This document shows positions 1 through 64,000 of a stretch of 64,000 nt of DNA, piece after piece. The notes below the pieces were generated by a model that was given only the letters and a program-made list of their open reading frames with translations, ran no database searches and was not told the DNA's origin. Positions within the stretch are counted from its first letter, which is position 1. The number at the start of each line of letters is the position of its first letter. The position numbers and the translations under genes are program-made. This DNA comes from Nostoc sp. Its GTDB lineage: Bacteria; Cyanobacteriota; Cyanobacteriia; Cyanobacteriales; Nostocaceae. The stretch spans positions 1,466 to 65,465 of the forward strand of contig NZ_JBALDK010000059.1 of assembly GCF_036917455.1 (NCBI RefSeq), given 5' to 3'.

Positions 1-355
1 CCACCTGAGCCGCCACACAAGAGCAGATTACAGCATCAGGACGAAGTGCGATCGCCTTAGCCATCTCTTCTATGCAGTTAGGCGCTAAATAGTCGTCATC
101 ATCTAAAAACTTAATCCAGTCGCCGCTAGCTTTCGCAACTCCAGCATTTACCGTTGCTGCATGACCAAGGTTTACTTCGTTTCGATGGTAAACTACCTTA
201 TTCCCTAAGCTTTTGAGATATGTTTGGGTATCATCAGAAGAACAGTCATCGGCAACAACCACCTCACACTCAATTGTTTGGTTCCGAGCCGACTCAACTG
301 CTCTTTGCAGCAAGTTCAAGCGATTATAGGTACTGATGATGACGCTAAATTTCAT
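1..355 (-). CDS. Glycosyltransferase family 2, partial (runs off the left edge)
   Basis: Manual translation from ATG at 355: MKFSVIISTYNRLNLLQRAVESARNQTIECEVVVADDCSSDDT...GDWIKFLDDDD. This has the GT-A N-terminus and a DxD motif. Confidence 0.9.
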   Translation of the reverse strand, partial: MKFSVIISTYNRLNLLQRAVESARNQTIECEVVVADDCSSDDTQTYLKSLGNKVVYHRNEVNLGHAATVNAGVAKASGDWIKFLDDDDYLAPNCIEEMAKAIALRPDAVICSCVAAQV

Positions 356-514
356 AAATTGACACCTGTGGTACAGTATTTTGCAATATAGCTTTGATCT
401 ACTAAGTCTTGTCTCAGTAAAATTATCAATCTCCAATAAGTAGAAGTAGACTGAAATAGGATTATCGATTTATGATTGATGATCGTGAGTTTTTTTTAAG
501 CAGACAGAAAGACT

Positions 515-877
515 ATGAGCGCTCAAGAGATTATCCGCTCCATTGAAGCGGAACAGTTAAAATCTAATTTGCCTGACATTTATGTGGGCGATACCGTAAA
601 AGTAGGAGTGAAAATTAAAGAAGGCGAAAAATACCGGGTACAACCCTACGAGGGAGTAGTGATTGCCAAACGCAATGGTGGCATCAATGAAACTATTACA
701 GTCCGTAAGGTTTTTCAAGGTGTAGGCGTTGAGCGCGTATTTCTGTTGCATTCTCCCCGGATTGACAGCATTAAGGTGTTACGTCGCGGTAAGGTACGCC
801 GTGCTAAACTGTACTATCTCCGCGATCGCGTAGGTAAGGCAACCCGGATTAAGCAACGGTTTGACCGCCCTTTGTAA
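515..877 (+). CDS. rplS: 50S ribosomal protein L19
   Basis: Motifs [19 protein letters not shown] and [10 protein letters not shown]. Confidence 0.99.
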
Positions 878-1023
878 TTCGTGTTTCTTTCATTATGGGA
901 GAAATCTCAAGCGGCATCTGCCGCTGACTTGTTTTATCGACGAAATTGAAGTATGATATAAATCGCGTGTTGCGTTAAACTAAAATTTAGTTCAGCGCAA
1001 TGACTGAATCAAAAACAGCTTGT

Positions 1024-1096
1024 GCGCTCTTAGTTCAGTTGGTAGAACGCAGGTCTCCAAAACCTGATGTCGGGGGTTCAAGTCCTCCAGGGCGCG
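1024..1096 (+). tRNA. trnW: tRNA-Trp(CCA)
   Basis: Cloverleaf GCGCTCT...AGGGCGC. Anticodon arm CAGGT-CT-CCA-AA-ACCTG, T loop GTTCAAG. Canonical position upstream of secE. Confidence 0.98.
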
Positions 1097-1356
1097 CTCA
1101 AGAGCAAAAAACAAAGCCCGAAATAATTACGCAGTTGTTATATTAACAGCTAGCGATAATAATTTCGGGTAAACTTATTGTATTTGCAGTTGTTTTGCTT
1201 TCAGTTAACTAAGTAAAATAGAGTCGAAACTGCAAAACAGGATGACCGAATTTTAGATTTCTTCTCAATCCAAAATCTGAAATTGAGTACCTTTGCTGAA
1301 AGCACGGGATAAATCTAAAATCCAAAATTGACTAAGAAACCGGGGGATAAACGGTC

Positions 1357-1578
1357 GTGGCTAAAAAAAGTGAAGCAGAATTGCCAGAAACTACAAATGG
1401 GTTTAGCTTAGGCAACTTCATCCAGGGAACCAAAGAAGAACTTGACAAAGTAGTTTGGCCCAGTCGGAAACAGATAGTGAGCGAATCCGCCGCTGTGTTG
1501 TTGATGGTGGCGCTCTCGGCATCTTTGATATACTTGGTCGATGGATTGTTTGGTTGGGCAGCAAAACAGGTGTTCTGA
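1357..1578 (+). CDS. secE: Preprotein translocase subunit SecE
   Basis: GTG start, EELDKVVWPSRKQ motif plus one TM helix. Lies between trnW and nusG. Confidence 0.97.
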   Translation: MAKKSEAELPETTNGFSLGNFIQGTKEELDKVVWPSRKQIVSESAAVLLMVALSASLIYLVDGLFGWAAKQVF

Positions 1579-2219
1579 TGACTTTTGCAACAGACGAACC
1601 TCGCAACTCCACGTTGCAGTCGGAGGAAACAGGAGAAACAGCAGAAGCAGCGTCAAAAGAAGCACGCTGGTATGCTGTGCAAGTAGCTTCAGGCTGTGAA
1701 AAGCGTGTAAAGACTAACTTGGAGCAACGCATTCAAACTTTTGATGTAGCTGACAAAATTATCCAAGTAGAAATTCCGCAAACGCCAGCGGTGAAAATCC
1801 GCAAAGATGGCAGTCGCCAGCATACAGAAGAAAAAGTTTTTCCTGGCTATGTGCTGGTGCGGATGATGATGGATGATGATACCTGGCAGGTGGTACGAAA
1901 CACCTCTCATGTAATTAACTTTGTTGGTTCAGAGCAAAAACGTGGTAGCAGCAAGGGTCGCGGTCATGTCCACCCCATACCACTGAGTGCTTCAGAAGTT
2001 GAACGTATATTCAAACAAACCAGCGAACAGGAAGCTGTTGTCAAAATTGACATGGCTACTGGTGATAAGATAATGGTGCTTTCTGGGCCATTTAAAGACT
2101 TTGAAGGCGAGGTAATTGAAGTGTCTCCAGAACGGAGTAAACTTAAAGCCTTGCTCTCAATTTTCGGCAGGGATACACCAGTAGAATTGGAATTTAATCA
2201 GGTAGAGAAACAGAGTTAA
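1578..2219 (+). CDS. nusG: Transcription termination/antitermination factor NusG
   Basis: WYAVQVASGCEKRV, FPGYVLV and KOW domain GPFKDFEG. The real start is ATG 1578 overlapping the secE stop (ATGA), not 1455. Confidence 0.98.
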   Translation: MTFATDEPRNSTLQSEETGETAEAASKEARWYAVQVASGCEKRVKTNLEQRIQTFDVADKIIQVEIPQTPAVKIRKDGSRQHTEEKVFPGYVLVRMMMDDDTWQVVRNTSHVINFVGSEQKRGSSKGRGHVHPIPLSASEVERIFKQTSEQEAVVKIDMATGDKIMVLSGPFKDFEGEVIEVSPERSKLKALLSIFGRDTPVELEFNQVEKQS

Positions 2220-2225
2220 ATACAA

Positions 2226-2651
2226 ATGGCGAAGAAAGTAGTGGCGGTCATTAAACTGGCCCTAAATGCTGGAAAAGCCAACCCAGCACCACCAGTTGGG
2301 CCCGCCTTGGGTCAACATGGTGTTAACATCATGATGTTCTGCAAAGAGTACAACGCTAAAACAGCAGACCAAGCTGGAATGGTGATACCTGTAGAAATTT
2401 CGGTTTTTGAAGACCGGAGTTTTACCTTTGTACTCAAAACGCCACCAGCATCAGTGCTGATTCGGAAGGCGGCGAAGGTTGAAAAAGGCTCGAATGAACC
2501 CAACAAAAAGAAGGTTGGGTCAATTTCTAAAGCACAATTGCAAGAAATAGCCCAAACCAAACTCCCCGACCTCAATGCCAACGACATCGACGCGGCAATG
2601 AAGATTGTGGCAGGAACGGCTAAGAATATGGGTATAACAGTCACGGATTAG
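2226..2651 (+). CDS. rplK: 50S ribosomal protein L11
   Basis: [29 protein letters not shown]. Confidence 0.99.
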
Positions 2652-2745
2652 TCATTGATAACTGACGAAAGACAAAGGACAAAGGACAAATAACTAAAAA
2701 TTATCGGGGGAGAGGCGAAGCTTCGGAATTACCCCAGGAGAAAAA

Positions 2746-3459
2746 ATGGTAAAAATATCGCGTCGTTTGCAGACGCTACAAGCAAAAGTAGAAGATAAGG
2801 ATTATCATCCTTTAGAGGCTTTAGCCCTTCTTAAAGACACAGCAACAGCTAAATTTGTTGAAGCTGCCGAAGCACATATCCGGTTGGGAATTGACCCCAA
2901 GTATACAGACCAACAGTTGCGGACAACGGTAGCACTGCCTAAAGGTACAGGGCAAATCGTGCGGGTGGCGGTGATAGCCAGAGGCGAAAAGGTAAACGAA
3001 GCGAGCAACGCTGGTGCTGATATAGTTGGTTCAGAAGAATTGATTGACGAAATCCAAAAAGGTAGAATGGATTTTGACAAACTAATTGCCACACCCGATG
3101 TGATGCCACAGGTGGCAAAGCTGGGTAAATTGCTTGGGCCGCGTGGTTTGATGCCATCGCCCAAGGGTGGAACCGTAACATTTGATATCGGAAGTGCGAT
3201 CGCAGAATTCAAAGCTGGTAAACTAGAATTCCGAGCTGACAGAACTGGTATTGTCCATGTTATGTTTGGTAAGACAACCTTCTCGCCTGAAGATTTATTA
3301 GTCAACCTGAAGGCATTGCAGGAGACGATTGACCGTAACCGTCCTTCAGGAGCTAAAGGTCGTTATTGGCGGACATTTTATGTGTCAGCCACAATGGGGC
3401 CATCAATTAAAATTGATGTCACCGCCCTACGAGATTTAAAACTGAGCGAAGCTGGTTAA
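2746..3459 (+). CDS. rplA: 50S ribosomal protein L1
   Basis: [15 protein letters not shown] and [12 protein letters not shown] motifs, plus synteny. Confidence 0.99.
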
Positions 3460-3534
3460 TTTTTAGTCATTAGTTATTAGTCATTGGTCATTTGTAAAAG
3501 CAAAGGACAGAAGACAAATGACAAAATTGAATAG

Positions 3535-3685
3535 GCAAAGCCGGAGACAGCAGGTGCTAATAGCTTAAATATCCTGCCGAGGTTAAAACTCTAATTGTCA
3601 AAATTACCACCCCGAAAGGCGTGATAAGTATGGCATCACGAGTCTTAATACTCAACCCCGGCTAAATTAGTCGGGGTTTGTTGTT
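3535..3685 (+). promoter_or_regulatory. L10 leader (autoregulatory mRNA element upstream of rplJL)
   Basis: GCCGGAGACAGCAGGTG...TTAAATATCCTGCCGAGG pairing pattern typical of L10 leaders, followed by hairpin AACCCCGGC/GTCGGGGTT. Boundaries are approximate. Confidence 0.75.
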
Positions 3686-3753
3686 TGGGTTCACGTTTAG
3701 AAGAAAGCTACAAGTAGGGCAATCACCGATTGTTTTAAGGAGGTGAGATTGGA

Positions 3754-4368
3754 ATGGGTAGAACACTAGAAAATAAAAAAGAGATAGTAGCTGACCTCAA
3801 AGAAACTTTGAGTAATTCAACTCTGGCACTGGTAATTGACTATCAGGGGCTAACGGTTTCTGAAATCACAGACTTACGGCGGCGGCTACGTCCTAGTGGC
3901 ACCGTTTGTAAGGTGACAAAGAACACCCTAATGGGCATTGCCATTGAAGGTAATGAAAAATGGCAGCCTTTGTCAGAATTGCTCAATGGTTCTTCCGCTT
4001 TTTTGCTGGTAAAAGATGATTTTTCATCGGCAATTAAGGCATACCAAGAATTCCAAAAAGTCACCAAGAAGACAGAACTTCGCGGTGGTGTCCTGGAAGG
4101 TCGCCTACTGAAAGAACCTGATGTCAAGGTACTGGGAGACTTGCCATCTAAGGAACAACTCATCGCGCAAATCGCTGGGGCTATCAATTCCTTGGCTACC
4201 AAGATTGCTGTGGGTATCAACGAAGTTCCTGGTTCACTGGCTCGTGCTTTGCAGGCTGTGGCCGACCAAGAGCAAAGTGGTGGTAGCACTGAAACTGCTG
4301 CTGTCCAAGATAGCAGTGCCGAAACCGCAACTGTTGCTGATAGCAGCACCGAACCGGCTGCTGAATAG
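3754..4368 (+). CDS. rplJ: 50S ribosomal protein L10, with an acidic repeated C-terminal extension
   Basis: [24 protein letters not shown] and LPSKEQL motifs. Confidence 0.98.
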
Positions 4369-4461
4369 ACTTCGTGGTTCATCAGTCAAGAGTCAAAAGT
4401 CTATAGTTACAGACCAATGGCCCATGACAAATAAATAATCAAAATTAGAGGAGTTATATCC

Positions 4462-4851
4462 ATGTCTGCTGCAACCGATAACATTTTAGAACAACTAAAA
4501 GGACTGTCTTTGCTGGAAGCTTCTGAGTTAGTCAAGCAAATTGAAGAAGCTTTTGGCGTAAGTGCTGCTGCACCCGTTGGCGTAGCGTTTGCAGGCCCTA
4601 CTGGTGGCCCTGCTCCTGCTGAAGAAGCTGTTGAGCAAACTGAGTTTGAAGTAATTCTTGATTCAGTCCCAGCTGATAAGAAGATTGCCGTGCTGAAGAT
4701 TGTTCGGGAATTGACCGGTTTGGGTCTGAAAGAAGCGAAAGACTTGGTAGAAGCTGCGCCCAAGGCAGTTAAAGAAGGTATTGCTAAGGATGCTGCTGAA
4801 GATGCTAAGAAGCGCATCGAAGAAGCTGGCGGTAAGGTGACTATCAAGTAG
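4462..4851 (+). CDS. rplL: 50S ribosomal protein L7/L12
   Basis: [24 protein letters not shown]. Confidence 0.99.
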
Positions 4852-4977
4852 TCGCAATCCTATTAAGCAGTCGCGCATTTAATTTGCACAACTAGGGCGG
4901 GTAAGATGCCCACCCCACAAGAGATTCATTTTTTTGAGGATGCAAATTAAAAGATTTTTAGCTTACTAGTTTTTATT

Positions 4978-5005
4978 GAGGAGCCTGAGTCAGGCTCCTT
5001 TTTTT
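4978..5005 (+). terminator. Intrinsic terminator of the ribosomal protein operon
   Basis: GGAGCCTG-agt-CAGGCTCC followed by a T-tract. Confidence 0.8.
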
Positions 5006-5245
5006 CATATCAAGCTATAACAGTACTTTGGTTCTAATCAGCGTAAATTTTATTTTCGAGCTTTGCATTTAGAGTCCCCCATTTTGAAGGGGATTAGGGG
5101 GATTCTCCTGGAGAAAACATCACTAACCCAAGCGGATTAGTTTAAATTTAGGTTAATAAAAAATTATTTATCCTTAACCAATGTTTTATAATGCCCCTTA
5201 ACAACAGCATCTTGCTCAAGATACCGCAGATTAACAGGGGAAAAT

Positions 5246-6424
5246 TTGATGAACCAATGGCAACGTACTCCTAAGTTGGGGAAATATCTAACTAAATTAG
5301 TTGGCACTTATATCGTAAAAGCTTTACAGCCAATAATACTGTGGTGCATACAACCAATACGAAGTTGGTTGTATAGGTATTCTTCGTGGGTCGTTGGATC
5401 TCTATTTTTGGTCGGAGTTAGTTTGAGTGTCTTAATGGCTGCGTGTTCTTCAGGTAATGTTGATAACACTAGTAATGCTGATGCAACTTCCCCACGTGAT
5501 GTAACCCTAACATTTGTTTCTTACTCGGTTACTAACGCAGCATACCAGCAGATCATTCCTAAATTTATCGAGCAGTGGAAGAAAGAACATAATCAAAACA
5601 TCACTTTCAATCAAAGCTATGATGGCTCAGGTTCGCAGACTATTGCTGTAATTGACGGTAAGGAAGCTGACGTAGTACACCTGTCACTTGCACTGGACAT
5701 TAATAAACTTGTTGAGGCAGGTTTTATTCAACCGGGTTGGGAAAAAGAAGCGCCTAACAATGCAATTGTTACCAAATCTCTAGATGCGATCGCTATTCGT
5801 GAAGGTAATCCTAAAAATATCAAAAGGTGGGCAGATTTGGCGCGAGATGGTGTAAATGTGGTTACACCTGACCCCAGAACCTCTGGCGGTGCTCGCTGGA
5901 ATTTCCTTAGTCTTTGGGGTTCTGTGACAAAAACTGGCGGAAATGAAAATCAAGCAATAGACTTTATCTCCAAGGTATATAAGAATGCACCTTTGTTGCC
6001 TAAAACTGCTCGCAATGCCAGTGAACTGTTCTTCAACGATAATAAAGGTGATGTGTTGCTCAACTACGAAAACGAGATGATTTTGCTAGCAAAAAATGGC
6101 AAAAAAATCTCATACGTTGTGCCCGATGTAAATATCTCCATCGACAATCCTGTTGCTGTTGTAGATAAAAATGTAGATAAACATGGGACTCGCGCAATTG
6201 CTGAAGCATTTGTTAAATTTATTTATACCCCTGACTCACAACGAGAGTTTACTAAATTAGGATTTCGTCCCGTTGACTTAACTGTTACAAAAGAAACGGA
6301 AGGCAATTTTCCCAAAATTAAAACTATCTTCAAAGCTGAAGATTTAGGAGGATGGAACAAGATTCAGCAGAAATTCTTTGATGAAGGTGCAATCTTTGAC
6401 AAAATTCGAGCTAAAAAGTCTTAG
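5246..6424 (+). CDS. sbpA: Sulfate ABC transporter substrate-binding protein (start may be further downstream)
   Basis: VSY, GSGSQT, DVVHLSL, PDPRTSGGARWNFL and LLNYENE motifs. Lipoprotein-like LMAAC. No cysT/W/A genes adjacent. Confidence 0.9.
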   Translation: MMNQWQRTPKLGKYLTKLVGTYIVKALQPIILWCIQPIRSWLYRYSSWVVGSLFLVGVSLSVLMAACSSGNVDNTSNADATSPRDVTLTFVSYSVTNAAYQQIIPKFIEQWKKEHNQNITFNQSYDGSGSQTIAVIDGKEADVVHLSLALDINKLVEAGFIQPGWEKEAPNNAIVTKSLDAIAIREGNPKNIKRWADLARDGVNVVTPDPRTSGGARWNFLSLWGSVTKTGGNENQAIDFISKVYKNAPLLPKTARNASELFFNDNKGDVLLNYENEMILLAKNGKKISYVVPDVNISIDNPVAVVDKNVDKHGTRAIAEAFVKFIYTPDSQREFTKLGFRPVDLTVTKETEGNFPKIKTIFKAEDLGGWNKIQQKFFDEGAIFDKIRAKKS

Positions 6425-6449
6425 AAGTTTAGACATGCAATAAAATCCT

Positions 6450-6514
6450 TGTTTGTAGTGAGCGATGAATGGCTCATGCAAGGCTTATCAGGACTAAAGT
6501 CCTCACTACAAACT
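6450..6514. repeat. Short palindromic dispersed repeat between convergent genes
   Basis: Inverted arms TTTGTAGTGAG ... CTCACTACAAA with an internal AGGACTAAAGTCCT palindrome. Confidence 0.55.
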
Positions 6515-6537
6515 TAAATTGATTTACGTCTGGCTAC

Positions 6538-7944
6538 TTAGCTAATCATCTTCTCTAAAGCGATTTGCAAATCTTTTGTCAAATCGCTCACACCTTTTCT
6601 AGATGCTTGGCGATCGCCCTGAGAATTTGACCAACGTTCTGTAACTGAAATTGGCTCTCCCACAGTAATTTGTGCTTGTCGCAAACCTAAGCGGGGTCGT
6701 CCTGGGAGTGTTGTATCCTGAATTCTAGAAAGCATATCGAATACAAGTAAAGCTGTTTCTGCAAAGCGTTCCGCCGTTGGTTGTTCTTGAATATAAGTCG
6801 CTGTGACTGCAACAAAACTTTCCACCATCCGCATGTGCCGCATTCGCAAGTCTGCTTCCTCTGCAATCCAGTCTGCCAAACCACGCTTAAATGGTGGTAA
6901 AGCATTAATATCTGGCAAATCTTCCCGATAAATGTAATTCCAGCCAGCCTCTTCTAAGCGGCGACATCGGTCAATAAAATTACCCTGTGCCTGAACTCCA
7001 AAATACTGCTCGGTAACTTGTAAAGCTTTATCCAGTAAGCAATGAAGTCGGTTAATCAACACCTGATTAGGACTAGCAGATTCATCAGTGGAAATGGTTT
7101 TTGGAATGTCTTGATGATAGAAGCGATGATAAAACTCTTCCATCTCGGTAATGAGATATTCAGCTAACCTACAGAGGCGTTGATAATAAATCTCTTGTTT
7201 ATCGCCCGAATCAATTTCCTTAACTCCCAAACCGCTATCAGCTTCTAACTTACTTAAGAGCCAATCCAGTTTAGACCAAGGTGGTTCAACGTAGCGATAC
7301 TGGATGGCGATCGGCACAATCATCACAGTCTCAGTCCGGTTGGCTTTTTGCAAGTCTTCTGCACACCAGAACCCCATTTGAGCAACACCAGGTTCCAGCG
7401 GGCTAACAATGCCACTATGACCATTAGTACCTCCTTCGGGTGCGACTGCGATCGGTACTTTCCCATTAGCAAACAACTCTCGTGCTGTTTGAATAGCTTG
7501 CCGATCTAGTCGCCTTCCGCGATGAACCGGCACACCCCCCAGCCGGGAAAACAACCAACCTAGCCAATTTCCAGCCCAAACCGTCATCCCGCGATCGTAG
7601 AGAAAATAGCTATGAACAAGCGATCGCAGGGTAATACCTTTCTGACGAGCTACCCGTGGCACAATGTGAGAAAGCAAATACAACATACAGAGGGGATCTT
7701 CCACCTCTGGGTGACGAAATGCCAACAAAAAGCGAATTTTTCCAGCTTGGAATTGTTGATAAAGTTCAGCTAATACCTCAATATTCTTGGCTTCAACGCT
7801 GACAATACCAGCTGGTAGCCAAGGGCGAGTGCGAAATCGTAGTGCGATCGGCAATAACCACCGAACAATCTGGAGTATTGGCAGATTAAGGCGTTGGGGA
7901 ATAAATTTCAGTGGTGGTTGAGTAGAGTGAATCGTTTTAGGCAA
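6538..7944 (-). CDS. Phospholipid/glycerol acyltransferase (PlsC-like family)
   Basis: FRHPEVED (HX4D), LGGVPVHRG, APEG and IVPIAIQY blocks. Confidence 0.85.
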   Translation of the reverse strand: MPKTIHSTQPPLKFIPQRLNLPILQIVRWLLPIALRFRTRPWLPAGIVSVEAKNIEVLAELYQQFQAGKIRFLLAFRHPEVEDPLCMLYLLSHIVPRVARQKGITLRSLVHSYFLYDRGMTVWAGNWLGWLFSRLGGVPVHRGRRLDRQAIQTARELFANGKVPIAVAPEGGTNGHSGIVSPLEPGVAQMGFWCAEDLQKANRTETVMIVPIAIQYRYVEPPWSKLDWLLSKLEADSGLGVKEIDSGDKQEIYYQRLCRLAEYLITEMEEFYHRFYHQDIPKTISTDESASPNQVLINRLHCLLDKALQVTEQYFGVQAQGNFIDRCRRLEEAGWNYIYREDLPDINALPPFKRGLADWIAEEADLRMRHMRMVESFVAVTATYIQEQPTAERFAETALLVFDMLSRIQDTTLPGRPRLGLRQAQITVGEPISVTERWSNSQGDRQASRKGVSDLTKDLQIALEKMIS

Positions 7945-8054
7945 GTCGCTCTCCAGATTGTATTTCTAGCGATTGTAAAACTTGGGGTCTTGGTTTGGCG
8001 TTAGATATTGCTCAGTTGTTACTTTTAACAATAGACCATATAACAGAATAAAAG

Positions 8055-8528
8055 TTATTTTTTATGTTTGGGAAAATTGCGGAATAGATACACAAAGACT
8101 GCTACATTTAACAAAAAAACTAATGTCTTAAGAGGAGATATTCCCTTAATCAATTCATAAATTTCTGGTGGAATGCTGATACCGACAAGTACCAATACTA
8201 AAATATGTGCCCAACGTTTTTCATACCACAAACCAACAGCTTCAATACCAGTTACAATAGCATATATTCCTGCGCCAATGCCGCTAAATGCCAGAGTTCT
8301 GGGATTTAAGTTGATAACTTTTTGTAAAACCCAATCAATGATTATCGATTTACCTTCTAAAACATAATCGTCTGAAAAAGCCTCTAAATTTTGATAATTT
8401 TTTAACGTCAATAATAAAGCGATCGAAGTAACCATAAGCAGCAAGGCGGTAAATGATTTGTAGAGAACAATTGCCACTAACCCCAATGGACGCTTTTCCA
8501 AACAACCCCCTAAGTATATATAAGTCAA
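8055..8528 (-). CDS. DUF2127-like membrane protein
   Basis: Four hydrophobic segments and IEAVGLWYEKRWA...IPPEIYEL. Confidence 0.7.
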   Translation of the reverse strand: MTYIYLGGCLEKRPLGLVAIVLYKSFTALLLMVTSIALLLTLKNYQNLEAFSDDYVLEGKSIIIDWVLQKVINLNPRTLAFSGIGAGIYAIVTGIEAVGLWYEKRWAHILVLVLVGISIPPEIYELIKGISPLKTLVFLLNVAVFVYLFRNFPKHKK

Positions 8529-8793
8529 ATTTTGATTAGCTGGCTCTTAATGATGCCAACTAAGATGCCTATTGTAGCAGTACTTTATCGGACTATCTTG
8601 GCCCAAAAATTTATCTAACTAAGTACGACTTTGAATATTAGGGCAATTGGATGCAACACCAACTTATCTATCCCTTGACTCATTCCCTAGCGTATGCTAT
8701 TACCCATTCTCTACTACAGAATGGGGTTTTGATTTAGGTGTGTTTGCTTTGGGATATTCCCAGCGATCGCACATTTATCAAAATCATATCCAA

Positions 8794-8866
8794 TGGAGGT
8801 TAGCGGACTCGAACCGCTGACATCCTGCTTGCAAAGCAGGCGCTCTACCAACTGAGCTAAACCCCC
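8794..8866 (-). tRNA. trnA: tRNA-Ala(UGC)
   Basis: Reverse complement GGGGGTTTAGCTCAGTTGGTAGAGCGCCTGCTTTGCAAGCAGGATGTCAGCGGTTCGAGTCCGCTAACCTCCA, anticodon TGC. Confidence 0.98.
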
Positions 8867-8937
8867 ATAAAATTAAAATAGTCGGTAACTTTGGTTGCCG
8901 TTGCTATTGTAACTTATATTGTTCCATTACTAAAGGG

Positions 8938-9861
8938 ATGAAGCCAGAAAATATCCAAGTTGTCGCAGCATTGTATAAATTCGTCAAGCTGCCAGATTTT
9001 GCCGATAAACGAGATCCTCTACTATCTTACTGCCAAGCGCAAGGTGTCAAGGGGACAATTTTGTTGGCACAAGAAGGTATTAACGGTACAATTGCGGGTT
9101 CGCGTCAGGCGATTGAATCTGTTCTCTGGTTTCTGCGTTCTGACCCCCGTTTAGCAGACCTAGAGTCTAAAGAGTCCTATGCCGAAACCCCGCCCTTTGA
9201 GCGGATGAAGGTGCGGTTGAAGCCAGAAATTGTCACTTTGGGATTGCCTGAAATAGATCCAAATGAGCAAGTTGGCACTTATGTCAGTCCCCAGGAATGG
9301 AATGATTTGATTAGCGATCCTGAAGTAACTGTGATTGACACTCGCAATGATTATGAGGTGAATATCGGTACTTTTCAAGGGGCAGAAAACCCTCAAACTG
9401 GCTCATTTCGAGAATTTCCCGATTATGTGCTACGCCACCTCGACCCAACTAAACATAAAAAAGTTGCTCTGTTTTGTACTGGTGGCATTCGCTGTGAAAA
9501 AGCTTCATCCTTCATGCTTGCCCAAGGCTTTCCAGAGGTCTATCATCTCAAGGGCGGCATTCTCAAGTATTTGGAAGAAGTTCCAGCAGAGAAAAGTTTA
9601 TGGGAAGGAGAATGTTTTGTCTTTGACGAGCGGGTAGCCGTTAGTCATGGTCTGGAGAAAGGGAGTTCTGATCGGTGCTTCAGTTGTGGGTATGCGATTT
9701 CTGAGGAAGATAAGGCATCTGACAAGTACGAGGAAGGTATCTCCTGTGCCTATTGTTTTGATAGCCTCACCGAAGATAAAAGAGTGCGTCAACATGAAAA
9801 ATGGCGGCACTACCAAACCCAAGTTGCTAATTCTAAAAATCGGGATGTTAGTAACCTATAA
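8938..9861 (+). CDS. trhO: Rhodanese-domain tRNA U34 hydroxylase (YceA/UPF0176 family)
   Basis: [49 protein letters not shown] and CFVFDER. Confidence 0.9.
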
Positions 9862-9885
9862 CTACTTTTCATAACCGAGATCAAA

Positions 9886-9929
9886 AAAGTTTACTCCTCA
9901 AAATTTGAGGTTTTTGAGGAGTAAACTTT
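9886..9929. terminator. Bidirectional terminator-like hairpin between convergent genes
   Basis: Perfect 18-bp inverted repeat AAAGTTTACTCCTCAAAA / TTTTGAGGAGTAAACTTT. Confidence 0.7.
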
Positions 9930-9949
9930 GGGGTTTTCCAGCTAGATTT

Positions 9950-11449
9950 TTATAATTCAGAATTTAAGGGCAAAATTACAGTAAATGTCGTGCCGACTCC
10001 AACTTGACTTGTGACGCTGATTTGGCCCTTGTGAGCATCAACGCACCTTTTAACGATTACTAACCCCAATCCAGTACCCTGAATTGATTGGACATTTGAG
10101 GCTCGATAGAATGATTCAAAAAGTCGAGCTTGGTCTGGTTCAGGAATTCCTAGACCTCGATCTTGAACAGAAAAAATTGCTACTTCCTCAATGGAATCGC
10201 ATATTAAATCAAGCTGAATCTTGCCACCTCTTGGAGAATATTTAACCGCGTTTGAGAGGAGATTACCGAACATATAATGTAAGAGTCCTTCATCCATTAC
10301 AGCGTCGGTACGAGCGCTATGACAGGTAAAAACAATTTCATACACCTTATTTTCAACAATAGAAAAATCTTTGATTAACTCTCGACAAAATTCTTCTAAA
10401 TTAAGAGGAGCAGGGTTATATACAAGTTTTTCGGACTCTGCTCGACCCATAAATAGAACTTCTTCCATGAGCTTTTCTAAAGATTGCACAGCACCTTGAA
10501 TTCGTTTTAAATAAATACCTCTTTTTGCATCTGTCAAATTTACTCCTTGCATTTCTATCAGTTCTACTGCCGTTTGAATCACAGTTAGGGGATTACGGAA
10601 CTCATGAGATACAGTAGAGATAAATAAGGACTTAAGACGGTTAAGTTCTTGCTCCTTTTCCAATGCTTGCTCTAGCAATTTTGTTTGCTGTCGTTCGCTA
10701 AGATCCCAGAAAACAACTACTACACCATTTATTTGGTCAGGTCGTCCCTTAAGTGGGGAAGCACTATCGCCAATTAGAACTCTTTTTCCATCTTTCCTAA
10801 TCAGATATGTGAATTCTTCTAAATAAACAACCTGTTGTTCCCGCAGCACTTTTGTGATTGGGTTTTCTAATATAGTATCTGTAACTTCATTGACAAGATG
10901 AAAAATCTTCGTCGCCTCATTTCCTAAAGCATCTTTTTGCTGCCAGCCAGTCAATGCCTCAGCTGCGGGATTTATGAATGTTACTTTTCCGTGCTCATTT
11001 GTAGCGATTACAGCATCACTCATCGAGTTTAAAAGGGTTGCTAACCGATCTCGATTCTCCCGTAACTCACGCTCTAACTGGTGTTGTAAAAGGCCGATTT
11101 CGATCGCTATTCTTAAATCTTTTGTCGTAAATGGTTTAACGATGTATCCAAAAGGTTGAGTAATTTTGGCTCTTTCTAAAGTATGATCGTCACCATAAGC
11201 TGTTAAAAATATTACAGGTACATCTAACTGCTCACGAATCTGGCTAGCGGTAGCAATACCATCCATCTCACCTTTAAGAATAATATCCATTAATACTAAT
11301 TCTGGTTGAGTTTCCGATGCCTTGGCAATGGCAACTTTTCCCGACGAAGCTGTTCCCGTAACAATATAACCTAGTTGACTTAGTTGGCTAGCAATAGTTC
11401 TAGCCACAATCACTTCATCTTCAACAACTAAAATCCTAGCTTGACCCAT
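9950..11449 (-). CDS. Hybrid sensor kinase: REC-PAS-HisKA-HATPase
   Basis: ILVVEDE...LMDI receiver, a PAS domain, H-box VSHEFRNPL, N-box NLLSNAVKYS and G2 GTGLGL. Confidence 0.92.
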   Translation of the reverse strand: MGQARILVVEDEVIVARTIASQLSQLGYIVTGTASSGKVAIAKASETQPELVLMDIILKGEMDGIATASQIREQLDVPVIFLTAYGDDHTLERAKITQPFGYIVKPFTTKDLRIAIEIGLLQHQLERELRENRDRLATLLNSMSDAVIATNEHGKVTFINPAAEALTGWQQKDALGNEATKIFHLVNEVTDTILENPITKVLREQQVVYLEEFTYLIRKDGKRVLIGDSASPLKGRPDQINGVVVVFWDLSERQQTKLLEQALEKEQELNRLKSLFISTVSHEFRNPLTVIQTAVELIEMQGVNLTDAKRGIYLKRIQGAVQSLEKLMEEVLFMGRAESEKLVYNPAPLNLEEFCRELIKDFSIVENKVYEIVFTCHSARTDAVMDEGLLHYMFGNLLSNAVKYSPRGGKIQLDLICDSIEEVAIFSVQDRGLGIPEPDQARLFESFYRASNVQSIQGTGLGLVIVKRCVDAHKGQISVTSQVGVGTTFTVILPLNSEL

Positions 11450-11456
11450 TTGATAT

Positions 11457-14255
11457 TTACTGATGCAAAGTTAACTGCGTAAATTGGATTTTGAATACTG
11501 TTCCACGATTGCGTTCTAGAGTAATATCGCCTTCTAATTGTTCTGTAACCAAGTCATATACTAACGACAGACCCAAAGAATCAGTATTTGTCCAATCTAA
11601 ATTATCTGGTAAACCAATCCCATTGTCTCTAATCGTCATCTCGATGTTATTGCCAATATTACGTAAAGCAATACTTATTTTTCCTGCTTGTTGATTAGGG
11701 AAAGCGTGTTTGAGGGCATTAGAGATTAATTCGTTGATAACCAGTCCACAGGCAATAGCTTGGTCAACATTCAAACTCACCGAATCTATATCAGTTTCTA
11801 TAACGATTTTTTCCGGCCATATTTGATAGGAAATGAGCAAACTTGCTGCTAAATTATGGATATAGTCACATACATCAATTTGTCCGATATTCGCAGAAAT
11901 ATACAAATTTTTATGAATTAGAGATATTGACTCAATTCGGTTTTGGCTTTCTCGAAGAACTTTGATTACTTCAGGATCTTTGAGAGTTTGAGACTGGAGT
12001 TGTAAGAGACTGGAGACAATTTGCAAATTATTTTTAACTCGATGATGAACTTCTTTTAACAGAACTTCTTTTTCAGCTAAGGCGTGTCTTAACTTTACTT
12101 CAGCTTTTTGTCTTTGAACAAGTTCAGTTTGAGCTTGCTCAAAGATGCTAGATTGTTGAATTGCGATCGCTAATTGGACTGTAAGTTGATCGAGCAAATC
12201 TAATTGATTTTCTTCCCACTCCCGGAAACTAGAGCATTGGTGAGCAATCAGTAAACCCCAAAGATGAGAGCCAGGGTTTTTAGAACTCACTTCTAGTAAA
12301 ATGGGCACGACTAAATTCGCTTTGACTTCAAACTGTTCTAACAAGCGAATATGGCAATCAGTTAGTCCAGCTTCATAAATATTAGCGATCGCTCTTTTAC
12401 GTCCCTGATAATACTCCACTCCTGCGCCTGTTTGAAAACACGAATCATGAATCTGTACGCCCAAAGAAACTGTCCATCCAGGTTCTACCGACTCCGCCAT
12501 AATTGTGCCGATCATCTCTGAATCAAACTGATAAACTACTACTCGATCAACCCCAAGTAAGTCTCGCACTTCTTGAACTGTTGCATTTAAAATATCTTGG
12601 AGATTTAGAGATTGACGAATCCGTTGAGCAACCGTTCGCATCAATTGTTCGCGTTCGGCTTGAGCTTTTAGAGCCAGTTCAGTTCGCTTCCGTTCTGTGA
12701 TATCTTGTCCAATACCAATAATTTGACCATTTGAAAGTTTAACATTAGTCCAAGATGTATCTAGTAAATCACCATCCCGAACCTGAATTTTAAAGTCACC
12801 CCAATTGCGTTGTGCAGACTGCATAAAATTAATCACATACTGTCGATATTCAGCATTAGGATATAAGGCTTCCAGCACATCGCTAGTTTGAAAGTCGTTA
12901 AATTTCCAGCCCAAAACACTTTCCCATTCTTGGTTTACCCATTGGAGTTTGCCATTAGCATCAATGAGTGCAATCATCAACGGGATACTTTCAAAAATTT
13001 TCCGCAAAAACTCATTTTGTTCTTGAAGTTTTGTTTCTACATTTTTGCGGTTTGTAATATCATAAAATACTGTTAAAATTGCTGTTTCACTATTGAATTT
13101 CAAATATTGGAAGGAAGCGATCGCCCAGAAATCAGTTCCGTCTGCCCTCTTCAATTTAAGTTCATAATCTTGAAGAGAATCATTTTGATTAAGAGCTTCT
13201 AACATGGCTTCTAAATCGGCTGAATTATGGTATAAATCTAAATTTTTGCGATTCACCAAATCTTCAGATGAAAATCGAAATGTTTGCATTAACTCCGAAT
13301 TAGCATATAAAATCAAACCGTCAGATAGACGCGAAATAATTAATGGAATAGGAATTGCTTCAGAAATAACTCTAAATCTCGCTTCACTTTCTTGAAGGGT
13401 TCTTTCTATACGTTTATATTTTGTAATGTCTCGGATATTAACCAACCGAGCATGGTAACTGGCATAGTTTATTGCATGTGTGACAATTTCAACATCAATA
13501 ATCTGTCCGTCTTTTCGCCGATGTTGCCATTGTCCAGCAAAATGTAAGCTAGTGTGCTTTCGTCTTAAATATTCTCTGAAAATAGGCACATCTTCTGGAG
13601 TGCGAATATCAGTTATTCGCATTTGTAAAAACTCTTCTCGTGAGTAACCGTAGTGGACAACAGCAGCTTCATTTACATCTAAAAATTGCAGGGTATTCTG
13701 CTTATATACCCACATTGGATTAGGATTTTTAGAGAAAAGAAGATTAAAACTTCTTTGGCTATCATCAATTAATTTTTGTCTATGTAATTCTAAATACCTG
13801 ATTGTTTGTCGAGCTAGCTGTTGTAAAACTACTTCTTCTTTAACAGTCAAGTTTCGCGGTGCAAAATCAATTACACAAAGACTACCCAATGCAAAACCGC
13901 TTGAGCTAATTAAGGGAACTCCCGCATAAAAGCGGAAATTAGGATTGGATATTACAAGAGGATTTGTCGCCAATCGTTCATCTTGCAAAGCATCCGGGAT
14001 GATTAATATTTTACTTTGCAAGATAGTATAACTACCAAAAGAAATACTTCGAGGAATTTCCGATGTTGTTACTCCAATTTTTGACTTGAACCATTCCCGT
14101 TCTGTATCAACTAGGCTAATCAGAGCGATTGGTGTTTCACAAAGGTTAGCAGCTAATTGAGCAAGCTCATCAAAAATTTCTTCTGGTGGCGTATCTAAAA
14201 TTTGATACTGGTTAAGTACTTCTAGCCTTTGACCTTCATTTTCAGGAAGTAGCAT
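11457..14255 (-). CDS. Sensor kinase GAF-PAS-PAS-PAS-GAF(cyanobacteriochrome-like)-HisKA_2-HATPase (probable start 14255; ORF extends to 14312)
   Basis: EVHHRVKNNLQ H-box (HisKA_2) and NELISNALKHAF. The second GAF has DSCF and CH motifs. Confidence 0.9.
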   Translation of the reverse strand: MLLPENEGQRLEVLNQYQILDTPPEEIFDELAQLAANLCETPIALISLVDTEREWFKSKIGVTTSEIPRSISFGSYTILQSKILIIPDALQDERLATNPLVISNPNFRFYAGVPLISSSGFALGSLCVIDFAPRNLTVKEEVVLQQLARQTIRYLELHRQKLIDDSQRSFNLLFSKNPNPMWVYKQNTLQFLDVNEAAVVHYGYSREEFLQMRITDIRTPEDVPIFREYLRRKHTSLHFAGQWQHRRKDGQIIDVEIVTHAINYASYHARLVNIRDITKYKRIERTLQESEARFRVISEAIPIPLIISRLSDGLILYANSELMQTFRFSSEDLVNRKNLDLYHNSADLEAMLEALNQNDSLQDYELKLKRADGTDFWAIASFQYLKFNSETAILTVFYDITNRKNVETKLQEQNEFLRKIFESIPLMIALIDANGKLQWVNQEWESVLGWKFNDFQTSDVLEALYPNAEYRQYVINFMQSAQRNWGDFKIQVRDGDLLDTSWTNVKLSNGQIIGIGQDITERKRTELALKAQAEREQLMRTVAQRIRQSLNLQDILNATVQEVRDLLGVDRVVVYQFDSEMIGTIMAESVEPGWTVSLGVQIHDSCFQTGAGVEYYQGRKRAIANIYEAGLTDCHIRLLEQFEVKANLVVPILLEVSSKNPGSHLWGLLIAHQCSSFREWEENQLDLLDQLTVQLAIAIQQSSIFEQAQTELVQRQKAEVKLRHALAEKEVLLKEVHHRVKNNLQIVSSLLQLQSQTLKDPEVIKVLRESQNRIESISLIHKNLYISANIGQIDVCDYIHNLAASLLISYQIWPEKIVIETDIDSVSLNVDQAIACGLVINELISNALKHAFPNQQAGKISIALRNIGNNIEMTIRDNGIGLPDNLDWTNTDSLGLSLVYDLVTEQLEGDITLERNRGTVFKIQFTQLTLHQ

Positions 14256-14808
14256 TATTGATTGTGTGAAAAATGTTTGTAAAATATCAGATTTTATTTG
14301 CTTTAATCTCAAAATAAAATTAATTTTTCTAAAATTTACGAAATTAAAATCAGATTTTTCCTAATAAGATATGATGATTTATTTTTGGGAAATGCCTTTT
14401 ACTCCATAACATTGTTAAGATATTTATTTTTTTTCAGAATAATTTACTCTATGTGAATAGGTACTTGAGGTTGCTTAAAAGTGGGTTTAAAAAAATGTTA
14501 TATTCCCTATCAGTATTTTTATCAAACTCTTGGCAGTTTTTGCAACATCCAAAATCGACATATGAACCATTTCCTGTCAACTATCAATAAAGCAATTTCA
14601 AAAGCATCTTGGACATCAAGCCCTTTCCAAGTTGTACTTTAACGATAGCAAGAGTTCTAAGGTTAACAAATTCTACATTTATGGATTTTTGTCAGCATAC
14701 ATAAGTAGTACTAAATAATACTTTCGATAGAGGGGCGAATCAGCAATAACTAGATTCCAGATAGATACACTCACATCACTAATTTCTTTAAAATGATCTC
14801 AAGAATAA

Positions 14809-15027
14809 ATGATTAGGAATGTAGTCATGGCTGAACAAGAAAAACAAAAATCTGATAATCAAGAAGGTACGCCTACTGCTTCTGGTGGCTACCAAACCCC
14901 CATAGAGGAAGGTATCCGCAAAACTGGCGATGCTGAAAAGAGTGATGCTAAACCCAGTGCTACACCAGAAGCACCAGGAGAGGATTCTGTAGCAGGTAGC
15001 CCCAATCAAGGAACCGAGTCACGTTAG
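14809..15027 (+). CDS. Small hydrophilic hypothetical protein (start 14809 or 14827)
   Basis: 72-aa low-complexity acidic ORF followed by a terminator at 15099-15143. Confidence 0.55.
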   Translation: MIRNVVMAEQEKQKSDNQEGTPTASGGYQTPIEEGIRKTGDAEKSDAKPSATPEAPGEDSVAGSPNQGTESR

Positions 15028-15098
15028 ATTGGTTTGGACTTTCCCAAGTTTTAATAGTCTAGTTGGGTTGTTTCTACTAACGCGCATTTAGTAAAATT

Positions 15099-15143
15099 TG
15101 AGTGGACAGTTGTGGTTTATATCGCGATTGTCCACTCATTTTT
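15099..15143 (+). terminator. Intrinsic terminator
   Basis: TGAGTGGACA / TGTCCACTCA stem plus T-tract. Confidence 0.65.
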
Positions 15144-15192
15144 ATTGTGTGAGAATCGTTTTCAGGGAGGATGAAGGCTGATGTGGTAAAGT

Positions 15193-15221
15193 GCGTAGGC
15201 GTAGCCCACCAGAGGTATCAC
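15193..15221 (-). repeat. SDR5-like 21-nt element inserted in a degenerate HIP1 site
   Basis: Minus strand GTGAT-[ACCTCTGGTGGGCTACGCCTA]-CGC. Confidence 0.65.
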
Positions 15222-15477
15222 TTTCGTTTTATGGCATTTTGTAGTAATTATACAGCTAATTATTTTATTATAAATTTGATATTTATATTTCTAAGTATAA
15301 TATCTGAAGTTTATCAGCACAGCCTTGCATAAAAATATCTATCCCTGAAATCTGCTAAACTTCATGATTCTTAATAATTTAGCTTCCTCTTGTGGCTGAC
15401 AGAAGTCCCACAATCCCATAGGCTGATCTTAAAGTGGTAATTTTTCACTTAGTCGTTAATAACTACCTATACAGATA

Positions 15478-15807
15478 ATGCCCCTGAAAATCGTCCAGAA
15501 CTTTGATAGCAGTTTTACTCTTGAAACACAAGCTCAAGAAACTCTATTCAATTTATTGACAAGCGTTGCTTTCTTAAATCAAATTAGTCAACAGTTGCAA
15601 TGCGAGCAAGTTAAATTTACTGAATTACTTTTCCAACCAGTTCCTTACAGCTTAACTACCACTAAAGGAATGCCAGCCGAGTTTGAAAAATATCATGAAT
15701 CTGATGAGTATGCCATCATCAATGTACCGCCAAATTTCATGTTTAGTGCTAAGATTTTTAAACCAAGTCGCCTTTGTGCAATTTACCAAAAAATTGGTAA
15801 TAGTTAA
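15478..15807 (+). CDS. Hypothetical protein
   Basis: 109-aa ORF, co-oriented with the downstream genes. No recognisable motif. Confidence 0.65.
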   Translation: MPLKIVQNFDSSFTLETQAQETLFNLLTSVAFLNQISQQLQCEQVKFTELLFQPVPYSLTTTKGMPAEFEKYHESDEYAIINVPPNFMFSAKIFKPSRLCAIYQKIGNS

Positions 15808-15860
15808 TTTTGAAGATAATTTTTTCCTAATAGGCAAATAGTAAGTTTGATATTTTATAT

Positions 15861-16409
15861 ATGGCTCTTGAAACTAATCTTTCTTCTTTAGCAACCTTGG
15901 AATATATTCCTTACATTGACGATCGCGGGCAATTACCCGAACAATTTCAGAGTAAAATTGGGGTATATGCTATCTTTGATCCAGAAAAAGTGCTGCAATT
16001 TGTAGGCTATTCTCGTGATGTTTATCTCAGCCTGAAACAGCATTTAGTCCGTCAGCCACAGCATTGCTATTGGGTCAAGGTTCAAACTATTGAACGTCCT
16101 AGTCGCACAATTTTAGAAAATACTGAAAATGCTTGGATTGCTGAAAATGGCGGTATGCCTTGGGGAAATGGAGATAACAAGGAAAAATGGACGCATCCCA
16201 TTGATGTAAAAGTTATCATGACACCCGAAGAACAGGCGAAATATCAAAATCCAGCGAATGATGAATTAGCACAAATAAAAATTCTTAAAAATGTGGCGCG
16301 GAGAGTAGAAGCAGAAATTTCAACACAATTGCTAGAAGTGCGGGGTTTGCAAATGCAAATTCGCTTTAATCCTAAATTGAAAGAAGAAGGTTTGCTAGAT
16401 TTGAAATGA
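15861..16409 (+). CDS. GIY-YIG superfamily protein
   Basis: GVYAIF...FVGYSRD...HL pattern and a downstream E (ENAWI). Confidence 0.7.
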   Translation: MALETNLSSLATLEYIPYIDDRGQLPEQFQSKIGVYAIFDPEKVLQFVGYSRDVYLSLKQHLVRQPQHCYWVKVQTIERPSRTILENTENAWIAENGGMPWGNGDNKEKWTHPIDVKVIMTPEEQAKYQNPANDELAQIKILKNVARRVEAEISTQLLEVRGLQMQIRFNPKLKEEGLLDLK

Positions 16410-16462
16410 AGGTTGTTTTGGGGAAAACTAACTATAGACATGAATATCGCTTATAATCTCCC

Positions 16463-17923
16463 ATGACAATACAGCTGCTGAACGATCGCTATCAAGTTAT
16501 CCGCACACTGGGCGCTGGTGGGTTTGGTGAAACCTATCTAGCAGAGGATACCTATATGCCCTCAAAGCGCCGTTGTGTGGTTAAACAGCTAAGACCGATT
16601 CACAACAATCCTCAAATTTACCAGTTAGTGCAAGAGAGGTTTCAACGCGAAGCAGCAATTTTGGAACAACTCGGCGGCGCATCTGACCAAATTCCAGCAT
16701 TGTATGCCTACTTCTCCTCTGGCGGACAATTTTACTTAGTTCAGGAGTGGATTGAAGGCGATACCCTAACTGGAAAAATTCAAAAGCAAGGGCTATTTAG
16801 TGAAAGCGCTGTCCAGGAATTATTTATGAATTTGTTACCCGTCCTGGATTACGTTCACTCTAAGCATATCGTTCACCGCGATATTAAGCCGGATAACATC
16901 ATTGTGCGTAAGCAAGATGGTAAACCAATACTAATTGATTTTGGCGCTATCCGCGAATCAATGGGAACAGTGGTGAATTCTCAAGGCAATCCTACCAGTT
17001 CCATTGTGATTGGGACACCTGGCTATATGCCGAGCGAACAAGCCGCAGGGAGACCAGTATATTCGAGTGATTTATACAGTTTAGGAATGACGGTAATTTA
17101 TTTGCTGACTGGTAAACAGGCGCAACAACTAGAAACCGATTCCCAAACGGGTGAAATTGTCTGGCGACAGTATGCGAGTCATGTTAGTCCAATCATTGCA
17201 GGAGTAATCGATAGAGCGATCGCATATCATCCGCGCGATCGCTACCCCACAGCCAGAGCAATGTTGGATACTTTGCAGAACATAGCAAATCCCATTCCAG
17301 CGACGCAACCCCTCTTGACTCAACCCACTTTAGTCTCTGCACCACCACCTCAGACAGTACCTGCTAAACCACAGCCTAGCGCTCAAAGTAATAGTCAGAA
17401 TAATATCCTTATCGGCAGTTTAATCGCAGGTGGGTTGATTGGTGCATCTGTGATTATTAGTCAAGTCTTAACAAAACCTACTCAATCTACAACAGATAAA
17501 ACAGTATTACCTTCAGAAACACCGTCAGCGATCGCAAGCCCCGTAATAGAAACCCCGATTATACCAACTACCCCATCTGTTCCTACTCAATCTACACCTT
17601 CCCCAGCTACATCAATATCGCCAGTAGCTACCACGACCGTCAACAATTATTTCTGGCTTTCCCAAAGACTTGTAACTGATGCAGATTTGGAGGGTAAAGA
17701 CGGTTTTGAACTAGATATTATGCGAAATTCGATTTTTGCTAGTCACGGTCGTCGTTTTGAGACTCCTGGATTGCAAGATTACTTTGACAAGCAACCTTGG
17801 TATAAGCCTATATATCCAGCAAAATCATTTCCGGCTAATTCGCTGAAAAAATTAGAGCAACAGAATGTAGATTATATCGACAAATATCAAAATCGTTCCG
17901 GCTTGAGATATTTTAAGAAATAA
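16463..17923 (+). CDS. Pkn2-type Ser/Thr kinase with TM helix, Pro/Thr linker and C-terminal YARHG-like domain
   Basis: LGAGGFG, HRDIKPDN, DFG and GTPGYM kinase motifs; TM segment LIGSLIAGGLIGASVII; C-terminal LDIMRNSIFASHGRRF...YFDKQPWY. Confidence 0.92.
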   Translation: MTIQLLNDRYQVIRTLGAGGFGETYLAEDTYMPSKRRCVVKQLRPIHNNPQIYQLVQERFQREAAILEQLGGASDQIPALYAYFSSGGQFYLVQEWIEGDTLTGKIQKQGLFSESAVQELFMNLLPVLDYVHSKHIVHRDIKPDNIIVRKQDGKPILIDFGAIRESMGTVVNSQGNPTSSIVIGTPGYMPSEQAAGRPVYSSDLYSLGMTVIYLLTGKQAQQLETDSQTGEIVWRQYASHVSPIIAGVIDRAIAYHPRDRYPTARAMLDTLQNIANPIPATQPLLTQPTLVSAPPPQTVPAKPQPSAQSNSQNNILIGSLIAGGLIGASVIISQVLTKPTQSTTDKTVLPSETPSAIASPVIETPIIPTTPSVPTQSTPSPATSISPVATTTVNNYFWLSQRLVTDADLEGKDGFELDIMRNSIFASHGRRFETPGLQDYFDKQPWYKPIYPAKSFPANSLKKLEQQNVDYIDKYQNRSGLRYFKK

Positions 17924-18714
17924 GCTTTTGATTATTATACCATTTTATAAAATACCTGATATATTAGCAGGGGCGTACTTCTGTATGCTGATATCAATAT
18001 AAGCCCCAAAAAGAGAATTCACGACTACACAAACTCTCGTCTGCTTCAGAAGACTAAGAGAAAATCAAGGTTTTAAAATCTGCCTGTGTGGGTTTTGTTT
18101 GTGTGGATGCAGTTTCTAACTGCCTTTTTGTTAAGTTGACACCATTAAGTGCTGTACGTCCTTACACCTACTGCAAATATTCTTGTAAATGCTATAAGTC
18201 GTAAGTGGATTAACTTGGACTTATCAAACAATTTCTTGCTACTTATTAGATAATATCTAGGTTAGCTAGTGTAACAGATTGCACAGACTATTATATTTTG
18301 TATGGTCTAAAATCGCTATATATTGCAGGCTAATCCTAGCGAAGTCTATATGGAGTCAGAACTAGACTGTTTTCTTATCCTCGAAAATCCATCTCTAAAT
18401 ACTAGTCAGTTTCATAACCAGGTATTTATATGTAATATATAAATTTGCTATTTACGTGATTAGCAATCCATAAGTTAAAGAAATGCCATTTTTATATTTT
18501 CTTTGTTATTTTGTATTTAACGGGACAGTTCTTCCTGATTTGGTGGGTTTAAATAACAATTAGTTAAACCATTTACCTCCAAAGGTGCATGTAAATTCTT
18601 TGAGTTGAGCTTATTTTGTTTCTTTCCTTACAAACAAGCAAAATGCAAATTGACTAGAGAAATTAGATGGTAATACTCCCAATCGGCAAATAGTTCATCT
18701 ACACAAGGAAAACC

Positions 18715-19074
18715 ATGCTTAAAACAAAGAATCGGCGCATTTTTCTATCTGCTTTTATTCCACCTTTAGGACAAAATCATCAAGCGGATAGTGAAAGCCA
18801 ATTAGCTCAACCTAAATTAGATTTATTGCAACCCTTACGTCAATGGCTAGACACAATTGAGATTCAGAATCGGAAATTAGCCAAATTTATTGCTAAACTG
18901 ATTCCCGCTCAGTGTCCATTCGAGCGTGATATCATGCTTTTTGGTCGCAAAGTAGCTCACATTCCACCAATGTGCAAGCTAAATCCGCTTTATAACGAAC
19001 TTGTGTACTTACGTTTTCGCGCTTTGTGTTATCTAGTAGATCAGTGTGGAGAAGATATTCAATCTTACTGCTGA
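18715..19074 (+). CDS. Stand-alone 'Mo-dependent nitrogenase C-terminal' domain protein (not a nitrogenase subunit)
   Basis: IPAQCPFERDI...HIPPMCKLNPLY..L..LRFRAL signature. Confidence 0.8.
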   Translation: MLKTKNRRIFLSAFIPPLGQNHQADSESQLAQPKLDLLQPLRQWLDTIEIQNRKLAKFIAKLIPAQCPFERDIMLFGRKVAHIPPMCKLNPLYNELVYLRFRALCYLVDQCGEDIQSYC

Positions 19075-19096
19075 ACATAACTAGAAAAAACACAAT

Positions 19097-19369
19097 ATGG
19101 AAATTAAAATTGAGCATCAACCCAAACAAGAACGCCTCAATGAATTGGGTGTCTATAAATGGGAAGTTTGGAAAAAGGAAGTCTCAAAATTCCCTTGGAC
19201 TTATGATTCTCAAGAAACTTGTTACTTTTTGGAAGGTAATGTAGTTGTTACTCCTGATGGTGGACAGCCAGTACAAATGGGTAAAGGTGATTTGGTGATT
19301 TTTCCCTCTGGTATGTCCTGCATCTGGGAAATCACAAGCGACGTGAAAAAACATTATTACTTTGATTAG
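19097..19369 (+). CDS. Small cupin (DUF861/Cupin_3-like)
   Basis: WEVWKKEVSKFPWTYDSQETCYFLEG and GDLVIFPSG. Confidence 0.85.
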   Translation: MEIKIEHQPKQERLNELGVYKWEVWKKEVSKFPWTYDSQETCYFLEGNVVVTPDGGQPVQMGKGDLVIFPSGMSCIWEITSDVKKHYYFD

Positions 19370-19529
19370 CCAATAGATAAAAGCTATCCCCATTAATTGA
19401 CACGTTTGTTATTGGTTTGTTTGGTTAAGATACCTACCAAAATAGCGCTCATCTTTTTGACGAGTTTGATTGAAAATATAGCTTTCCGCCACAGGAAAAG
19501 AAATATACAGCACTTTCCAATCTAAATAA

Positions 19530-19622
19530 ATTACGAGCGATGACGCAAAAATGATGGAATGTGCTGCCGCTTGCCGTAAGTGTGCAGAGTCTTGCAGAAG
19601 TATGCAGATGATGCCCGCATAA
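19530..19622 (+). pseudogene. 3' remnant of a four-helix-bundle Cys-rich copper-storage protein (DUF326/Csp3-like)
   Basis: Manual translation ITSDDAKMMECAAACRKCAESCRSMQMMPA*. There is an in-frame TAA immediately upstream (19527-19529). Confidence 0.7.
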
Positions 19623-19746
19623 TTCCACGACAATCTAGCAGAAGTTTCTCTGCAACCTAATATTCAAGCGCTCAGACTCTTTGGAATCTGGGCGCTTGAA
19701 GTAATATTATTTTGAAAAATTTCCCGCGTCCCGCCTATCTCTGCGT

Positions 19747-21567
19747 TTACTCCATCAAAATCAACCGTAGAGGATCTAAACGCACATACCAAGGAAAAGG
19801 CTGGTCTTTCATAGTCGCCCATTTTTCTTTGAAGACTTCAGCTTGCAGATGGTAATCTTGAGAATTCTTGCCAGCAGAATGTAATTTGAGAAATAATGTC
19901 ATTCGATGGGGCGTTTCACTTGTTCGTACTACCCAGCAGGGAAAGGTATTTTCCTGTGATGAGTCATTGGTAAAAATGAACTGATGGGCACGAATGCCGA
20001 TATGGGATAATTCGCTCTTGACTGGTTCAATTACTTGGAGACTACAACCCCAATCAGTCGCTTCCACCTGTTCTGATGACTGGAGAACAACGCGGGAAAA
20101 GTTTTTGCATCCGGTAAGTTGGGCGACACTAACGGTAGCAGGATGCTGGAAAATATCGTGTTTGGAGCCATAATGAACGGCTCTACCATGCTCCAATACC
20201 AACAGATTCGGGCAAATTCGATAAGCTTCTTCCATATTATGGGTGACAAATAGAGTCACACCTTGGTAGCCAGCTAGAGTTTCTGTCATTTGCTGTTCTA
20301 ATTGGCTACGTAGATGGGTGTCAAGTGCCGAAAACGGTTCATCCAAAAGCAATGCTTCCGGTTGACTTGCTAATGCTCTTGCCAAAGCTACTCGTTGTTG
20401 TTGGCCCCCAGAAAGTTGGTGCGGATAGCGATCGCCTAATCCTTGCAACTGCATCGCTATTAGTTGCTCCTCTACCTGCACTCGAATGCTCCCAGGCGAT
20501 AGTTTTTTGGGCAAGCCAAAAGCAATATTTTGCGCCACACTCAAATGGGGAAACAGGGCATAATTCTGCACTAAAAAACCGATGCGGCGATCGCGGCTGG
20601 GTAAATTAATTCCTTGTTCTGAGTCAAATAGGACTCTACCATTTAAAACTATACGTCCACTAGAAGGCGTTTCTATCCCTGCAAGGCAACGCAAAATCAT
20701 GCTCTTACCTGCTCCAGAACCCCCTAACAATCCTAAAGGTTGCTCATCAGAAGTAAAAGCAACTTTTAAATTAAAGCTAGAAAGTACTTTTTCAATGTTG
20801 ACTAATAATCTCCCATCACCGCTAGAGTGCGGAGTGTATAGAATTTCTCCCCCTGCTCCCCTCTCCCTGCTCCCCGCTCCCCGCTCTCCGCTCCCCGCTC
20901 CCCGCTTCTTTTCCCTCAATTCTTGCCAGAAGTTAACCCCAATAATTCCAGATAGAGAAATCACCATAATTGCGATCGCCCAAAACCACGCTTCGTTCAT
21001 TGCTCCCGCTTCCACAGCAAAATAAATTGCCATTGGGATTGTCTGCGTTTGTCCGGGAATGTTACCAGCTAGCATCAACGTCGCCCCGAATTCTCCCAAA
21101 GCACGAGCAAAAGCGAGCATTGTGGCGGCGACAATGCCGGGTAGTGCTAAGGGTAAACTGATGCGCCAAAAGATTGTGGTTTCATTTGCACCAAGGGTTC
21201 TAGCTACTCGCAGTAAGTTGCCATCTATTTGTTCAAAGGCTCCCAGTGCAGTTTTATACATTAATGGGAAAGAAACTACTGTGGCTGCGATCGCAGCACC
21301 ATACCAAGTAAAGACGATGCTGAAATCAAAAGTCTGCATGAGTTTCCCTACAGGGCCATTTTTGCCAAAAAATAGCAGCAACAAGAAACCGACAACTGTA
21401 GGCGGTAAAATCAGGGGCGCAATAAAGATACCCTCAATCAACGATTTACCTTTGCCACGATATCCCAGCATCCAGTAGGCAGCAGCAATACCCAAAAAGA
21501 AGGTGATAAATGTGGCAAGCAATGAAGTTTTGAGTGATATCCAAAAAGGCGATAAATCCAATGGCAT
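19747..21567 (-). CDS. modB: Molybdate ABC transporter permease/ATPase fusion (ModB-ModC)
   Basis: N-terminal ModB (LPPTVVGFLLL, RALGEFGATLM). C-terminal ABC ATPase with GSGAGKS, LSGGQQQRVALARAL, LLDEPF and VTH. Confidence 0.93.
   Translation of the reverse strand: MPLDLSPFWISLKTSLLATFITFFLGIAAAYWMLGYRGKGKSLIEGIFIAPLILPPTVVGFLLLLFFGKNGPVGKLMQTFDFSIVFTWYGAAIAATVVSFPLMYKTALGAFEQIDGNLLRVARTLGANETTIFWRISLPLALPGIVAATMLAFARALGEFGATLMLAGNIPGQTQTIPMAIYFAVEAGAMNEAWFWAIAIMVISLSGIIGVNFWQELREKKRGAGSGERGAGSRERGAGGEILYTPHSSGDGRLLVNIEKVLSSFNLKVAFTSDEQPLGLLGGSGAGKSMILRCLAGIETPSSGRIVLNGRVLFDSEQGINLPSRDRRIGFLVQNYALFPHLSVAQNIAFGLPKKLSPGSIRVQVEEQLIAMQLQGLGDRYPHQLSGGQQQRVALARALASQPEALLLDEPFSALDTHLRSQLEQQMTETLAGYQGVTLFVTHNMEEAYRICPNLLVLEHGRAVHYGSKHDIFQHPATVSVAQLTGCKNFSRVVLQSSEQVEATDWGCSLQVIEPVKSELSHIGIRAHQFIFTNDSSQENTFPCWVVRTSETPHRMTLFLKLHSAGKNSQDYHLQAEVFKEKWATMKDQPFPWYVRLDPLRLILME
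20847..20906. repeat. Heptamer tandem repeat (STRR) within the modBC linker
   Basis: Imperfect CTCCCCG/CTCCCTG units encoding RGAGSGERGAGSRERGAGGE. Confidence 0.85.
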
Positions 21568-21684
21568 AGTTGCGTAGGGAAAAATTAGCTTAACTAATCC
21601 CTAATTTACCAACTTTAGTTCCGAAACGTTGTTAAAAGTTGGTAAATTACCTAATAAAATCTTGAATCAAACGTACAGAAACAA

Positions 21685-21780
21685 GATCCCCGACATATTT
21701 TTACGAAGTCGGGGATCTGCGGCTTGCAATTCTCACAAATCAAAGCGGCTCCAGCCTATCTCAAAAGCTGGAGCCGCTTA
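21685..21780. repeat. Two adjacent GC-rich hairpins between the methyltransferase and modBC
   Basis: AGATCCCCGAC...GTCGGGGATCT and AAGCGGCTCCAGC...GCTGGAGCCGCTT. Confidence 0.6.
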
Positions 21781-21816
21781 CTCAAAAGCTTTAATTATTC
21801 ACGCCTACTTACTTAA

Positions 21817-22719
21817 TTAGTCCAGTTTAGTACTGTAGGCACTAAAACCATAAGCCAAGGTTTCTTTTAAAGCATCTGATGGTTTAAGACTTCTGTTAAT
21901 AGCATTAGCAAAGGGCACTGGAATTCCCTTAATAGTTTCCGGCAAAATTGCATATTCTTGTGTTGGTTCCACAATATATTGTGGGCACTTAGTTTGGATA
22001 CCAGCAGTCGCTAACATTTCATTTATTTCAGCAGAAGAATATTGCTTGAGATAAACTGGATTTCTTACAAATGGGTTCAGCCTTCTAATAAAATTGTGGA
22101 TAACATGAGAAGGACAAGACTTATTGTGAAAGGAATGATTAAAAACAAAAATTCCACCAGGTTTTAGGACACGAGATATATCAGCCAGCAAGCTTCTTAA
22201 TTGTGCATCTGGGATATGCATAAAGACGCAGTTAGAAATTACCAAATCTATAGAATTATCTTCTAAAGGTAATATTTCAGCAGAAGTGCAAATCAAGTTA
22301 AATTCAGCTTCTGGGAAAAAATTATATTCTTGTTTAACCTTAATTAACCGCCGCAATAAAGGTTCAGAAATATCAATACCGTAATATTTTTCGCATCTAA
22401 GATTTTTCGCTTTCGAGAGATGCAAAGGTGCGCGGCCATAACCAGAGCCAATTTCTAGAATAGAGCCAACAGATTTATTCAATGGAAATTTGTTCCAAGT
22501 CCCTCCAGGTGTGCCAGTTAGCAGAGTGTAATCTTGTTTAATGGGTGATGTATCTGCAATTTTTTCAATTTTTTGGGAACCATAATATGTTTTACCAATT
22601 GCATCCCATGTTTTTTTATGTTGAGTATTATTCAATTGTTCATAGTCACTAGGAAAATAAATACCATCTCGTAATTCAAAGTCATTTAGACTGAATTTTG
22701 TATTTGCTAATTGAGTCAT
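21817..22719 (-). CDS. Class I SAM-dependent methyltransferase
   Basis: ILEIGSGYGR, YYGIDIS, SIDLVISN and RVLKPGG. Confidence 0.88.
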   Translation of the reverse strand: MTQLANTKFSLNDFELRDGIYFPSDYEQLNNTQHKKTWDAIGKTYYGSQKIEKIADTSPIKQDYTLLTGTPGGTWNKFPLNKSVGSILEIGSGYGRAPLHLSKAKNLRCEKYYGIDISEPLLRRLIKVKQEYNFFPEAEFNLICTSAEILPLEDNSIDLVISNCVFMHIPDAQLRSLLADISRVLKPGGIFVFNHSFHNKSCPSHVIHNFIRRLNPFVRNPVYLKQYSSAEINEMLATAGIQTKCPQYIVEPTQEYAILPETIKGIPVPFANAINRSLKPSDALKETLAYGFSAYSTKLD

Positions 22720-22900
22720 TATGATTATTCCTCATCAATAGTTAAGTCTGTTTTCTGTTATACTCTCAACTCAGCATTAACCGCAAGGGATTTTTACTGA
22801 ACTGCATCCCCAAGAAAACCGCTATATTAATAACCTGTCACCCGATCGCAACACAAGTTCGTATACATTAGTTGATGGACAGCAACAATCGGAGGCTGGG

Positions 22901-24409
22901 ATGGTAGAAGGATCGCAACAAAAACGGGTGGTAGTTGTAGGTGCTGGTTGGGCTGGTTTAGGAGCAACCTACCATTTAGCAAAACAAGGCTATGATGTGA
23001 CCCTTCTAGAAGCAGGCCCCTATCCCGGCGGATTGGTGGCAGGTTGGCAAACAGCCGCCGGAAAATCTGTTGAAGCTGGGATTCATGGCTTTTGGTATCC
23101 TTACAAAAATATTTTTTCCCTAATCAATGAGTTAGAAATTAATCCTTTTACTACTTGGACTCGTTCTTCGCAATATTCGCCAGCAGGCTTAGAAGTTGAA
23201 TCCCCGATTTTTCAAGACTTACCGCGACTTCCGTCCCCACTAGGAACTTTTCTATATACTCAGTTTAAACGATTGCCACTAATTGACCGTCTGAGCGCCC
23301 TGCCTTTACTTTATGCTGTTGTTGATTTTGATAATTCTGATCAAGCTTGGCGACGCTATGACTTTGTAACTGCCCGTGAATTGTTCAAAGACTTTAATGT
23401 TTCTTTCCGACTTTACCGCGAGGCTTTTGAACCAATGTTATTAGTGGGCTTGTTTGCCCCTGGCGAACAATGTTCAGCCGCAGCAACTTTAGGAATGCTT
23501 TACTTTTTTATTCTGGCTCATCAGCCTGATTTTGATGTAGTTTGGTGTCGGGGAACTGTTGGAGAAAAGATATTTCGTCCTTGGGTGGAACGGATTGAAA
23601 AAGCTGGTGCGAGAGTATTGCCTAAGCGTCGGGTTACAGACTTAATTGTTGATAGTAATCAAGTCAAGGGTGTGGTTTGTGGTGATGAAGTAATTGAAGC
23701 AGATGCCGTAATTTTTGCGGTTGGAATCACCGGGATGAAGAAAATTGTCTCAACTAGCCCTAGTTTACAAAGCCGTGAAGAATTCCGTAATGTGAGCAAT
23801 TTAGGAGCAATTGATGTTTTAGCCACGCGACTATGGTTTGACCGCAAAGTTGATATTCCTCGTCCTTCTAATGCTTGTTTTGGATTCGATGCAAGTACAG
23901 GTTGGACGTTTTTTGATTTGAATGCTCTACATGATGAATATCGGGATGAACCGGGAACAGTAATTGAAGCTGATTTCTATCACGCGAATCAGTTTCTAGG
24001 TTTGAGTGATGAGGAGATTTTAGCAATAGTTCAGGGTTATTTAGCAACTTGTATACCAGCATTTCGGGAAGCAAAGATAATTGATAGCAGTGTAATTCGG
24101 CTACCTCAAGCGGTAACTCACTTTGCACCTGGCAGCTATCGTTATATGTTACCCGCGAAGACAAGTTTTGATAATGTGTTTTTGAGTGGGGATTGGATTG
24201 TGAACCGTCATGGTTCCTGGTCGCAGGAAAAGGCTTATGTTACTGGTTTAGAGGCGGCGAATTTGGTGGTGTCTTATTTGGGAGAAGGTCAGCCAGCTGA
24301 GATTTTAGCTGTAGAAGAGGATGAAGTGCATATCCAAGTAGCGCGATCGCTCAATCAAACTCTACGTGACTTGGGCAAATCTATCCTACCTAACTTTTGG
24401 TTGCCTTAA
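22901..24409 (+). CDS. FAD-dependent oxidoreductase (amine oxidase/carotenoid desaturase-like)
   Basis: VVVVGAGWAGL dinucleotide fold, EAGIHGFW and GDW...SQEKAYVTG. Confidence 0.85.
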   Translation: MVEGSQQKRVVVVGAGWAGLGATYHLAKQGYDVTLLEAGPYPGGLVAGWQTAAGKSVEAGIHGFWYPYKNIFSLINELEINPFTTWTRSSQYSPAGLEVESPIFQDLPRLPSPLGTFLYTQFKRLPLIDRLSALPLLYAVVDFDNSDQAWRRYDFVTARELFKDFNVSFRLYREAFEPMLLVGLFAPGEQCSAAATLGMLYFFILAHQPDFDVVWCRGTVGEKIFRPWVERIEKAGARVLPKRRVTDLIVDSNQVKGVVCGDEVIEADAVIFAVGITGMKKIVSTSPSLQSREEFRNVSNLGAIDVLATRLWFDRKVDIPRPSNACFGFDASTGWTFFDLNALHDEYRDEPGTVIEADFYHANQFLGLSDEEILAIVQGYLATCIPAFREAKIIDSSVIRLPQAVTHFAPGSYRYMLPAKTSFDNVFLSGDWIVNRHGSWSQEKAYVTGLEAANLVVSYLGEGQPAEILAVEEDEVHIQVARSLNQTLRDLGKSILPNFWLP

Positions 24410-24517
24410 TCCGTAGGGAGGCGAAGAGCGAATCAATAATTGTAATCTAAATTCGGTAAGCTAAAGAAAGCGATCGCGATATCATCCTTAGTAATGTAAA
24501 TCAAATCATATCAGCTT

Positions 24518-24883
24518 ATGGAGCCAGACTCTTTACAAACCGAGGTGATTCTGACACACCCGCGTGAGTCCCTCGGTAAAGTGCAACTTGATTGGACACC
24601 CCAACCCGGAAACTATCTTGATTTTCAAGGTAAAACCTACGCGGTTTTAGAACGCCGCCATAGATACCAACTCAGAGCAGGGCGCTACCATTTACACAAC
24701 ATTGCTATTTACGTCCAGTCTGCCAAACGACCATCTGAAAAAAGTTTGGTAGGTGGACGTTGGGTAATTGGCGATGCCACCTGTTGCTACAATGCTCATT
24801 CAGAACTCATTCGCTGTGCAGTCAACCCAGATGGCCCTTGCGAATCTTGCCGCTTTTATGAAAAGTTAGAAGTTACAAGTTAG
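24518..24883 (+). CDS. Conserved cyanobacterial hypothetical protein (DUF6464-like)
   Basis: C-terminal CCYNAHSELIRCAVNPDGPCESCRFYE. Confidence 0.65.
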   Translation: MEPDSLQTEVILTHPRESLGKVQLDWTPQPGNYLDFQGKTYAVLERRHRYQLRAGRYHLHNIAIYVQSAKRPSEKSLVGGRWVIGDATCCYNAHSELIRCAVNPDGPCESCRFYEKLEVTS

Positions 24884-24990
24884 GAGTTAAAAGTAGTTTT
24901 TCACGTTATTGAAGAGCCGTGTGAAAAAAAAGATTCAAGTACGGTTTTATAGCCGAGTCAGGAGGCTGACTTTCTGACTTAGTGACCCCC

Positions 24991-25992
24991 TCAACTCCCA
25001 CCACCAAAAACTTCCCCTACTGTTAAGCGGCTACCATTAACAAAATCCCATCCCGACTGGGGACGTTTACCTGCTAGCTGAACTTCTCGCAACAACAACA
25101 AACCTTCCCCAGTTTGAACGATCGCACCAATTCCTTTAACAATGCTGACTACAACTCCCGGTGTATCTGATATATTTGACAAATCAGGCAATTTATGGAT
25201 TAATTCTTGCAATTCTGGTGGGATGCGATCGCTTACAGAACCAAGAGGAACAGAAGCGGTGATTTTTAGCAAGTTGTCACGAAAGGTAGCCGTGCAGTTA
25301 GGGTAAAAACCTCTAATTTGATTGTGTAATTGGATCGCACTTTTTGACCAATCCAAACCATAATCTTCTTTTTGAATTAGAGGCGCATAAGTAGCTGCCA
25401 AATTATCTTGGGGTATTGGTTGAATTTCTTTACGTTCCAACTTCAGCAGAGTTTCCACTAAAAGATCCCCACCGATTTCTGCTAGTCTGTCGGCTAAATC
25501 TTGAGTATTATCCAGTAATCCGATAGGTGTAGTGGCTATTTGTAGCATTGGCCCGGTATCCATCCCCACATCCATTAACATGGTTGCGATCCCCGTTTCC
25601 TTTTCACCGTTATACAAACACCACTGAATCGGCGCTGCACCGCGATATTTGGGTAAAATCGAGCCATGCACATTAATGCAGCCCAATTTTGGCATCTTTA
25701 AGATTTTTGCCGATAAAATCTGTCCATAAGCGACAACAACAAACACATCTGCGTCTAATTGTTTGAGTTTGGTTAAAGTTTCAGTGTCTTTTTTCACCCG
25801 TTCCGGCTGCCATACTGGTAAGTTGTGAGCAGTAGCGATCGCTTTTATTGGTGTTGGTGTAAGTTTATTTCCGCGTTCCCGGCGTTTATCTGGTTGGGTG
25901 ACAACCGCCAACACCTCAAATTCTGAATGATTCAATAACTTTTCCAAGGTGGGTACAGCAAACTGCGGTGTACCAAAGAATACAATTTTCAT
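24991..25992 (-). CDS. fmt: Methionyl-tRNA formyltransferase
   Basis: [30 protein letters not shown] and MDVGMDTG. Confidence 0.97.
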
Positions 25993-26853
25993 TAATGATT
26001 TAGTTGTTAATCGTTAGTTATTAGTTAATGGTAAATAATATCGGCTGTTTGGTGGTACAATATTTTCGTATTAGTGAAACTGAAAGCCTACTTGATTAAC
26101 TTAATAGTTAAGTTTATAAGTGTAACAGGTAGCATAGAGGGCATCTGCGTTTAGTTAATCTAATGGTTTAGTGGTGTCTCGTCACGAGCCACTAGAGCAT
26201 CTACCAAGTGAATTTTATTGTGTTCCCGATATTTAACCCAAATTGGCATTAAATACAGTTGGGTTTCCAAAAAACTATTGCATATTCTAGCTATTTCTGT
26301 AGTTGAGATTGCAATTTATGACTTTGGGTTGCTGATAGCAATATTTTCTGAGTATGATTTATTATGCGTTTGCTTTCCCAGCTTTCCATGTAACGCCTCA
26401 CGTTTACCATCATGAGGGTTTGCGCTGTTATATTTAGTGTGTAACCTAGCTTGTTTGCTATGTACTAGCGATCGCTAGTACGATCCCCAATAACTAAGTT
26501 ATCTCACTTTTAATTGCCAGCATCATTGCCTCACATATAACTTGTAATATCCCTTGACTAATACCTATTTTTGGTTTGGTTAGGTATAACAACAGCAGGA
26601 TTATATATTGTGTAGTAATTACTGAGTTATCAGCATTTTTACTATACTCGCATATTTTTGCAAAAAAACATTCAGTACCTGAGTAATAAAAGGTGTGGAC
26701 AATGATACTTAATTTTTGTAAAACTCTGCAAACTTTGAAGGAAATATATCGTCAAAGTTTTTAGTTTCTTGTTATACATATAATTACTGCTTGCCCCATT
26801 GCCGCATAGGTATTGCTTCTCACATAGCAACCGCCCCTCTAGAGAGTCTACAA

Positions 26854-28170
26854 ATGCTTAAACCCCTTTTGCTGTCAGGATGGTTCCGCGCACAACCATT
26901 TCTAAATTACGTTGTCGTTGTGATACTGATTGCACCCTTGCTAGGGGCATCGGCTCACTCGTTCCCTGTAAAATCAGAAGTAGCTAAACTAACTTCGATA
27001 ACTGGAGATTCTGACTCTGTATCAAAGGAAATAGCTGTAGTTGAGGAACCTGAGATAGCTGAAATATCAAAAACAGATCAAATCAACTCATCAACAGAAG
27101 AATCCGATCCTGTACCAACTCAAAGTACTGCCGTTCACGAACCGCAAGTATTACCATCGAATAAAATTGAGTCTTTGGCTCAAGCAGATACTTATGTATC
27201 AAATAGCGACTTAACTTTTCCAAATACTTTGGCAGCAGTCGAACTTGCACCATTAACAGATGTTCCTGTTAGTCAGCTTAATCTAATACAAAAACTCAAA
27301 GCTGCTAATATCAAGTCTTTGAAAGGAAAAGAAAATTATCTCTCTAGAGATAAATCTTTGACCAAATCATTGATAGCAACTCAAATAGCCCCAACTCTTA
27401 AGGAATCACAACCAAGCACAACGACGGAAACACCTGCTGAACTAGTTGATGAATCCCAAGCAGAACAAATAGATCCTTTAGGCAGTCCTCATCCTATTCC
27501 TTGGAAATGGATTACAGCGACTCAAGAGGCTATTGGTTCCAAGGGTGGTTCTGGAGTCCGCCACTACCGCAGCGTACCGGTGGTTTCTCCTGATGGTAAA
27601 TATGCTGTTTATAGCCGAGTCCAATTAGAAGTAAAACCCGAAATGTACAACAGCCGTGTTACCAGCGTTCTGTTTGTTCAAGATATGCAAACTAAGAAGT
27701 TGTGGGTAATGGCTTCAACTACTCCTGTTAGCGATCCTTTATTAAAGGTAAAGGCTGTAAAGGCGGCATTGTCAGAAGAAACTGACACAAGTGGCAAAAT
27801 TGGGGTATTAGTTCCAGTAAGCTGGTCGGAAAAAGGCGATCGCTTCTTAGCACGCAAGTTTGAAGGTATATTTAACACAGGCGATTCTACAGATAGTGCA
27901 GTGATTTGGGATCGAGAAAAAAATCACGCCAATACAGTTGCTCCTGTGAGTGAGGAAGAACATGAAAAAATTGCCGTATTGTTAGGCTGGAGTAAAAGCC
28001 AACCAGATCGTGTATTATTCCGTGCAGGTGAATTGGGCGAAGAAAACTGGCCGCTAATGCAAGTTGCTAATGATGGTAAGACTATCACTACAACAAACGA
28101 CGATCAGCCGATTACTTTTGGTAAAAAGGTTACAGAAGTTTGGGCAGGCCCACAAGTTGCCTACCGATAG
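26854..28170 (+). CDS. Probable exported hypothetical protein (acidic linker plus a C-terminal propeller-like region; ORF extends to TTG 26791)
   Basis: Signal-peptide-like N-terminus; VVSPDGKYAVYSR and WSEKGDRFL. Confidence 0.7.
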   Translation: MLKPLLLSGWFRAQPFLNYVVVVILIAPLLGASAHSFPVKSEVAKLTSITGDSDSVSKEIAVVEEPEIAEISKTDQINSSTEESDPVPTQSTAVHEPQVLPSNKIESLAQADTYVSNSDLTFPNTLAAVELAPLTDVPVSQLNLIQKLKAANIKSLKGKENYLSRDKSLTKSLIATQIAPTLKESQPSTTTETPAELVDESQAEQIDPLGSPHPIPWKWITATQEAIGSKGGSGVRHYRSVPVVSPDGKYAVYSRVQLEVKPEMYNSRVTSVLFVQDMQTKKLWVMASTTPVSDPLLKVKAVKAALSEETDTSGKIGVLVPVSWSEKGDRFLARKFEGIFNTGDSTDSAVIWDREKNHANTVAPVSEEEHEKIAVLLGWSKSQPDRVLFRAGELGEENWPLMQVANDGKTITTTNDDQPITFGKKVTEVWAGPQVAYR

Positions 28171-28191
28171 TTTATAGAAAAATTTATATAC

Positions 28192-28226
28192 TCCCGTTGT
28201 CAGTAATGAAGACAACGGGATTTTTT
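28192..28226 (+). terminator. Intrinsic terminator
   Basis: TCCCGTTGTC / GACAACGGGA stem plus TTTTTT. Confidence 0.75.
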
Positions 28227-28448
28227 ATTATGTGGTAAATATTTTTGGCGTTCCTGAGTTTAGATAGCCTAAAAATAAGTGTAAAAGCGCAGATATGACA
28301 ACAGCGATCGCACTTTCTATCCCTGCTAAATCATGTTCCCAAGCCTCATAAATTGGCGAAGGTATTGCAAAAAATAAAACATTTCCTAATTACACATCCT
28401 ACTTTCTGATATTAAGTCATACAGAATTAAAATTAAAACTCTAAAGAC

Positions 28449-28739
28449 TTATTTATCACCCCTTTCCCATTCAGGGATGGCTCCTTTTACCCTACGGATG
28501 GGCAAATTAGCAATTAAAGCTGTAGTTCGTTGGTTGCTTTCTAAAGAGAACTCCAAGCCCTCTGTCTCAATTTCGACATAGCGACAGACTACATCTAGGA
28601 TTTCTTTCCGCATTTTTTCCAACGTTTGAGGATCTAAGTCAGCGCGATCGTGAGCAATCACCAATTGCAGGCGACGTTTAACTTGAGTTCGACTGCTATC
28701 AGGGCCGCGAGAAAAAAGTTTTTCTAGAAGTTCAATCAT
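28449..28739 (-). CDS. minE: Cell division topological specificity factor MinE (probable start 28739)
   Basis: [13 protein letters not shown] and LIANLPIRR; downstream of minD. Confidence 0.95.
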
Positions 28740-28775
28740 TACGAATAGGTCTGGCGCGAAGACTGGCAAAGTAAG

Positions 28776-29582
28776 TTAAACAATCTTAGTCCACAACAAC
28801 CTTCGTAGACGGGCGAAGATGCTGTCTTGGGACGAGTCGATCTCCAGAAATTCGACACTTTCTCCTTCTAATCTACGAGCAATGTTCTCAAAGGCTGTGG
28901 CAGCTAAAGAGGGATTTTCCGCTAACACTAAGGGTTCACCGCGATTGGTAGATACAATAACACGCTCGTCGTCAGGGATTACCCCGATCAGGGGAATGGC
29001 GAGAAGTTCCTGAACATCTTGCACTGACATCATATCATTTGCCTGCACCATTGCGGGTCTGATGCGGTTAATTATTAAATGAACACGCTTGATACCTTGT
29101 GCTTCTAGTAAACCAACTACCCGATCGGCATCACGAACTGAAGAAATTTCTGGCGTGCTGACAACTAGCGCTTCTTTTGCCGGGCCGATCGCATTTTTAA
29201 ACCCATTTTCAATCCCGGCGGGGCTATCGATGATCACGTACTGATATTTTTGTGCTAGGGCATTCACCAGTAACTTCATCTGTTCCGGTGTGACTGCATC
29301 TTTGGAGCGATTTTGGGCTGCCGGCAGGAGTACGAGATTGGGTTGGCGCTTATCTTTCACCAAGGCTTGTTCTAAGCGGCACTCTCTGGCCAAGACTTCT
29401 ACCGCAGTATAGACGATGCGGTTTTCCAGCCCTAGCAGCAAATCCAAATTTCTCAAACCAAAATCCGCATCAACCAAGGCAACTTGACGACCCATTTTGG
29501 CTAAAGCCATGCCCAGATTTGCCGAAACTGTGGTTTTACCCACTCCTCCTTTACCGGAGGTAATCACTATAATGCGAGTCAT
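28776..29582 (-). CDS. minD: Septum site-determining ATPase MinD
   Basis: SGKGGVGKTT, DADFGLRNLD, DSPAG and RDADR. Confidence 0.98.
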   Translation of the reverse strand: MTRIIVITSGKGGVGKTTVSANLGMALAKMGRQVALVDADFGLRNLDLLLGLENRIVYTAVEVLARECRLEQALVKDKRQPNLVLLPAAQNRSKDAVTPEQMKLLVNALAQKYQYVIIDSPAGIENGFKNAIGPAKEALVVSTPEISSVRDADRVVGLLEAQGIKRVHLIINRIRPAMVQANDMMSVQDVQELLAIPLIGVIPDDERVIVSTNRGEPLVLAENPSLAATAFENIARRLEGESVEFLEIDSSQDSIFARLRRLLWTKIV

Positions 29583-29715
29583 GATAGAAATGCGGTCAAT
29601 GAGGGTTCAGGAAATATAAAACTGTAAATTGCAGTATAAAGTATGAAGTATCGTATCAAGTATGAAGAAATATCTGATCTCCCTGATTCGGGCGAGGGAT
29701 AAATATTTTTTGATT

Positions 29716-29750
29716 GCGATGTCTGGCGACAAGCTGCTTTGCGTCTACGC
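29716..29750 (+). repeat. SDR5-like insertion (27 nt) in a HIP1 site
   Basis: GCGAT-[GTCTGGCGACAAGCTGCTTTGCGTCTA]-CGC. Confidence 0.65.
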
Positions 29751-29870
29751 TCGGTCGTGTGAAATACACAACGCTAGGGACAGGGATTAGAGTAGTGTAT
29801 TCCATCTACATGAAAACCGCTATATTTCATCCTTCATATTCTTCATATTTTAGGTAAATATTCAGGGCTA

Positions 29871-30905
29871 CTAATTGCTCTTAGTAAATTGGTTTCTAGA
29901 AAAATCACTAGCTCTAGCGATGCGAATCCCTTGAGGCATAATATGTGCCACTTCTGGAGAAAATTGCATCGGTAATTTTTCTGGTGCCCTAGCTACAGCA
30001 TCTGCGATCCGTAATTGGGTAGGTTCCATTTGCAAAGCCATAATCAGACACTCACGATTGCCTCCAGCCCCAGCATGAGCAATTCCACGTAAACGGCCCC
30101 AGATGATAATATCTCCATCTGCAATTACAATACCACCTGGGTTTACATCTCCCAAAATAATTACTGTACCAGGATGACGAATTTCTACTCCAGAGCGGAC
30201 TGTTGTTTCTAGATAGAGGGCATCTGCCTGGGGTGTAGCTGTAGCTTCTGGCTCTGTATTCAGGGAAGTTAGAGGCTGCAATTGCTCTACAGAATACCCA
30301 GATGTGACGGCAGCGATCGCAGTTTGTCGGCGACTTGTTGAGACAGATATTAGCCGCAGTTCGACTTCACTTAAAGCCTCGGCAAGTTCTTGGAGTTGTC
30401 TGGCATCTACTAGGCGGTCTTGTGCCATCAGATGTACGGGAGTATTAGCGATCCGAAAGCGATCGCCTGCATTCAAACGTTGCCTAATTTGTTGCCAAAT
30501 ATCAGACCAACTGAGTTCTGAGGCAGATACTTGAGATTCCAGGGGCAAAATTAATAAAAGTCGTCCCTCCTTACTTTTTAACTGGACTTGGGTATTGTCA
30601 TTTACGCGATACCCAGGTATTGCTGACTCATTGGGATTTGAATCAGTAAGGATAAAATCATCTGATGCTGTATCAGTACTTGACTCAACATCTGGGTTAG
30701 CAGGATTTGACTCTACATCCTCAAAGACAGGATTCGATTTTAAATAAAGGAGGACAGATTGTAACTCCGCATCAGGGGGGATAGGATCTGACTCTACATC
30801 AGAAACAGTAGGATTCACCTCTACCCCCGAAATAATAGAGTTTGATTGTGCATTAGGAAGTGCAGAATTTGACTTTAAATTGGGAATCGTAGGATCAGAA
30901 GTCAT
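29871..30905 (-). CDS. minC: Septum site-determining protein MinC with an acidic N-terminal extension
   Basis: TVRSGVEI, GDVNPGG, GDIIIWGRLRGIAHAG and PTQLRIA. Confidence 0.96.
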   Translation of the reverse strand: MTSDPTIPNLKSNSALPNAQSNSIISGVEVNPTVSDVESDPIPPDAELQSVLLYLKSNPVFEDVESNPANPDVESSTDTASDDFILTDSNPNESAIPGYRVNDNTQVQLKSKEGRLLLILPLESQVSASELSWSDIWQQIRQRLNAGDRFRIANTPVHLMAQDRLVDARQLQELAEALSEVELRLISVSTSRRQTAIAAVTSGYSVEQLQPLTSLNTEPEATATPQADALYLETTVRSGVEIRHPGTVIILGDVNPGGIVIADGDIIIWGRLRGIAHAGAGGNRECLIMALQMEPTQLRIADAVARAPEKLPMQFSPEVAHIMPQGIRIARASDFSRNQFTKSN

Positions 30906-31055
30906 GCAGTACTAGCCAAAAGACAAGGGACACTCCGAATCATTACCAATATTAGATCAGTTGGAAAATCCAACAACATCGTCAGGTAAAAAAGTGCAGA
31001 GGATAGATTACTCCTTTCCCGCCATAAGATTACTTATATTTTCCTTTGCGTCCTT

Positions 31056-31080
31056 CTCTAGGAGACGCTACGCGAATGCG
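31056..31080 (-). repeat. Small dispersed repeat (same family as the element at about 48477-48502)
   Basis: Minus strand TTCGCGTAGCGTCTCCTAGAGAA. Confidence 0.5.
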
Positions 31081-31158
31081 TCCTTGGCAGTTTGTTAAAA
31101 AAATTATCTTCTAGCAGGAAGGGAGTAGTTCAGAATTATCATCATCTTCACTCAACAC

Positions 31159-32481
31159 TCAAGATTGTTTAGTCAACCTTTGATAAATTGTCCCCAAAGC
31201 ATCAGCATCACCAACGTTACCTGGAAATAGCACCACAGGCAAATCAGGAAACTGGGGATGAGCGGATGGGGTTAACACCATTGAACAACCAGCTAAAATT
31301 TGACCGAGTAACCGGGCTGAAGTTAAGGCGAGTCCAGTACTCAAGACATCGTTTGAGGTAATGCCACCCTTGCTGATTAAGAATCCTATATCAGATGGTA
31401 AACCCCGCACAATATCCATCAATAAACTTGAAACTTTTGCCCCAAACTCCAATCGGGTATTGATATCTTTAAAACTCAGTTCCTGACGGCTAGTATAAAC
31501 CACTGGTGTTTTGCCCGCTTCGTGTGCCGCCCGTGTACTTTCCTGAATTTCCGTTAGCAGTGCCGCAAACTGATTTGCATCATCAAGCAATCGCGCTACA
31601 TTGACTTCGATTCCCACGGTTCCCTGTACTTGCAATAGCGCCTCTAACTGCTGAGTAGTCTTTTTCACATGGGAACCAACAATTACTGCCCCTGGTTTAC
31701 CTTGACGCACGTATTGCGCCATGTTTTCGGCAGCAATCGGTTGGGGTGGTAAAGCGGCTAAAGCCGTTAAAATACTTGCGGCACTGCGAAACAGAAAGCG
31801 TTTTCCTTGACTTGCTGCTGCTAATATGTCTACTGCAAAGCGGTTGAGATCGGCTTGAGTTTCACCATCGACGACAGCGCACTGATTACCACTCAGTTGT
31901 AACAAGCGTTCCAAACTACCAGCGCGAATATCGGCTAGGAGAAACCTTTCTACAGCTTCGGCATTAATTCGTCCTTGAGTCTTTTCTTCAACATACTTGG
32001 GTAAGTAACTGTGATGGTAACTGAAGACGGAATCACGGGCAAATTCGGTTTCATCGACTGGGGTGGAGACACCAGCAATAATTAAGTAATGCACGCTGTC
32101 ACGGGTGATGCGTCCGCCCTCAAAAAATGCAGGTACAAGGAAATGAGCATCGAAAGGGCCGAGTTCTTGGGCGATCGCATCAGTTTCAACAGGATAATGC
32201 CCCCGCAAAGTAGAATCAGAACGGCTGACGAGCAGAAAATCGTCAATTCCTTCCGCATTCAAGGCGATTTTCAGGTTTTGGCAAACTTCTTTGGTGACAG
32301 ATGCAGCCGACTCTGGCGTTAGCGATCTAGTATTAGTCAGCACAAAGAAAATCGGCGAATCATCCTGTAACCCACTGCGTAAAGTGTCCACATCCCAGTG
32401 CATTAATAGCAAGCAGCTGTGGACTGTTTGAGAACCTGTGGGGTCATCATCTAGGACAATTATTTTTGGTTTGTTGCTCAT
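31159..32481 (-). CDS. Four-carbon acid sugar kinase family protein (DtnK/YgbK-like)
   Basis: LDDDPTGSQT, SRSDSTLRGH, SKGGITS and FPGNVG. Confidence 0.88.
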   Translation of the reverse strand: MSNKPKIIVLDDDPTGSQTVHSCLLLMHWDVDTLRSGLQDDSPIFFVLTNTRSLTPESAASVTKEVCQNLKIALNAEGIDDFLLVSRSDSTLRGHYPVETDAIAQELGPFDAHFLVPAFFEGGRITRDSVHYLIIAGVSTPVDETEFARDSVFSYHHSYLPKYVEEKTQGRINAEAVERFLLADIRAGSLERLLQLSGNQCAVVDGETQADLNRFAVDILAAASQGKRFLFRSAASILTALAALPPQPIAAENMAQYVRQGKPGAVIVGSHVKKTTQQLEALLQVQGTVGIEVNVARLLDDANQFAALLTEIQESTRAAHEAGKTPVVYTSRQELSFKDINTRLEFGAKVSSLLMDIVRGLPSDIGFLISKGGITSNDVLSTGLALTSARLLGQILAGCSMVLTPSAHPQFPDLPVVLFPGNVGDADALGTIYQRLTKQS

Positions 32482-32538
32482 TTAAGTCAACGGGGCGATT
32501 GTTTATTTAGTAAATTCATCAGTAACGAAAAACTTTAC

Positions 32539-33228
32539 TCAGCCTTTGTGCAATTTTCTGATTTCTGCTTGCACATCGATCGCAATTTGCAAGGATTGAT
32601 TTAGCAGTTGAGCGTATTCGCCTGCTTGACTACTAACTTGTAAAGCTTGCAGACTGGCTAAATTATTCACAAATAACTCTTGATTATTAGCAAGCAATTT
32701 TTTATTATCTCGCAAAATTCGTTCTGTTTTCAGAGCGCGGACTAAATCTTCTCTAATCAGTTGTAATGCGGCGGTTACTTTATCTCGGTCATGAATACTG
32801 CTTTCTATGTTTCCTGATGCTGCCAATTGGTCATTAATATCTATAGCGTGAACCAGGTCATGATATTTATCTACTTCATCTAAAAGTATTGTCAGTCCTT
32901 CAGGACAGGTCAATTGTCGCCATAGCCATCGCCCCACTAATATCGGCATTGGCACTAAAATTAGTAAAAGAATTCCGAATTTAATCGAAGAACCAATTGT
33001 TGGCAGAATAATAAATGCGTAAATAAAGCCCACAATTATGGGCGTTAGCGCCAGCGTCACCAGCGATTCATTGAGCAAAAACCCTAATCGCTTCTTGCTA
33101 TCTCGCAAAACAGAGGGACGGAAAACGTCTTCTGGATCGAATCCAGTCAAACGTCTCAGTTCCCCCTTACTAATTTCCAAACCTATTAAGTCCGGCTGCA
33201 CGGCTGGATAACTCCTATGGAAGCCCAA
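32539..33228 (-). CDS. Hypothetical membrane protein (2 TM helices plus coiled coil)
   Basis: 229-aa ORF with two hydrophobic segments. Start is uncertain. Confidence 0.65.
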   Translation of the reverse strand: MGFHRSYPAVQPDLIGLEISKGELRRLTGFDPEDVFRPSVLRDSKKRLGFLLNESLVTLALTPIIVGFIYAFIILPTIGSSIKFGILLLILVPMPILVGRWLWRQLTCPEGLTILLDEVDKYHDLVHAIDINDQLAASGNIESSIHDRDKVTAALQLIREDLVRALKTERILRDNKKLLANNQELFVNNLASLQALQVSSQAGEYAQLLNQSLQIAIDVQAEIRKLHKG

Positions 33229-33484
33229 GTTGCGTATTTATTTTAATCGGGTTTGGTAGAGAAGCAATGGATGGTTACGTAATAGTTATGATTAAAAGCA
33301 AGCAAACTGTGTAACACGACTGCTTAAAGCTAAGAAGCCTTTTTGGATACAATGCAGTACTGATGTAGGCGATCGCATTTATCAATTATCAGTTATCAGA
33401 GTGGGAGTAAAAGCTTGAAACCAAGATAACTGTTCGCTGGCAACTGTTAAAGGAGCGCGATCTGCCAGGATGGGTTCCTGAATC

Positions 33485-34690
33485 CTACTTTCTGACAAAG
33501 TTAGACGGGTCTTGATCTCGTCGATGCTTAGTGGGAATTGGGGTTGGCTGTCCGTCACCCGCAAGGGCTGCGGTTTTTTCCAGTGATTCCCTCAATCGCT
33601 TGGCGGCGTAGATAGACATGTCTCGCGGTATATTAATGCGATCGCGCAAATATCGGAGAGCAACATCAGATCCCGGTGGAGGTACACAGTCTTCATTGGT
33701 CATCATGTGTGTTAAAGCACAACGTAGGGCTTGGTCAAACAATTTATCATCTAAAGGGTTGACTCGGATAATATTGATGCGATGCTCGATAGTTCGTTGA
33801 AGAGCTTCCATGCGAGAGTTTTCGGGTTCTGGATAAGTAACATCTGGTAGCCCGAACCAGGGCCCGTTATCCACCCGCGCTTTATTGATAAGCATCTGGG
33901 TGTCGCCGTTTTCCCAACAGCCCCCCATCTGGGGCGGCAAATCATGTACGTGGGTGTGAAAGTCACTCTGAGTACCGCAGTAGGTCGGTCGGCTTTCCAT
34001 TGCTGCAAACCATGCCCTCAAGCGAGGGTTTTCCTCACGCAAAGAGTAGCCCTTGTAGTAGTAAAGGCTCGCATTCATCCGTTCGAGATATGGCGTAAAA
34101 ATGACATCAACGATGCCGAAGCTATCTAGAAAGTAAGGACTTGGGGTGCAACCCAGAGCCTCCTCCACCCTAGCCACTACTTGGATGAATTGTTCTCGGT
34201 TACGTTGTTCTTGTTGAGAGTTCTCTGCTCTATAGCACAGCCAAGCACACCAAGCTCGAAATAAAAGTCGTTCTAGTTGACGTAGAGGAAGCACTGTGCG
34301 ATCTTCCATCCCTTGGCTCAATGGCTCAAAAACCTTTGACAAAGCGATCAAAATGTCATCGCTTTCCTTAATAATCTGTCCATCTAGCTCGATCGCGGGG
34401 AGCATTCCTGATGGTACCTTACGTTTATACCAACTTTCTTTCTCCCCATAACAGAACATTGTCACTTTTTCGATGCGATAGGGGATCTGTTTTTCCTCTA
34501 GCCATAACCAAACTTTTTGACAGTAAGGACACCAGGCGTGGTTATCGCGGTACAGTGTTACCCGCACATCAGATTCGCGCTGACCAAACAAGCGCAACCT
34601 GGCTTTAGCGTTGGTGAGACCATTAACGGTATCTATTTGATAGTCCGTGAGGGTTTCTAGTTCTTGCCAGCTTAAGGGTGCGGTAGTCAT
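33485..34690 (-). CDS. Glutathione S-transferase family protein (probable start 34690)
   Basis: [26 protein letters not shown] and [11 protein letters not shown]. Confidence 0.88.
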
Positions 34691-35067
34691 AGGGTGAATT
34701 GCGTAGGCCAATACTTAGGACTTTTCTTGACTCTACAATATTTTCAATTACACCAAGGCTTAATTTCACCGATAGGTTCGCCCATTTGGAAAAGATATTG
34801 GAATTTTAGGATAGTGGCTCTATTGGGATGAACTATCTGTGTTAACGCTCAAAATACTGTGTATGATTCGGTGTCAGTCCCTAATAAAATTGATGAAGAT
34901 GGTTTAATCACCGAGACTGTAACAGATAAGTTAGCAATTCGCAGTCCTTGAGTAATTTCACCTCCTCTAAGTTGGAATGACCTAACAAAACAAGGATTTT
35001 ATATTTTAGTTTTTCTTTCCTATAAACAACTGTATTCACAAAACGATCCGATTTATCAGAGAAATTA

Positions 35068-36339
35068 ATGAACTCAAAATATAACTTTCAATACTTCCAA
35101 GGAAGCTCTCTTTCTGATTTGTTTGCTCAAGATATCACAGATGCATCTTATGGGTTTATCTTAAATTACCCTGCAACTGCGAGTTGGGCTGCTTATCCCA
35201 ACCGGAAAAAATATTTTATTCAAGATGGCAGTAGTGAAGCCACCAAAACCTCATTTGACAAGATTTGCCAAAAGGAATCTTGGAAAAATTTGGCTGTGTT
35301 AGGCGAGGGCATTCCTGGAATTGTGATTATTCCACCACCAAAGTTGCTGCTGGAATACTGGCAAGAGCATTTCGGATTTAATCACTCCAATATTGAGATG
35401 ATGGACTGCTCAACTTATCTAGACGATCTGGGCCGCAACGAACGCTTTGATAAACTCATTACTCTATTTCCCTTCGATGGTTTAAAAACCGAAAAACACG
35501 CTGTTGATTCAGACACCCATTACCGCTTACTTAGTAAAGTAACGCTAGACGAACTGGGCGTGCAATGTCCAAAATACAAAACCTACAATCTGCACCAAAT
35601 CAATCTCCAAGACATCCAGTTACCGCAATTTCCCTATTTAATCAAAACATCGCACGGACTCTCAGGAGAAGGCACTTATATCATCAAAAGTCCCAGCGAT
35701 CTAAACTACTGCCTTGAAGAAATTAGAAAATATCTTGCTATTAAATTGCTCGATACGATTATTGTCTCAGAGTTCGTCAAGAATGAGGTGCAAAATTACT
35801 GCGTACAGTTTTATATCAACAAAGCGGGGGAGATAACCCTCATCGGTACTACTGGACAACTCGTTACTCCAGAAGGCAACTATTTAGGGGGACTGATTGA
35901 CTACCGCAAAACTGACATGAGCAAGTTCTTTGAGATGATTGCCAACGTTGGTCAGTATGCTCACAAATATGGGTATTTCGGCGTGATTGGCTTTGATGTG
36001 TTGGAAAATCAAGATGGACAGCTTTTTGCAATCGATGCCAATTTCAGAGTTAATGGCTCGACTTCGTTGTGTTTGCAGCGCCATACTCTAGTGCGACTGG
36101 GAAAAGGAGTAGCTAAATATTCCGGTAGCTACCGAATGGAGGGGACATTAGAATCAATTCTCATAACCCTCAGACCAGAATTAGATCGCAAAGACTTGAT
36201 TATTCTATCGGCTTTGGAGAAAGTCAAATACGGAAAAATCTATACAGAACTTTATGCGATCGCTACTGGAGAAACTATCGAACAAATGCAGTCTATTGAG
36301 CAGAAATTACAGAATAAGGGATTACAACTAGTCTCTTAA
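35068..36339 (+). CDS. ATP-grasp domain protein of unknown function
   Basis: PYLIKTSHGLSGEGT, IVSEFV, GVIGFDV and AIDANFRVNGS. Confidence 0.8.
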   Translation: MNSKYNFQYFQGSSLSDLFAQDITDASYGFILNYPATASWAAYPNRKKYFIQDGSSEATKTSFDKICQKESWKNLAVLGEGIPGIVIIPPPKLLLEYWQEHFGFNHSNIEMMDCSTYLDDLGRNERFDKLITLFPFDGLKTEKHAVDSDTHYRLLSKVTLDELGVQCPKYKTYNLHQINLQDIQLPQFPYLIKTSHGLSGEGTYIIKSPSDLNYCLEEIRKYLAIKLLDTIIVSEFVKNEVQNYCVQFYINKAGEITLIGTTGQLVTPEGNYLGGLIDYRKTDMSKFFEMIANVGQYAHKYGYFGVIGFDVLENQDGQLFAIDANFRVNGSTSLCLQRHTLVRLGKGVAKYSGSYRMEGTLESILITLRPELDRKDLIILSALEKVKYGKIYTELYAIATGETIEQMQSIEQKLQNKGLQLVS

Positions 36340-36371
36340 GGGCTAGTACTGATGCAGGTTATAAAGAATAT

Positions 36372-37244
36372 CTACACTAGGCATTCTTGATAAACCCAAT
36401 TGTCAGGAATTCTTTCTAAAATCCCATAACCAAACACCTGATTCATTTTTAAATATTCCAGATGAACGTAACCAATATGACAGTGACAAGTTTGGTTGCT
36501 ACAAGGTTGATTAACCAAAGGTACTTCCCAGTCAGAATCATAAATATTACCAATAGGTTCTTTAATAAAATGACATCGGCGCATTGTCCCATCACCATCA
36601 ACAGAAATCGCTGATTTTCCAGCCCTACAAGAATGCCCAAAGCTAGGATAATGTTGAGTATTTAATTCATATAATGGGTCAATAGATTGGAAAAATTCTC
36701 GATTTTCTGGTGATAAATTAGGAAGTTCAGCCTTGACAGCATTAATCCACAAATAAACATGGTGTGGTAACTCCTGACGTAAAGCTGCTATTTCCGCTTG
36801 AAACTTGGGAAAACCGACAACTCCAACGCTGAATTTGACATTTTTGTTGTCTAAATTGAGGCATTTTTGTAAAAAGCGATCGCGTGACACCCATCCTGAA
36901 TGAAAAGTTGCCCAAAGTGCCAATTTATCTTTGTTACATTCATCTACCCAATCTAGCTGACAAGAGAGATTAGTTTGAATTGCGGCTTTCTTAACATTGG
37001 GCAATTGCGTTAATTTTACCAGCGCTTGCTGATACCAAGAATGGATTAGGGCTTCTCCCCAAGGAGTAAACAGAATTGAAAATTGATGTTGGGGATGTTG
37101 GGAAATCCAATTGACAAACCGTTCTAAAGATTGTTTATCGATTGCTAATTCTGCGGCTGTTTGTTGGCGTTTAGCAAAAGGGCAATATTCACACCCGTAG
37201 TTGCAACTGATTAAAGAACCGCGATAGAGAATGGTGAGGTGCAT
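36372..37244 (-). CDS. Radical SAM protein, STM4011-like
   Basis: SCNYGCEYCPF (CxxxCxxC) and a Cys-rich C-terminus (CRAG...CHF...CSNQTCHCHIG). Last gene of the module. Confidence 0.85.
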   Translation of the reverse strand: MHLTILYRGSLISCNYGCEYCPFAKRQQTAAELAIDKQSLERFVNWISQHPQHQFSILFTPWGEALIHSWYQQALVKLTQLPNVKKAAIQTNLSCQLDWVDECNKDKLALWATFHSGWVSRDRFLQKCLNLDNKNVKFSVGVVGFPKFQAEIAALRQELPHHVYLWINAVKAELPNLSPENREFFQSIDPLYELNTQHYPSFGHSCRAGKSAISVDGDGTMRRCHFIKEPIGNIYDSDWEVPLVNQPCSNQTCHCHIGYVHLEYLKMNQVFGYGILERIPDNWVYQECLV

Positions 37245-37266
37245 ATTAATAATGAGTTAAATTGCA

Positions 37267-37496
37267 TTATTCAGTAATAGAACAGTAGCGCCCGTGTATA
37301 TAGTTGTATCCGTATCCTAATTTTCCTTGCTGACCATAAATTAATTGACAGCATCGATTCTGGCTTTGACTAGAAAACTTGCCAAGCGTTGTTTAACACC
37401 TTCAATTCCACCTAAAACAACACCTTGTACTGGTGGCGGTGCTTCTTTGCCAAGTACAACATCAAATTCTCTCGGTTCATTTTGATTGTTTATCAT
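37267..37496 (-). pseudogene. Collapsed STM4015-like gene: N-terminal ~50 codons joined to the C-terminal ~15 codons
   Basis: GGAG RBS then MINNQNEPREFDVVLGKEAPPPVQGVVLGGIEGVKQRL...N* (37341-37496). A shifted frame continues YGQQG...YIHGRYCSITE* (stop 37267-37269), matching both ends of 42053..43306. Confidence 0.85.
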
Positions 37497-37577
37497 ATTT
37501 TCTCCAACGGTAGATGTAATGTAAATATCCGTATAAATGTGATTAATCGCTTCTAGACAAATCTTTTTGAAGCCTCA

Positions 37578-38921
37578 CTATTTCAACTCATAATCCTGCA
37601 TTAATTCCTGCACTTTCTCAGAAAATAACCACGTGCCAATAATATCAGAACGCTCAATGCCAAATTCAGTTAACTGCAAAATATCCTCATCTTTTATCGC
37701 CAAATTAAAAGCAAGCAGTTCTGAAAATTCTGGAAAATCAGCGTATACTTCACTATCAAATTGCTGACGATAGCTAGCACAATTCAATCCTTCATCGGAA
37801 AGCAAAGATAATAAAATATACCGCCGACGTTGTTCTTCAGCATTTAGTTGAAAACCATAGTGCGCGTAATCAAATGACTCATCTACTGTTTGAATATACG
37901 CTTGTAAAATCTTACTGATTCCCTTTGCTCCCACTGCATATTCGTTGGAGTAGTGCAAAGTATCGGTGTAGGAACGTGCGCCACAACCTAAACCAATCAT
38001 ACCGTCGGCTTGACAACAGTAAACGGGAGATGAGGAAGGAAGATTGCTACCTTGTCCTTCTTCTAAGCGTTGGAACATCCGCATGGAAACTTGCGTATAT
38101 CCTTTCGATAATAATAGCGATCGCCCTTCTCGATAACAAGCTAAACGAATATCATCCCATTCTTTATCTGTGCGTCCCAAACCTGTGAGCGATCGCACAT
38201 ACAATGGATATAAATAAATTTCTTCTGGTTGAAAACGCAAGGTAGCTTGTATTGATTGCAACCAAGTATTTACTGTTTGTCCGGGTAAACCGTAAATCAA
38301 ATCAATATTAAGCGTGGGAAATCCCATCTCTTTGATCCTTGTCAGCGTTGCTTCTACTTGGGTAGTAGATTGACGGCGCTGGGTTGCTAAAACTTCCGAA
38401 TCGATGAAGCTTTGGACACCAATACTAACACGATCGACGACGTGCGATCGCAACAGCTTTAACTTGTCCTCAGTGGCGGTTTCTGGCGAAACTTCTACAG
38501 AAATAGGAATTTCCTGTAAGTTTGCACCCATCGTATTTTCAGCAATATTGAGAATAGTTTTGAGATGCTGAATAGGTAATTGGGTAGGAGTTCCGCCACC
38601 AATAGCGAACCTAGCAAATGACGCATCACCCAACACCACTTTCATCCGTTGCGCCTGTCGGTGTAGTGTGTGGACATATTGATTCATAAAATCTTCATTG
38701 TAGCTGACTGTGGTAAACAGGTTGCAGAAACCACAACGCATTTCGCAAAACGGTATGTGTATGTAGAGAAATAGCGCTTGTCTATCTTGCTGCGCCCAAA
38801 GTTCTGGAAGATACACAGGTGGAGTTAGGGGACGATAAGCCGTTTTGTGGGGGTAAGAATAGACGTATGCTTGATAGGGAGACTGGGCGATTTTCGATTT
38901 AAGATTTTTGATTGTCAGCAT
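37578..38921 (-). CDS. HemN-like radical SAM protein, STM4012-like
   Basis: YIHIPFCEMRCGFC, GGGTPT, RVSIGVQSF, NIDLIYGLPGQ and IGLGCGA. Confidence 0.88.
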   Translation of the reverse strand: MLTIKNLKSKIAQSPYQAYVYSYPHKTAYRPLTPPVYLPELWAQQDRQALFLYIHIPFCEMRCGFCNLFTTVSYNEDFMNQYVHTLHRQAQRMKVVLGDASFARFAIGGGTPTQLPIQHLKTILNIAENTMGANLQEIPISVEVSPETATEDKLKLLRSHVVDRVSIGVQSFIDSEVLATQRRQSTTQVEATLTRIKEMGFPTLNIDLIYGLPGQTVNTWLQSIQATLRFQPEEIYLYPLYVRSLTGLGRTDKEWDDIRLACYREGRSLLLSKGYTQVSMRMFQRLEEGQGSNLPSSSPVYCCQADGMIGLGCGARSYTDTLHYSNEYAVGAKGISKILQAYIQTVDESFDYAHYGFQLNAEEQRRRYILLSLLSDEGLNCASYRQQFDSEVYADFPEFSELLAFNLAIKDEDILQLTEFGIERSDIIGTWLFSEKVQELMQDYELK

Positions 38922-39004
38922 AGAATTTCAAGTATTTTCGTAACAAGTTAAGAATTTGCTTTAAGTCTCACGCAAAGAATACCTCTGCGCCTCTGGGTGA
39001 GTTT

Positions 39005-39805
39005 TCATAAGATAAACTCTGCATAGGGAACAGTCCAAACCAAAGGATGGCTAAGTCGATGTCCAGTGTAACCATCTTCACCATAAGTTGTACCGTGGTC
39101 GGAACAGAGAATGCAAAAAGTAGAATGCCTTTGTCGTATAATATTCCAGAGTTTAGCTAATTGGCGATCGACATATTCCAAAGCTGCGGCGTGAGATTCA
39201 ATGGTATCGATTTTATCTTCTACATCGGTAAGATAGAAATAATTTGGTTGATGCAAAGCAGAAATATTTATAAATAAAAATATACGTTGATTGTTTGGCA
39301 TTTTTTCTAAAATATGTTGTGCAAGATTTACCTGATTTTCTGTAGATTCGGGGTTAGTAACTCCTAATTCTGGACTCCAATAACTTTCGGCAAACATTGA
39401 GGGAATTACATTACCTAAAGGGTTACGTTTGTTGAAAAAACCAACTCCACCAATGCAAACTGTATGATATCCCTTAGCAGCTAATCCATTAACAATATTT
39501 GAGTTATCTAACACACAAGTTGTATCAGTTGTAGTGGTACTTCCTTCAAATCCCAAAGCAAAAAGACGGGGGTGAATTCCAGGCGTTACAGGTGTGGGTA
39601 AAAAGCCTGCGAAAAACGCATGATGAGCAGCATAAGTGAAGTTTCCAGGTGAATGGCGTTCTTCCCAACCTGTTTTAGGGAGTACTTTTGCTAAGTTTGG
39701 AGTGCGTTTTTGTGCGAGTAGGTTTTTAGCTATGTTGTAACGCAATGTGTCTAGGGTAATAAATAAGATATCGTGAGTTCCGACGATTTCATTCATATTG
39801 AACAT
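39005..39805 (-). CDS. Alkaline phosphatase/sulfatase-superfamily hydrolase, STM4013-like
   Basis: FITLDTLR, PGNFTYAAH, HQP and CSDHG...GH metal ligands. Confidence 0.85.
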   Translation of the reverse strand: MFNMNEIVGTHDILFITLDTLRYNIAKNLLAQKRTPNLAKVLPKTGWEERHSPGNFTYAAHHAFFAGFLPTPVTPGIHPRLFALGFEGSTTTTDTTCVLDNSNIVNGLAAKGYHTVCIGGVGFFNKRNPLGNVIPSMFAESYWSPELGVTNPESTENQVNLAQHILEKMPNNQRIFLFINISALHQPNYFYLTDVEDKIDTIESHAAALEYVDRQLAKLWNIIRQRHSTFCILCSDHGTTYGEDGYTGHRLSHPLVWTVPYAEFIL

Positions 39806-39904
39806 AGAAGTAAAAATTATATTTGATAACTTTTAGCCACATAGATATTAGGTTCACGCAGAGGCGGAAAGACTAGCGAGAAACTTATCTGCTCATAAAA
39901 ATAT

Positions 39905-41077
39905 TTATTCTCTCTCTGTTCTCTGTGTCTTTGTGGTTCGTTCCAAAATTGTTTTAACTTCACTCATATAAGTATCCATTCCACTCCATAAAATACCCGG
40001 TAACAAATCGCCAAAAGCATTAATCTCTAAAATCGCATGAGTTTTCCAATCAGGTAAAATCAGTAAATCAACTCCACAATATAAACTATTAGGAAATAAC
40101 GCTGCTGCTTGTTCGCAAGTTCGCTTCATAATCTCCCAATTTTCTACACCAATTTTTGCTAAAAATTCCTCAGTATTTCCTCGTTCATTCCCCAAATGCA
40201 AATTTGTCATCGGACTTTTACCAAGACGAACAACGATATGCTGTGCTTCGCCATTGATAACCACCACACGAACATCAAACCCGCATTCTTGTAAATGTGC
40301 TTTGGGTAGCCATTCTTCAACTTGTACGCCTTCTGCTGTCAAAATGTTGATGATATCAGCGACTTCTTCGCGGTGAGTATAGTGTTTAATTTTACGGGAG
40401 TTGTAAAGTAGAGTTTCCCCATTTTCCCGTACTCGTTCGACGGTGGTAATAGCTGATTCAAAACGCGAATTTGCGCGGTAAGCCACAACTCCAGAAGCAG
40501 CCGAACCGTGGGAAAGTTTGACGAATACTCGTTCTATTCCCTGCGTTTGCATTTGTTCGCGTAAATGATCGTAGTTGTGAATTTTACCTAGCGATCGCGG
40601 AACGGGGATATTATGACGGCTGAATCTTTCGTGACAAGTTGGTTTGTCAAACATCACAGCGATGTCTTGGGGATGGTTCATGAACTCGCCATTTATGAGA
40701 AGGGGAGTAAGTTGTGTTTCCCATTTTTGCAAGAGATAGCGCCAACCTAAATACCACTGTCGCGGGTAGAGGATGAGTCCTTTGTCAAATTCTAATTTTG
40801 TCGCTGCTTCTGCACTGATACGTTGATGATTGGAAGTAGAAAAAATCTCTCTACTCCCTTCTGCAATGATGGCTTTATCAACATCAAAGTTTTTTTCTGG
40901 AGAGTCGAAGCGGATAATAGTGTTGGGTGTGTTGAATTGTTCGAGAGTTTGTTTTCCTGCTATTAAGTCGGCGTAATCTACTACGGTGACTGGTGGTAAC
41001 TTGAAATGGACTAGGGCTTCTTGGAGGAAACCGACACGGCGGTTTTCGGGATTGGCGATGAGGATGAAATTAAGCAT
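39905..41077 (-). CDS. ATP-grasp (RimK-like) protein, STM4014-like
   Basis: FVKLSHGSAASG, VEEWLPK, FDVRVVV and LEINAFGD. Confidence 0.82.
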   Translation of the reverse strand: MLNFILIANPENRRVGFLQEALVHFKLPPVTVVDYADLIAGKQTLEQFNTPNTIIRFDSPEKNFDVDKAIIAEGSREIFSTSNHQRISAEAATKLEFDKGLILYPRQWYLGWRYLLQKWETQLTPLLINGEFMNHPQDIAVMFDKPTCHERFSRHNIPVPRSLGKIHNYDHLREQMQTQGIERVFVKLSHGSAASGVVAYRANSRFESAITTVERVRENGETLLYNSRKIKHYTHREEVADIINILTAEGVQVEEWLPKAHLQECGFDVRVVVINGEAQHIVVRLGKSPMTNLHLGNERGNTEEFLAKIGVENWEIMKRTCEQAAALFPNSLYCGVDLLILPDWKTHAILEINAFGDLLPGILWSGMDTYMSEVKTILERTTKTQRTERE

Positions 41078-41092
41078 TATCTAATATATTCT

Positions 41093-41958
41093 TTATTCGT
41101 GGAGGGCAAAATAGCGAGAAGCACTATACCCGTAAGCTATCTCTTCTTGAGAATGAGCAATTAACAAACAATCAATAAGCGATGATTGTTTAATGTCGTG
41201 AATAAATTCTTCCGATACGGAATTGTGAGCAATATTAAGTGTATGTAGATTAATGATTGCTTGTGATTCAATAAAGCGTTCAAGCCTATGTCTGTCAAAT
41301 TTTCCATTGACAAATCAAGTACTTCAAGAGTTGCAACAATGGGAGATTCAGCCATAAAAGAAGATTGAGCGATCACATCTGCTATTGCATCACTATAATC
41401 GCTACTACACAAACCTAAATATCGTAAATTTGGGAATGATTCACTAAAAATAATTAGTTTTAAACTATCAATAGTATCATCATAGCTATGTTCAGAACGT
41501 ATACCCATCCATAAGTCAAAACACTCTAGTTTTGGTAAATCGAGTGAACAAAGGCAATAAATTGTGACATCGCTAATATTTGCTATCTCAACTGGATTGA
41601 TGATACCAGCTTGAGCATTGAGACTTTCGGCTGTCCAATCTTTTAAAGTTGTAAAAAACAACCAAGCTTCACACCATAAAAGTGCTTGCTTTCCTTTGCC
41701 TTCTGTTTCTTGCAATAGCTCAAGGGCAATTTTATAGATTTTCTGCGAGGAATCTTGCAATGCATCAATCACTAAATCTAAACCTACATTTCCATAATTT
41801 AATGCGTCTGACAGTGCAGCAAATTGCACCTCAAAAACTCCCATATTTAACCTATTTTTAACCCCTTGTATACCTCCTAAAACCACACGACTATTAAATG
41901 GTACTTCGCCATCAAGTACTGTATCAAATTCTCTGGATTGATTTAGATTATTATTCAT
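41093..41958 (-). pseudogene. Second STM4015-like LRR paralog, with an internal deletion and a frameshift near 41265
   Basis: Starts MNNNLNQSREFDTVLDG...VVLGGIQGVKNRL at 41958. Lacks the central region relative to 42053..43306. After LLN a shifted frame gives QAIINLHTLNIAHNS...SRYFALHE* (stop 41093-41095). Confidence 0.8.
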
Positions 41959-42052
41959 AGTTAAAAGTGAATTCATTAAGAGAAAGTTTTTTAACCCACG
42001 CATGGGGGTTTTGTCTGTGTAGCCGCGTCTTACAGTCACCTGATACTAAAGT

Positions 42053-43306
42053 TCACTCTGCAATAGAACAATAGCGACCGTGGATGTAACTATCCTCATC
42101 TTCTTGCTTCTGATTACTTACCAAAATACGCACATCCAATTCAGATAATTTATCAATCATCTCCTGAGATAAAAAGCTTTCGGAAACATTCAGAATATCG
42201 AGATAATTTGTCGCCGGACAATTGAGCAATTCTTCCGCACCTGCGTCACTCAGCGTCCCCATTGAAAGGTCAAGTACGCTGATAGAATTAATAATCGGAG
42301 AACCAACAATAACGCTGACGATTTCATTCGTGAATTGGCTATTACGTAATCCTAAATAAGTCAAGTTAGGAAATTTCCCTTCAAACAGAATCGGATTTAA
42401 ATCTTCAACCCAACAATCTCCGCCGTAATCTTCACTGCCAAACCATAATTCTAAATGTTCTAATGCTGGCAGATTCATATTAAAAACTTCTGCAACAGTA
42501 TCTCTACTTAAAGCCCCAGCTTCAACAATGAATGCTTTGAGGTGATTGTGTCGCACTTGGGGACTAAATTGTAAACCGTCCCCTCCACGAATTTGCAAAA
42601 TTTCAAGTTTGGGATAAGCTTGCAAAACCAGACTGATATTACTTTGTCGAATCCAAGAAATTTCACAATCATGAGAATCTATATCACCGATGAAAACAGC
42701 TTTGAGATTAGTTAAATATTTTTTAGCATCAACTAAAGCTTGGACAATGCTACTTGAATCCCTTTCGTATGCTTCCACCCATAAACCAAACACTAAAGCT
42801 TCTAATTTCTCGGCGTTGGGTTCTTGTAGTAGTCTACTAAGTTTACTCGGCAAATTATCCTCATACTCATAATATTCAGACCTAAGAGCGTAAGCATTAT
42901 TAACAGGTTCAACAATACCTATATTTGCATCGAAATCTACAATTTGCCGATTTGCAAATGAATTAACATTCATTGGATACTCATTTAATCTTTCTTCTAA
43001 ATTCCAAGGTTTATATGTTCGCAATGCTTGTATAACTTGCGCTTCTACTCTTGGCTTTAATAGTCGATAAGCAAAACGCTGCACCAACCTCGATTTATCT
43101 TGCAATCCTTGAATTAATAAATTCAACCCAGCATCACCATATTTCAAGGCTTCGCTAAGTGCAGTAACCCGCACCTGAGTAACAGGATTTGATAAATAAC
43201 GTTTAACTCCCTCAATTCCTCCTAAAACTACTCCATCCATAGGAGGCGGAGATTGTCCTCCCAACACTGCATCATAATCTCTGGGTTGATTTTGGTTGTC
43301 TGTCAT
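42053..43306 (-). CDS. STM4015-like leucine-rich-repeat protein with an N-terminal HEAT-like module
   Basis: LEALVFGLW, NLKAVFIGD, LPALEHLELWFG, FPNLTYLGLRNS and VLDLSMGTLSD repeats; C-terminus RYCSIAE. Confidence 0.85.
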   Translation of the reverse strand: MTDNQNQPRDYDAVLGGQSPPPMDGVVLGGIEGVKRYLSNPVTQVRVTALSEALKYGDAGLNLLIQGLQDKSRLVQRFAYRLLKPRVEAQVIQALRTYKPWNLEERLNEYPMNVNSFANRQIVDFDANIGIVEPVNNAYALRSEYYEYEDNLPSKLSRLLQEPNAEKLEALVFGLWVEAYERDSSSIVQALVDAKKYLTNLKAVFIGDIDSHDCEISWIRQSNISLVLQAYPKLEILQIRGGDGLQFSPQVRHNHLKAFIVEAGALSRDTVAEVFNMNLPALEHLELWFGSEDYGGDCWVEDLNPILFEGKFPNLTYLGLRNSQFTNEIVSVIVGSPIINSISVLDLSMGTLSDAGAEELLNCPATNYLDILNVSESFLSQEMIDKLSELDVRILVSNQKQEDEDSYIHGRYCSIAE

Positions 43307-43341
43307 AGTGCTTTACCTTTCAATTCTTTATTAGAATTCCC

Positions 43342-43380
43342 AAAAATGCGGAATATGCACACATCCAATGCATATTCCGC
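43342..43380 (-). terminator. Terminator-like hairpin in the leader of the STM4015-like gene
   Basis: Perfect 12-bp stem GCGGAATATGCA / TGCATATTCCGC followed on the minus strand by ATTTTT. Confidence 0.55.
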
Positions 43381-43436
43381 CCCGACTACTGGAAGCCGTA
43401 GCTACACAAACTAAGTCAGCTTGTACTCGTTCAAAT

Positions 43437-43465
43437 ATAGTACAATAGTTCTACTCTGTTGACAA
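43437..43465 (-). promoter_or_regulatory. Sigma70-type promoter overlapped by a cyanobacterial LexA box
   Basis: Minus strand TTGTCA-17 nt-TACTAT with TG just upstream of the -10. Plus-strand AGTAC-AAT-AGTTCT (43439-43452) fits RGTACNNNDGTWCB. Confidence 0.6.
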
Positions 43466-43588
43466 AAGTTGTGGGGGATTCCTTTGTTTATACTAGTAGG
43501 CGTGCCAATTGCCGTTAGTGGAAATTTAGTAGAAGATAGAGATGATTGTGCCACTTTTATATCCTGAAGAAATCAAAATTCTACACTT

Positions 43589-43801
43589 ATGGCAGAGTAT
43601 CAAAAAGCTGAATATCGTATTGGCAAAGATGGCAAAATTACTGAAACCGTAATTGGTGCTTCTGGTGCAGCTTGTACCAGCACAACATCTGGAATTGAAG
43701 ATGCTTTGGGAGAGGTAGAAACTCAAGAATTGCTTCCTGAATATTACGAAGGGCAAGAAAACGTGACAGGAACAGAACAACAGTCTCTCAAACAAAAATA
43801 G
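43589..43801 (+). CDS. DUF2997-like small protein
   Basis: EYRIGKDGKITETVIGASGAAC...IEDALGEV...PEYY. Confidence 0.75.
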   Translation: MAEYQKAEYRIGKDGKITETVIGASGAACTSTTSGIEDALGEVETQELLPEYYEGQENVTGTEQQSLKQK

Positions 43802-43812
43802 GAGAGATATAG

Positions 43813-44274
43813 ATGCTCGCAGACATCATATCAAACATCCAGGAAAGCGGAATGTTTTCTCTGGAAAGTGTTTTGACGATCGCAATCGAATTTTTGGCGT
43901 TACTTTTGATTATTCCAGCAATTAAGGCTGCGATCGCTTCTCAACCACACAAGTTAACACAAGCGCGATCACAAGCACAAATTGAATCACTAGAAAATGA
44001 ACTAAAAACAACTCATCAAAACTATTTAGAACAGCAGCAAAAAATACAACATCTGCTTTCTGAAAAAGCAGCACTCCATCAAGAAGGCTTCCGACTGCAT
44101 GAAGAATTACAGCAGCAACGTGTTGAACTATCGGAGGAATTTCGCACTTCCACATTTGAGCAATTGCAGACATTGCTGACAAACTATCCAAGCATCCACC
44201 AGATGTCGTATTCATTGGTCTTTTTCCCGCTTTTTGCAATGAATGAACAATCCATCACGGCAATCATCGAGTGA
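43813..44274 (+). pseudogene. Membrane-anchored coiled-coil protein, 3' end apparently replaced by an IS remnant
   Basis: TM segment plus Q/E-rich coiled coil. The last ~20 codons read through the antisense of transposase sequence. Confidence 0.55.
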
Positions 44275-44648
44275 TTTTCAGACGTTGCTGCTTTGATTAG
44301 TTCCGCGTTGAACTCTAGCGTTGTCAAACTGTTTTTTAAACTGTCGGCGATAAGTTCTCTCTGTTCGTTGGCTGTAGCGGCTCAAGTTGGGTATTGTTTA
44401 CCTTGCCACAGGCAATTAGAATTGTCGCAAACACCGTTGTCAATGCTTTTATCTGCGGTTTATGGAAAATCCCCATTTTGGTCAGTAAGCTTTGTACAAT
44501 TTCCATATGGCTATCGAGTCGGTGCTTATTTGTTCTAATCAGCACCTTACAGCGCTTCCGGCTATTATGCAATACAGTTTTTCTCCTTGCCCTTTCCTAT
44601 CAAAGCTTTCAGATTTGGGAATGTACCTCATAGCTGCCGTAAGTGCTG
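44207..44648 (-). mobile_element. Truncated, frameshifted DDE transposase fragment (IS4/IS701-like) with a probable left end
   Basis: From ATG 44506: MEIVQSLLTKMGIFHKPQ...CGKVN, then in shifted frames NLSRYSQRTERTYRRQF and AVMDCSFIAKSGKKT. Putative end CAGCACTTACGGCAG at 44648-44634. Confidence 0.7.
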
Positions 44649-44704
44649 TAATGGTTCGATAGCTTTCTTGTCTATTCCCTCAACTAAAAATTGTCCGGAG
44701 TATT

Positions 44705-45277
44705 GTTGAGAAAGCCGATAAATACATCACCTATATTGTGAATGCTGCATCTCGAATGCAGGCACTTATTGAAGACTTGCTATCATATTCTAGAGTTGGT
44801 CGTTGCGATTTTCAATTAGTTTCGACCGATTGAAATCAGTTAGTTGACCAAGTGATTCACACATTCCATATTGCGATCGCCGAAAGCAACGCCACCATTA
44901 TGCGCGATTGCCTCCCGACGATCAAAGCCGACAAAGAACAATTCACCCGCTTGTTACAAAATTTAATTGGCAACGCGATTAAATATCGTCAAGAAGAGCC
45001 TCCTCAAATTCACATCATTGCGACCCAACAAGACAACCAATGGCGATTTGCAGTGCGCGATAATGGGATTGGGATTGAAGCCCAATATGCAGAGCGCATC
45101 TTTATCATCTTTCATCGCTTACATACCCGCCGCCAATATTCTGGCACAGGACTGGGTTTAGCCATTTGCAAGAAAATTGTTGAGCGTCACAACGGAAACA
45201 TCTGGGTGGAATCAGAGCTAGGGAAAGGATCTGTTTTCTGGTTTACAATGCCAGTAGATTCAGAAACCTCCCAATGA
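44705..45277 (+). pseudogene. 3' fragment of a Cph1-like histidine kinase (H-box missing, in-frame TGA at 44831)
   Basis: EKADKYITYIVNAASRMQALIEDLLSYSRVG...STD*NQLVDQV...[10 protein letters not shown]...DNGIGI...[13 protein letters not shown]. Confidence 0.8.
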
Positions 45278-45729
45278 GCAAAGACTCTCACCCGATTGAA
45301 CCCATTGAAATCCTTTTAGTCGAGGATTCACGAGAGGATGCCGATTTAACGGTTGAAATTCTGGACGATGCCAAAGTTCTCAACCGAATTCATGTGGTGG
45401 AGGATGGGGTTGAAGCCTTAAAATTTTTACGGCAGCAGGGCGATTATGCCAATGCACCTCGTCCAGATTTGATTTTACTGGATTTGAATCTATCTAGAAA
45501 AGATGGTCGAGAAGTCTTAGCCGAACTCAAAGCCGATCCCGATTTGAAGTTGATTCCGGTTGTGGTTTTAACAACCTCTGCGGCTGATGAAGATATTTTG
45601 CGAACTTACACACTGAATGCCAATTGCTATGTTAACAAACCTGTGAGCTTAGAAGAATTTGCTAAGGTGATTCGTTCGATTGAATTTTTTTGGCTGGTGG
45701 CTGTGAAGCTTCCCAAACTTGCATCGTAG
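45274..45729 (+). CDS. Single-domain response regulator, Rcp1-like
   Basis: [24 protein letters not shown] and [11 protein letters not shown] overlaps the kinase stop. Confidence 0.92.
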
Positions 45730-45792
45730 GCTATAGTTAACATTTGGCGTTGATTTAAGGATTGGTTTTGGCATCACTTTTAGGTAGAACTC

Positions 45793-47286
45793 ATGATGAA
45801 GAATGATTCTCTACAAATTCTGTTAATTGAAGATAGCCTAGAAGATGCAGATATATTACAAGAATTTCTGGAAAACGCAGATCAAACTAGCTGGAAAGTT
45901 ACAGTCGTAGAAAAACTGGCACTAGCCCTCGAACAACTGCATCGCCGCAGCTTTGATGTGATTCTATCCGATCTCTCGCTGCCCGATGCTCATGGCTTGG
46001 AGACAATTACCCAACTTCATGCGGTGGTTCCAACCTTGCCGATTGTCGTACTCACCAGCCTCAAAGACGAAGCGATCGCTTTAGAGGCAGTGCGGCAAGG
46101 CGCACAAGATTACCTTGTAAAAGGGCAAATTAACGCCTATGCCTTGATTCGAGCCATTCGCCATGCGATTGAGCGATCGCTAATGCAACAGGTAATGCAT
46201 CAACAGTCAGTGGCGATCGCCGCATCAAGTGAAGGAATTGCCATTTTAGACACCCAATGGAACTATGTATATATCAACGAAGCCTATGCCAAAATCTACG
46301 GTTACAAAGATTCGAGTCTACTGCTACAGACCAATTGGAAAATTCATTATGACCCTATTCAACAAGCCCGCTTGAACAACGAAATTAAGCAAAGCCTACA
46401 GCAACGGAGATTTTGGCGAGGAGAGACTGTTGGTCATAAATGTAATAGTCAATCTTTTGACCAAGAACTTTCAATCACATTGTTACCGGATGGGGGAACA
46501 GTGTGTATTTTGCGAGATATTAGCGATCGCAAACGAACAGAAGCTGCCATACAAGAAGCTTTGCAGCAAGCCAGAGAATTACACCAACTCAAGTCTCAAT
46601 TCATCACGATGGTTTCCCATGAATTTCGGACACCGCTGAGTGTGATTTTGGTAGCAACAGAGTCGTTAAAACGCTATGCTCATCAATGGACTCCAGAAAA
46701 AAACCAGATTCGCTACAATCACATCATCGGTGGAGTGCAGCGGATGACTGAGTTACTCCACGATATGCTGGTTATGAACAGATCGGGGGAACATCAGACC
46801 AAATTCAACCCTCTACCACTGAACTTAGAAAAGTTCTGTCAAGAATTAATTGCGACATTAACGACCAGTGAACACCCAATTATTTTTGAGAGTCAGGGCA
46901 ACAATCGGCAAATTTGCCTCGATCCAACCGTCTTGCAACTCATACTCACCCACTTGCTCTGCAATGCAATTAAATATTCTATGGACGGTGGGAGGGTGAT
47001 GTTTGACCTGATTTTTGCTCCTGAACAGGTAACTTTCTCAATTCGAGATGAGGGCATTGGCATTCCTCTAGAAGACCAGGACAAATTATTCATCCCGTTT
47101 TATCGCGGTAGCAATGTTGGTAATCTGGCTGGGACGGGCATCGGGCTAGCAATTGTTAAGCAATGTGTGGAACAGTGTCAAGGTGTAATCAATGTTACTA
47201 GTCAGGTGAATCAGGGTACTCTAATCATAGTAACCTTGCCCATTGCTTTAGTAGAGCAGATTCATGCCCAAGATCCTGGTAATTGA
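45793..47286 (+). CDS. Hybrid kinase REC-PAS-HisKA-HATPase
   Basis: Receiver (SDLSLPD), H-box VSHEFRTPL, NAIKYS, DEGIGI and GTGIGL. Confidence 0.92.
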   Translation: MMKNDSLQILLIEDSLEDADILQEFLENADQTSWKVTVVEKLALALEQLHRRSFDVILSDLSLPDAHGLETITQLHAVVPTLPIVVLTSLKDEAIALEAVRQGAQDYLVKGQINAYALIRAIRHAIERSLMQQVMHQQSVAIAASSEGIAILDTQWNYVYINEAYAKIYGYKDSSLLLQTNWKIHYDPIQQARLNNEIKQSLQQRRFWRGETVGHKCNSQSFDQELSITLLPDGGTVCILRDISDRKRTEAAIQEALQQARELHQLKSQFITMVSHEFRTPLSVILVATESLKRYAHQWTPEKNQIRYNHIIGGVQRMTELLHDMLVMNRSGEHQTKFNPLPLNLEKFCQELIATLTTSEHPIIFESQGNNRQICLDPTVLQLILTHLLCNAIKYSMDGGRVMFDLIFAPEQVTFSIRDEGIGIPLEDQDKLFIPFYRGSNVGNLAGTGIGLAIVKQCVEQCQGVINVTSQVNQGTLIIVTLPIALVEQIHAQDPGN

Positions 47287-48394
47287 AGATGAGCCATCCC
47301 TACGCGAAGAAATACTCGATATTTTAGAATCTGAGGGGTTTGATGTAATGGGAGCAGAAAACGGGGTACAGGGTCTTCATTTGGCTCAAACAACCCCCCC
47401 TGACCTGATCCTCTGCGATGTCATGCTACCCGAAGCTGATGGGTATACAGTGTTATCTAGCTTACGACAACACCCAGACACAGCACTGATTCCTTTCATT
47501 TTCCTCACCGCTAAAGCGACCCGCGAAAATGTTCGGGAGGGGATGGAGTTAGGCGCAGATGATTATTTAACAAAACCCTTTAGGACGGATGAGTTGCTTA
47601 ACGCTATTACAAGTCGATTGAATAAGCAAGCAGCGATCATCCAGATCCATCAGAAAGTTACCCACCTTCAGCACTCTAATTTACTCAAAGACGAATTTAT
47701 CGAGACTGCATCACAGGAATTACGAAGACCTGCGACCAATATTATGATGGCGTTGAAACTCCTGCGACAAGCTTCCAACCCAGAGCAAACGCAACGCTAT
47801 ATCGATCGATTGCAGCAGGAGTGTTCCCGCGAAATTAATCTGATCAATGACTTGCTCGATTTGCATTATTTGGGTGCAAACGAACGTCCCTTACAACCGG
47901 AAACGGTGAATTTACAAACCTGGATTCCAGCGATCGTCGAACCATTTAAAACCCAGGCTCGACAACGCCAACAAATCCTCTGGAGCAACATTCCACCCTA
48001 TTTGCCAATGCCCATAATCGATGCCGCAGATTTCAAGCGCATCTTGAGCGAACTGCTCAACAATGCTTGTAAGTTCACGGCTCCCGGCGGCAAGATTGTT
48101 TTGGAAGCTCGTTGTGATTTGATTGCATCCGATGGTCAGATGATTATGTTCATTATTAGCAACGAAGCAGAGATTCCAGATGAGTTCATTCCCAATCTGT
48201 TCCAACCGTTTTATCGGGCACCAGAGGTCGATCGATGGCAGCAAGGCGGCAATGGTCTAGGCTTAACACTGGTTGAGAAATTGGCTGAACGACTAAACGG
48301 TAAAGTTCAAATTAGTAGTAAAGCGGGTTGGACTCAGTTTACCCTTCAACTACCTATGGAGACTAATCTGCCTGTTGCCTTGGCTCCTAACTAA
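47264..48394 (+). CDS. Response regulator fused to a kinase-like domain with a degenerate H-box
   Basis: Intact REC (CDVMLP, KP). ASQELRRP replaces SHELRTP. NNACKF and GNGLGL are retained. Confidence 0.88.
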   Translation: MPKILVIEDEPSLREEILDILESEGFDVMGAENGVQGLHLAQTTPPDLILCDVMLPEADGYTVLSSLRQHPDTALIPFIFLTAKATRENVREGMELGADDYLTKPFRTDELLNAITSRLNKQAAIIQIHQKVTHLQHSNLLKDEFIETASQELRRPATNIMMALKLLRQASNPEQTQRYIDRLQQECSREINLINDLLDLHYLGANERPLQPETVNLQTWIPAIVEPFKTQARQRQQILWSNIPPYLPMPIIDAADFKRILSELLNNACKFTAPGGKIVLEARCDLIASDGQMIMFIISNEAEIPDEFIPNLFQPFYRAPEVDRWQQGGNGLGLTLVEKLAERLNGKVQISSKAGWTQFTLQLPMETNLPVALAPN

Positions 48395-48439
48395 ATCAGA
48401 GGAATTCATAGCAGAGATAAGTAGGTCGGCTTGAAGAAG

Positions 48440-48522
48440 GCAGGAGGCAGGATAGCGCAGCGTTAGCGAGTCCGCGTTCGCTTTTAGCGTCTCGTAGAGA
48501 GCGTCGCCAGGGGGCAGAAGGG
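48440..48522. repeat. Nested small dispersed repeats within heptamer repeats
   Basis: GCAGGAG heptamers interrupted by AGCGCAGCGTTAGCGAGTCCGC...GAGCGTC, itself interrupted by GTTCGC...AGCGTCTCGTAGAGA. Confidence 0.6.
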
Positions 48523-48902
48523 AAGAGAAATTTAATCGAGGCGTTGCATAAATCCGGGATGAATCGGCGCTTGAAAACATTGATAATTCATTCCAGATTG
48601 GGCGAAAATATCCTATCCCTCTTCTGTCACTCTCCGAAAACATTTGCCATTTCTAGATTCTAGAGCTTTTGTATAGCAAACGATCGCGCGATTATTTTCT
48701 AATAACAAATACAAGACTCATTTTTTTTCTAGTAGTATAGCTTGTATTGGTTGCCTCATGAGGCTTCTAGCGATCACCCTCCCGGAGAGTGACAGAAGAG
48801 GGTTAAGCTAGACTGAATTGTTAGAGCAATCTCTGGGTGGTGTTCTGGTTTTACCCTGAATAACCCGATGTTTCTGATCCCACTATTGCGGCTGGAAAGG
48901 TT

Positions 48903-51900
48903 ATGTTCTTGCCCCACTCATTTCTGCTAAGGCTTGCCCTAGAAAACACGATCGCACCGCCGCCCATCACAGTTACGCAAGATGTGCTGGTGACAGAGGC
49001 GATCGCACTTTTGAATTCCAGTTCTTGCAACTTCGATCCCGGTATGGGCGCTAACGACTGCACAGGCTGTTTAGCTGTAGTCAGTGAAAACCAACTGGTG
49101 GGACTGTTCAGCGAACGAGTGGTGACACGTCTTGTTGCCAGTGGGCGATCGCTCGCTGGAGTTACTTTAGCAGAGGTGATTGAACCACCAGCGATCGCCT
49201 TACGGCAATCTGAGTTAACTAATCCTGAGGTTGCCCTGAGCCTTTTAAGAAAACACCAGATTCAGCACTTGCCGATATTAGACGACAATGGGCAGTTATT
49301 AGGGCTGCTGACCTACGAAAGTTTATGCCGTTTGCTGCAACCTGTAGAACCCGATCGGCCAGATGAGGCATCAATCGCCGCTTTGAAACTTCAGACAGAG
49401 CAATCGCAGCTTTTAATGGCAGTCTCAACGCGGATTCGAGCTTCGCTGAGTTTGGCGGAAATACTCAATGCCACGGTGTCTGAAGTGCGGCAGTTTTTGG
49501 GCTGCGATCGCGTGTCGATCTATCACTTTTTGGAAAATGGGCAGTTCCAGGTCGTGGCAGAGTCCCTCGCTGTCGGTCAACGCTCCTTTGTCAGTGAAGC
49601 GATTTACGATCCTTGCTTTGCTCCAGATTGGGCAGATCGATATGGCCAAGGACGAGTGCTAGTAGTTCCCGATATCTATACGGCAGGGATGACCCCCTGC
49701 CATGTTGAGTTATTGGAGCATTTACAGATTAGAGCCAAAATTCTAGTGCCGGCGATCGTTAACAACCAATTTTGGGGGCTGGTTAGCGCCAGTGAATCGG
49801 CTGTGCCTCGTGATTGGCAATCGGCTGAGGTCACATTTTTAGAACAACTTGCCATTCAGGTGGCGATCGCCATTCAACACAGCGAAACGGCGACCCGATT
49901 CCAGCAACAGCGACAAGAGCTTACCGCATTGCTAGATTATTCCCCTGACGTGATTTTTCGGCTCGATCGAGACTTACATTACCTTTATCTCAACGCAGCT
50001 GTTGAGGTGGAGTTGGGCTACGCGCCTGAAGCGCTGATTGGTCAACCATTGCTCGCTGCCACCTTTGCCCCAGAACATTTTGCTGAGTGGCAAACTCTCA
50101 CTCAACGAGTAGCAGCAACCCGCCAAGAACAAACGAGTGAATATCAACTTTGCCTTCACTCGCGCTCCATCTGGTTTCAAACCCGTGTCGTTCCAGAATA
50201 TGACATGGATGGAACCGTTACGTCGTTTTTGTGCGTGGCGCGCAATATCACCCAAAAGAAGCAAGCTGAAGCTAGACAAGACGTTGATATAGGCGGCTTG
50301 CTAGAGTGGCAAAACCGCCATCATGCTGCCCAGCTAGCCACTAAGCAAGTGCTGTATGAATGGGATACATCCTCCGATCGCATGACGTGGGGCATCAATG
50401 CCGAGCAGGTGTTTGGCTATAGCGCCTCTGAAATGCCCCAGACATCAGCCGATTGGTTTGCTAACATTCATCCAGAGGATGAGAAGCGGGTGCAAACGGC
50501 CGCTGCAGAGTATTTTGAACATCAGGGACATCTCTACTTGCAATATCGGTGGCAACATCAGGCTGGCCATTACATCTGGATTGAATCTCAGGCACAGTTT
50601 TTTGCAGATGCTAACGCCAACTTAACTCAGATTATCGGGTATGTCACTGATATTAACGAGAGGAAAAGGTTAGAAGCCGAACGCACGCAGCTAGAAACTG
50701 CCCTCAGAGAAAGCGAAGCCCAACTCCGACAAATTTTTGACAACAGTCAGGATGTGTTTTTTCTCAAATCCCTCGATGGTAAGCAGATGATTTATACCAG
50801 CCTAGCCTGGGAATATCTTTACCAAACGCCGTTGCAGCAAACCTATGATAATCCTCAAGCTTGGCTCGATTTTATTCATCCAGATGATCGCGATGGCATA
50901 GCCACATTTGACAAGCAAGCTTGTCAAAGGAAAGAGGTTTGCTCCTTTGCCTATCGGATTATCCGTCCCGATAAATCCATTCGCTGGCTCTGGAACCGCA
51001 GCTTTCCGATTCGCAACGAAGCCGGAGAGATTTACCGTCTTGCTGGGGTCAACATCGATATTACTGAGCAAAAAAAACTGGATCTGGAATTAAGTGCAGT
51101 CAAAGAACGCTATCAACTCGCCATTCGGGGTATCGGCGAAGGAGTGTGGGATTGGGATATTGTCAGCGATCGCATCATTGCCAGCGATCGCTATTGGAAA
51201 ATTTTAGGCTACCCACCCCCAGCCAAAAACGCCTGCAAGTTTGCCTATGAGGTGCTTAGTGAAGAGATCCATCCCGACGATCGCGATCTGATGCAATTAA
51301 CCCTAAAAGGCCACCTAGAAGACCATCTGCCCTATGAAGTAGAATTTCGCAGACGTAAGCAATCAGGTGAGTATATTTGGTGTCGTTCTCGTGGAGAGGC
51401 AATCCGCGATCAAACTGGCAAGCCGATTCGCATGGTGGGAGCGATCGCAGATATCACAGAACGGAAAGCAATGGCAACTGCTCTACAAGCTAGTGAAAAA
51501 ACCCTGCGCCAGGTAGTCAGTACAGTTCCTGGAGTGGTTTATACCTATTGCCGTTCTGTGGATGGAACGAAAAGTTTTCGATTTATTAGCCAAGGTATTA
51601 TCAAGCTTTGCGATCGCACCCCAGAGGAAATCCTCAACGACTCCCAAGTGCTTTGGCATCTGATCGTTCCAGAGGATGGAGAGAGGGTGCGGGATTTGAT
51701 TGACCAATCTGCCGCAATGCTCACCCCTTGGACGGCTGAGTTTCGCCTGATAACTGCTAGCGGGGTCTTAAAATGGGTTTCCGGTCATTCCATCCCCTCC
51801 CGACAAGCAGATGGTAGTATTATTTGGCACGGCATTATAATTGATATTAGCGATGTCTACGACGAGCTTCGCTTACGCAAACAAGCCGAGCTAGAACGCC

Positions 51901-54900
51901 AGCGCAGCGAAGCTCTGCTTCAGGCATTTATCGCAGCCTCTCCAGTTGGGCTAACTCTGTTCGATCGGGAACTGCGCTACCTCTATGGCAACGAGGCATT
52001 AGCCAAAATGAATGACCTGCCATTAAGTGAGCATTTGGGACGCACCTTATGGGAAGTTTTGCCGAAAATGGCATCTCAGTTTGCTCCCATGCTGCTCCAG
52101 ATTATGGAAACCCAAGTGCCAGTTCTGAATCTGGAGTTTAGCGGTGAGGTCAAACCAGGTGAATTTCGCAGCGCAATCTCCAATCACTATCCTGTTTGTT
52201 TACCCAATAGGGAAGTAATCGGCGTTGGCGTATCCGTGATGGACATAACCGAACTTGTCCAGGCACGACAAAAACTGAGGGAAAGTGAAGCCCGCTTCCG
52301 TACCCTGGCAGACAACATTTCTCAGTTTGCTTGGATAACTGACGAACATGGCTGGATTGAATGGTATAACCAGCGCTGGTTTGACTACACAGGCACCACA
52401 CTGGCAGAAATGCAGGGCTGGGGATGGCAGCAGGTACATCACCCCGATCATGTCGATGGGGTAGTGAAGAAAATTAGCCACTGCTTTGAAACAGGCGAAA
52501 TCTGGGAAGATACCTTTCCCTTGCGCGGTGGAGATGGGCAGTACCGTTGGTTTCTCTCTCGTGCTATTCCCATCCGAGATGAACAGGGTAGGGTGTTGCG
52601 CTGGTTTGGCACCAATACAGAGATCACCGAACAAAAACAAACCGAAGTTGCTCTGCAAACAAGTGAGCAAATACTGCGTCAACTTACTAATATGGTGCCT
52701 GGAGCCGTCTATAAATATCAGCGCTTGCCGAGTGGGTCAAAGAGCTTCATCTTTATAAGCGAAGGTAGTGTCGATTTGTATGAATATACGCCAGAGGAAA
52801 TCCTCAAGGATATGCAAATCGTGTGGGATATTATTTTGCCAGAAGATATAGAACAAATCGACGCTTCCATCGATCGATCGGCTGCAACGCTCGAAGCATG
52901 GGAGATGGAGTTTCGCATCAGAACTCCTAACGGCATCTTGAAGTGGATTTCAGGACATTCTATTCCCTCTCAGGAAGAAGATGGCAGTATTATTTGGTTT
53001 GGCATCTTCACAGATATAAGCGATCGCAAACAAGCCGAGCTAGCGCTTCAAGCAAGCGAACGCCGTTATCTAAACTTAGCTGAACTATCACCAGTTGGCA
53101 TTTTCCACACCGATCCGAGCGGAGACTATAAATATGTCAATTCCCGCTGGTGTCAACTAGCAGGGCTGTCCTTCAAGGAGGCAATGGGCACGGGGTGGGC
53201 ACAAGCATTGCACCCCGAAGACCGCGATTGGGTCTTTCTCAACTGGCAAATATCTACCCAGTCCCAGACTCCCTTTTTAATGGAGTGTCGCTTTCAGAGA
53301 CCAGATGGAAAGGTGCATTGGCTGATCTGTCTGGCGATCGTTGAAACTGGTACCGCTGGCAACGTAATTGGCTATATAGGAACTATCACTGACATCACTG
53401 AGCGCAAATACTCTGAACAAGCTCTGCGAGAAAGCGAACAACGCTACCGCGACCTGGCAGAAGCAATGCCCCAGATGGTCTGGTTGACAGATGAAACAGG
53501 TGCCGTTAACTACTTTAACCAACGCTGGTATGACTACACGGGGCAAAGTCAAGCTGAGGCAATGGGATTGGGCGGAGCAGCAGCGATTCATCCCGATGAG
53601 CGCGATCGCACCCTCCAGGAATGGGGAGAAGCCATCACAACGGGCAAGTTATTTGAGATCGAATATCGTGTCCGTCATCATCAGGGACTATACAGCTGGT
53701 TTCTGGCGCGCGGAGTGCCAATCCAAAACCTAGCAGGAGAAATTACAGGTTGGGTCGGCACAATTACCGATATCGATGACTTTAAACGCGCAGAACTGGC
53801 ACGGAAACAAAGCGAAGCCCGTTTCCGTGCTGTGTTTGAGCAGGCAGCAGTGGGAATTGTGGAAATGGATGTGGCCGGTCGATTTTTGCAGGTTAATCGC
53901 CGTATTTGCGACCAATTAGGCTATACGGAAGCAGAAATGCTGGAGCTAAACTTCCAGAGCCTCATACCCAGACCAGATGATTTAAAGCTCTATTTAAACT
54001 ACTGGCAACAGCTTTTCGCCAAAAAGATTGATTCCTTTTCGCTGGAAAAATGTGTGCTTCACAAAAACGGAGAGTTACGCTGGTACAACATTACAGTGGC
54101 TTCAGTCCGTGATGCAGATAAAACCGTAAATTATTGTATTGGTGTAATTCAAGATATTCAGGATCGCAAACAGGCAGAACTGGCACTACAAGAGCTTAAC
54201 CAGGAGCTAGAAGCCAAAATTGCTCGACGCACAGCAGCATTGAGTGAGAGTGAAGTGCGCTATCGGTCTTTGTTTGAACAGGCATCTGTCGGCATTAGCC
54301 AATGTCACGCATCAGGACGCTATATCCAAGTCAATCAACGCTTTTGTGAACTGACTGGCTATACTCAATCTGAGCTACTGGAGATGTCTTGGCAAGACTT
54401 GATTCATCTAGAAGATCTGGAAGTAATCCAAGGTGAGTTGGCTCATTTACATCACGGTGAGTTGGCATCGATAACCCCTGAAATCCGCTATATCCGCAAA
54501 GATCGTCGGCTACAATGGGTTAGTCTTACAGTATCAATGCTGTATAACGCTGCGGGTACACTCATTGGTGACTTGGCGGTGGTGGAAGACATTAGCGATC
54601 GCAAGCACATTGAGCAACAACTCCAAAACAGCGAAAAGCGCCTCAAAAAAATCATTTCTAAGACAGTTGATGGCATCCTGATTCTAAATTCCCAAGGACA
54701 GATTCTTTTCAGCAATCCGGCTGCCGATCGAATTTTCAATTGCCAAAAGGCAGACTACCAGGGTGCAGATTTAGGAATTTCCATCACGCTCCAAAAGACG
54801 TTTGAACTGGAGATTCCGCATCCCACTGGCAGGGTGACTACAGTTGAAGTGCGCGTTGAGGAAATTACCTGGCAGGATCGTAAAGCCTTTCTAGCTGCGA

Positions 54901-56552
54901 TCCGAGATATCAGCCACCGCAAGCAAACTGAGATCGATCTGCAAGCAAGCGAGCTTTCCTATCGCACCCTAGCTGAAAACCTACCGGGAATTGTCTACAA
55001 GCTGTATCCCGCTCAAAATAATACATTTGTCTTTTTTAACGATCGCTTAATGACGTTATTCCAGCTTGACCCGATAGATATCGCCAATCAAGGCACTCTC
55101 TGCCCAGTCAACTCGCTGATTGTGCCAGAAGACCGCGATCGCGTTATCGAAGTAATTCAAGCCGCGATCGTCCATCAACAGCCCTTTCAGGTCGAATATT
55201 GCATTCAGATCCCTGCAACCGAAGAAAAACGATATTTGCTTGAGCAAGGCAGCACCGTAACTGACGACATTGGGCAAGCGTTGCATATTGTTGGGATTAT
55301 TTTTGATGTCACAGAAATCAAACAGACTGAGGAAAAACTTCGGAAGATTAATGAACGACTAACTATTGCCAATGCGGAACTCGCACGAGCGACCCGCCTC
55401 AAAGACGAATTTCTGGCAAACATGAGCCACGAACTTCGTACCCCTCTGAACTCCATCCTGGGACTGTCTGAAGTCTTGCAAGAAAGAACCTATGGCAATT
55501 TAACCGAGCAACAACACCACGCCTTAACCACAATTCAAACCAATGGTCAGCATTTATTAGAGCTAATTAATGACATTCTCGATCTAGCCAAAATCGAATC
55601 CGGCAAGCTATATCTACAAATGACAACCGTTTCAGTTCAGCAGCTTTGTCGAAGCACAATTCCTTTTATCCAACAGCAAGCCTTCAAAAAGCAAATTAGT
55701 TTTACCCTTGAACTGTCTCCCAATCTGACTTACATCGAGTTAGACGAACGACTTATCCGGCAGGTATTGATCAACCTACTCACCAATGCCGTCAAGTTTA
55801 CACCCAACGGTGGTGCTGTCATATTAAAAGTGCAAGGCAATGCACTAGAACAAACATTGAGCTTCAGCGCAATCGATACTGGCATTGGGATTGCTCCAGA
55901 AAATATTAGCAAGCTGTTTCAGCCTTTTGTTCAAATCGATAGCAATTTGTCTCGGCGTTATGCTGGTACGGGGTTAGGTTTAGCCTTAGTCCGACGCATT
56001 ATCGAGCTACACAAAGGCTCCGTGACGGTTCGCAGCACTGTCGGTCAGGGTAGCCAATTTACAGTGGTGCTTCCCTGGAAACACGTCAACCCGCCCAACT
56101 CAGACAAGTCTCTCGATCGCACCGCTGCTGTTATCCAAATTGCTTCAGAATTCTTACCTGTAGAAACAATGAATATAGCAGAGAAACCTGTCGTTCTACT
56201 GGTAGACGATAACCTGGATAACATTGAGACGCTAAAAGCCTATTTAGAATTGAAAGGGTTTAATATTGTAGTTGCTCACAATGGTTTGCAAGCGATTAAT
56301 CTCACCCAGACACAGTCCTTCAACTTGATTTTGATGGATATTCAAATGCCAGGGATGAATGGGCTACAAGCGATTCGCCAAATTCGATTGCAGGAGCAAG
56401 ACAAGCGCATTCCTATCCTAGCGATAACGGCTTTAGCTATGTCGAAGGATAAAGAACAGTGTTTAGCTGCTGGAGCGAATGATTATTTGACCAAGCCCTT
56501 CAGTCCCATCCATCTCGTCAACGTGATGAAAAAATATCTCCAGTTGTCGTAA
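48903..56552 (+). CDS. Giant hybrid sensor kinase: CBS pair-GAF(DXCF cyanobacteriochrome-like)-about 14 PAS/PAC-HisKA-HATPase-REC
   Basis: IQHLPILDD (CBS); DPCF and CH in the GAF; repeated DITERK/DISDRK PAC ends; MSHELRTPL, NLLTNAVKFT, GTGLGL and LMDIQMP. Confidence 0.93.
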   Translation: MFLPHSFLLRLALENTIAPPPITVTQDVLVTEAIALLNSSSCNFDPGMGANDCTGCLAVVSENQLVGLFSERVVTRLVASGRSLAGVTLAEVIEPPAIALRQSELTNPEVALSLLRKHQIQHLPILDDNGQLLGLLTYESLCRLLQPVEPDRPDEASIAALKLQTEQSQLLMAVSTRIRASLSLAEILNATVSEVRQFLGCDRVSIYHFLENGQFQVVAESLAVGQRSFVSEAIYDPCFAPDWADRYGQGRVLVVPDIYTAGMTPCHVELLEHLQIRAKILVPAIVNNQFWGLVSASESAVPRDWQSAEVTFLEQLAIQVAIAIQHSETATRFQQQRQELTALLDYSPDVIFRLDRDLHYLYLNAAVEVELGYAPEALIGQPLLAATFAPEHFAEWQTLTQRVAATRQEQTSEYQLCLHSRSIWFQTRVVPEYDMDGTVTSFLCVARNITQKKQAEARQDVDIGGLLEWQNRHHAAQLATKQVLYEWDTSSDRMTWGINAEQVFGYSASEMPQTSADWFANIHPEDEKRVQTAAAEYFEHQGHLYLQYRWQHQAGHYIWIESQAQFFADANANLTQIIGYVTDINERKRLEAERTQLETALRESEAQLRQIFDNSQDVFFLKSLDGKQMIYTSLAWEYLYQTPLQQTYDNPQAWLDFIHPDDRDGIATFDKQACQRKEVCSFAYRIIRPDKSIRWLWNRSFPIRNEAGEIYRLAGVNIDITEQKKLDLELSAVKERYQLAIRGIGEGVWDWDIVSDRIIASDRYWKILGYPPPAKNACKFAYEVLSEEIHPDDRDLMQLTLKGHLEDHLPYEVEFRRRKQSGEYIWCRSRGEAIRDQTGKPIRMVGAIADITERKAMATALQASEKTLRQVVSTVPGVVYTYCRSVDGTKSFRFISQGIIKLCDRTPEEILNDSQVLWHLIVPEDGERVRDLIDQSAAMLTPWTAEFRLITASGVLKWVSGHSIPSRQADGSIIWHGIIIDISDVYDELRLRKQAELERQRSEALLQAFIAASPVGLTLFDRELRYLYGNEALAKMNDLPLSEHLGRTLWEVLPKMASQFAPMLLQIMETQVPVLNLEFSGEVKPGEFRSAISNHYPVCLPNREVIGVGVSVMDITELVQARQKLRESEARFRTLADNISQFAWITDEHGWIEWYNQRWFDYTGTTLAEMQGWGWQQVHHPDHVDGVVKKISHCFETGEIWEDTFPLRGGDGQYRWFLSRAIPIRDEQGRVLRWFGTNTEITEQKQTEVALQTSEQILRQLTNMVPGAVYKYQRLPSGSKSFIFISEGSVDLYEYTPEEILKDMQIVWDIILPEDIEQIDASIDRSAATLEAWEMEFRIRTPNGILKWISGHSIPSQEEDGSIIWFGIFTDISDRKQAELALQASERRYLNLAELSPVGIFHTDPSGDYKYVNSRWCQLAGLSFKEAMGTGWAQALHPEDRDWVFLNWQISTQSQTPFLMECRFQRPDGKVHWLICLAIVETGTAGNVIGYIGTITDITERKYSEQALRESEQRYRDLAEAMPQMVWLTDETGAVNYFNQRWYDYTGQSQAEAMGLGGAAAIHPDERDRTLQEWGEAITTGKLFEIEYRVRHHQGLYSWFLARGVPIQNLAGEITGWVGTITDIDDFKRAELARKQSEARFRAVFEQAAVGIVEMDVAGRFLQVNRRICDQLGYTEAEMLELNFQSLIPRPDDLKLYLNYWQQLFAKKIDSFSLEKCVLHKNGELRWYNITVASVRDADKTVNYCIGVIQDIQDRKQAELALQELNQELEAKIARRTAALSESEVRYRSLFEQASVGISQCHASGRYIQVNQRFCELTGYTQSELLEMSWQDLIHLEDLEVIQGELAHLHHGELASITPEIRYIRKDRRLQWVSLTVSMLYNAAGTLIGDLAVVEDISDRKHIEQQLQNSEKRLKKIISKTVDGILILNSQGQILFSNPAADRIFNCQKADYQGADLGISITLQKTFELEIPHPTGRVTTVEVRVEEITWQDRKAFLAAIRDISHRKQTEIDLQASELSYRTLAENLPGIVYKLYPAQNNTFVFFNDRLMTLFQLDPIDIANQGTLCPVNSLIVPEDRDRVIEVIQAAIVHQQPFQVEYCIQIPATEEKRYLLEQGSTVTDDIGQALHIVGIIFDVTEIKQTEEKLRKINERLTIANAELARATRLKDEFLANMSHELRTPLNSILGLSEVLQERTYGNLTEQQHHALTTIQTNGQHLLELINDILDLAKIESGKLYLQMTTVSVQQLCRSTIPFIQQQAFKKQISFTLELSPNLTYIELDERLIRQVLINLLTNAVKFTPNGGAVILKVQGNALEQTLSFSAIDTGIGIAPENISKLFQPFVQIDSNLSRRYAGTGLGLALVRRIIELHKGSVTVRSTVGQGSQFTVVLPWKHVNPPNSDKSLDRTAAVIQIASEFLPVETMNIAEKPVVLLVDDNLDNIETLKAYLELKGFNIVVAHNGLQAINLTQTQSFNLILMDIQMPGMNGLQAIRQIRLQEQDKRIPILAITALAMSKDKEQCLAAGANDYLTKPFSPIHLVNVMKKYLQLS
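51850..51878 (+). repeat. SDR5-like 21-nt element inserted in frame into a HIP1 site inside the kinase gene
   Basis: GCGAT-[GTCTACGACGAGCTTCGCTTA]-CGC-AAACAAGCCGAGCTAG. The empty paralogous site GCGATCGC-AAACAAGCCGAGCTAG is at 53020. Confidence 0.85.
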
Positions 56553-56762
56553 CTGAATATGTCTGACAGTGAGGGGAGAGTTTAAAAGTTATCTTTGCTC
56601 GGTGTGTTTTACGGTTGTTCGTAGCTCAGTGGATACTGTTGGAAAAAGTGTTACAAATGGATAAACAAAAGTGTTACAACTAGAAGCCGCAATTAGAAGA
56701 TAAAGGTGTAATCTTACGTAACACTTAAAATACAAGTATGTGTTACATTCGCCAACAGTATC

Positions 56763-57884
56763 ATGAGTGAATTTGAAATAGTCAATCAAGAACTGACGAT
56801 TCTGTTAGTGGATGACGAACCCGATAACTTTGAAGTCATCAGCGGCATTCTGTACAATTCTGGCTACCGTTTGGGATATGCATCCAGTGGTGTTAGTGCC
56901 TTAGAACGGCTAAAAAAGAGTCAGCCTGATGTGATTTTGCTTGATGTGATGATGCCAGAGTTAGATGGCATTGAGGTGTGCTGTCGCATTAAGGCTAATC
57001 CAAATTGGAAGCATATTCCGATCGTTATGGTCACTGCATTGAATGCGAAAGAAGATTTAGCTCGTTGCCTCGAAGCTGGAGCCGATGATTTTCTGAGTAA
57101 GCCTGTAAGTGCAGTAGAGTTACGCGCCAGAATTGGCTCGATGCTCCGCATTAAGCAACAGTATGATGCCCTCAAAGCCTCTCTGCAAGTGCGATCGGAC
57201 ATGGCAAATATGATTGTGCATGATTTGCGTAATCCTCTGTCCAGCATTCTTCTGTCCTGTGAAATGCTGGAGCGAGCAAAGTTGCCCGAGCAATATCAAA
57301 CTCGGATCAATCGCATAAAAATAGCGGAACAACAGTTGCGATCGCTAACCGAAAGCCTACTGCTAATGGCAAAACTAGAGTCAGGAAAAATGATCCTGAA
57401 TCTTGAGGAAATTGAGCTGAGTCGCCTTGTTAATACTTGTATCACCGATATGCAGGCGATTGCAGGGCAGAAAATGATTCAGATGATTCCCGACCTCCCA
57501 GAAATCGAAAGACCCATTTGCGCCGATAAGCTCGTGATGCGTCGAGTTTTAGACAATTTATTGTTAAATGCGATTAAATTTTCTCCGTCAAAAAGTCAAG
57601 TCACGGTGCAAATCAATTATTTAGACGACCTGATAACCCAGATTCGAGTGATTGATATGGGTGTTGGAATCGCTGACGAGCTGAAGCAACGAGTCTTTGA
57701 AAAGTATGAAATAGGTACTCTGATGGAAGACATTCACCAAGTTGGCTTAGGGTTGGCATTTTGTCAGATGGCGATCAAAGCTCATGGCGGCAGGATCTCA
57801 GTGGAAGATAATCAGCCCAAAGGGTCAGTCATCTTAATAAAAATCAGCAGCCTCCCTCCGGGAGCAAAACACCCTTACTTTTGA
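56763..57884 (+). CDS. Hybrid REC-HisKA-HATPase kinase
   Basis: LLDVMMP receiver, IVHDLRNPL H-box, NLLLNAIKFS and GLGLAFC. Confidence 0.92.
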   Translation: MSEFEIVNQELTILLVDDEPDNFEVISGILYNSGYRLGYASSGVSALERLKKSQPDVILLDVMMPELDGIEVCCRIKANPNWKHIPIVMVTALNAKEDLARCLEAGADDFLSKPVSAVELRARIGSMLRIKQQYDALKASLQVRSDMANMIVHDLRNPLSSILLSCEMLERAKLPEQYQTRINRIKIAEQQLRSLTESLLLMAKLESGKMILNLEEIELSRLVNTCITDMQAIAGQKMIQMIPDLPEIERPICADKLVMRRVLDNLLLNAIKFSPSKSQVTVQINYLDDLITQIRVIDMGVGIADELKQRVFEKYEIGTLMEDIHQVGLGLAFCQMAIKAHGGRISVEDNQPKGSVILIKISSLPPGAKHPYF

Positions 57885-57989
57885 AACTGGCCGATACCTC
57901 AGTTTAAGATTAGATTTTTCCATAGTCCAAGCAAGAAAATTAATATTAGGTATTGAGCCGAGATACGGATACTGTTGGCGAATATACTA

Positions 57990-58395
57990 CATATTTGTAA
58001 ATACAAATATGTTGAATAGGTTGGAACAATGTCCTGAAGATGTAGAACAAGGAGCCGGCAGTCTGTATCATAAAATTGGGCATTCTTCAGCAGAAATTGA
58101 AAGCCTATTTGTAAGTATATTTTTAAAATTTTACTCAAAAGAACCACGAAAAATTATTTTGGACTTAGATGTAACCGATGATTTAGTACACGGCAATCAG
58201 GAGCAAGTTTTCTTCAATACTTGTTACGGAGGATACTGCTATGCTCCACTTTATATTTTCTGTGGAAAACATTTGTTAGCAGCCAAACTTAGACCTTCAA
58301 ATGTAGACCCAGCAGCCGGGGCATTATCAGAACTACAGAGAGTGATTAAACAAATACGGCAACAATGGAAGAACGTTGAGATTTTAATACGTGGG
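57990..58395 (+). mobile_element. Internal fragment of an IS1380-like transposase
   Basis: LNRLE...IILDLDVTDDLVHGNQEQVFFN...YCYAPLYIFCG..LLAAKLRPSN...EILIRG. It stops at the second catalytic motif and has no N-terminus. Confidence 0.8.
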
Positions 58396-58405
58396 ATAGT
58401 GCCTA

Positions 58406-59503
58406 CTATCGGGACGACATCAAAGTAACAAAAGTATGAGCTTGAACTGATAATTGGTGCTTTTGATACCAAGCATAAGCATTGTCTGCTACTACCTGCC
58501 CTGCTGATAAATTCATCCTGTGCTGATACTTGTTCCCCAGCCAGTAGTGTTTCCCTGCTTGCAGACTATCTACGTCTTGTCCTTGATCCCATGTACATAT
58601 AGGTAATAATCTGTGAGCGCAGTAAGCAGCAAAAATTCCTGATTTTGTCAGGAATTCAGTAGGGTAATTCAAAAAACCTGCTACTGAATTTGATAGTAAA
58701 CTGCTGATGTCAGGAGCAGATTTAATTCCCAAACAGACGATAGAAATATCATTTACTGGTTCAATTTTAAAATCTAAAGCAGAACCAATATCTAAAATTT
58801 CCTCAATTTCTAACTCCAAACAGGTCCGTTGCAATGCCAATCGCGAGTTTTGATAAACACGAGAACGCGGCCCGCAGCTGCCGAGTATTACTAAACGTCT
58901 AGGACGTTCCAATAAAGAGGTAAGATGCTCTGGTTCACCTATATTAGAAAAAACTGGCAAAGTCGGAATTGTAGAGTGTTTTCCTCGACCTAATCTATTG
59001 ATAATTTCAGCATATATTTGATTGTTGGTAAGACAACGATCGCTCAAGCGAACCAGACGTGCAGCTAAATTTCTTTGCAGTGGTGATGTCCAAAACTGAC
59101 TTGTCCAAATTGAACCAAAAGCATACACTTCATGAAACATCGTTACCAAATGTCGAGAATTAGTAGCTTTTCGCCAACGTTCCAAGCCTTCCACTAACCA
59201 AACTGGACAGCCTCGTTTTGCATAACCATAGCCTACATAATGCAAAATAACAGTAGTTATTGAGTGCTGTTCATTGGTTAATAATTTTAAAAGAGCTGTA
59301 CTAGAGCATTCCGCCACTTGATGAACTGCAAACCCCTCTACAAAAGCTTCACCAGACCAATTAGGATCTCCAATTACAAAGCTGGTCATCCAGCCAAAAT
59401 CTTGACGCAGTTGCTTTGCTATATTTAACCCATAGTCTCCTACTCCATCAATAGCAGGGATTAGACGGGGAACAATTGCAATGATGGGAGCAATAGGTTG
59501 CAT
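58406..59503 (-). CDS. Glycosyltransferase (GT-B/GT4-like; probable start 59503)
   Basis: DGVGDYG, HYVGYGY, VTMFHE, LPVFSNIGEP and KSGIFAAYCAH. Confidence 0.75.
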   Translation of the reverse strand: MQPIAPIIAIVPRLIPAIDGVGDYGLNIAKQLRQDFGWMTSFVIGDPNWSGEAFVEGFAVHQVAECSSTALLKLLTNEQHSITTVILHYVGYGYAKRGCPVWLVEGLERWRKATNSRHLVTMFHEVYAFGSIWTSQFWTSPLQRNLAARLVRLSDRCLTNNQIYAEIINRLGRGKHSTIPTLPVFSNIGEPEHLTSLLERPRRLVILGSCGPRSRVYQNSRLALQRTCLELEIEEILDIGSALDFKIEPVNDISIVCLGIKSAPDISSLLSNSVAGFLNYPTEFLTKSGIFAAYCAHRLLPICTWDQGQDVDSLQAGKHYWLGNKYQHRMNLSAGQVVADNAYAWYQKHQLSVQAHTFVTLMSSR

Positions 59504-60035
59504 TAGAAAATATTTCTTGACAGTGGTCAATATTTTATACTGTGATTTGCAATACTGCTGTTAGTATAATTAAAAATATTTTAACAATTCAAAATCTATC
59601 CGGGAAATTTGAGGGTGACAGTACAACCGCTCACTTTCCGCCAAATTCAACATTTAAGACAGTTTCAAAGGGTGATTTAGCATAAATTCCAGCCAGTCAC
59701 TTAGGCAAGTTTCCCAACTTGGAAGAACTGGCGTTGAGCGGCGGCTCCAAGCACTCAGAACTTTCAAAAACAGATCCCGACAAAAACTGAATGTAGTGGA
59801 GTCACCAGAACTCTGAGCTAAATGTTGATGTTGCGGGTCTTAACCCCCTTAACTTCCGATCAACTTTCTTACAGTTCAGCAAAATGTTGACAAAAGTGCT
59901 ATGTCCAGAATAGTTTGGATAACCCTACAAAATAATGCAGATGAAATTTGTCAGTTAGTTAGACTTAAACCCTATTATTGAAATTACCGCAGTGAGTGAT
60001 GATGAAAAGCCAATATACAAACGTAAATTTGATGT

Positions 60036-61178
60036 ATGCCTCATCCACGAAAACTTCTTTCTATTAGTCACTCCTATGTGGTAAAACTGAACCGCCGACT
60101 TATCAATGAAATAGCCTTTTTGGGAAAAGGAGAATGGGAAGTCACTGCGGTTGCTCCTTCGTTTATACATGGAGATTTACGATCAATATATTTGGAAGCT
60201 GATCCTAACGAAATCTGTCACCTAGAAGCAGTACCAGTTTATTTCAGCAAGCCTGCTCACGTTTTGACTTATGGTTGCCGACTTAAGGTGATTATGGAGC
60301 AAAGCTGGGATTTGGTGCATTGTTGGGAAGAGCCTTATATTTTTTCTGGTGGACAGATTGCTTGGTGGACAGAGAGGAAAACTCCACTAGTTTTTTCTAG
60401 CTTTCAAAATAAATCTAAGCGATATCCACCTCCATTTAATTGGATTGAGCAATATGCCATGAATCGGGCAACAGGATGGATTACTGGTGGGCAGACTGTC
60501 GTAGAAACTTTAAAACCTCGAAAAGGATATTCACTTCCTATGCGACTTATTCCTCTCGGTGTAGATGTTAACCATTTCTACCCATCGGTTGATGCCAAGC
60601 ACCAGATTCGTCGATTTCTTGCTTGGGAAGAGAAAGGGACACCTGTTATCGGTTTTCTGGGGCGCTTTGTTCCTGAAAAAGGATTAGATTTACTCATGCA
60701 AGTTATAGATAGTTTACAAACTCCTTGGCGAGCTTTGTTTGTCGGTAATGGAGTAATGGAATCATCACTACGAAGGTGGGCAAAGCATTATCCTGAACAG
60801 GTGCGAATTTGTACACATGTAAAACATAGTGAAGTTTCCCAATACCTCAATGCTATGGATATACTTGTCGCTCCTAGTCAAACCATCTCTAACTGGCGAG
60901 AACAATTTGGGCGAATGCTCATTGAGGCATTTGCCTGTGGTGTTCCTGTAATTGGCAGTGATAGCGGCGAAATTCCTTATGTTATTCAAGATGCTGGTTT
61001 AGTAGTTGGTGAAAAGGATGAGTTGGGTTGGGTTGCAGCTATTTCTGAATTACTTAACAGCCCCTCAGGTCGGCAAGAACTGGCTACTAAAGGTTTAGAG
61101 CGAGCACACACATTGTACGCTTGGACATCTGTTGCCAAACAGCATTTAGAATTTTTTACCGAACTTTTGAATAAATAA
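60036..61178 (+). CDS. Glycosyltransferase family 4
   Basis: FLGRFVPEKG and EQFGRMLIEAFACGVPVIGSDSG. Confidence 0.92.
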   Translation: MPHPRKLLSISHSYVVKLNRRLINEIAFLGKGEWEVTAVAPSFIHGDLRSIYLEADPNEICHLEAVPVYFSKPAHVLTYGCRLKVIMEQSWDLVHCWEEPYIFSGGQIAWWTERKTPLVFSSFQNKSKRYPPPFNWIEQYAMNRATGWITGGQTVVETLKPRKGYSLPMRLIPLGVDVNHFYPSVDAKHQIRRFLAWEEKGTPVIGFLGRFVPEKGLDLLMQVIDSLQTPWRALFVGNGVMESSLRRWAKHYPEQVRICTHVKHSEVSQYLNAMDILVAPSQTISNWREQFGRMLIEAFACGVPVIGSDSGEIPYVIQDAGLVVGEKDELGWVAAISELLNSPSGRQELATKGLERAHTLYAWTSVAKQHLEFFTELLNK

Positions 61179-61190
61179 AAATAAGTATTT

Positions 61191-62114
61191 ATGAAACTAG
61201 CTTTACGTAATTCTATTGCTTATATCTTACGCTCTTTACCTTACTTTAAAGGCAAGTATAAGTTAAGTAAAGTACTTATTCCTTTAATGACAAATTATCA
61301 ATCTGATGAAGAGTGTTTTGTAAAAATTAAAATGCACCAAGGTAGTATAATCTGTCTTGACTTGCGTAGTCTTTTAGAGCAAAAAGTCTTTTTTTCAGGG
61401 GAATATGATGGTGGCATTATTCAGATACTATCTAGACTTTTACATCCAGGAGTAGTAATTTTTGATGTTGGTGCAAATATTGGACTTTACTCCATATCTT
61501 TAGGAGAAAAACTCAAAAAAAAAGGCGTTAAATCTCAAATATGGGCTTTTGAACCAGTTGCATCTAATTTTAACCGTCTAGCTAACTTAGTTGAAATCAA
61601 CCAATTAACGAATATCATTTATCCAGTCAGTACTGCCCTTGGAAACCAAGAGGGAGAAATACAACTCTGTATGGTAGATGAACAGAATAATTCATCAACT
61701 GGCAATGCTTTTTTATTAAAAAAAGGTCTAGTTAATAAAGAGAAGCCTACTTGCTCATCACTTATCACTAAGTTAGATAACTTTGTTGAAAAAAATAATA
61801 TTTCAAAATGCGACATTATCAAAGTAGATATTGAAGGTGCTGAAATGGATTTTCTATTAGGAGGATTGAATTTTATTAAAAAAACTCGCCCAATAATTTA
61901 TGGTGAGTTTAATCCATATTGGGTACAGCATTTTGGATATTCTTTTGTAGAGATAGCAGAGTTAGTAATTCCTTGGGAATATAAGTTGTACCAACAAGTA
62001 GGGCGTAAACATTTTATTGAAATTAAGGAAGTAAAAGCGGGGATTTCAGACGTACTAATGGTTCCCAAGGAGAAATTGCCTGACCTATTAGTAAAATTAA
62101 ATATACTTCAATAG
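61191..62114 (+). CDS. FkbM family methyltransferase
   Basis: FDVGANIG, WAFEP and IKVDIEGAE. Confidence 0.92.
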   Translation: MKLALRNSIAYILRSLPYFKGKYKLSKVLIPLMTNYQSDEECFVKIKMHQGSIICLDLRSLLEQKVFFSGEYDGGIIQILSRLLHPGVVIFDVGANIGLYSISLGEKLKKKGVKSQIWAFEPVASNFNRLANLVEINQLTNIIYPVSTALGNQEGEIQLCMVDEQNNSSTGNAFLLKKGLVNKEKPTCSSLITKLDNFVEKNNISKCDIIKVDIEGAEMDFLLGGLNFIKKTRPIIYGEFNPYWVQHFGYSFVEIAELVIPWEYKLYQQVGRKHFIEIKEVKAGISDVLMVPKEKLPDLLVKLNILQ

Positions 62115-62211
62115 TTTAAGTATGTCTACCTACACATTAATAATATAAGTTAGACATTTAAAAAATAAACTTTTTTATCTCACTTAACAATTACAATACA
62201 AAATAGATAGG

Positions 62212-63357
62212 ATGGCTCAAATACAGCTCGCAATCATTTGCGATTACCTTGAAGAAAAATGGCATAGCATGGATCTCTGTGCTCAGATGCTACTCCAAGA
62301 ACTGCAAGCTGAACATCTTGCATCTATTCAAGCTATAGAAGTTTGTCCAACATTTAACTGGCGTTGTAAACAAATTCCTCGACTCGGTAAAAAGCATTTT
62401 GCCTACAATACCGATCGCCTGATTAACCGATTTTGGGACTATCCCCATTATCTCAACCAACGGTTAGCAGATTTTGATTTATTTCACATTGCTGACCATA
62501 GCTATGCTCATTTAGTTCATGTCTTGCCTCCAGACCGCACAGGTGTATACTGTCACGATATTGATGCCTTTCGTTCTTTGGTAGAGCCAGAGCAAGAACC
62601 TCGGTCTAAGTGGTATAAAGCCATGTCTCTCAGAATTCTGCGCGGTTTACAATCATGCGCCGTTGTATTTTATTCCACAACAGAAGTCAAAAAACAAATT
62701 GAGCATTATCAACTGGTAAAACCATCGCGTCTAGTCTACGCGCCCTATGGTATTGCCCCAGAATTTGGTATTGTTCCTGAGAACGAAACTAATAATGACC
62801 AACAAATATTAGGAAAAATAGGTGAAGTCCCTTTTTTACTACATGTCGGTAGTTGCATTCCCCGCAAGCGTATTGACATTCTTTTAGAAGTGTTCGCACA
62901 GATACAAGCTATTTATCCAAAATTGCAACTTGTCAAAGTCGGTGGTGAGTGGACACAAAGCCAACAGCAACAAATTGCTCAGTTGAATATCGGCAATTCA
63001 ATAATTCATTTACAGGGTTTACAGCGTCCAACTATAGCAGCCCTTTATCGACGAGCATCAGCAGTGTTATTAACAAGTGAAGCAGAAGGCTTTGGATTAC
63101 CTGTTATTGAAGCCTTAGCCTGCGGGGCCATCGCAATTGTCAGCGATATTCCTGTACTCCGTGAGGTGGGTGGAGAAGCGGCGGTATACTGCCCAACTGC
63201 GGATGTGTCAGCTTGGGTAAAGACGTTAGAACAGCTATTGCTAAACCCAACTAGCGCCCCTGTGATTGATCTTCGCCTGAGCCAGGCGAAGAGATATTCT
63301 TGGTCTGCTCATGCCCAAATTATTGCTCAATCTTATACAAAATTAGCCAGTGATTAA
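62212..63357 (+). CDS. Glycosyltransferase family 4
   Basis: HVGSCIPRKRID and EGFGLPVIEALACG. Confidence 0.92.
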   Translation: MAQIQLAIICDYLEEKWHSMDLCAQMLLQELQAEHLASIQAIEVCPTFNWRCKQIPRLGKKHFAYNTDRLINRFWDYPHYLNQRLADFDLFHIADHSYAHLVHVLPPDRTGVYCHDIDAFRSLVEPEQEPRSKWYKAMSLRILRGLQSCAVVFYSTTEVKKQIEHYQLVKPSRLVYAPYGIAPEFGIVPENETNNDQQILGKIGEVPFLLHVGSCIPRKRIDILLEVFAQIQAIYPKLQLVKVGGEWTQSQQQQIAQLNIGNSIIHLQGLQRPTIAALYRRASAVLLTSEAEGFGLPVIEALACGAIAIVSDIPVLREVGGEAAVYCPTADVSAWVKTLEQLLLNPTSAPVIDLRLSQAKRYSWSAHAQIIAQSYTKLASD

Positions 63358-63363
63358 AACTAT

Positions 63364-64000
63364 ATGAAAATAGTATTTGTTAACCCGGTAGGAGTAATTG
63401 GTGGTGCAGAGAGAGTTTTGCTAACTATCTTAGCTGCACTCGTGATTGCACAGCCAAATATGCAACTACACTTAATAATAGGCACGGATGGGCCATTAAG
63501 AGAGCAGGCTAAAAAATTAGGCGTACAGGTAACATTACTGGAAATACCAGAAGAATTTAATCAACTGGGTGACAGTGCCTTTAAAGGTAATAGTAAAGCG
63601 ATCGCAATATTGATCTTATTATCACAAATAGTCAAAATTTTGCCCAGCATAGGGAAATATCTAAGGGAATTTAATCAATTGCTGCATGAACTCAACCCAG
63701 ACTTAATTCACTCCAACGGTATTAAGACCCATTTACTAACTGCATTAGTTGGAGTTAAAGGTATACCTATTGTTTGGCACATTCATGATTTCTACGGCTC
63801 ACGACCATTAATAGCACAAGCTTTAAAATTGATGAATAATCGCGCCACGTTTGGAATTGCTGTTTCCCAAGCTGTAGCACAAGATGCTAGAACTACACTA
63901 CCTGGTTGGCCGATAGAAGTAATTTACAATGCCATAAATATAGATTACTTTTCTCCTGCTCCTCAATCTTCCCATCTTCCTCTGCGAGTGGGACTGGTAG
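63364..64000 (+). CDS. Glycosyltransferase family 4, partial (runs off the right edge)
   Basis: Manual translation from ATG 63364: MKIVFVNPVGVIGGAERVLL...PDLIHSNG...VWHIHD...AVSQAV...IYNAI. Confidence 0.88.
   Translation, partial: MKIVFVNPVGVIGGAERVLLTILAALVIAQPNMQLHLIIGTDGPLREQAKKLGVQVTLLEIPEEFNQLGDSAFKGNSKAIAILILLSQIVKILPSIGKYLREFNQLLHELNPDLIHSNGIKTHLLTALVGVKGIPIVWHIHDFYGSRPLIAQALKLMNNRATFGIAVSQAVAQDARTTLPGWPIEVIYNAINIDYFSPAPQSSHLPLRVGLV

Follow-up and report, generated by a model that had tools for sequence, protein, structure and literature searches.

A Nostoc copy of the STM4011–STM4015 five-gene cassette and a possible chemistry at the Glu-ending tail of its LRR protein

It is known that the ATP-grasp ligases LysX and ArgX ligate onto the carrier protein LysW, which is a small zinc-finger protein of about 54 aa. 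PQQ, made from PqqA, and mycofactocin, made from MftA, are precedents of molecules that are derived from peptides. [quoted passage not shown]

The STM4011–STM4015 cassette is very widespread, ranging from cyanobacteria to Salmonella, and contains two radical SAM enzymes, yet it has no published function. In a full-text literature search no functional study of the STM4011–STM4015 genes was found, the publications that name the genes being of a non-functional kind; together with the lack of a real match in PADLOC, this agrees with the initial annotation of the locus, which knew of no function assigned to the gene set. As described below, an invariant, predicted disordered tail ending in Glu, present together with a LysX/RimK-like ligase, turns "function unknown" into a direct question, namely whether, and by what, STM4015 is modified at its C-terminus.

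The cassette in Nostoc and its distribution

The DNA analysed here is one stretch of 64,000 nucleotides from Nostoc sp. (hereafter the window), to which all positions refer. The locus is an intact copy of the widespread five-gene cassette, the only one in the genome, and forms a minus-strand block from 43306 to 36372 with exact ends, the start of LRR1 at 43306 and the stop of STM4011 at 36372. As the initial annotation had proposed, the operon is of the STM4011–STM4015 type: in the profile search all five NCBIfam families were matched above their curated cut-offs over about the full model length. LRR1 (42053..43306, minus strand, as are all the genes below; 417 aa), the only intact STM4015-family LRR protein of the genome, scores 290 bits against NF038076 (cut-off 275). 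The ATP-grasp ligase STM4014, of RimK/LysX type by its fold (39905..41077; 390 aa), scores 428 bits against NF038074 (cut-off 175), and the NPP-like alkaline-phosphatase-superfamily hydrolase STM4013 (39005..39805; 266 aa) 432 bits against NF038075 (cut-off 250). The HemN-like radical SAM enzyme STM4012 (37578..38921; 447 aa) scores 617 bits against NF006067 (cut-off 380), and the small radical SAM enzyme STM4011 (36372..37244; 290 aa), whose C-terminal region is Cys-rich and SPASM/twitch-like, 412 bits against NF038073 (cut-off 200). The catalytic motifs of the four enzymes, which had been read as intact, are so: Cx3Cx2C is present in both radical SAM enzymes, and the invariant residues of the hydrolase and the ATP-grasp enzyme are kept.

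Among the five genes lie two decayed LRR copies, both of which had been called as such and prove to be real. LRR2 (41093..42039, minus strand), a pseudogene of an STM4015 paralogue, reaches only 76 bits against NF038076, at model positions 137-232, and alignment to the intact orthologues in loci L008 and L001 shows that about 122 aa have been lost in frame from its interior and that the reading frame shifts near 41262, with the tail ...SASRYFALHE kept in another frame and ending with its stop at 41093. The remnant of a third LRR paralogue (37267..37496, minus strand) retains 51 N-terminal codons at 37496..37341 and, in another frame at 37392..37267, the tail ...YIHGRYCSITE with its stop, about 1 kb of the middle being deleted; its intact orthologues lie between STM4012 and STM4011 in L001-L011. 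Because these two copies have decayed, only LRR1 could serve in this strain as the protein with the proposed substrate tail.

LRR1 begins with a cyanobacterial N-terminal module (residues 1-100), which is followed by an LRR core of RNI/NLR type and an acidic linker, and it terminates in ...RYCSIAE. It matches PDB entry 2RA8 (E 4e-37), and the fold search with its AF2 model (mean pLDDT 88) gives 2RA8 first and then the LRRs of NLR and RNI proteins. The N-terminal module is also fused to sensor-type repeat domains (WD40, pentapeptide), further relatives carrying GUN4 and FGE-like domains, and the tail motif is absent from the N-module proteins that are not LRR proteins. In cyanobacteria, Gemmataceae and myxobacteria, LRR genes are scattered between all of the enzyme genes. 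Two features are specific to cyanobacteria, namely arrays of LRR paralogues with a faster evolution than that of the enzymes, and the shared N-terminal module.

The five genes are inherited together and co-occur as a unit, which bears out the initial reading of them as a five-gene set. The cassette is found in at least seven phyla and is composed of two modules, one of LRR and ATP-grasp genes and the other of the genes for the hydrolase, the HemN-like radical SAM enzyme and the small radical SAM enzyme. Across 63 diverse loci, the LRR gene adjoins the ATP-grasp gene almost everywhere, and the three genes of the other module are contiguous and often overlapping. About a quarter of the sampled Myxococcota carry the cassette, and among 301 genomes of this phylum the ATP-grasp gene (71 genomes) and the full hydrolase gene (71 genomes) occur in identical genomes, in several of them on different contigs. 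Apparent LRR/ATP-grasp fusions in Myxococcota were rejected, the long open frames being high-GC artefacts and the genes being separate. Where the LRR/ATP-grasp pair is not near the hydrolase trio, as in 12 genomes, the ATP-grasp gene is present elsewhere in 7; a PDZ protein as a substitute beside such a trio was looked for in L082, L099, L126 and L131, and none is there. Clustered at 90% identity, the hydrolase family by itself yields over 6,300 clusters. Across the diverse loci a DUF6745 protein is the only recurrent neighbour, which is unlinked in this Nostoc genome, and the cassette has no conserved protease or exporter. A second, LdmS-like ATP-grasp gene (35068..36339), convergent with the cassette, has no counterpart in the other cassette loci searched and is therefore a mere neighbour rather than a sixth member.

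The initial annotation had also suggested a candidate SOS promoter and a role in DNA damage or against phage, an idea that is not supported. In the intergenic region upstream of LRR1 (43307..43588, minus strand), there are a promoter-like site (43465..43437), a match to the LexA consensus (43439-43452) and a leader hairpin (43380..43348) with a 13-bp stem followed by a T-run. Conservation in relatives is limited to the ~70 bp directly ahead of the ATG. The LexA-like box matches the consensus here, yet it is absent or mutated in all seven close Nostoc loci, the ~140-bp segment that carries it being missing from five (L003, L005, L006, L011 and L053) and mutated in the other two (L004 and L046), so that SOS control was rejected. 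A riboswitch or other known RNA in the leader was likewise rejected, with no Rfam match at E <= 1 and a hairpin only partly conserved in relatives. The flanks of the cassette in the window are no defence island and consist of housekeeping genes, namely minCD, fmt, GST and those of two-component systems. A search of PADLOC-DB 2.0 returned only partial matches to radical SAM cores (PDC-M51A, 42 bits; pVip, 21 bits) and nothing for the LRR protein, the ATP-grasp enzyme or the hydrolase, while the hydrolase gene, taken as the marker of the cassette, is in no genuine record of the phage collection and is rare on plasmids; a defence annotation was thus rejected.

The Glu-ending tail and the four enzymes

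The C-terminal heptapeptide of LRR1, R411-Y-C-S-I-A-E417, encoded at 42056..42076 on the minus strand, is the proposed acceptor or substrate tail. Of 214 STM4015 proteins, 197 have Glu as their last residue, and in 190 an acidic linker leads into a terminal R-[YF]-x4-E, with the consensus R-Y-x-[S/A]-[V/L]-x-E-COOH in most phyla and a mean of 26% Asp/Glu in the 20 residues ahead of the motif (-27 to -8). In 73 diverse sequences only six columns are invariant, R411 and E417 being among them, and Y412 is nearly so. The R-Y part is not universal, since Salmonella STM4015 ends ...DGDIYMNAMYTE, where the Tyr is not conserved. The motif is found in 272 of 25,979 ORFs, which in the inspected loci are all LRR genes or their remnants except one chance match, and it still terminates both pseudogene remnants of the window. 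Residues 401-417 of LRR1 have a pLDDT of 45-58 in the AF2 model, and the tail is therefore predicted to be disordered.

STM4014 is predicted to be a RimK/LysX-type ligase by its fold and sequence motifs. Its AF2 model (pLDDT 93) gives 3vpb (ArgX-LysW), 4iwx, 5zct, 5k2m and 3vpd as the top PDB folds in Foldseek, the nearest folds thus being ArgX with LysW, RimK, RimK with RpsF, LysX/ArgX with LysW-gamma-AAA, PsnB and MdnC. The profile search matches RimK and also LysX, the latter at E 1.8e-3 with the shared motifs DK.. and D.RV.V..R..TN, and every invariant ATP-grasp residue is retained. It is noted that STM4014 stays below the cut-offs of both TIGR00768 rimK_fam (34.2 bits; cut-off 143.4) and the LysX equivalog TIGR02144 (15 bits; cut-off 275.6), and as it is far under the RimK cut-off its substrate class is read from the fold alone. 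We thus regard STM4014 as a family separate from RimK/LysX, one that would work like them rather than being a member. What leads to the ligase reading is that its best folds, ArgX-LysW and RimK, act on the C-terminal Glu of proteins, and a protein with a C-terminal Glu on a predicted flexible acidic tail, which would be the partner of a RimK/LysX-type enzyme, is present in the cassette as STM4015. This partner is not of the LysW type: it is an LRR protein homologous to 2RA8 with the tail R-Y-x-[SA]-[VL]-x-E.

The hydrolase STM4013 belongs to the NPP-like branch of the alkaline-phosphatase superfamily by its domain and its metal-site and nucleophile motifs. It scores 39 bits against Pfam Sulfatase (cut-off 25), with Phosphodiest and Metalloenzyme below cut-off, and has weak PDB matches to sulfatases and NPP. 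Its identity between phyla is 58-70%, and 100+ columns are invariant, among them D19, T57 (in FTYAAH), H185 and D236-H237 (in the metal-site motif SDHG). From the T-x-P-x-H motif of NPP enzymes, Thr57 is probably the nucleophile. As the sequence T-Y-A-A-H follows this NPP-type logic, there is no apparent formylglycine site, and a role of STM4011 as an anSME-like maturase of a sulfatase-like STM4013 was rejected, the hydrolase not having C/S-x-P-x-R.

STM4012 matches the HemN structure 1OLT (E 2e-30) and has invariant C59/C63/C66 and GGGTPT; with 145 bits against TIGR00538, for which the hemN equivalog cut-off is 325, it is HemN-like and not HemN. In 57 sequences of STM4011, C14/C18/C21 and also C206, C224, C248, C253 and C255 are invariant, and C206-x12-G219-x4-C224 fits the motif Cx9-15Gx4C of SPASM/twitch auxiliary clusters. 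Its weak matches are the peptide/protein maturases HxsB and anSME; in Pfam no SPASM is found at E <= 0.01, and Radical_SAM alone is matched (E 0.0064).

Proposed mechanism and rival explanations

As the most likely explanation, we propose that the enzymes modify the invariant Glu-ending tail of the cassette's own LRR protein, for which we hold the balance to be about even. In the first step, STM4014 would convert a carboxylate of the last residue of STM4015, the Glu, to an acyl phosphate and would then ligate an amino acid or amine onto it, as RimK does with S6 and LysX/ArgX do with LysW; this step we consider fairly probable. In the second step, STM4013, STM4012 and STM4011, a strictly co-inherited trio, would either act on the tail, remodelling its Tyr/Arg or the adduct tethered to it, or would make the moiety that is to be ligated on; this step is more tentative, and we place it a little on the doubtful side. 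With such a division of labour, the LRR domain would be the variable, target-binding part and the tail the constant part handled by the enzymes. The initial guess of a pathway for a modified nucleotide, peptide or protein adduct fits in its last part, the likely substrate being the C-terminal tail of the LRR protein itself.

A free small molecule (a modified nucleotide, a tetrapyrrole-like compound or an amino acid) could instead be made or processed by the enzymes, with the LRR protein as scaffold, regulator or specificity factor and its tail docking unmodified into the ATP-grasp enzyme as a handle or pseudosubstrate. The hydrolase and the two radical SAM enzymes are 47-70% identical across phyla, while the LRR and ATP-grasp genes are far less conserved, which suits a universal small-molecule substrate; small molecules are the usual substrates of HemN relatives and of NPP enzymes, and it is not obvious what an alkaline-phosphatase-superfamily phosphoesterase would do on a peptide tail. 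Moreover, Streptomyces yaanensis has the hydrolase and both radical SAM genes with neither the LRR nor the ATP-grasp gene, and four genomes have the hydrolase alone, so that the enzymes may also act on a free metabolite. The co-occurrence of the ATP-grasp and hydrolase genes in Myxococcota is nevertheless perfect, the nearest folds of STM4014 all act on protein or peptide carboxylates, and the invariant terminal Glu is exactly the acceptor that this ligase clade uses, and we think this explanation unlikely. The LRR protein as a precursor, RiPP-like or cofactor-like, whose Tyr...Glu tail would be cross-linked or trimmed by the radical SAM enzymes and excised as a small peptide-derived molecule, appears improbable. 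It would be consistent with a short tail in which Tyr and Glu are conserved, with the SPASM/twitch-like nature of STM4011, with the tandem precursor-like genes ahead of the enzymes and with the resemblance of the ATP-grasp enzyme to the RiPP macrocyclases PsnB and MdnC. Against it are the lack of a conserved protease or exporter in the cassette, the Salmonella protein without the Tyr, and the combination of a variable folded domain of 290 aa with a constant tail, whereas the leader/core logic of RiPPs runs the other way round.

An immune or conflict system, in which diversifying LRR proteins (in cyanobacteria also the N-module proteins with WD40, pentapeptide and GUN4 domains) would sense invaders and the enzymes would respond on or through the tail, is compatible with the proposed tail chemistry, and we regard it as quite unlikely. 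The cassette is patchy, occurring in 4 of 201 cyanobacterial genomes and missing from two of the same genus; each Nostocales locus has 2-7 LRR paralogues with decay and turnover; the LRR fold is NLR/RNI-like; and sensor-type repeat domains occur in fusion with the N-module. The initially claimed rapid turnover of the LRR genes holds for the copy number and the amino-acid rate, the dN of LRR1 being 3-4 times that of the cassette enzymes, but does not extend to the gene-wide dN/dS of 0.17-0.30, which is not above 1 and argues against an immune role. So do the unconserved LexA-like box, the housekeeping flanks, the lack of PADLOC matches beyond generic radical SAM cores, the lack of a recurrent neighbour other than DUF6745, the marker hydrolase being in no genuine phage record and rare on plasmids, and the fixed chromosomal-type site, between ompL and typA, of the Salmonella copy. 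A wider form of the proposed tail modification, which is speculative and which we rate as unlikely, would make STM4015 a new class of folded carriers or receptors, the Glu extended by a dedicated RimK/LysX-like ligase being rebuilt by the two radical SAM enzymes and the phosphoesterase into a so far unseen C-terminal modification. The expanding Nostocales arrays of variable binding proteins, LRR paralogues together with N-module relatives that have WD40, pentapeptide, GUN4 and FGE-like domains, would then perform receptor-like surveillance, with a constant "warhead" or signal that is put in place by the enzymes.

Comparison with known systems

If the proposed modification of the STM4015 tail is true, it would add a new protein C-terminal chemistry or carrier-protein pathway beside RimK-S6, tubulin tails and LysW, and it would explain why complex bacteria keep arrays of LRR proteins. 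With the type cassette of Salmonella, the present one shares the five families, the order of the enzyme genes and an LRR protein with a terminal Glu after an acidic linker. By contrast with the Salmonella order ompL-STM4015...STM4011-HAD-typA, the cyanobacterial copy has no HAD phosphatase gene, has a module of ~100 aa added at the N-terminus of the LRR protein and has its LRR paralogues in tandem and interspersed, with two of them decayed in this Nostoc; the R-Y tail motif is in the cyanobacterial LRR protein and not in Salmonella STM4015.

STM4011 resembles the SPASM/twitch maturases (PqqE/PqqA, MftC/MftA, anSME) in its Cx3Cx2C, Cx9-15Gx4C and extra Cys, and, as in PqqE/PqqA-type systems, a conserved Tyr/Glu-containing tail is encoded nearby. 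It differs from the PqqE, MftC and anSME systems in that no Pfam SPASM and no RRE/PqqD-like domain is seen, the proposed substrate is a large folded protein and the cassette has no peptidase.

The RimK/S6 (RpsF) system resembles the present one in that the ATP-grasp ligases fall into one structural clade and that the target, here a proposed one, ends in Glu on an acidic flexible tail (PMC10375531, PMC7343187), whereas STM4014 is ~100 aa longer, has a dedicated LRR protein as its putative partner and is in every case inherited along with two radical SAM enzymes and a phosphoesterase. The best structural match of STM4014 is LysX/ArgX-LysW (3vpb, 5k2m, 3vpd), and that system is also similar in its carrier with an acidic Glu-ending C-terminus, its adjacent carrier and ligase genes and its further enzymes acting on the tethered group. 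LysW is, however, a zinc finger with the C-terminal EDWGE, having only the terminal Glu and the acidity in common with the 290-aa LRR of STM4015, and its downstream enzymes are a kinase, a reductase, an aminotransferase and a peptidase, of which the STM cassette has none.

Content and inheritance of the cassette

The STM4011-STM4015 cassette lies on the minus strand of the window, from 43306 to 36372, and comprises seven co-oriented reading frames, which are the full gene of LRR1, a leucine-rich-repeat (LRR) protein of the STM4015 family (417 aa), a 292-aa LRR fragment, the full genes of the ATP-grasp protein STM4014 (390 aa), the alkaline-phosphatase-superfamily hydrolase STM4013/SEN3800 (266 aa) and the HemN-like radical SAM protein STM4012 (447 aa), an LRR N-terminal remnant of 51 codons, and the full gene of the small radical SAM protein STM4011 (290 aa). 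Each of the five full genes scores above the curated NCBIfam cut-off of its family over the full model length, with Pfam contributing generic domains only. Relative to intact orthologues, the 292-aa fragment lacks about 122 residues, deleted in frame, and carries a frameshift near 41262, and is, on its sequence, a pseudogene; the third LRR copy has lost about 1 kb. All four enzymes retain every invariant catalytic residue. With the families, the decayed LRR copies and the catalytic residues all verified, the gene set, the gene order and the intact enzyme motifs described in the initial annotation are confirmed in every detail. The genome contains one cassette and one intact STM4015 gene, and judging from these reading frames the strain's version is minimal and in part eroded, a single LRR being left in working order.

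It is noted that the cassette behaves as an inherited unit, as the initial annotation had supposed. Across 139 loci, which were fetched with the ATP-grasp protein and the hydrolase as queries and drawn from Cyanobacteriota, Myxococcota, Planctomycetota, Chloroflexota, Acidobacteriota, Actinomycetota and Pseudomonadota, it consists of two modules, with one to three LRR genes adjoining the ATP-grasp gene in nearly all loci and the genes of the hydrolase, the HemN-like and the small radical SAM enzymes being always contiguous and frequently overlapping. The two modules are co-directional or convergent; cyanobacteria, Gemmataceae and some myxobacteria have further LRR genes between the enzyme genes. 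No ATP-grasp gene occurs within 10 kb of the hydrolase in 12 genomes, seven of which encode it elsewhere. Among 301 evenly sampled Myxococcota genomes, surveyed at the family cut-offs, the hydrolase and the ATP-grasp protein are each present in 71, the identical 71 genomes, in several of which the two genes lie on different contigs. The exceptions are one Streptomyces having the three-enzyme module without LRR and ATP-grasp genes and four genomes having the hydrolase alone. Lone hydrolases of the STM4013 kind, sharing about 60% identity with that of the window, are seen at the fetched loci L083, L108, L115 and L127 (genomes G001, G005, G009 and G010), where the genomes have no STM4011, STM4014 or STM4015; they may have a role outside the cassette or reflect incomplete MAGs.

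The distribution is patchy, with the cassette present in 4 of the 201 cyanobacterial genomes sampled and missing from two of the same genus. The hydrolase gene, taken as the cassette marker, occurs in 15 of 72,556 plasmid records, mostly megaplasmids, and its three matches in the phage collection are two unannotated 2-6 kb fragments and one Salmonella genome contig. In the Salmonella annotation the cassette has an extra HAD phosphatase gene. The initial annotation knew of no assigned function, which is borne out: in the literature searched, three papers name STM4011-4015 genes, in expression or selection tables only, and no functional study was found, nor under the model numbers or the domain combination. 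For the cassette PADLOC gives no more than partial radical-SAM-core matches, and the Bacteroides fragilis structural-genomics entry 2RA8 is an uncharacterised STM4015 homologue.

The LRR proteins and their C-terminal tail

Nearly all the LRR proteins, taken from all phyla, have R-Y-x-x-V-x-E as their last residues, with an acidic stretch ahead of it. Of the 214 STM4015 genes whose 3' end is complete, 197 encode a terminal Glu and 190 end in R[YF]x4E, with Ser/Ala at position -4 and Val/Leu at position -3, and Asp/Glu make up on average 26% of positions -27 to -8, the 20-residue stretch that leads into the motif. The proteins without the motif are mostly frameshifted or decaying cyanobacterial paralogues. 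Of 25,979 stop-to-stop frames in the loci and the window, 272 have the motif, and in every inspected locus these frames are LRR genes or remnants, except for one 90-aa chance match in locus L047. Both decayed LRR copies of the window keep the tail in a shifted frame, as RYFALHE and RYCSITE before the stop.

In the alignment of 73 diverse STM4015 members only six columns are invariant, four being structural Leu/Gly and the other two R411 and E417 of LRR1, with Y412 nearly invariant. In the AlphaFold2 model of LRR1 the mean pLDDT is 88, and residues 401-417 have pLDDT of 45-58, so that the most conserved polar residues fall in a tail predicted to be disordered. A pattern of this kind typifies linear motifs and enzyme substrates, not structural elements. 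Note that the R-Y part does not occur throughout the family, Salmonella STM4015 ending in ...EPDDYDGDIYMNAMYTE; what is truly general, as read from the sequences, is an acidic linker with Glu as the last residue.

Nostocales loci have two to seven LRR paralogues 33-54% identical to LRR1, the positional orthologue of LRR1 being 73-82% identical and the enzymes 82-94%. The rapid LRR turnover noticed initially holds in that the dN of LRR1 is 3-4 times that of the enzymes, but its dN/dS is only 0.17-0.30. Cyanobacterial STM4015 proteins have an extra N-terminal module of about 100 residues (43007-43306 on the minus strand of the window), in which a conserved disordered peptide, M..NQNQPREYDAVLGG..PPP..GVVLGGIEGVK, precedes HEAT-like helices. 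Altogether 377 protein clusters contain the module. Genes within the cassette or adjacent to it (in the fetched loci, L004:7772-8980, L011:5754-6965, L002:6799-7512, L081:1826-7636 and L087:14195-17515) join it to WD40, pentapeptide, GUN4, SUKH-like and FGE-like (FGE-sulfatase) domains as well, and none of these non-LRR proteins has the Glu tail. In the window's genome it is limited to the three LRR genes or remnants of the cassette operon.

Of 63 diverse loci, 23, from Planctomycetota, Chloroflexota, Streptomyces and Chamaesiphon, have a DUF6745-domain protein beside the cassette, frequently with a different LRR N-terminus of its own (for example L059:11215-12312, L104:13293-14342, L094:16964-17986 and L136:5380-6420). 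The window's genome has two DUF6745 genes, on contigs C230 (15443-15958) and C152 (15832-16218), both unlinked to the cassette. No published literature on DUF6745 was found.

Upstream region and flanks

The initial annotation proposed a candidate SOS promoter and, from it and the rapid LRR turnover, a DNA-damage or anti-phage role. A match to the cyanobacterial LexA consensus RGTACNNNDGTWCB is indeed present at 43439-43452, one of three exact matches in the window where shuffling predicts 0.3, but of seven close Nostoc loci five lack the segment of about 140 bp carrying it and two have it in mutated form. The cassette is flanked by minCD, fmt, GST and two-component genes. With the LexA segment not conserved and with such flanks, the proposed role is unsupported, and there is no support here for a damage or phage link of the cassette.

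The other two LexA matches are at 5022-5035 (+) and 18996-19009 (-). The 5' leader of LRR1 contains, some 40 nt ahead of the start codon, a hairpin with a 13-bp stem followed by ATTTTTGGG (43348-43380, minus strand), which looks like a terminator or attenuator; a short version alone is conserved in relatives, and Rfam gives no match. Divergent from the cassette are a DUF2997 gene (43589-43801, +) and a 153-aa gene (43813-44274, +), which keep their position in many Nostocales loci (e.g. L001-L006, L046 and L053) and follow STM4011 in L054 and L058; the placement may be a matter of synteny only or may connect them with the cassette. A second ATP-grasp gene (35068-36339, +), distantly LdmS-like (104 bits against the cut-off of 475), converges on the cassette end 32 bp from the STM4011 stop; being missing from all other cassette loci searched, it is seemingly an unrelated neighbour. 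Downstream of the cassette region, a 2,549-aa reading frame (48903-56552, +) lies among two-component signalling genes.

A proposed pathway of tail modification

We propose a pathway that starts from the identity of the cassette, the co-inheritance of its genes, the invariant, Glu-ending tail predicted to be disordered, and the LysX/RimK-like fold of the modelled ligase. In this pathway STM4014 would probably ligate an amino acid or amine onto the terminal Glu of STM4015. It is possible, though put forward more tentatively, that the hydrolase and the two radical SAM enzymes belong to this pathway as well. On one version they would remodel the tethered group or the Tyr/Arg of the tail, which is favoured because STM4011 is SPASM-like and the LRR genes are interspersed. 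Alternatively, they may synthesise the moiety to be attached, which is favoured because the trio is more conserved and is sometimes present without LRR and ATP-grasp. Speculatively, the chemistry could be a HemN-type oxidative decarboxylation of the propionate-like side chain of Glu.

STM4011 has Cx3Cx2C and five further invariant Cys, including a Cx12Gx4C element fitting the SPASM/twitch signature; its weak matches are peptide or protein maturases such as HxsB and anSME, and the Pfam SPASM model does not detect it. STM4012 is HemN-like (1OLT, E 2e-30), far below the HemN equivalog cut-off. STM4013, a small cytoplasmic alkaline-phosphatase-superfamily enzyme, is unusually conserved, with 58-70% identity across phyla. 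A pathway to a free metabolite, with the LRR protein as scaffold or regulator, would involve the same enzymes; it is unlikely in our judgement. An immune or conflict role may exist and would be compatible with the tail chemistry; it is given somewhat less credence still, the flanks and the LexA segment offering nothing in its favour. It is improbable that the product is excised as in PQQ or mycofactocin maturation.

In comparison with known systems, the FTYAAH and SDHG motifs of STM4013 are closer to the Thr-nucleophile NPP branch than to formylglycine sulfatases. For STM4014 (AlphaFold2 model, pLDDT 93), the closest PDB folds are ArgX in complex with LysW and RimK, including RimK bound to RpsF, followed by LysX/ArgX with LysW-gamma-aminoadipate, LysX, and the peptide-modifying graspetide ligases PsnB and MdnC, all of which act by activating a carboxylate, of Glu or Asp, in a protein or peptide. 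The sequence profile of 32 family members matches, via clade motifs, Thermus LysX (E 1.8e-3) and then RimK. For RimK and LysX/ArgX the substrate residue is the Glu at the end of an acidic C-terminal tail (PMC10375531, PMC7343187, PDB titles). STM4014 fails both the curated RimK and LysX models, and from its fold and profile it is predicted to work like RimK and LysX while being a member of neither family.

Follow-up and report, generated by a model that had tools for sequence, protein, structure and literature searches.

A 51-codon reading frame in the STM4011-STM4015 cassette of Nostoc as the probable remnant of an accessory LRR gene

The locus described here raises the question of whether the 230 nucleotides between the STM4012 and STM4011 radical SAM genes of a Nostoc genome hold a small gene in its own right or what is left of a larger one. 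STM4015 (NCBIfam NF038076) is the LRR component of the uncharacterised STM4011-STM4015 cassette, and the literature on STM4011-4015 and SEN3800 yielded incidental mentions only. In the window, by which we mean the whole stretch of 64,000 nucleotides that was analysed, positions 37267..37496 of the minus strand carry a Shine-Dalgarno sequence and an ORF of 51 codons, followed by ...LIYGQQGKLGYGYNYIHGRYCSITE* in the +1 frame. The preliminary description had listed a ribosome-binding site, a short ORF and a tail in another frame, all of which were found on this strand, and had suggested a deletion remnant of a third STM4015-like paralogue. That suggestion is upheld by a collinear alignment with the orthologue of a related genome and by a full-length gene at the same slot in relatives, and with a probability of about 0.9 we regard the remnant as a pseudogene, left by a deletion in an accessory STM4015-like LRR gene, and infer that it lacks function.

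The surroundings of the remnant are those of an otherwise intact cassette on the minus strand. Upstream lies the STM4012-family (HemN-like) radical SAM gene (37578..38921; NF006067, 617 bits against a cut-off of 380), an exact look-up of whose protein gave no record, and downstream the STM4011-family radical SAM gene (36372..37244; NF038073, 412 bits against a cut-off of 200). The STM4011, STM4012, STM4013 and STM4014 enzymes adjoin the remnant and all score above their NCBIfam cut-offs (NF038073, NF006067, NF038075 and NF038074). The canonical STM4015 paralogue of 417 aa is also intact (42053..43306, minus strand; NF038076, 290 bits against a cut-off of 275), and a second STM4015-like paralogue, a 292-aa frame at 41161..42039 on the same strand, is degenerate and matches NF038076 with 75.8 bits only, over model positions 137-232. 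The latter ends in an unrelated C-terminus. The window genome has thus kept four of the four cassette enzymes and one of three LRR copies intact, and the head motif has three matches in the whole genome of 6.77 Mb, all inside this operon. PADLOC gave generic radical-SAM similarities only (pVip, PDC-M51A) on the cassette and no hint of a known defence system, and a promoter and terminator scan around the remnant returned consensus-level matches that did not clearly exceed those in shuffled sequences and were not used.

In the remnant itself, GGAG (37505..37502, minus strand) lies 5 nt 5' of the ATG at 37496, and the ORF at 37496..37344 encodes MINNQNEPREFDVVLGKEAPPPVQGVVLGGIEGVKQRLASFLVKARIDAVN, which contains the peptide MINNQNEPREFDVVLGK..., before the stop TAA at 37343..37341. 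The +1-frame tail, ...CQLIYGQQGKLGYGYNYIHGRYCSITE*, ends at 37267, and the start of STM4011 (37244) is located 22 nt further on. The 51-aa product matched no NCBIfam or Pfam family, and it did not reach the NF038076 cut-off of 275 bits. Alignment with the intact paralogue at 42053..43306, proposed earlier as a check, was significant but distant, with 78 of 107 nt identical in the head (E 6e-14) and 23 of 27 nt in the tail (E 1e-4). One detail of the earlier reading did not survive this comparison: YGQQG had been paired with the YGDAG of the paralogue, which is situated near the N-terminus of that protein, and instead it corresponds to the C-terminal ...LIYGQQGKEGYGYNYIDGRYCSIAE of the orthologue in a related genome, G027.

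The relatives show what the slot holds when it is intact. When 60 related genomes were searched with the 51-aa sequence, and their neighbourhoods fetched and the window proteins mapped onto them, the best match was G027, where the sequence was 86% identical over all 51 residues to the N-terminal part of a frame longer than 400 codons. An intact STM4015-like gene of 397-428 codons is present between the STM4012 and STM4011 orthologues in G027, G031, G016, G011, G018, G004, G023, G030 and G036, and in G032 the gene is also present with one in-frame stop at codon 85. The full-length gene to be looked for at this position was accordingly found in ten genomes of the same genus, counting G032 with its stop. 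The slot-3 proteins, as we call the products of this position, match NF038076 with E values of 1e-46 to 3e-79 and 159-266 bits, below the curated cut-off of 275, and therefore they are divergent accessory paralogues.

Compared with the G027 allele (419 codons, 1,260 nt), the remnant aligns as two collinear pieces that overlap on a short repeat. The 5' piece, which covers the end of STM4012, the spacer and codons 1-51, matches at 264 of 293 nt (about 90% DNA identity), and the 3' piece, with the last codons, the spacer and the STM4011 start, at 137 of 148 nt (about 93%). Taken feature by feature on the minus strand, the inherited 5' untranslated spacer of the lost gene, 81 nt at 37497..37577 and including the GGAG, agrees with the spacer before the G027 orthologue at 71 of 81 nt, with the GGAGAAAATATG context identical. 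The head, in which the frame is open (37344..37496), corresponds to codons 1-51 of the ancestral STM4015-like gene, with 137 of 153 nt and 44 of 51 amino acids identical to G027. The tail at 37267..37350 corresponds to the ancestral codons 393-419 and the stop, lies in the +1 frame with respect to the head and lacks a start codon of its own; after the repeat, 72 of 77 nt are identical to G027. The inherited 22-nt spacer before STM4011 (37245..37266) matches at 19 of 22 nt.

The two pieces meet at an octamer, CTGTCAAT, which occurs twice in the G027 gene, at nt 146 (codons 49-51) and nt 1176 (codons 392-395), within direct repeats that match at 10 of 11 nt around the 8-nt core. The window has a single surviving copy at 37344..37351, with the upstream context 5' of it and the downstream context 3' of it. 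When the 1,030 nt between the two copies were removed from G027 in silico, exactly 230 nt remained, of which 209 are identical to the remnant with zero gaps. The earlier estimate that about 1 kb of the middle had gone was therefore close, the loss being exactly 1,030 nt, and of the estimate that about 50 and about 15 codons had been joined, the first part was accurate (51 codons) and the second too low, as the tail amounts to 25-27 codons. Since 1,030 is 3 x 343 + 1, the tail is out of frame. At the junction the ancestral ...GTC AAT GAA... has become ...GTC AAT TAA..., with the bases taken from the downstream TTA-ATT codons, and in a three-row alignment this junction-made TAA (37341..37343, minus strand) replaces the ancestral GAA (Glu52).

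When the sequence between short direct repeats is lost and one repeat copy stays behind, the footprint is classically that of replication slippage or illegitimate recombination. The spontaneous deletions mapped in lacI of E. coli are reportedly the classical example, and the remnant likewise ends in an 8-nt direct repeat of which one copy is kept, in a single event with no other indel; we see no notable difference from the lacI deletions, with the mechanism in our case read from the footprint. It is thus likely that an ancestral STM4015-like LRR gene of about 419 codons once occupied the slot between STM4012 and STM4011, that a single deletion of 1,030 bp between the two copies of CTGTCAAT, by replication slippage or RecA-independent illegitimate recombination, left one copy behind, and that the last 25-27 codons were thereby thrown out of frame while the first 51 were closed by the TAA formed at the junction. 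There was plentiful opportunity for repeat-mediated deletion, as 29 identical pairs of 8-mers are found within the G027 gene. A full-length orthologue at the slot, collinear flanks across one gap and a disrupted frame, by which a pseudogene is recognised, are all present here, and relaxed constraint after the lesion is also seen, on small counts. We also considered a programmed frameshift joining head and tail, and independent translation of the tail. The former was rejected, as no slippery context was seen and the join is the plain outcome of a 3n+1 deletion, and the latter as well, the tail frame having no start codon.

The deletion could in principle belong to the assembly rather than to the organism, with a gene that is intact in the cell, or a minority allele, collapsed in the contig. 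The genome is a draft of 267 contigs, and a Logan contig boundary at 37241-37270, beside the remnant, might mark a point at which strain variation makes the graph branch. However, the junction repeat of only 8 nt is far below the k-mer sizes used by assemblers, the missing 1,030 nt have no other copy in the genome, where the three head-module matches are all accounted for, and the remnant carries substitutions of its own on both sides, as would be the case for an old lesion. The independent Logan assembly of run SRR28386264 also crosses the junction: its contigs match the window at 38833..37241 and 37270..33872 with 100% identity, and the first of them spans the whole remnant. We therefore find it scarcely credible that the collapse is an artefact. 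The exact junction sequence had no match in other genome contigs or in metagenome contigs, and no second genome with the allele was found. The two Logan contigs overlap by 30 nt at 37241-37270, a break in the de Bruijn graph right after the remnant, and this break might come from strain-level variation upstream of STM4011.

If the remnant is a pseudogene, its head should have lost the constraint under which it is held elsewhere. We compared the first 38 codons (114 nt) with those of six orthologues sharing this head type, in which these codons are nearly invariant (0-5 amino-acid differences, dN 0.00-0.06). The dN of the window head to each orthologue was 0.09-0.11 over the same codons, raised roughly 2- to 8-fold or more, and 17 of the 114 nt of the head depart from the consensus of the six orthologues, compared with 2-8 in the intact genes. 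In Tajima relative-rate tests with G027 as the sister, 12-13 changes were unique to the window and 1-3 to G027, with p values of 0.001-0.02 with four of the five outgroups and of 0.11 with the fifth. The derived replacements T2I, Q7E, A13V, G17K and R36Q bring in residues with frequencies of 0.02, 0.00, 0.11, 0.02 and 0.09, respectively, among 47 distinct head modules of relatives. The change to K17 required two nucleotide substitutions and replaces a Gly held in 43 of the 47 modules. Seven of the 12 changes are non-synonymous, which has a probability of 0.002-0.013 under the ancestral omega of about 0.07-0.1 and is compatible with omega = 1, and in the tail four of the five differences from G027 would be non-synonymous. 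The branch-specific omega is about 0.4, which is below 1, on small counts and on a branch of which a part predates the deletion. The dN/dS check that had been proposed thus went part of the way: the head has evolved faster than in any intact orthologue, which by sequence comparison is good, though not conclusive, evidence of relaxed constraint, since the counts are small and E7 and V13 are also found in heads from other organisms.

The ORF could nevertheless have been put to use after the deletion. The preliminary description had offered a retained 51-aa interaction module, and a functional micro-protein of this kind would be a free head that binds the partner of the heads of full-length STM4015-like, WD40, GUN4 and HEAT proteins, for example as a decoy or regulator. 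The ORF is open, the GGAG 5 nt upstream is kept and the operon is otherwise intact, making translation plausible, and dozens of paralogues share the strongly conserved head. Against this, the ORF ends where the deletion junction happens to lie, the five rare replacements at conserved columns, G17K among them, have accumulated at an accelerated rate, and the product is unique to the window genome. A called protein with exactly this 51-aa sequence is listed from NCBI, UniRef and Logan, and it forms a one-member cluster at 90% identity in a set of about 15 billion proteins. When 5.8 billion clusters were searched for proteins of similar length, six other homologues were recovered (46, 49, 63, 65, 68 and 87 aa), each with the conserved head followed by a different, unrelated tail, so these short ORFs end at unrelated positions. 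From their sequences they are independent truncations and not a family. The 46-aa stub comes from a metagenomic cyanobacterium, in which an STM4012 gene is followed downstream by the tandem LRR array that contains the stub. The conservation of both length and sequence across lineages that marks a small protein or a RiPP precursor was not observed, the product being a singleton and its homologues of 46-87 aa having unrelated ends.

The predicted structure of the intact window paralogue (AF2, alignment of 44 sequences, mean pLDDT 84.9) indicates what such a free head would consist of. Residues 1-30 are without secondary structure, their pLDDT lying below 50, in line with the disorder that docking motifs often display and hence in favour of a micro-protein. 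Helices follow at residues 31-38, 43-67, 73-83 and 89-97, then the LRR solenoid, and confidence drops again over the last seven residues. By this prediction the 51-aa stub contains the whole conserved head (1-38), yet beyond helix 31-38 and the first part of helix 43-67 nothing of the four-helix N-terminal domain remains in it, which speaks against a retained module. The best structural match of the model was PDB 2RA8 (Q64V53 of Bacteroides fragilis, a structural-genomics LRR protein; E 5.7e-21, 31% identity over 274 columns). The fold of 2RA8 is the one that the remnant has lost, nothing of the matched region being retained, and the 274 aligned columns fit the family core in length and not the first ~140 residues. 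A sequence search of the PDB with the N-terminal 134 aa returned nothing beyond marginal LRR or alpha-repeat noise.

In relatives the N-terminal domain of about 100 aa (the disordered head and HEAT-like helices) is also fused to WD40 propellers (about 400 and about 700 aa) and to a GUN4 domain (262 aa; PF05419, E 1e-36), and it occurs in a HEAT-only protein (L040 14190-20000; L045 12367-19970; L035 1866-4198). These WD40, GUN4 and HEAT head genes, of which the window genome has none, form an island beside the cassette, and the head-bearing genes of one genome number up to 16.

With relatives carrying a full-length gene at the slot, a short ORF that is a singleton and derived replacements at conserved positions, we consider a maintained micro-protein very unlikely. 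The more specific idea, that a translated stub might act as a small regulator of the cassette by offering a free disordered head (1-38) that competes for the putative partner of full-length heads, is to us a little less probable again. As part of a deletion pseudogene, the 51-codon ORF may still be translated from its inherited ribosome-binding site inside the operon, and it would then be a decaying product rather than a maintained one.

The remaining suggestion in the preliminary description, that the 51-aa peptide is a leader-like substrate for the radical SAM and ATP-grasp enzymes, would make it a RiPP-type precursor modified by the products of its neighbours. In favour of this, the peptide gene has a radical SAM gene on either side and an ATP-grasp gene nearby. 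The relatives speak against it, as none of them has a conserved short ORF at the slot, a gene of about 400 codons being found there instead. The composition of the STM4015 family also argues against it. The NF038076 family search returned 2,499 representatives at E <= 0.001, typically of about 305 aa, and it supplied the tail motif, as no NF038076 members were found in the 14 named control genomes. Members of about 305 aa have only about 30-50 residues before the core, and the 16 that were listed start differently, without the cyanobacterial head; the NF038076 model itself starts at residue 139 of the intact window protein. What is conserved family-wide is the C-terminal tail, in which an acidic stretch (33% D/E) leads into the terminal consensus R-Y-[VCI]-x-V-[SGA]-E, and among the best 150 of the 2,499 representatives (P0130-P0279) a C-terminal Glu was found in 141. 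In the intact window gene this tail is encoded at 42053-42076. When the remnant was examined for the tail pattern R-[YF]-x-x-[VI]-x-E, the coding sequence of RYCSITE* proved to be present, but it is out of frame and thus outside the 51-aa product. The leader or substrate reading fares worse than that of a free head module, and we judge its chance of being correct to be negligible.

The family resemblance of the remnant is clear at both of its ends, its head being homologous to one end of STM4015-like genes and its tail to the other, and it sits in the cassette slot, whereas it has lost the entire LRR core and the greater part of the N-terminal helical domain. The tail invites a comparison with another group of proteins. 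LysW, with LysX, and ribosomal protein S6, with RimK, are C-terminal-Glu acceptors of RimK-type ATP-grasp ligases. STM4015 likewise ends in Glu after an acidic stretch, its tail is of low confidence in the AF2 model, and the ATP-grasp enzyme of the cassette, STM4014, has weak similarity to RimK and LysX. By this analogy, in which we claim no sequence homology, STM4015 may be a counterpart of LysW or S6, serving as an acceptor or carrier protein through its C-terminal Glu. The comparison touches the remnant only in that its tail cannot be translated.

The remnant is one case among several. In G015 (L043 10041-11292) a different deletion has cut STM4012 at about residue 317 and joined it out of frame to the last ~96 LRR codons, in G007 (L042 2076-2745) the orthologue of the first paralogue (LRR1) has lost 583 nt in an out-of-frame internal deletion, and in G032 the nonsense codon at position 85 interrupts the slot-3 gene (L040 1582-2787). 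With the 46-aa metagenomic stub as a further example, the decay of accessory LRR copies is recurrent, and the inactivations in these Nostoc genomes are independent. The remnant is an ordinary, textbook deletion pseudogene of a kind already known, and annotation pipelines, which call it a 51-aa 'hypothetical protein', should flag it as a gene fragment. It can also serve as a marker: in a Nostoc genome of 6.8 Mb the canonical STM4015 and four intact enzymes have been kept while two extra LRR copies decay, and in other Nostoc genomes accessory copies have been lost independently as well. Taken together, the decay here and the losses elsewhere make the accessory LRR copies look dispensable and the slot hypervariable, which is relevant for working out the function of the uncharacterised STM4011-4015 cassette.

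The variability of the slot is also visible among its intact alleles. In a comparison of the loci L033, L035-L040 and L044-L046, the slot-3 LRR gene fell into at least five allelic classes that are 34-54% identical after residue 38, with flanking enzymes that are about 87-95% identical. Some alleles are mosaic: the body of the G018 protein is 82-85% identical to those of G023 and G036, and its head is 53-58% identical to theirs and 87-92% identical to the heads of other classes. From the sequences this looks like cassette exchange by recombination. In G027 (L033 6947-8299) there are two LRR genes between STM4012 and STM4011, split by a duplicated 168-nt fragment of the 3' end of STM4012, and the duplicated fragment is, as its sequence suggests, the footprint of an insertion or exchange via the conserved flank. 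In G016 (L036 8001-28000) STM4012 is split, with residues 296-447 on one strand, residues 1-288 on the other and STM4013 inverted between them, and no STM4014 was found within the 20 kb examined; judged from this gene order, the cassette in G016 is apparently rearranged. A protein of 423 aa with an ATP-grasp domain is encoded divergently at 35068-36339 (plus strand) of the window, adjoining STM4011. The protein distantly resembles the L-aspartate--L-methionine ligase LdmS, with an E value of 9e-30 and a score that falls well short of the cut-off, and its gene is kept beside the cassette in G016 and G030.

Follow-up and report, generated by a model that had tools for sequence, protein, structure and literature searches.

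A putative LexA operator upstream of the STM4015–STM4011 cassette in Nostoc and other cyanobacteria

The 64,000-nucleotide stretch of Nostoc DNA which we analysed as a whole (the window) contains a 14-bp imperfect palindrome, AGTAC-N4-GTTCT, at positions 43439–43452, which is probably a LexA operator lying on the promoter of an STM4015–STM4011 operon and keeping this cassette of enzymes repressed. The view that the palindrome is an additional LexA operator is well supported by comparison with other cyanobacterial genomes, in which similar boxes precede the same cassette, and the tie which it suggests between a cassette lacking an assigned function and a defined regulator is new. From the sequence we infer the binding of LexA, the start of transcription, an effect of repression rather than activation, and the inducing signal. 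The box is situated within the 282-nt intergenic region between the STM4015-family gene and a divergently transcribed DUF2997 gene, and the features of this region are as follows.

43438–43453, + strand: candidate LexA box, 16-mer TAGTACAATAGTTCTA, with the core 14-mer AGTACAATAGTTCT at 43439–43452
43437–43465, − strand: sigma-70-like promoter candidate facing the operon (consensus scan, 9/12 matches)
43465–43460, − strand: −35 hexamer TTGTCA, followed by a 17-nt spacer
43442–43437, − strand: −10 hexamer TACTAT, sharing bases with the candidate LexA box
43462–43434, − strand: alternative promoter candidate TCAACA-17-TATATT (consensus scan), overlapping TTGTCA-17-TACTAT
43347–43436, − strand: predicted 5' leader, with a 13-bp hairpin (43380–43348) and a U-run
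43307–43346, − strand: conserved leader beside the ribosome-binding site, TTTTTGGGAATTCTAATAAAGAATTGAAAGGTAAAGCACT, followed by ATG

Read directly, positions 43433–43468 of the window are aaataTAGTACAATAGTTCTActctgTTGACAaaag, and in the orientation of the operon the candidate box reads TAGAACTATTGTACTA. The preliminary description had placed a box together with TTGTCA-N17-TACTAT on the minus strand, about 130 bp before the leucine-rich-repeat gene, and the sequence bears this out, the distance to the start of the STM4015-family gene (43306) being 132–133 nt. For the LexA protein of Anabaena/Nostoc sp. PCC 7120, Mazon et al. 2004 are said to have reported the consensus RGTACNNNDGTWCB, with lexA, recA, ssb and uvrA among the genes concerned. 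A motif scan finds that AGTACAATAGTTCT (43439–43452, + strand) matches this consensus exactly, as had been claimed. The candidate thus shares the 14-bp imperfect palindrome of the PCC 7120 boxes, is intergenic, and has the flanking T and A found at the lexA and recA boxes of its own genome; it differs from the PCC 7120 boxes in that it faces an uncharacterised enzyme cassette and not a DNA-repair or replication gene. The A at its position 9 is allowed by the consensus and rare among published sites. Its distance to the start codon is inside the published range of −16 to −172 (PMC3091678), and the cyanobacterial LexA consensus of Li et al. 2010 is AGTACWNWTGTACT (PMC3091678).

The candidate box overlaps ten nucleotides of the promoter spacer and the first four nucleotides of the −10 hexamer TACTAT. 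The overlap is not independent evidence, because some bases of the −10-like hexamer belong to the box. Two promoter-like sites were found in 43200–43700, both on the minus strand, against 1.2 expected in shuffled sequences, and TTGTCA-17-TACTAT is the candidate for the promoter of the operon. All box-bearing orthologs have TACTAT, TACTAA or a similar hexamer after the box, while their −35 element varies. What had been proposed was a LexA box on the operon-facing promoter; comparison strongly supports the box, while the promoter itself is a consensus match only. SOS operators overlap promoter hexamers, as is the case for CTGT-N8-ACAG in E. coli and the Cheo box CGAAC-N4-GTTCG in B. subtilis. 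Here the palindrome likewise lies on the −10 element and the spacer, which predicts exclusion of RNA polymerase, and the gene of the repressor likewise carries the same operator, consistent with autoregulation. The sequence of the half-sites differs from both, and so does the protein, since cleavage of the Anabaena-type LexA has no demonstrated dependence on RecA, and the signal may extend beyond DNA damage.

According to the mechanism which we propose, a LexA dimer bound to AGTAC-N4-GTTCT would occupy the spacer and the start of TACTAT, bar RNA polymerase from the promoter and so leave the cassette silent. Inactivation of LexA would then derepress the operon together with lexA, recA and ssb. 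The trigger would be self-cleavage of LexA under DNA-damaging or other stress, and its nature is debated. Transcription released in this way would pass through a leader of about 125 nt, whose hairpin could attenuate it.

The genes of the operon were assigned to families by NCBIfam profiles; they are given below together with the divergent neighbour.

42053–43306, − strand: STM4015-family leucine-rich-repeat protein, 417 aa, first gene of the operon (NF038076, 290 bits, cut-off 275)
41161–42039, − strand: partial or decaying STM4015 paralogue (NF038076, 75.8 bits, under the cut-off)
39905–41077, − strand: STM4014-family ATP-grasp protein (NF038074, 428 bits)
39005–39805, − strand: STM4013/SEN3800-family hydrolase, sulfatase or alkaline-phosphatase fold (NF038075, 432 bits; PF00884)
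37578–38921, − strand: STM4012-family radical SAM protein, HemN-like (NF006067, 617 bits)
36372–37244, − strand: STM4011-family radical SAM protein (NF038073, 412 bits)
43589–43801, + strand: DUF2997 protein, 70 aa, divergent neighbour (PF11211)

All five families of the STM4011–STM4015 cassette, the type locus of which is in Salmonella, are represented here and arranged as usual (4015-4014-4013-4012-4011); four of them score far above the NCBIfam cut-offs and STM4015 narrowly so (290 against 275 bits). Matches of the STM4014-family protein to ATP-grasp families of Pfam are weak, with only RimK over its cut-off, and the STM4013-type hydrolase has 6,333 relatives at E <= 1e-20. The copies of the cassette in Paenibacillus, Salmonella and Streptomyces have the same gene order, whereas extra N-terminal domains and tandem repeat-protein paralogues are peculiar to the cyanobacterial copies. 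In Myxococcus xanthus DK 1622 (L107) the repeat proteins of the cassette have WGR domains, and its genes are distributed over both strands beside ivWA and KAP-NTPase genes. The cassette is widespread across bacterial phyla, and the literature on it contains no published function or inducing condition and no report of its expression in cyanobacteria; the conserved box is therefore the first clue to the conditions under which it is switched on. Membership of a known defence system was considered and set aside: a PADLOC search gave weak radical SAM matches only, and the cassette is not in PADLOC.

How far is the box kept in front of orthologous cassettes? The loci compared came from 27 named genomes and two additional named ones, 61 relatives and a phylum-level sample. 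Among 401 Cyanobacteriales genomes surveyed, 23 in 11 genera carry the cassette, and the phylum-level sample added one new genus only (g146), in which the box is present. A box scoring 13.4–20 bits (by the matrix described below) lies about 100–290 nt upstream of the first STM4015-family gene in 7/12 genera and 5/8 families that carry the cassette. The boxes are the following.

Ten other Nostoc species: AGTACATTTGTTTT in seven, AGTACAATTGTTCT in strain 106C, GGTACATTTGTATT in T09
Genus g28: AGTACATTTGTTTT; Nostoc sp. PCC 7524 is placed here by its near-identical box region
Genus g146: AGTACAAGTGTTCT
Microcoleus FACHB-831 (family f13): AGTACATTTGTACT
Genome G431 (family f14): AGTACTTTTGTACT
Aliterella (family f17): AGTATGTTTGTACT
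Chlorogloea and a congener (family f17): AGTACATTAGTTCT
Genome G146 (family f36): AGTACATCAGTACC

In Nostoc sp. PCC 7524 the box, AAAACAAATGTACT, is about 100 nt upstream of the cassette, and at the corresponding position Microseira wollei has AGTATTTTTCTACTAT, a degenerate form of the box. Read in the direction of the cassette genes, every box ends in GTACTA(T/A) or a close variant, producing a −10-like TACTAT or TACTAA, and the asymmetric boxes all point the same way with respect to the cassette. When eleven Nostoc-type upstream regions were aligned, the box was the best-conserved block of their central part, and it is kept in PCC 7524 and 106C although their flanks can no longer be aligned. 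We take the retention of the box across unalignable spacers as a sign of selection. A site of at least 13.4 bits is expected in about 0.009 (0.9%) of 300-nt intergenic stretches, so that its occurrence in 7/12 genera corresponds to a binomial tail of 3e-12, with the qualification that the genera are not fully independent. In the complete Nostoc genome G414 (L074), the 290-nt DUF2997–STM4015 region contains two LexA-like boxes, AGTACATTTGTTTT and GGTACAGATGTACG, at 8106 and 8163.

The box is by no means universal. It is absent in 11/20 other Nostoc species, the closest relatives of the genome studied here included. Four of these 11 have a DUF2997–STM4015 intergenic region of 145–149 nt without a segment equivalent to 43375–43506, which holds the box and the promoter, and in the other seven the upstream region is rearranged (the loci behind the losses are L006, L008, L009, L045, L046, L048 and L053). 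Such deletions and rearrangements imply that LexA control is dispensable; it appears to have been lost repeatedly within Nostoc and to be easily lost. Families f33 (six genomes) and f34 (two genomes) have no box before the cassette despite having lexA, and their gene order is rearranged. It had been suggested that orthologous promoters be searched for the box, and this search yields a divided answer: the box is there in seven genera of five families, whereas roughly half of the Nostoc species, as well as f33, f34 and f38, are without it. Outside the cyanobacteria, no convincing box of the lineage type was seen before the cassette at the four loci examined (Paenibacillus, Salmonella, Streptomyces plasmids and Myxococcus xanthus), the Paenibacillus plasmid having only CGAACATTGGTATG, with 2 mismatches, and LexA control of the cassette beyond cyanobacteria was accordingly dropped as a proposal.

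Does the box follow the lexA gene itself? In 11/11 surveyed box-bearing relatives, as in the genome studied here, lexA is preceded by AGTAC(G/T)AATGTTCT. Three genomes of family f38 (G147, G291 and G103), which are 95–100% complete and have the cassette, have no detectable lexA and no cassette box. The idea that the cassette box tracks a canonical autoregulatory box of lexA holds in part, as f33 has lexA and no cassette box. The lexA gene of f33 (L093–L097, genus g48) has a variant box with one mismatch, AGTACGACCGCTCT, and encodes a LexA protein of canonical appearance; the pattern of the variant, TAGTACGAC(C/A)G(C/A)TCTATAGTAG, has a non-T base in the right half-site. The correlation between lexA and the box is imperfect, and only the absence of lexA in f38 is clean. 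In the genome studied here LexA (TIGR00498, 204 bits) retains its helix-turn-helix, the Ala-Gly cleavage site (AAGG), the catalytic Ser (GDSM) and the catalytic Lys (TLKRF), and recA is present and bears a box.

The distribution of the motif within this genome is less decisive. The 14-mer consensus has 3 matches in the window against 0.30 expected from dinucleotide shuffles, and in the whole 6.77-Mb genome 75 matches where base composition predicts about 104. Enrichment across the genome was accordingly dropped as a sign of function, and the caution about chance matches given in the preliminary description was fair; support must come from position, flanks and conservation. The two further exact matches in the window (5022–5035 and 18996–19009) both look like chance occurrences: one of them is in the intergenic DNA that separates the rplL terminator from a gene for a solute-binding protein, and the other is inside a gene whose product is a Mo-nitrogenase C-terminal domain protein. 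More can be learned from the flanks. The lexA operator of this genome (contig C219) is TAGTACTAATGTTCTA and its recA operator (contig C15) is TAGTATATCTGTTCTA, both identical to operators listed for Anabaena (PMC3091678, Table 1), and TAGTACAATAGTTCTA has the same 16-mer form, TAGTAY-N3-D-GTTCTA, as these two. Besides the candidate site, TAGTAYNNNDGTTCTA occurs only three more times in the 6.77 Mb: before lexA, before recA, and in the stretch that separates dnaX from an unnamed gene. Each of these four copies is intergenic, where 0.63 intergenic copies would be expected by chance (P(>=4) = 0.004); for the two copies beyond lexA and recA, P = 0.13.

We also scored sites with a weight matrix made from 48 published cyanobacterial sites (Li et al. 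2010, PMC3091678, Table 1). The highest score in the genome, 19.8 bits, belongs to AGTACACCTGTACT (C165:10606), 14 nt before an ssb gene, and since this site matches the known Anabaena ssb operator it validates the matrix. The candidate scores 14.4 bits, recA 15.0 and lexA 17.3, and among the intergenic sites of the genome ssb ranks 1, lexA 5, recA 27 and the candidate 35. The density of high-scoring sites in intergenic DNA is 3 to 9 times that in coding DNA; for sites that score at least as high as the candidate the ratio is 3.3. Within its own genome alone, the candidate LexA site is therefore plausible and not compelling. The matrix also drew attention to TAGTACATTTGTTCTA (C24:6338–6353), the fourth-best intergenic site with 17.9 bits, which lies 223 nt from dnaX, encoding DNA polymerase III tau/gamma, and 137 nt from the unnamed gene of 232 aa; it is likely to be a further LexA target.

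More questions surround the signal to which the operon would respond. The preliminary description had gone on to propose that the operon is DNA-damage inducible. This does not follow automatically from a LexA site, and we consider it possible but somewhat doubtful. It is a separate step because the LexA protein of Anabaena is cleaved without RecA in vitro. As Kumar et al. 2015 are cited in PMC7283527 and PMC13416735, autocleavage of the protein from Anabaena PCC 7120 in vitro is RecA-independent and occurs only at alkaline pH, and these papers also cite a LexA regulon of more than 40 genes from many classes of stress. In Synechocystis LexA is not an SOS regulator (PMC4759255, PMC7567884). It may be, then, that LexA binds the box as a general stress or redox regulator and that the operon has no SOS function; the cassette could in that case respond to oxidative, pH, desiccation or metal stress, for example, and even activation could be envisaged. 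We regard this alternative as rather unlikely, although more likely than the others considered here. Apart from the in vitro cleavage, the breadth of the regulon and the Synechocystis case, it draws on the four non-cyanobacterial cassettes without a box of the lineage type, which imply that a link to DNA damage is no general property of the cassette. Against it, the site is most like the operators of lexA, recA and ssb, that is, the core of DNA metabolism. In Anabaena, replication defects caused by PolA depletion induce lexA, recA and ssb1, and mitomycin C induces ssb1 (PMC7283527); in Chroococcidiopsis, recA and lexA are induced by H2O2 (PMC13416735). As for activation, the position of the box on the −10 element points instead to repression.

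Could the box serve the divergent DUF2997 gene (43589, + strand), alone or together with the cassette? It is nearly equidistant from the two start codons, 136 nt from that of DUF2997 and 132 nt from that of the cassette, and its orientation relative to DUF2997 is that of the lexA and recA boxes relative to their genes. In Leptolyngbya NIES-2104 a box-like sequence, TAGTACATTTTTTCTA, precedes a DUF2997/coiled-coil/Hsp70-like operon that adjoins the cassette, and in Aliterella a box match with one mismatch is found upstream of DUF2997. The consensus scan, however, found no promoter-like site facing the plus strand in this region, and in 8 other genomes no box precedes the homologues of DUF2997. 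In four lineages, moreover, the box stands between the cassette and a neighbour other than DUF2997: in Aliterella and Chlorogloea this neighbour is a co-directional Hsp70-like gene, in PCC 7524 an antiporter-subunit gene and in 106C an unrelated short gene. Since the neighbour differs and the box stays, the box goes with the cassette and not with DUF2997. Finally, the DUF2997-proximal segment of about 80 nt (43507–43588) is kept in those Nostoc genomes in which the box segment is deleted. DUF2997 is probably not the main target, and we consider it quite unlikely that the box serves this gene at all, although joint control of the two genes would be conceivable in Nostoc. The neighbouring genes themselves form a recurring group. 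A module of DUF2997, coiled-coil and Hsp70-like genes adjoins the cassette in Leptolyngbya NIES-2104 and Aliterella, while Chlorogloea has the Hsp70-like gene next to the cassette and Nostoc the DUF2997 and coiled-coil genes only (43589–44274 of the window; elsewhere L105 3206–5590 and L072 3867–4622).

It is also conceivable that LexA is uninvolved and that the conserved block belongs to the promoter itself or is bound by some other regulator. The conserved part does include the −10-like TACTAT, and the −10 consensus has sequence in common with the LexA half-site GTACT(A). In several orthologs one half-site, on the right or the left, is the weaker GTTTT (AGTACATTTGTTTT), and f33 and f34 carry the cassette and lexA without the box. 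Yet both half-sites are conserved at the correct spacing of 4 nt, and not the −10 side alone; the near-perfect palindromes AGTACATTTGTACT and AGTACTTTTGTACT, which occur in several lineages, would be needless for a plain −10 element; and the three genomes without lexA have no box. The regulator NtcA was considered by name and rejected, as its site, GTA-N8-TAC, does not fit the spacing of N9 seen here (GTAcaatagttcTAC) or of N6 in the palindromic orthologs. On these grounds a role for the block that leaves LexA aside appears very unlikely. That the match is a functionless chance occurrence is extremely unlikely: the 75 genomic matches, the modest 14.4 bits and the window's two other matches, of which one is intragenic, would agree with it, but the box recurs in the same place and orientation in seven genera with diverged flanks, its own flanks match those at the lexA and recA operators, and a check for mobile-repeat origin found no other copy of the intergenic region in its own genome.

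If LexA indeed acts on the cassette, then the cyanobacterial LexA regulon, the scope and trigger of which are debated, would come to include an enzyme system that is not concerned with repair. The conditions which this suggests for the cassette are inactivation of LexA, DNA damage or oxidative stress, and its carriers include the culturable Nostoc sp. PCC 7524. More tentatively, the cyanobacterial cassette, with its two radical SAM enzymes, ATP-grasp ligase, metallo-hydrolase and leucine-rich-repeat protein, might be an unrecognised effector arm of the LexA response to stress or DNA damage, switched on with recA, ssb and lexA. Its chemistry, perhaps a modification of the cassette's repeat protein, would in that case help the cell to tolerate damage, or else act in suicide or defence upon injury of the genome, for example by phage attack.

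The leader between the putative promoter and the operon has features of its own. It folds with −39.1 kcal/mol (z = −2.9) and includes a perfect 13-bp hairpin (43348–43380, − strand), followed by AUUUUUGGG, about 40 nt before the start codon. The hairpin and the U-run look like an attenuator or a terminator and could halt transcripts from the candidate promoter short of the operon; the hairpin is missing from most orthologous leaders. An Rfam scan of 43200–43700 gave no match above noise, and no leader peptide or small ORF of note was found in the intergenic region. The segment at 43307–43346 is well conserved in most Nostoc orthologs, also in those that have lost the box region. A further 30 nt of the leader, 43388–43417 (ACTGGAAGCCGTAGCTACACAAACTAAGTC), has no second copy in its own genome. 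Elsewhere in Nostoc, six to seven genomes have a 90–93% match to it at one conserved, unrelated locus, where the matching sequence lies beside a GTCCGC...GCGGAC hairpin (L025–L028, L030, L031), and ACTGGAAGCCGTAGCTACACAAACTAAGTC may be part of some small dispersed element.
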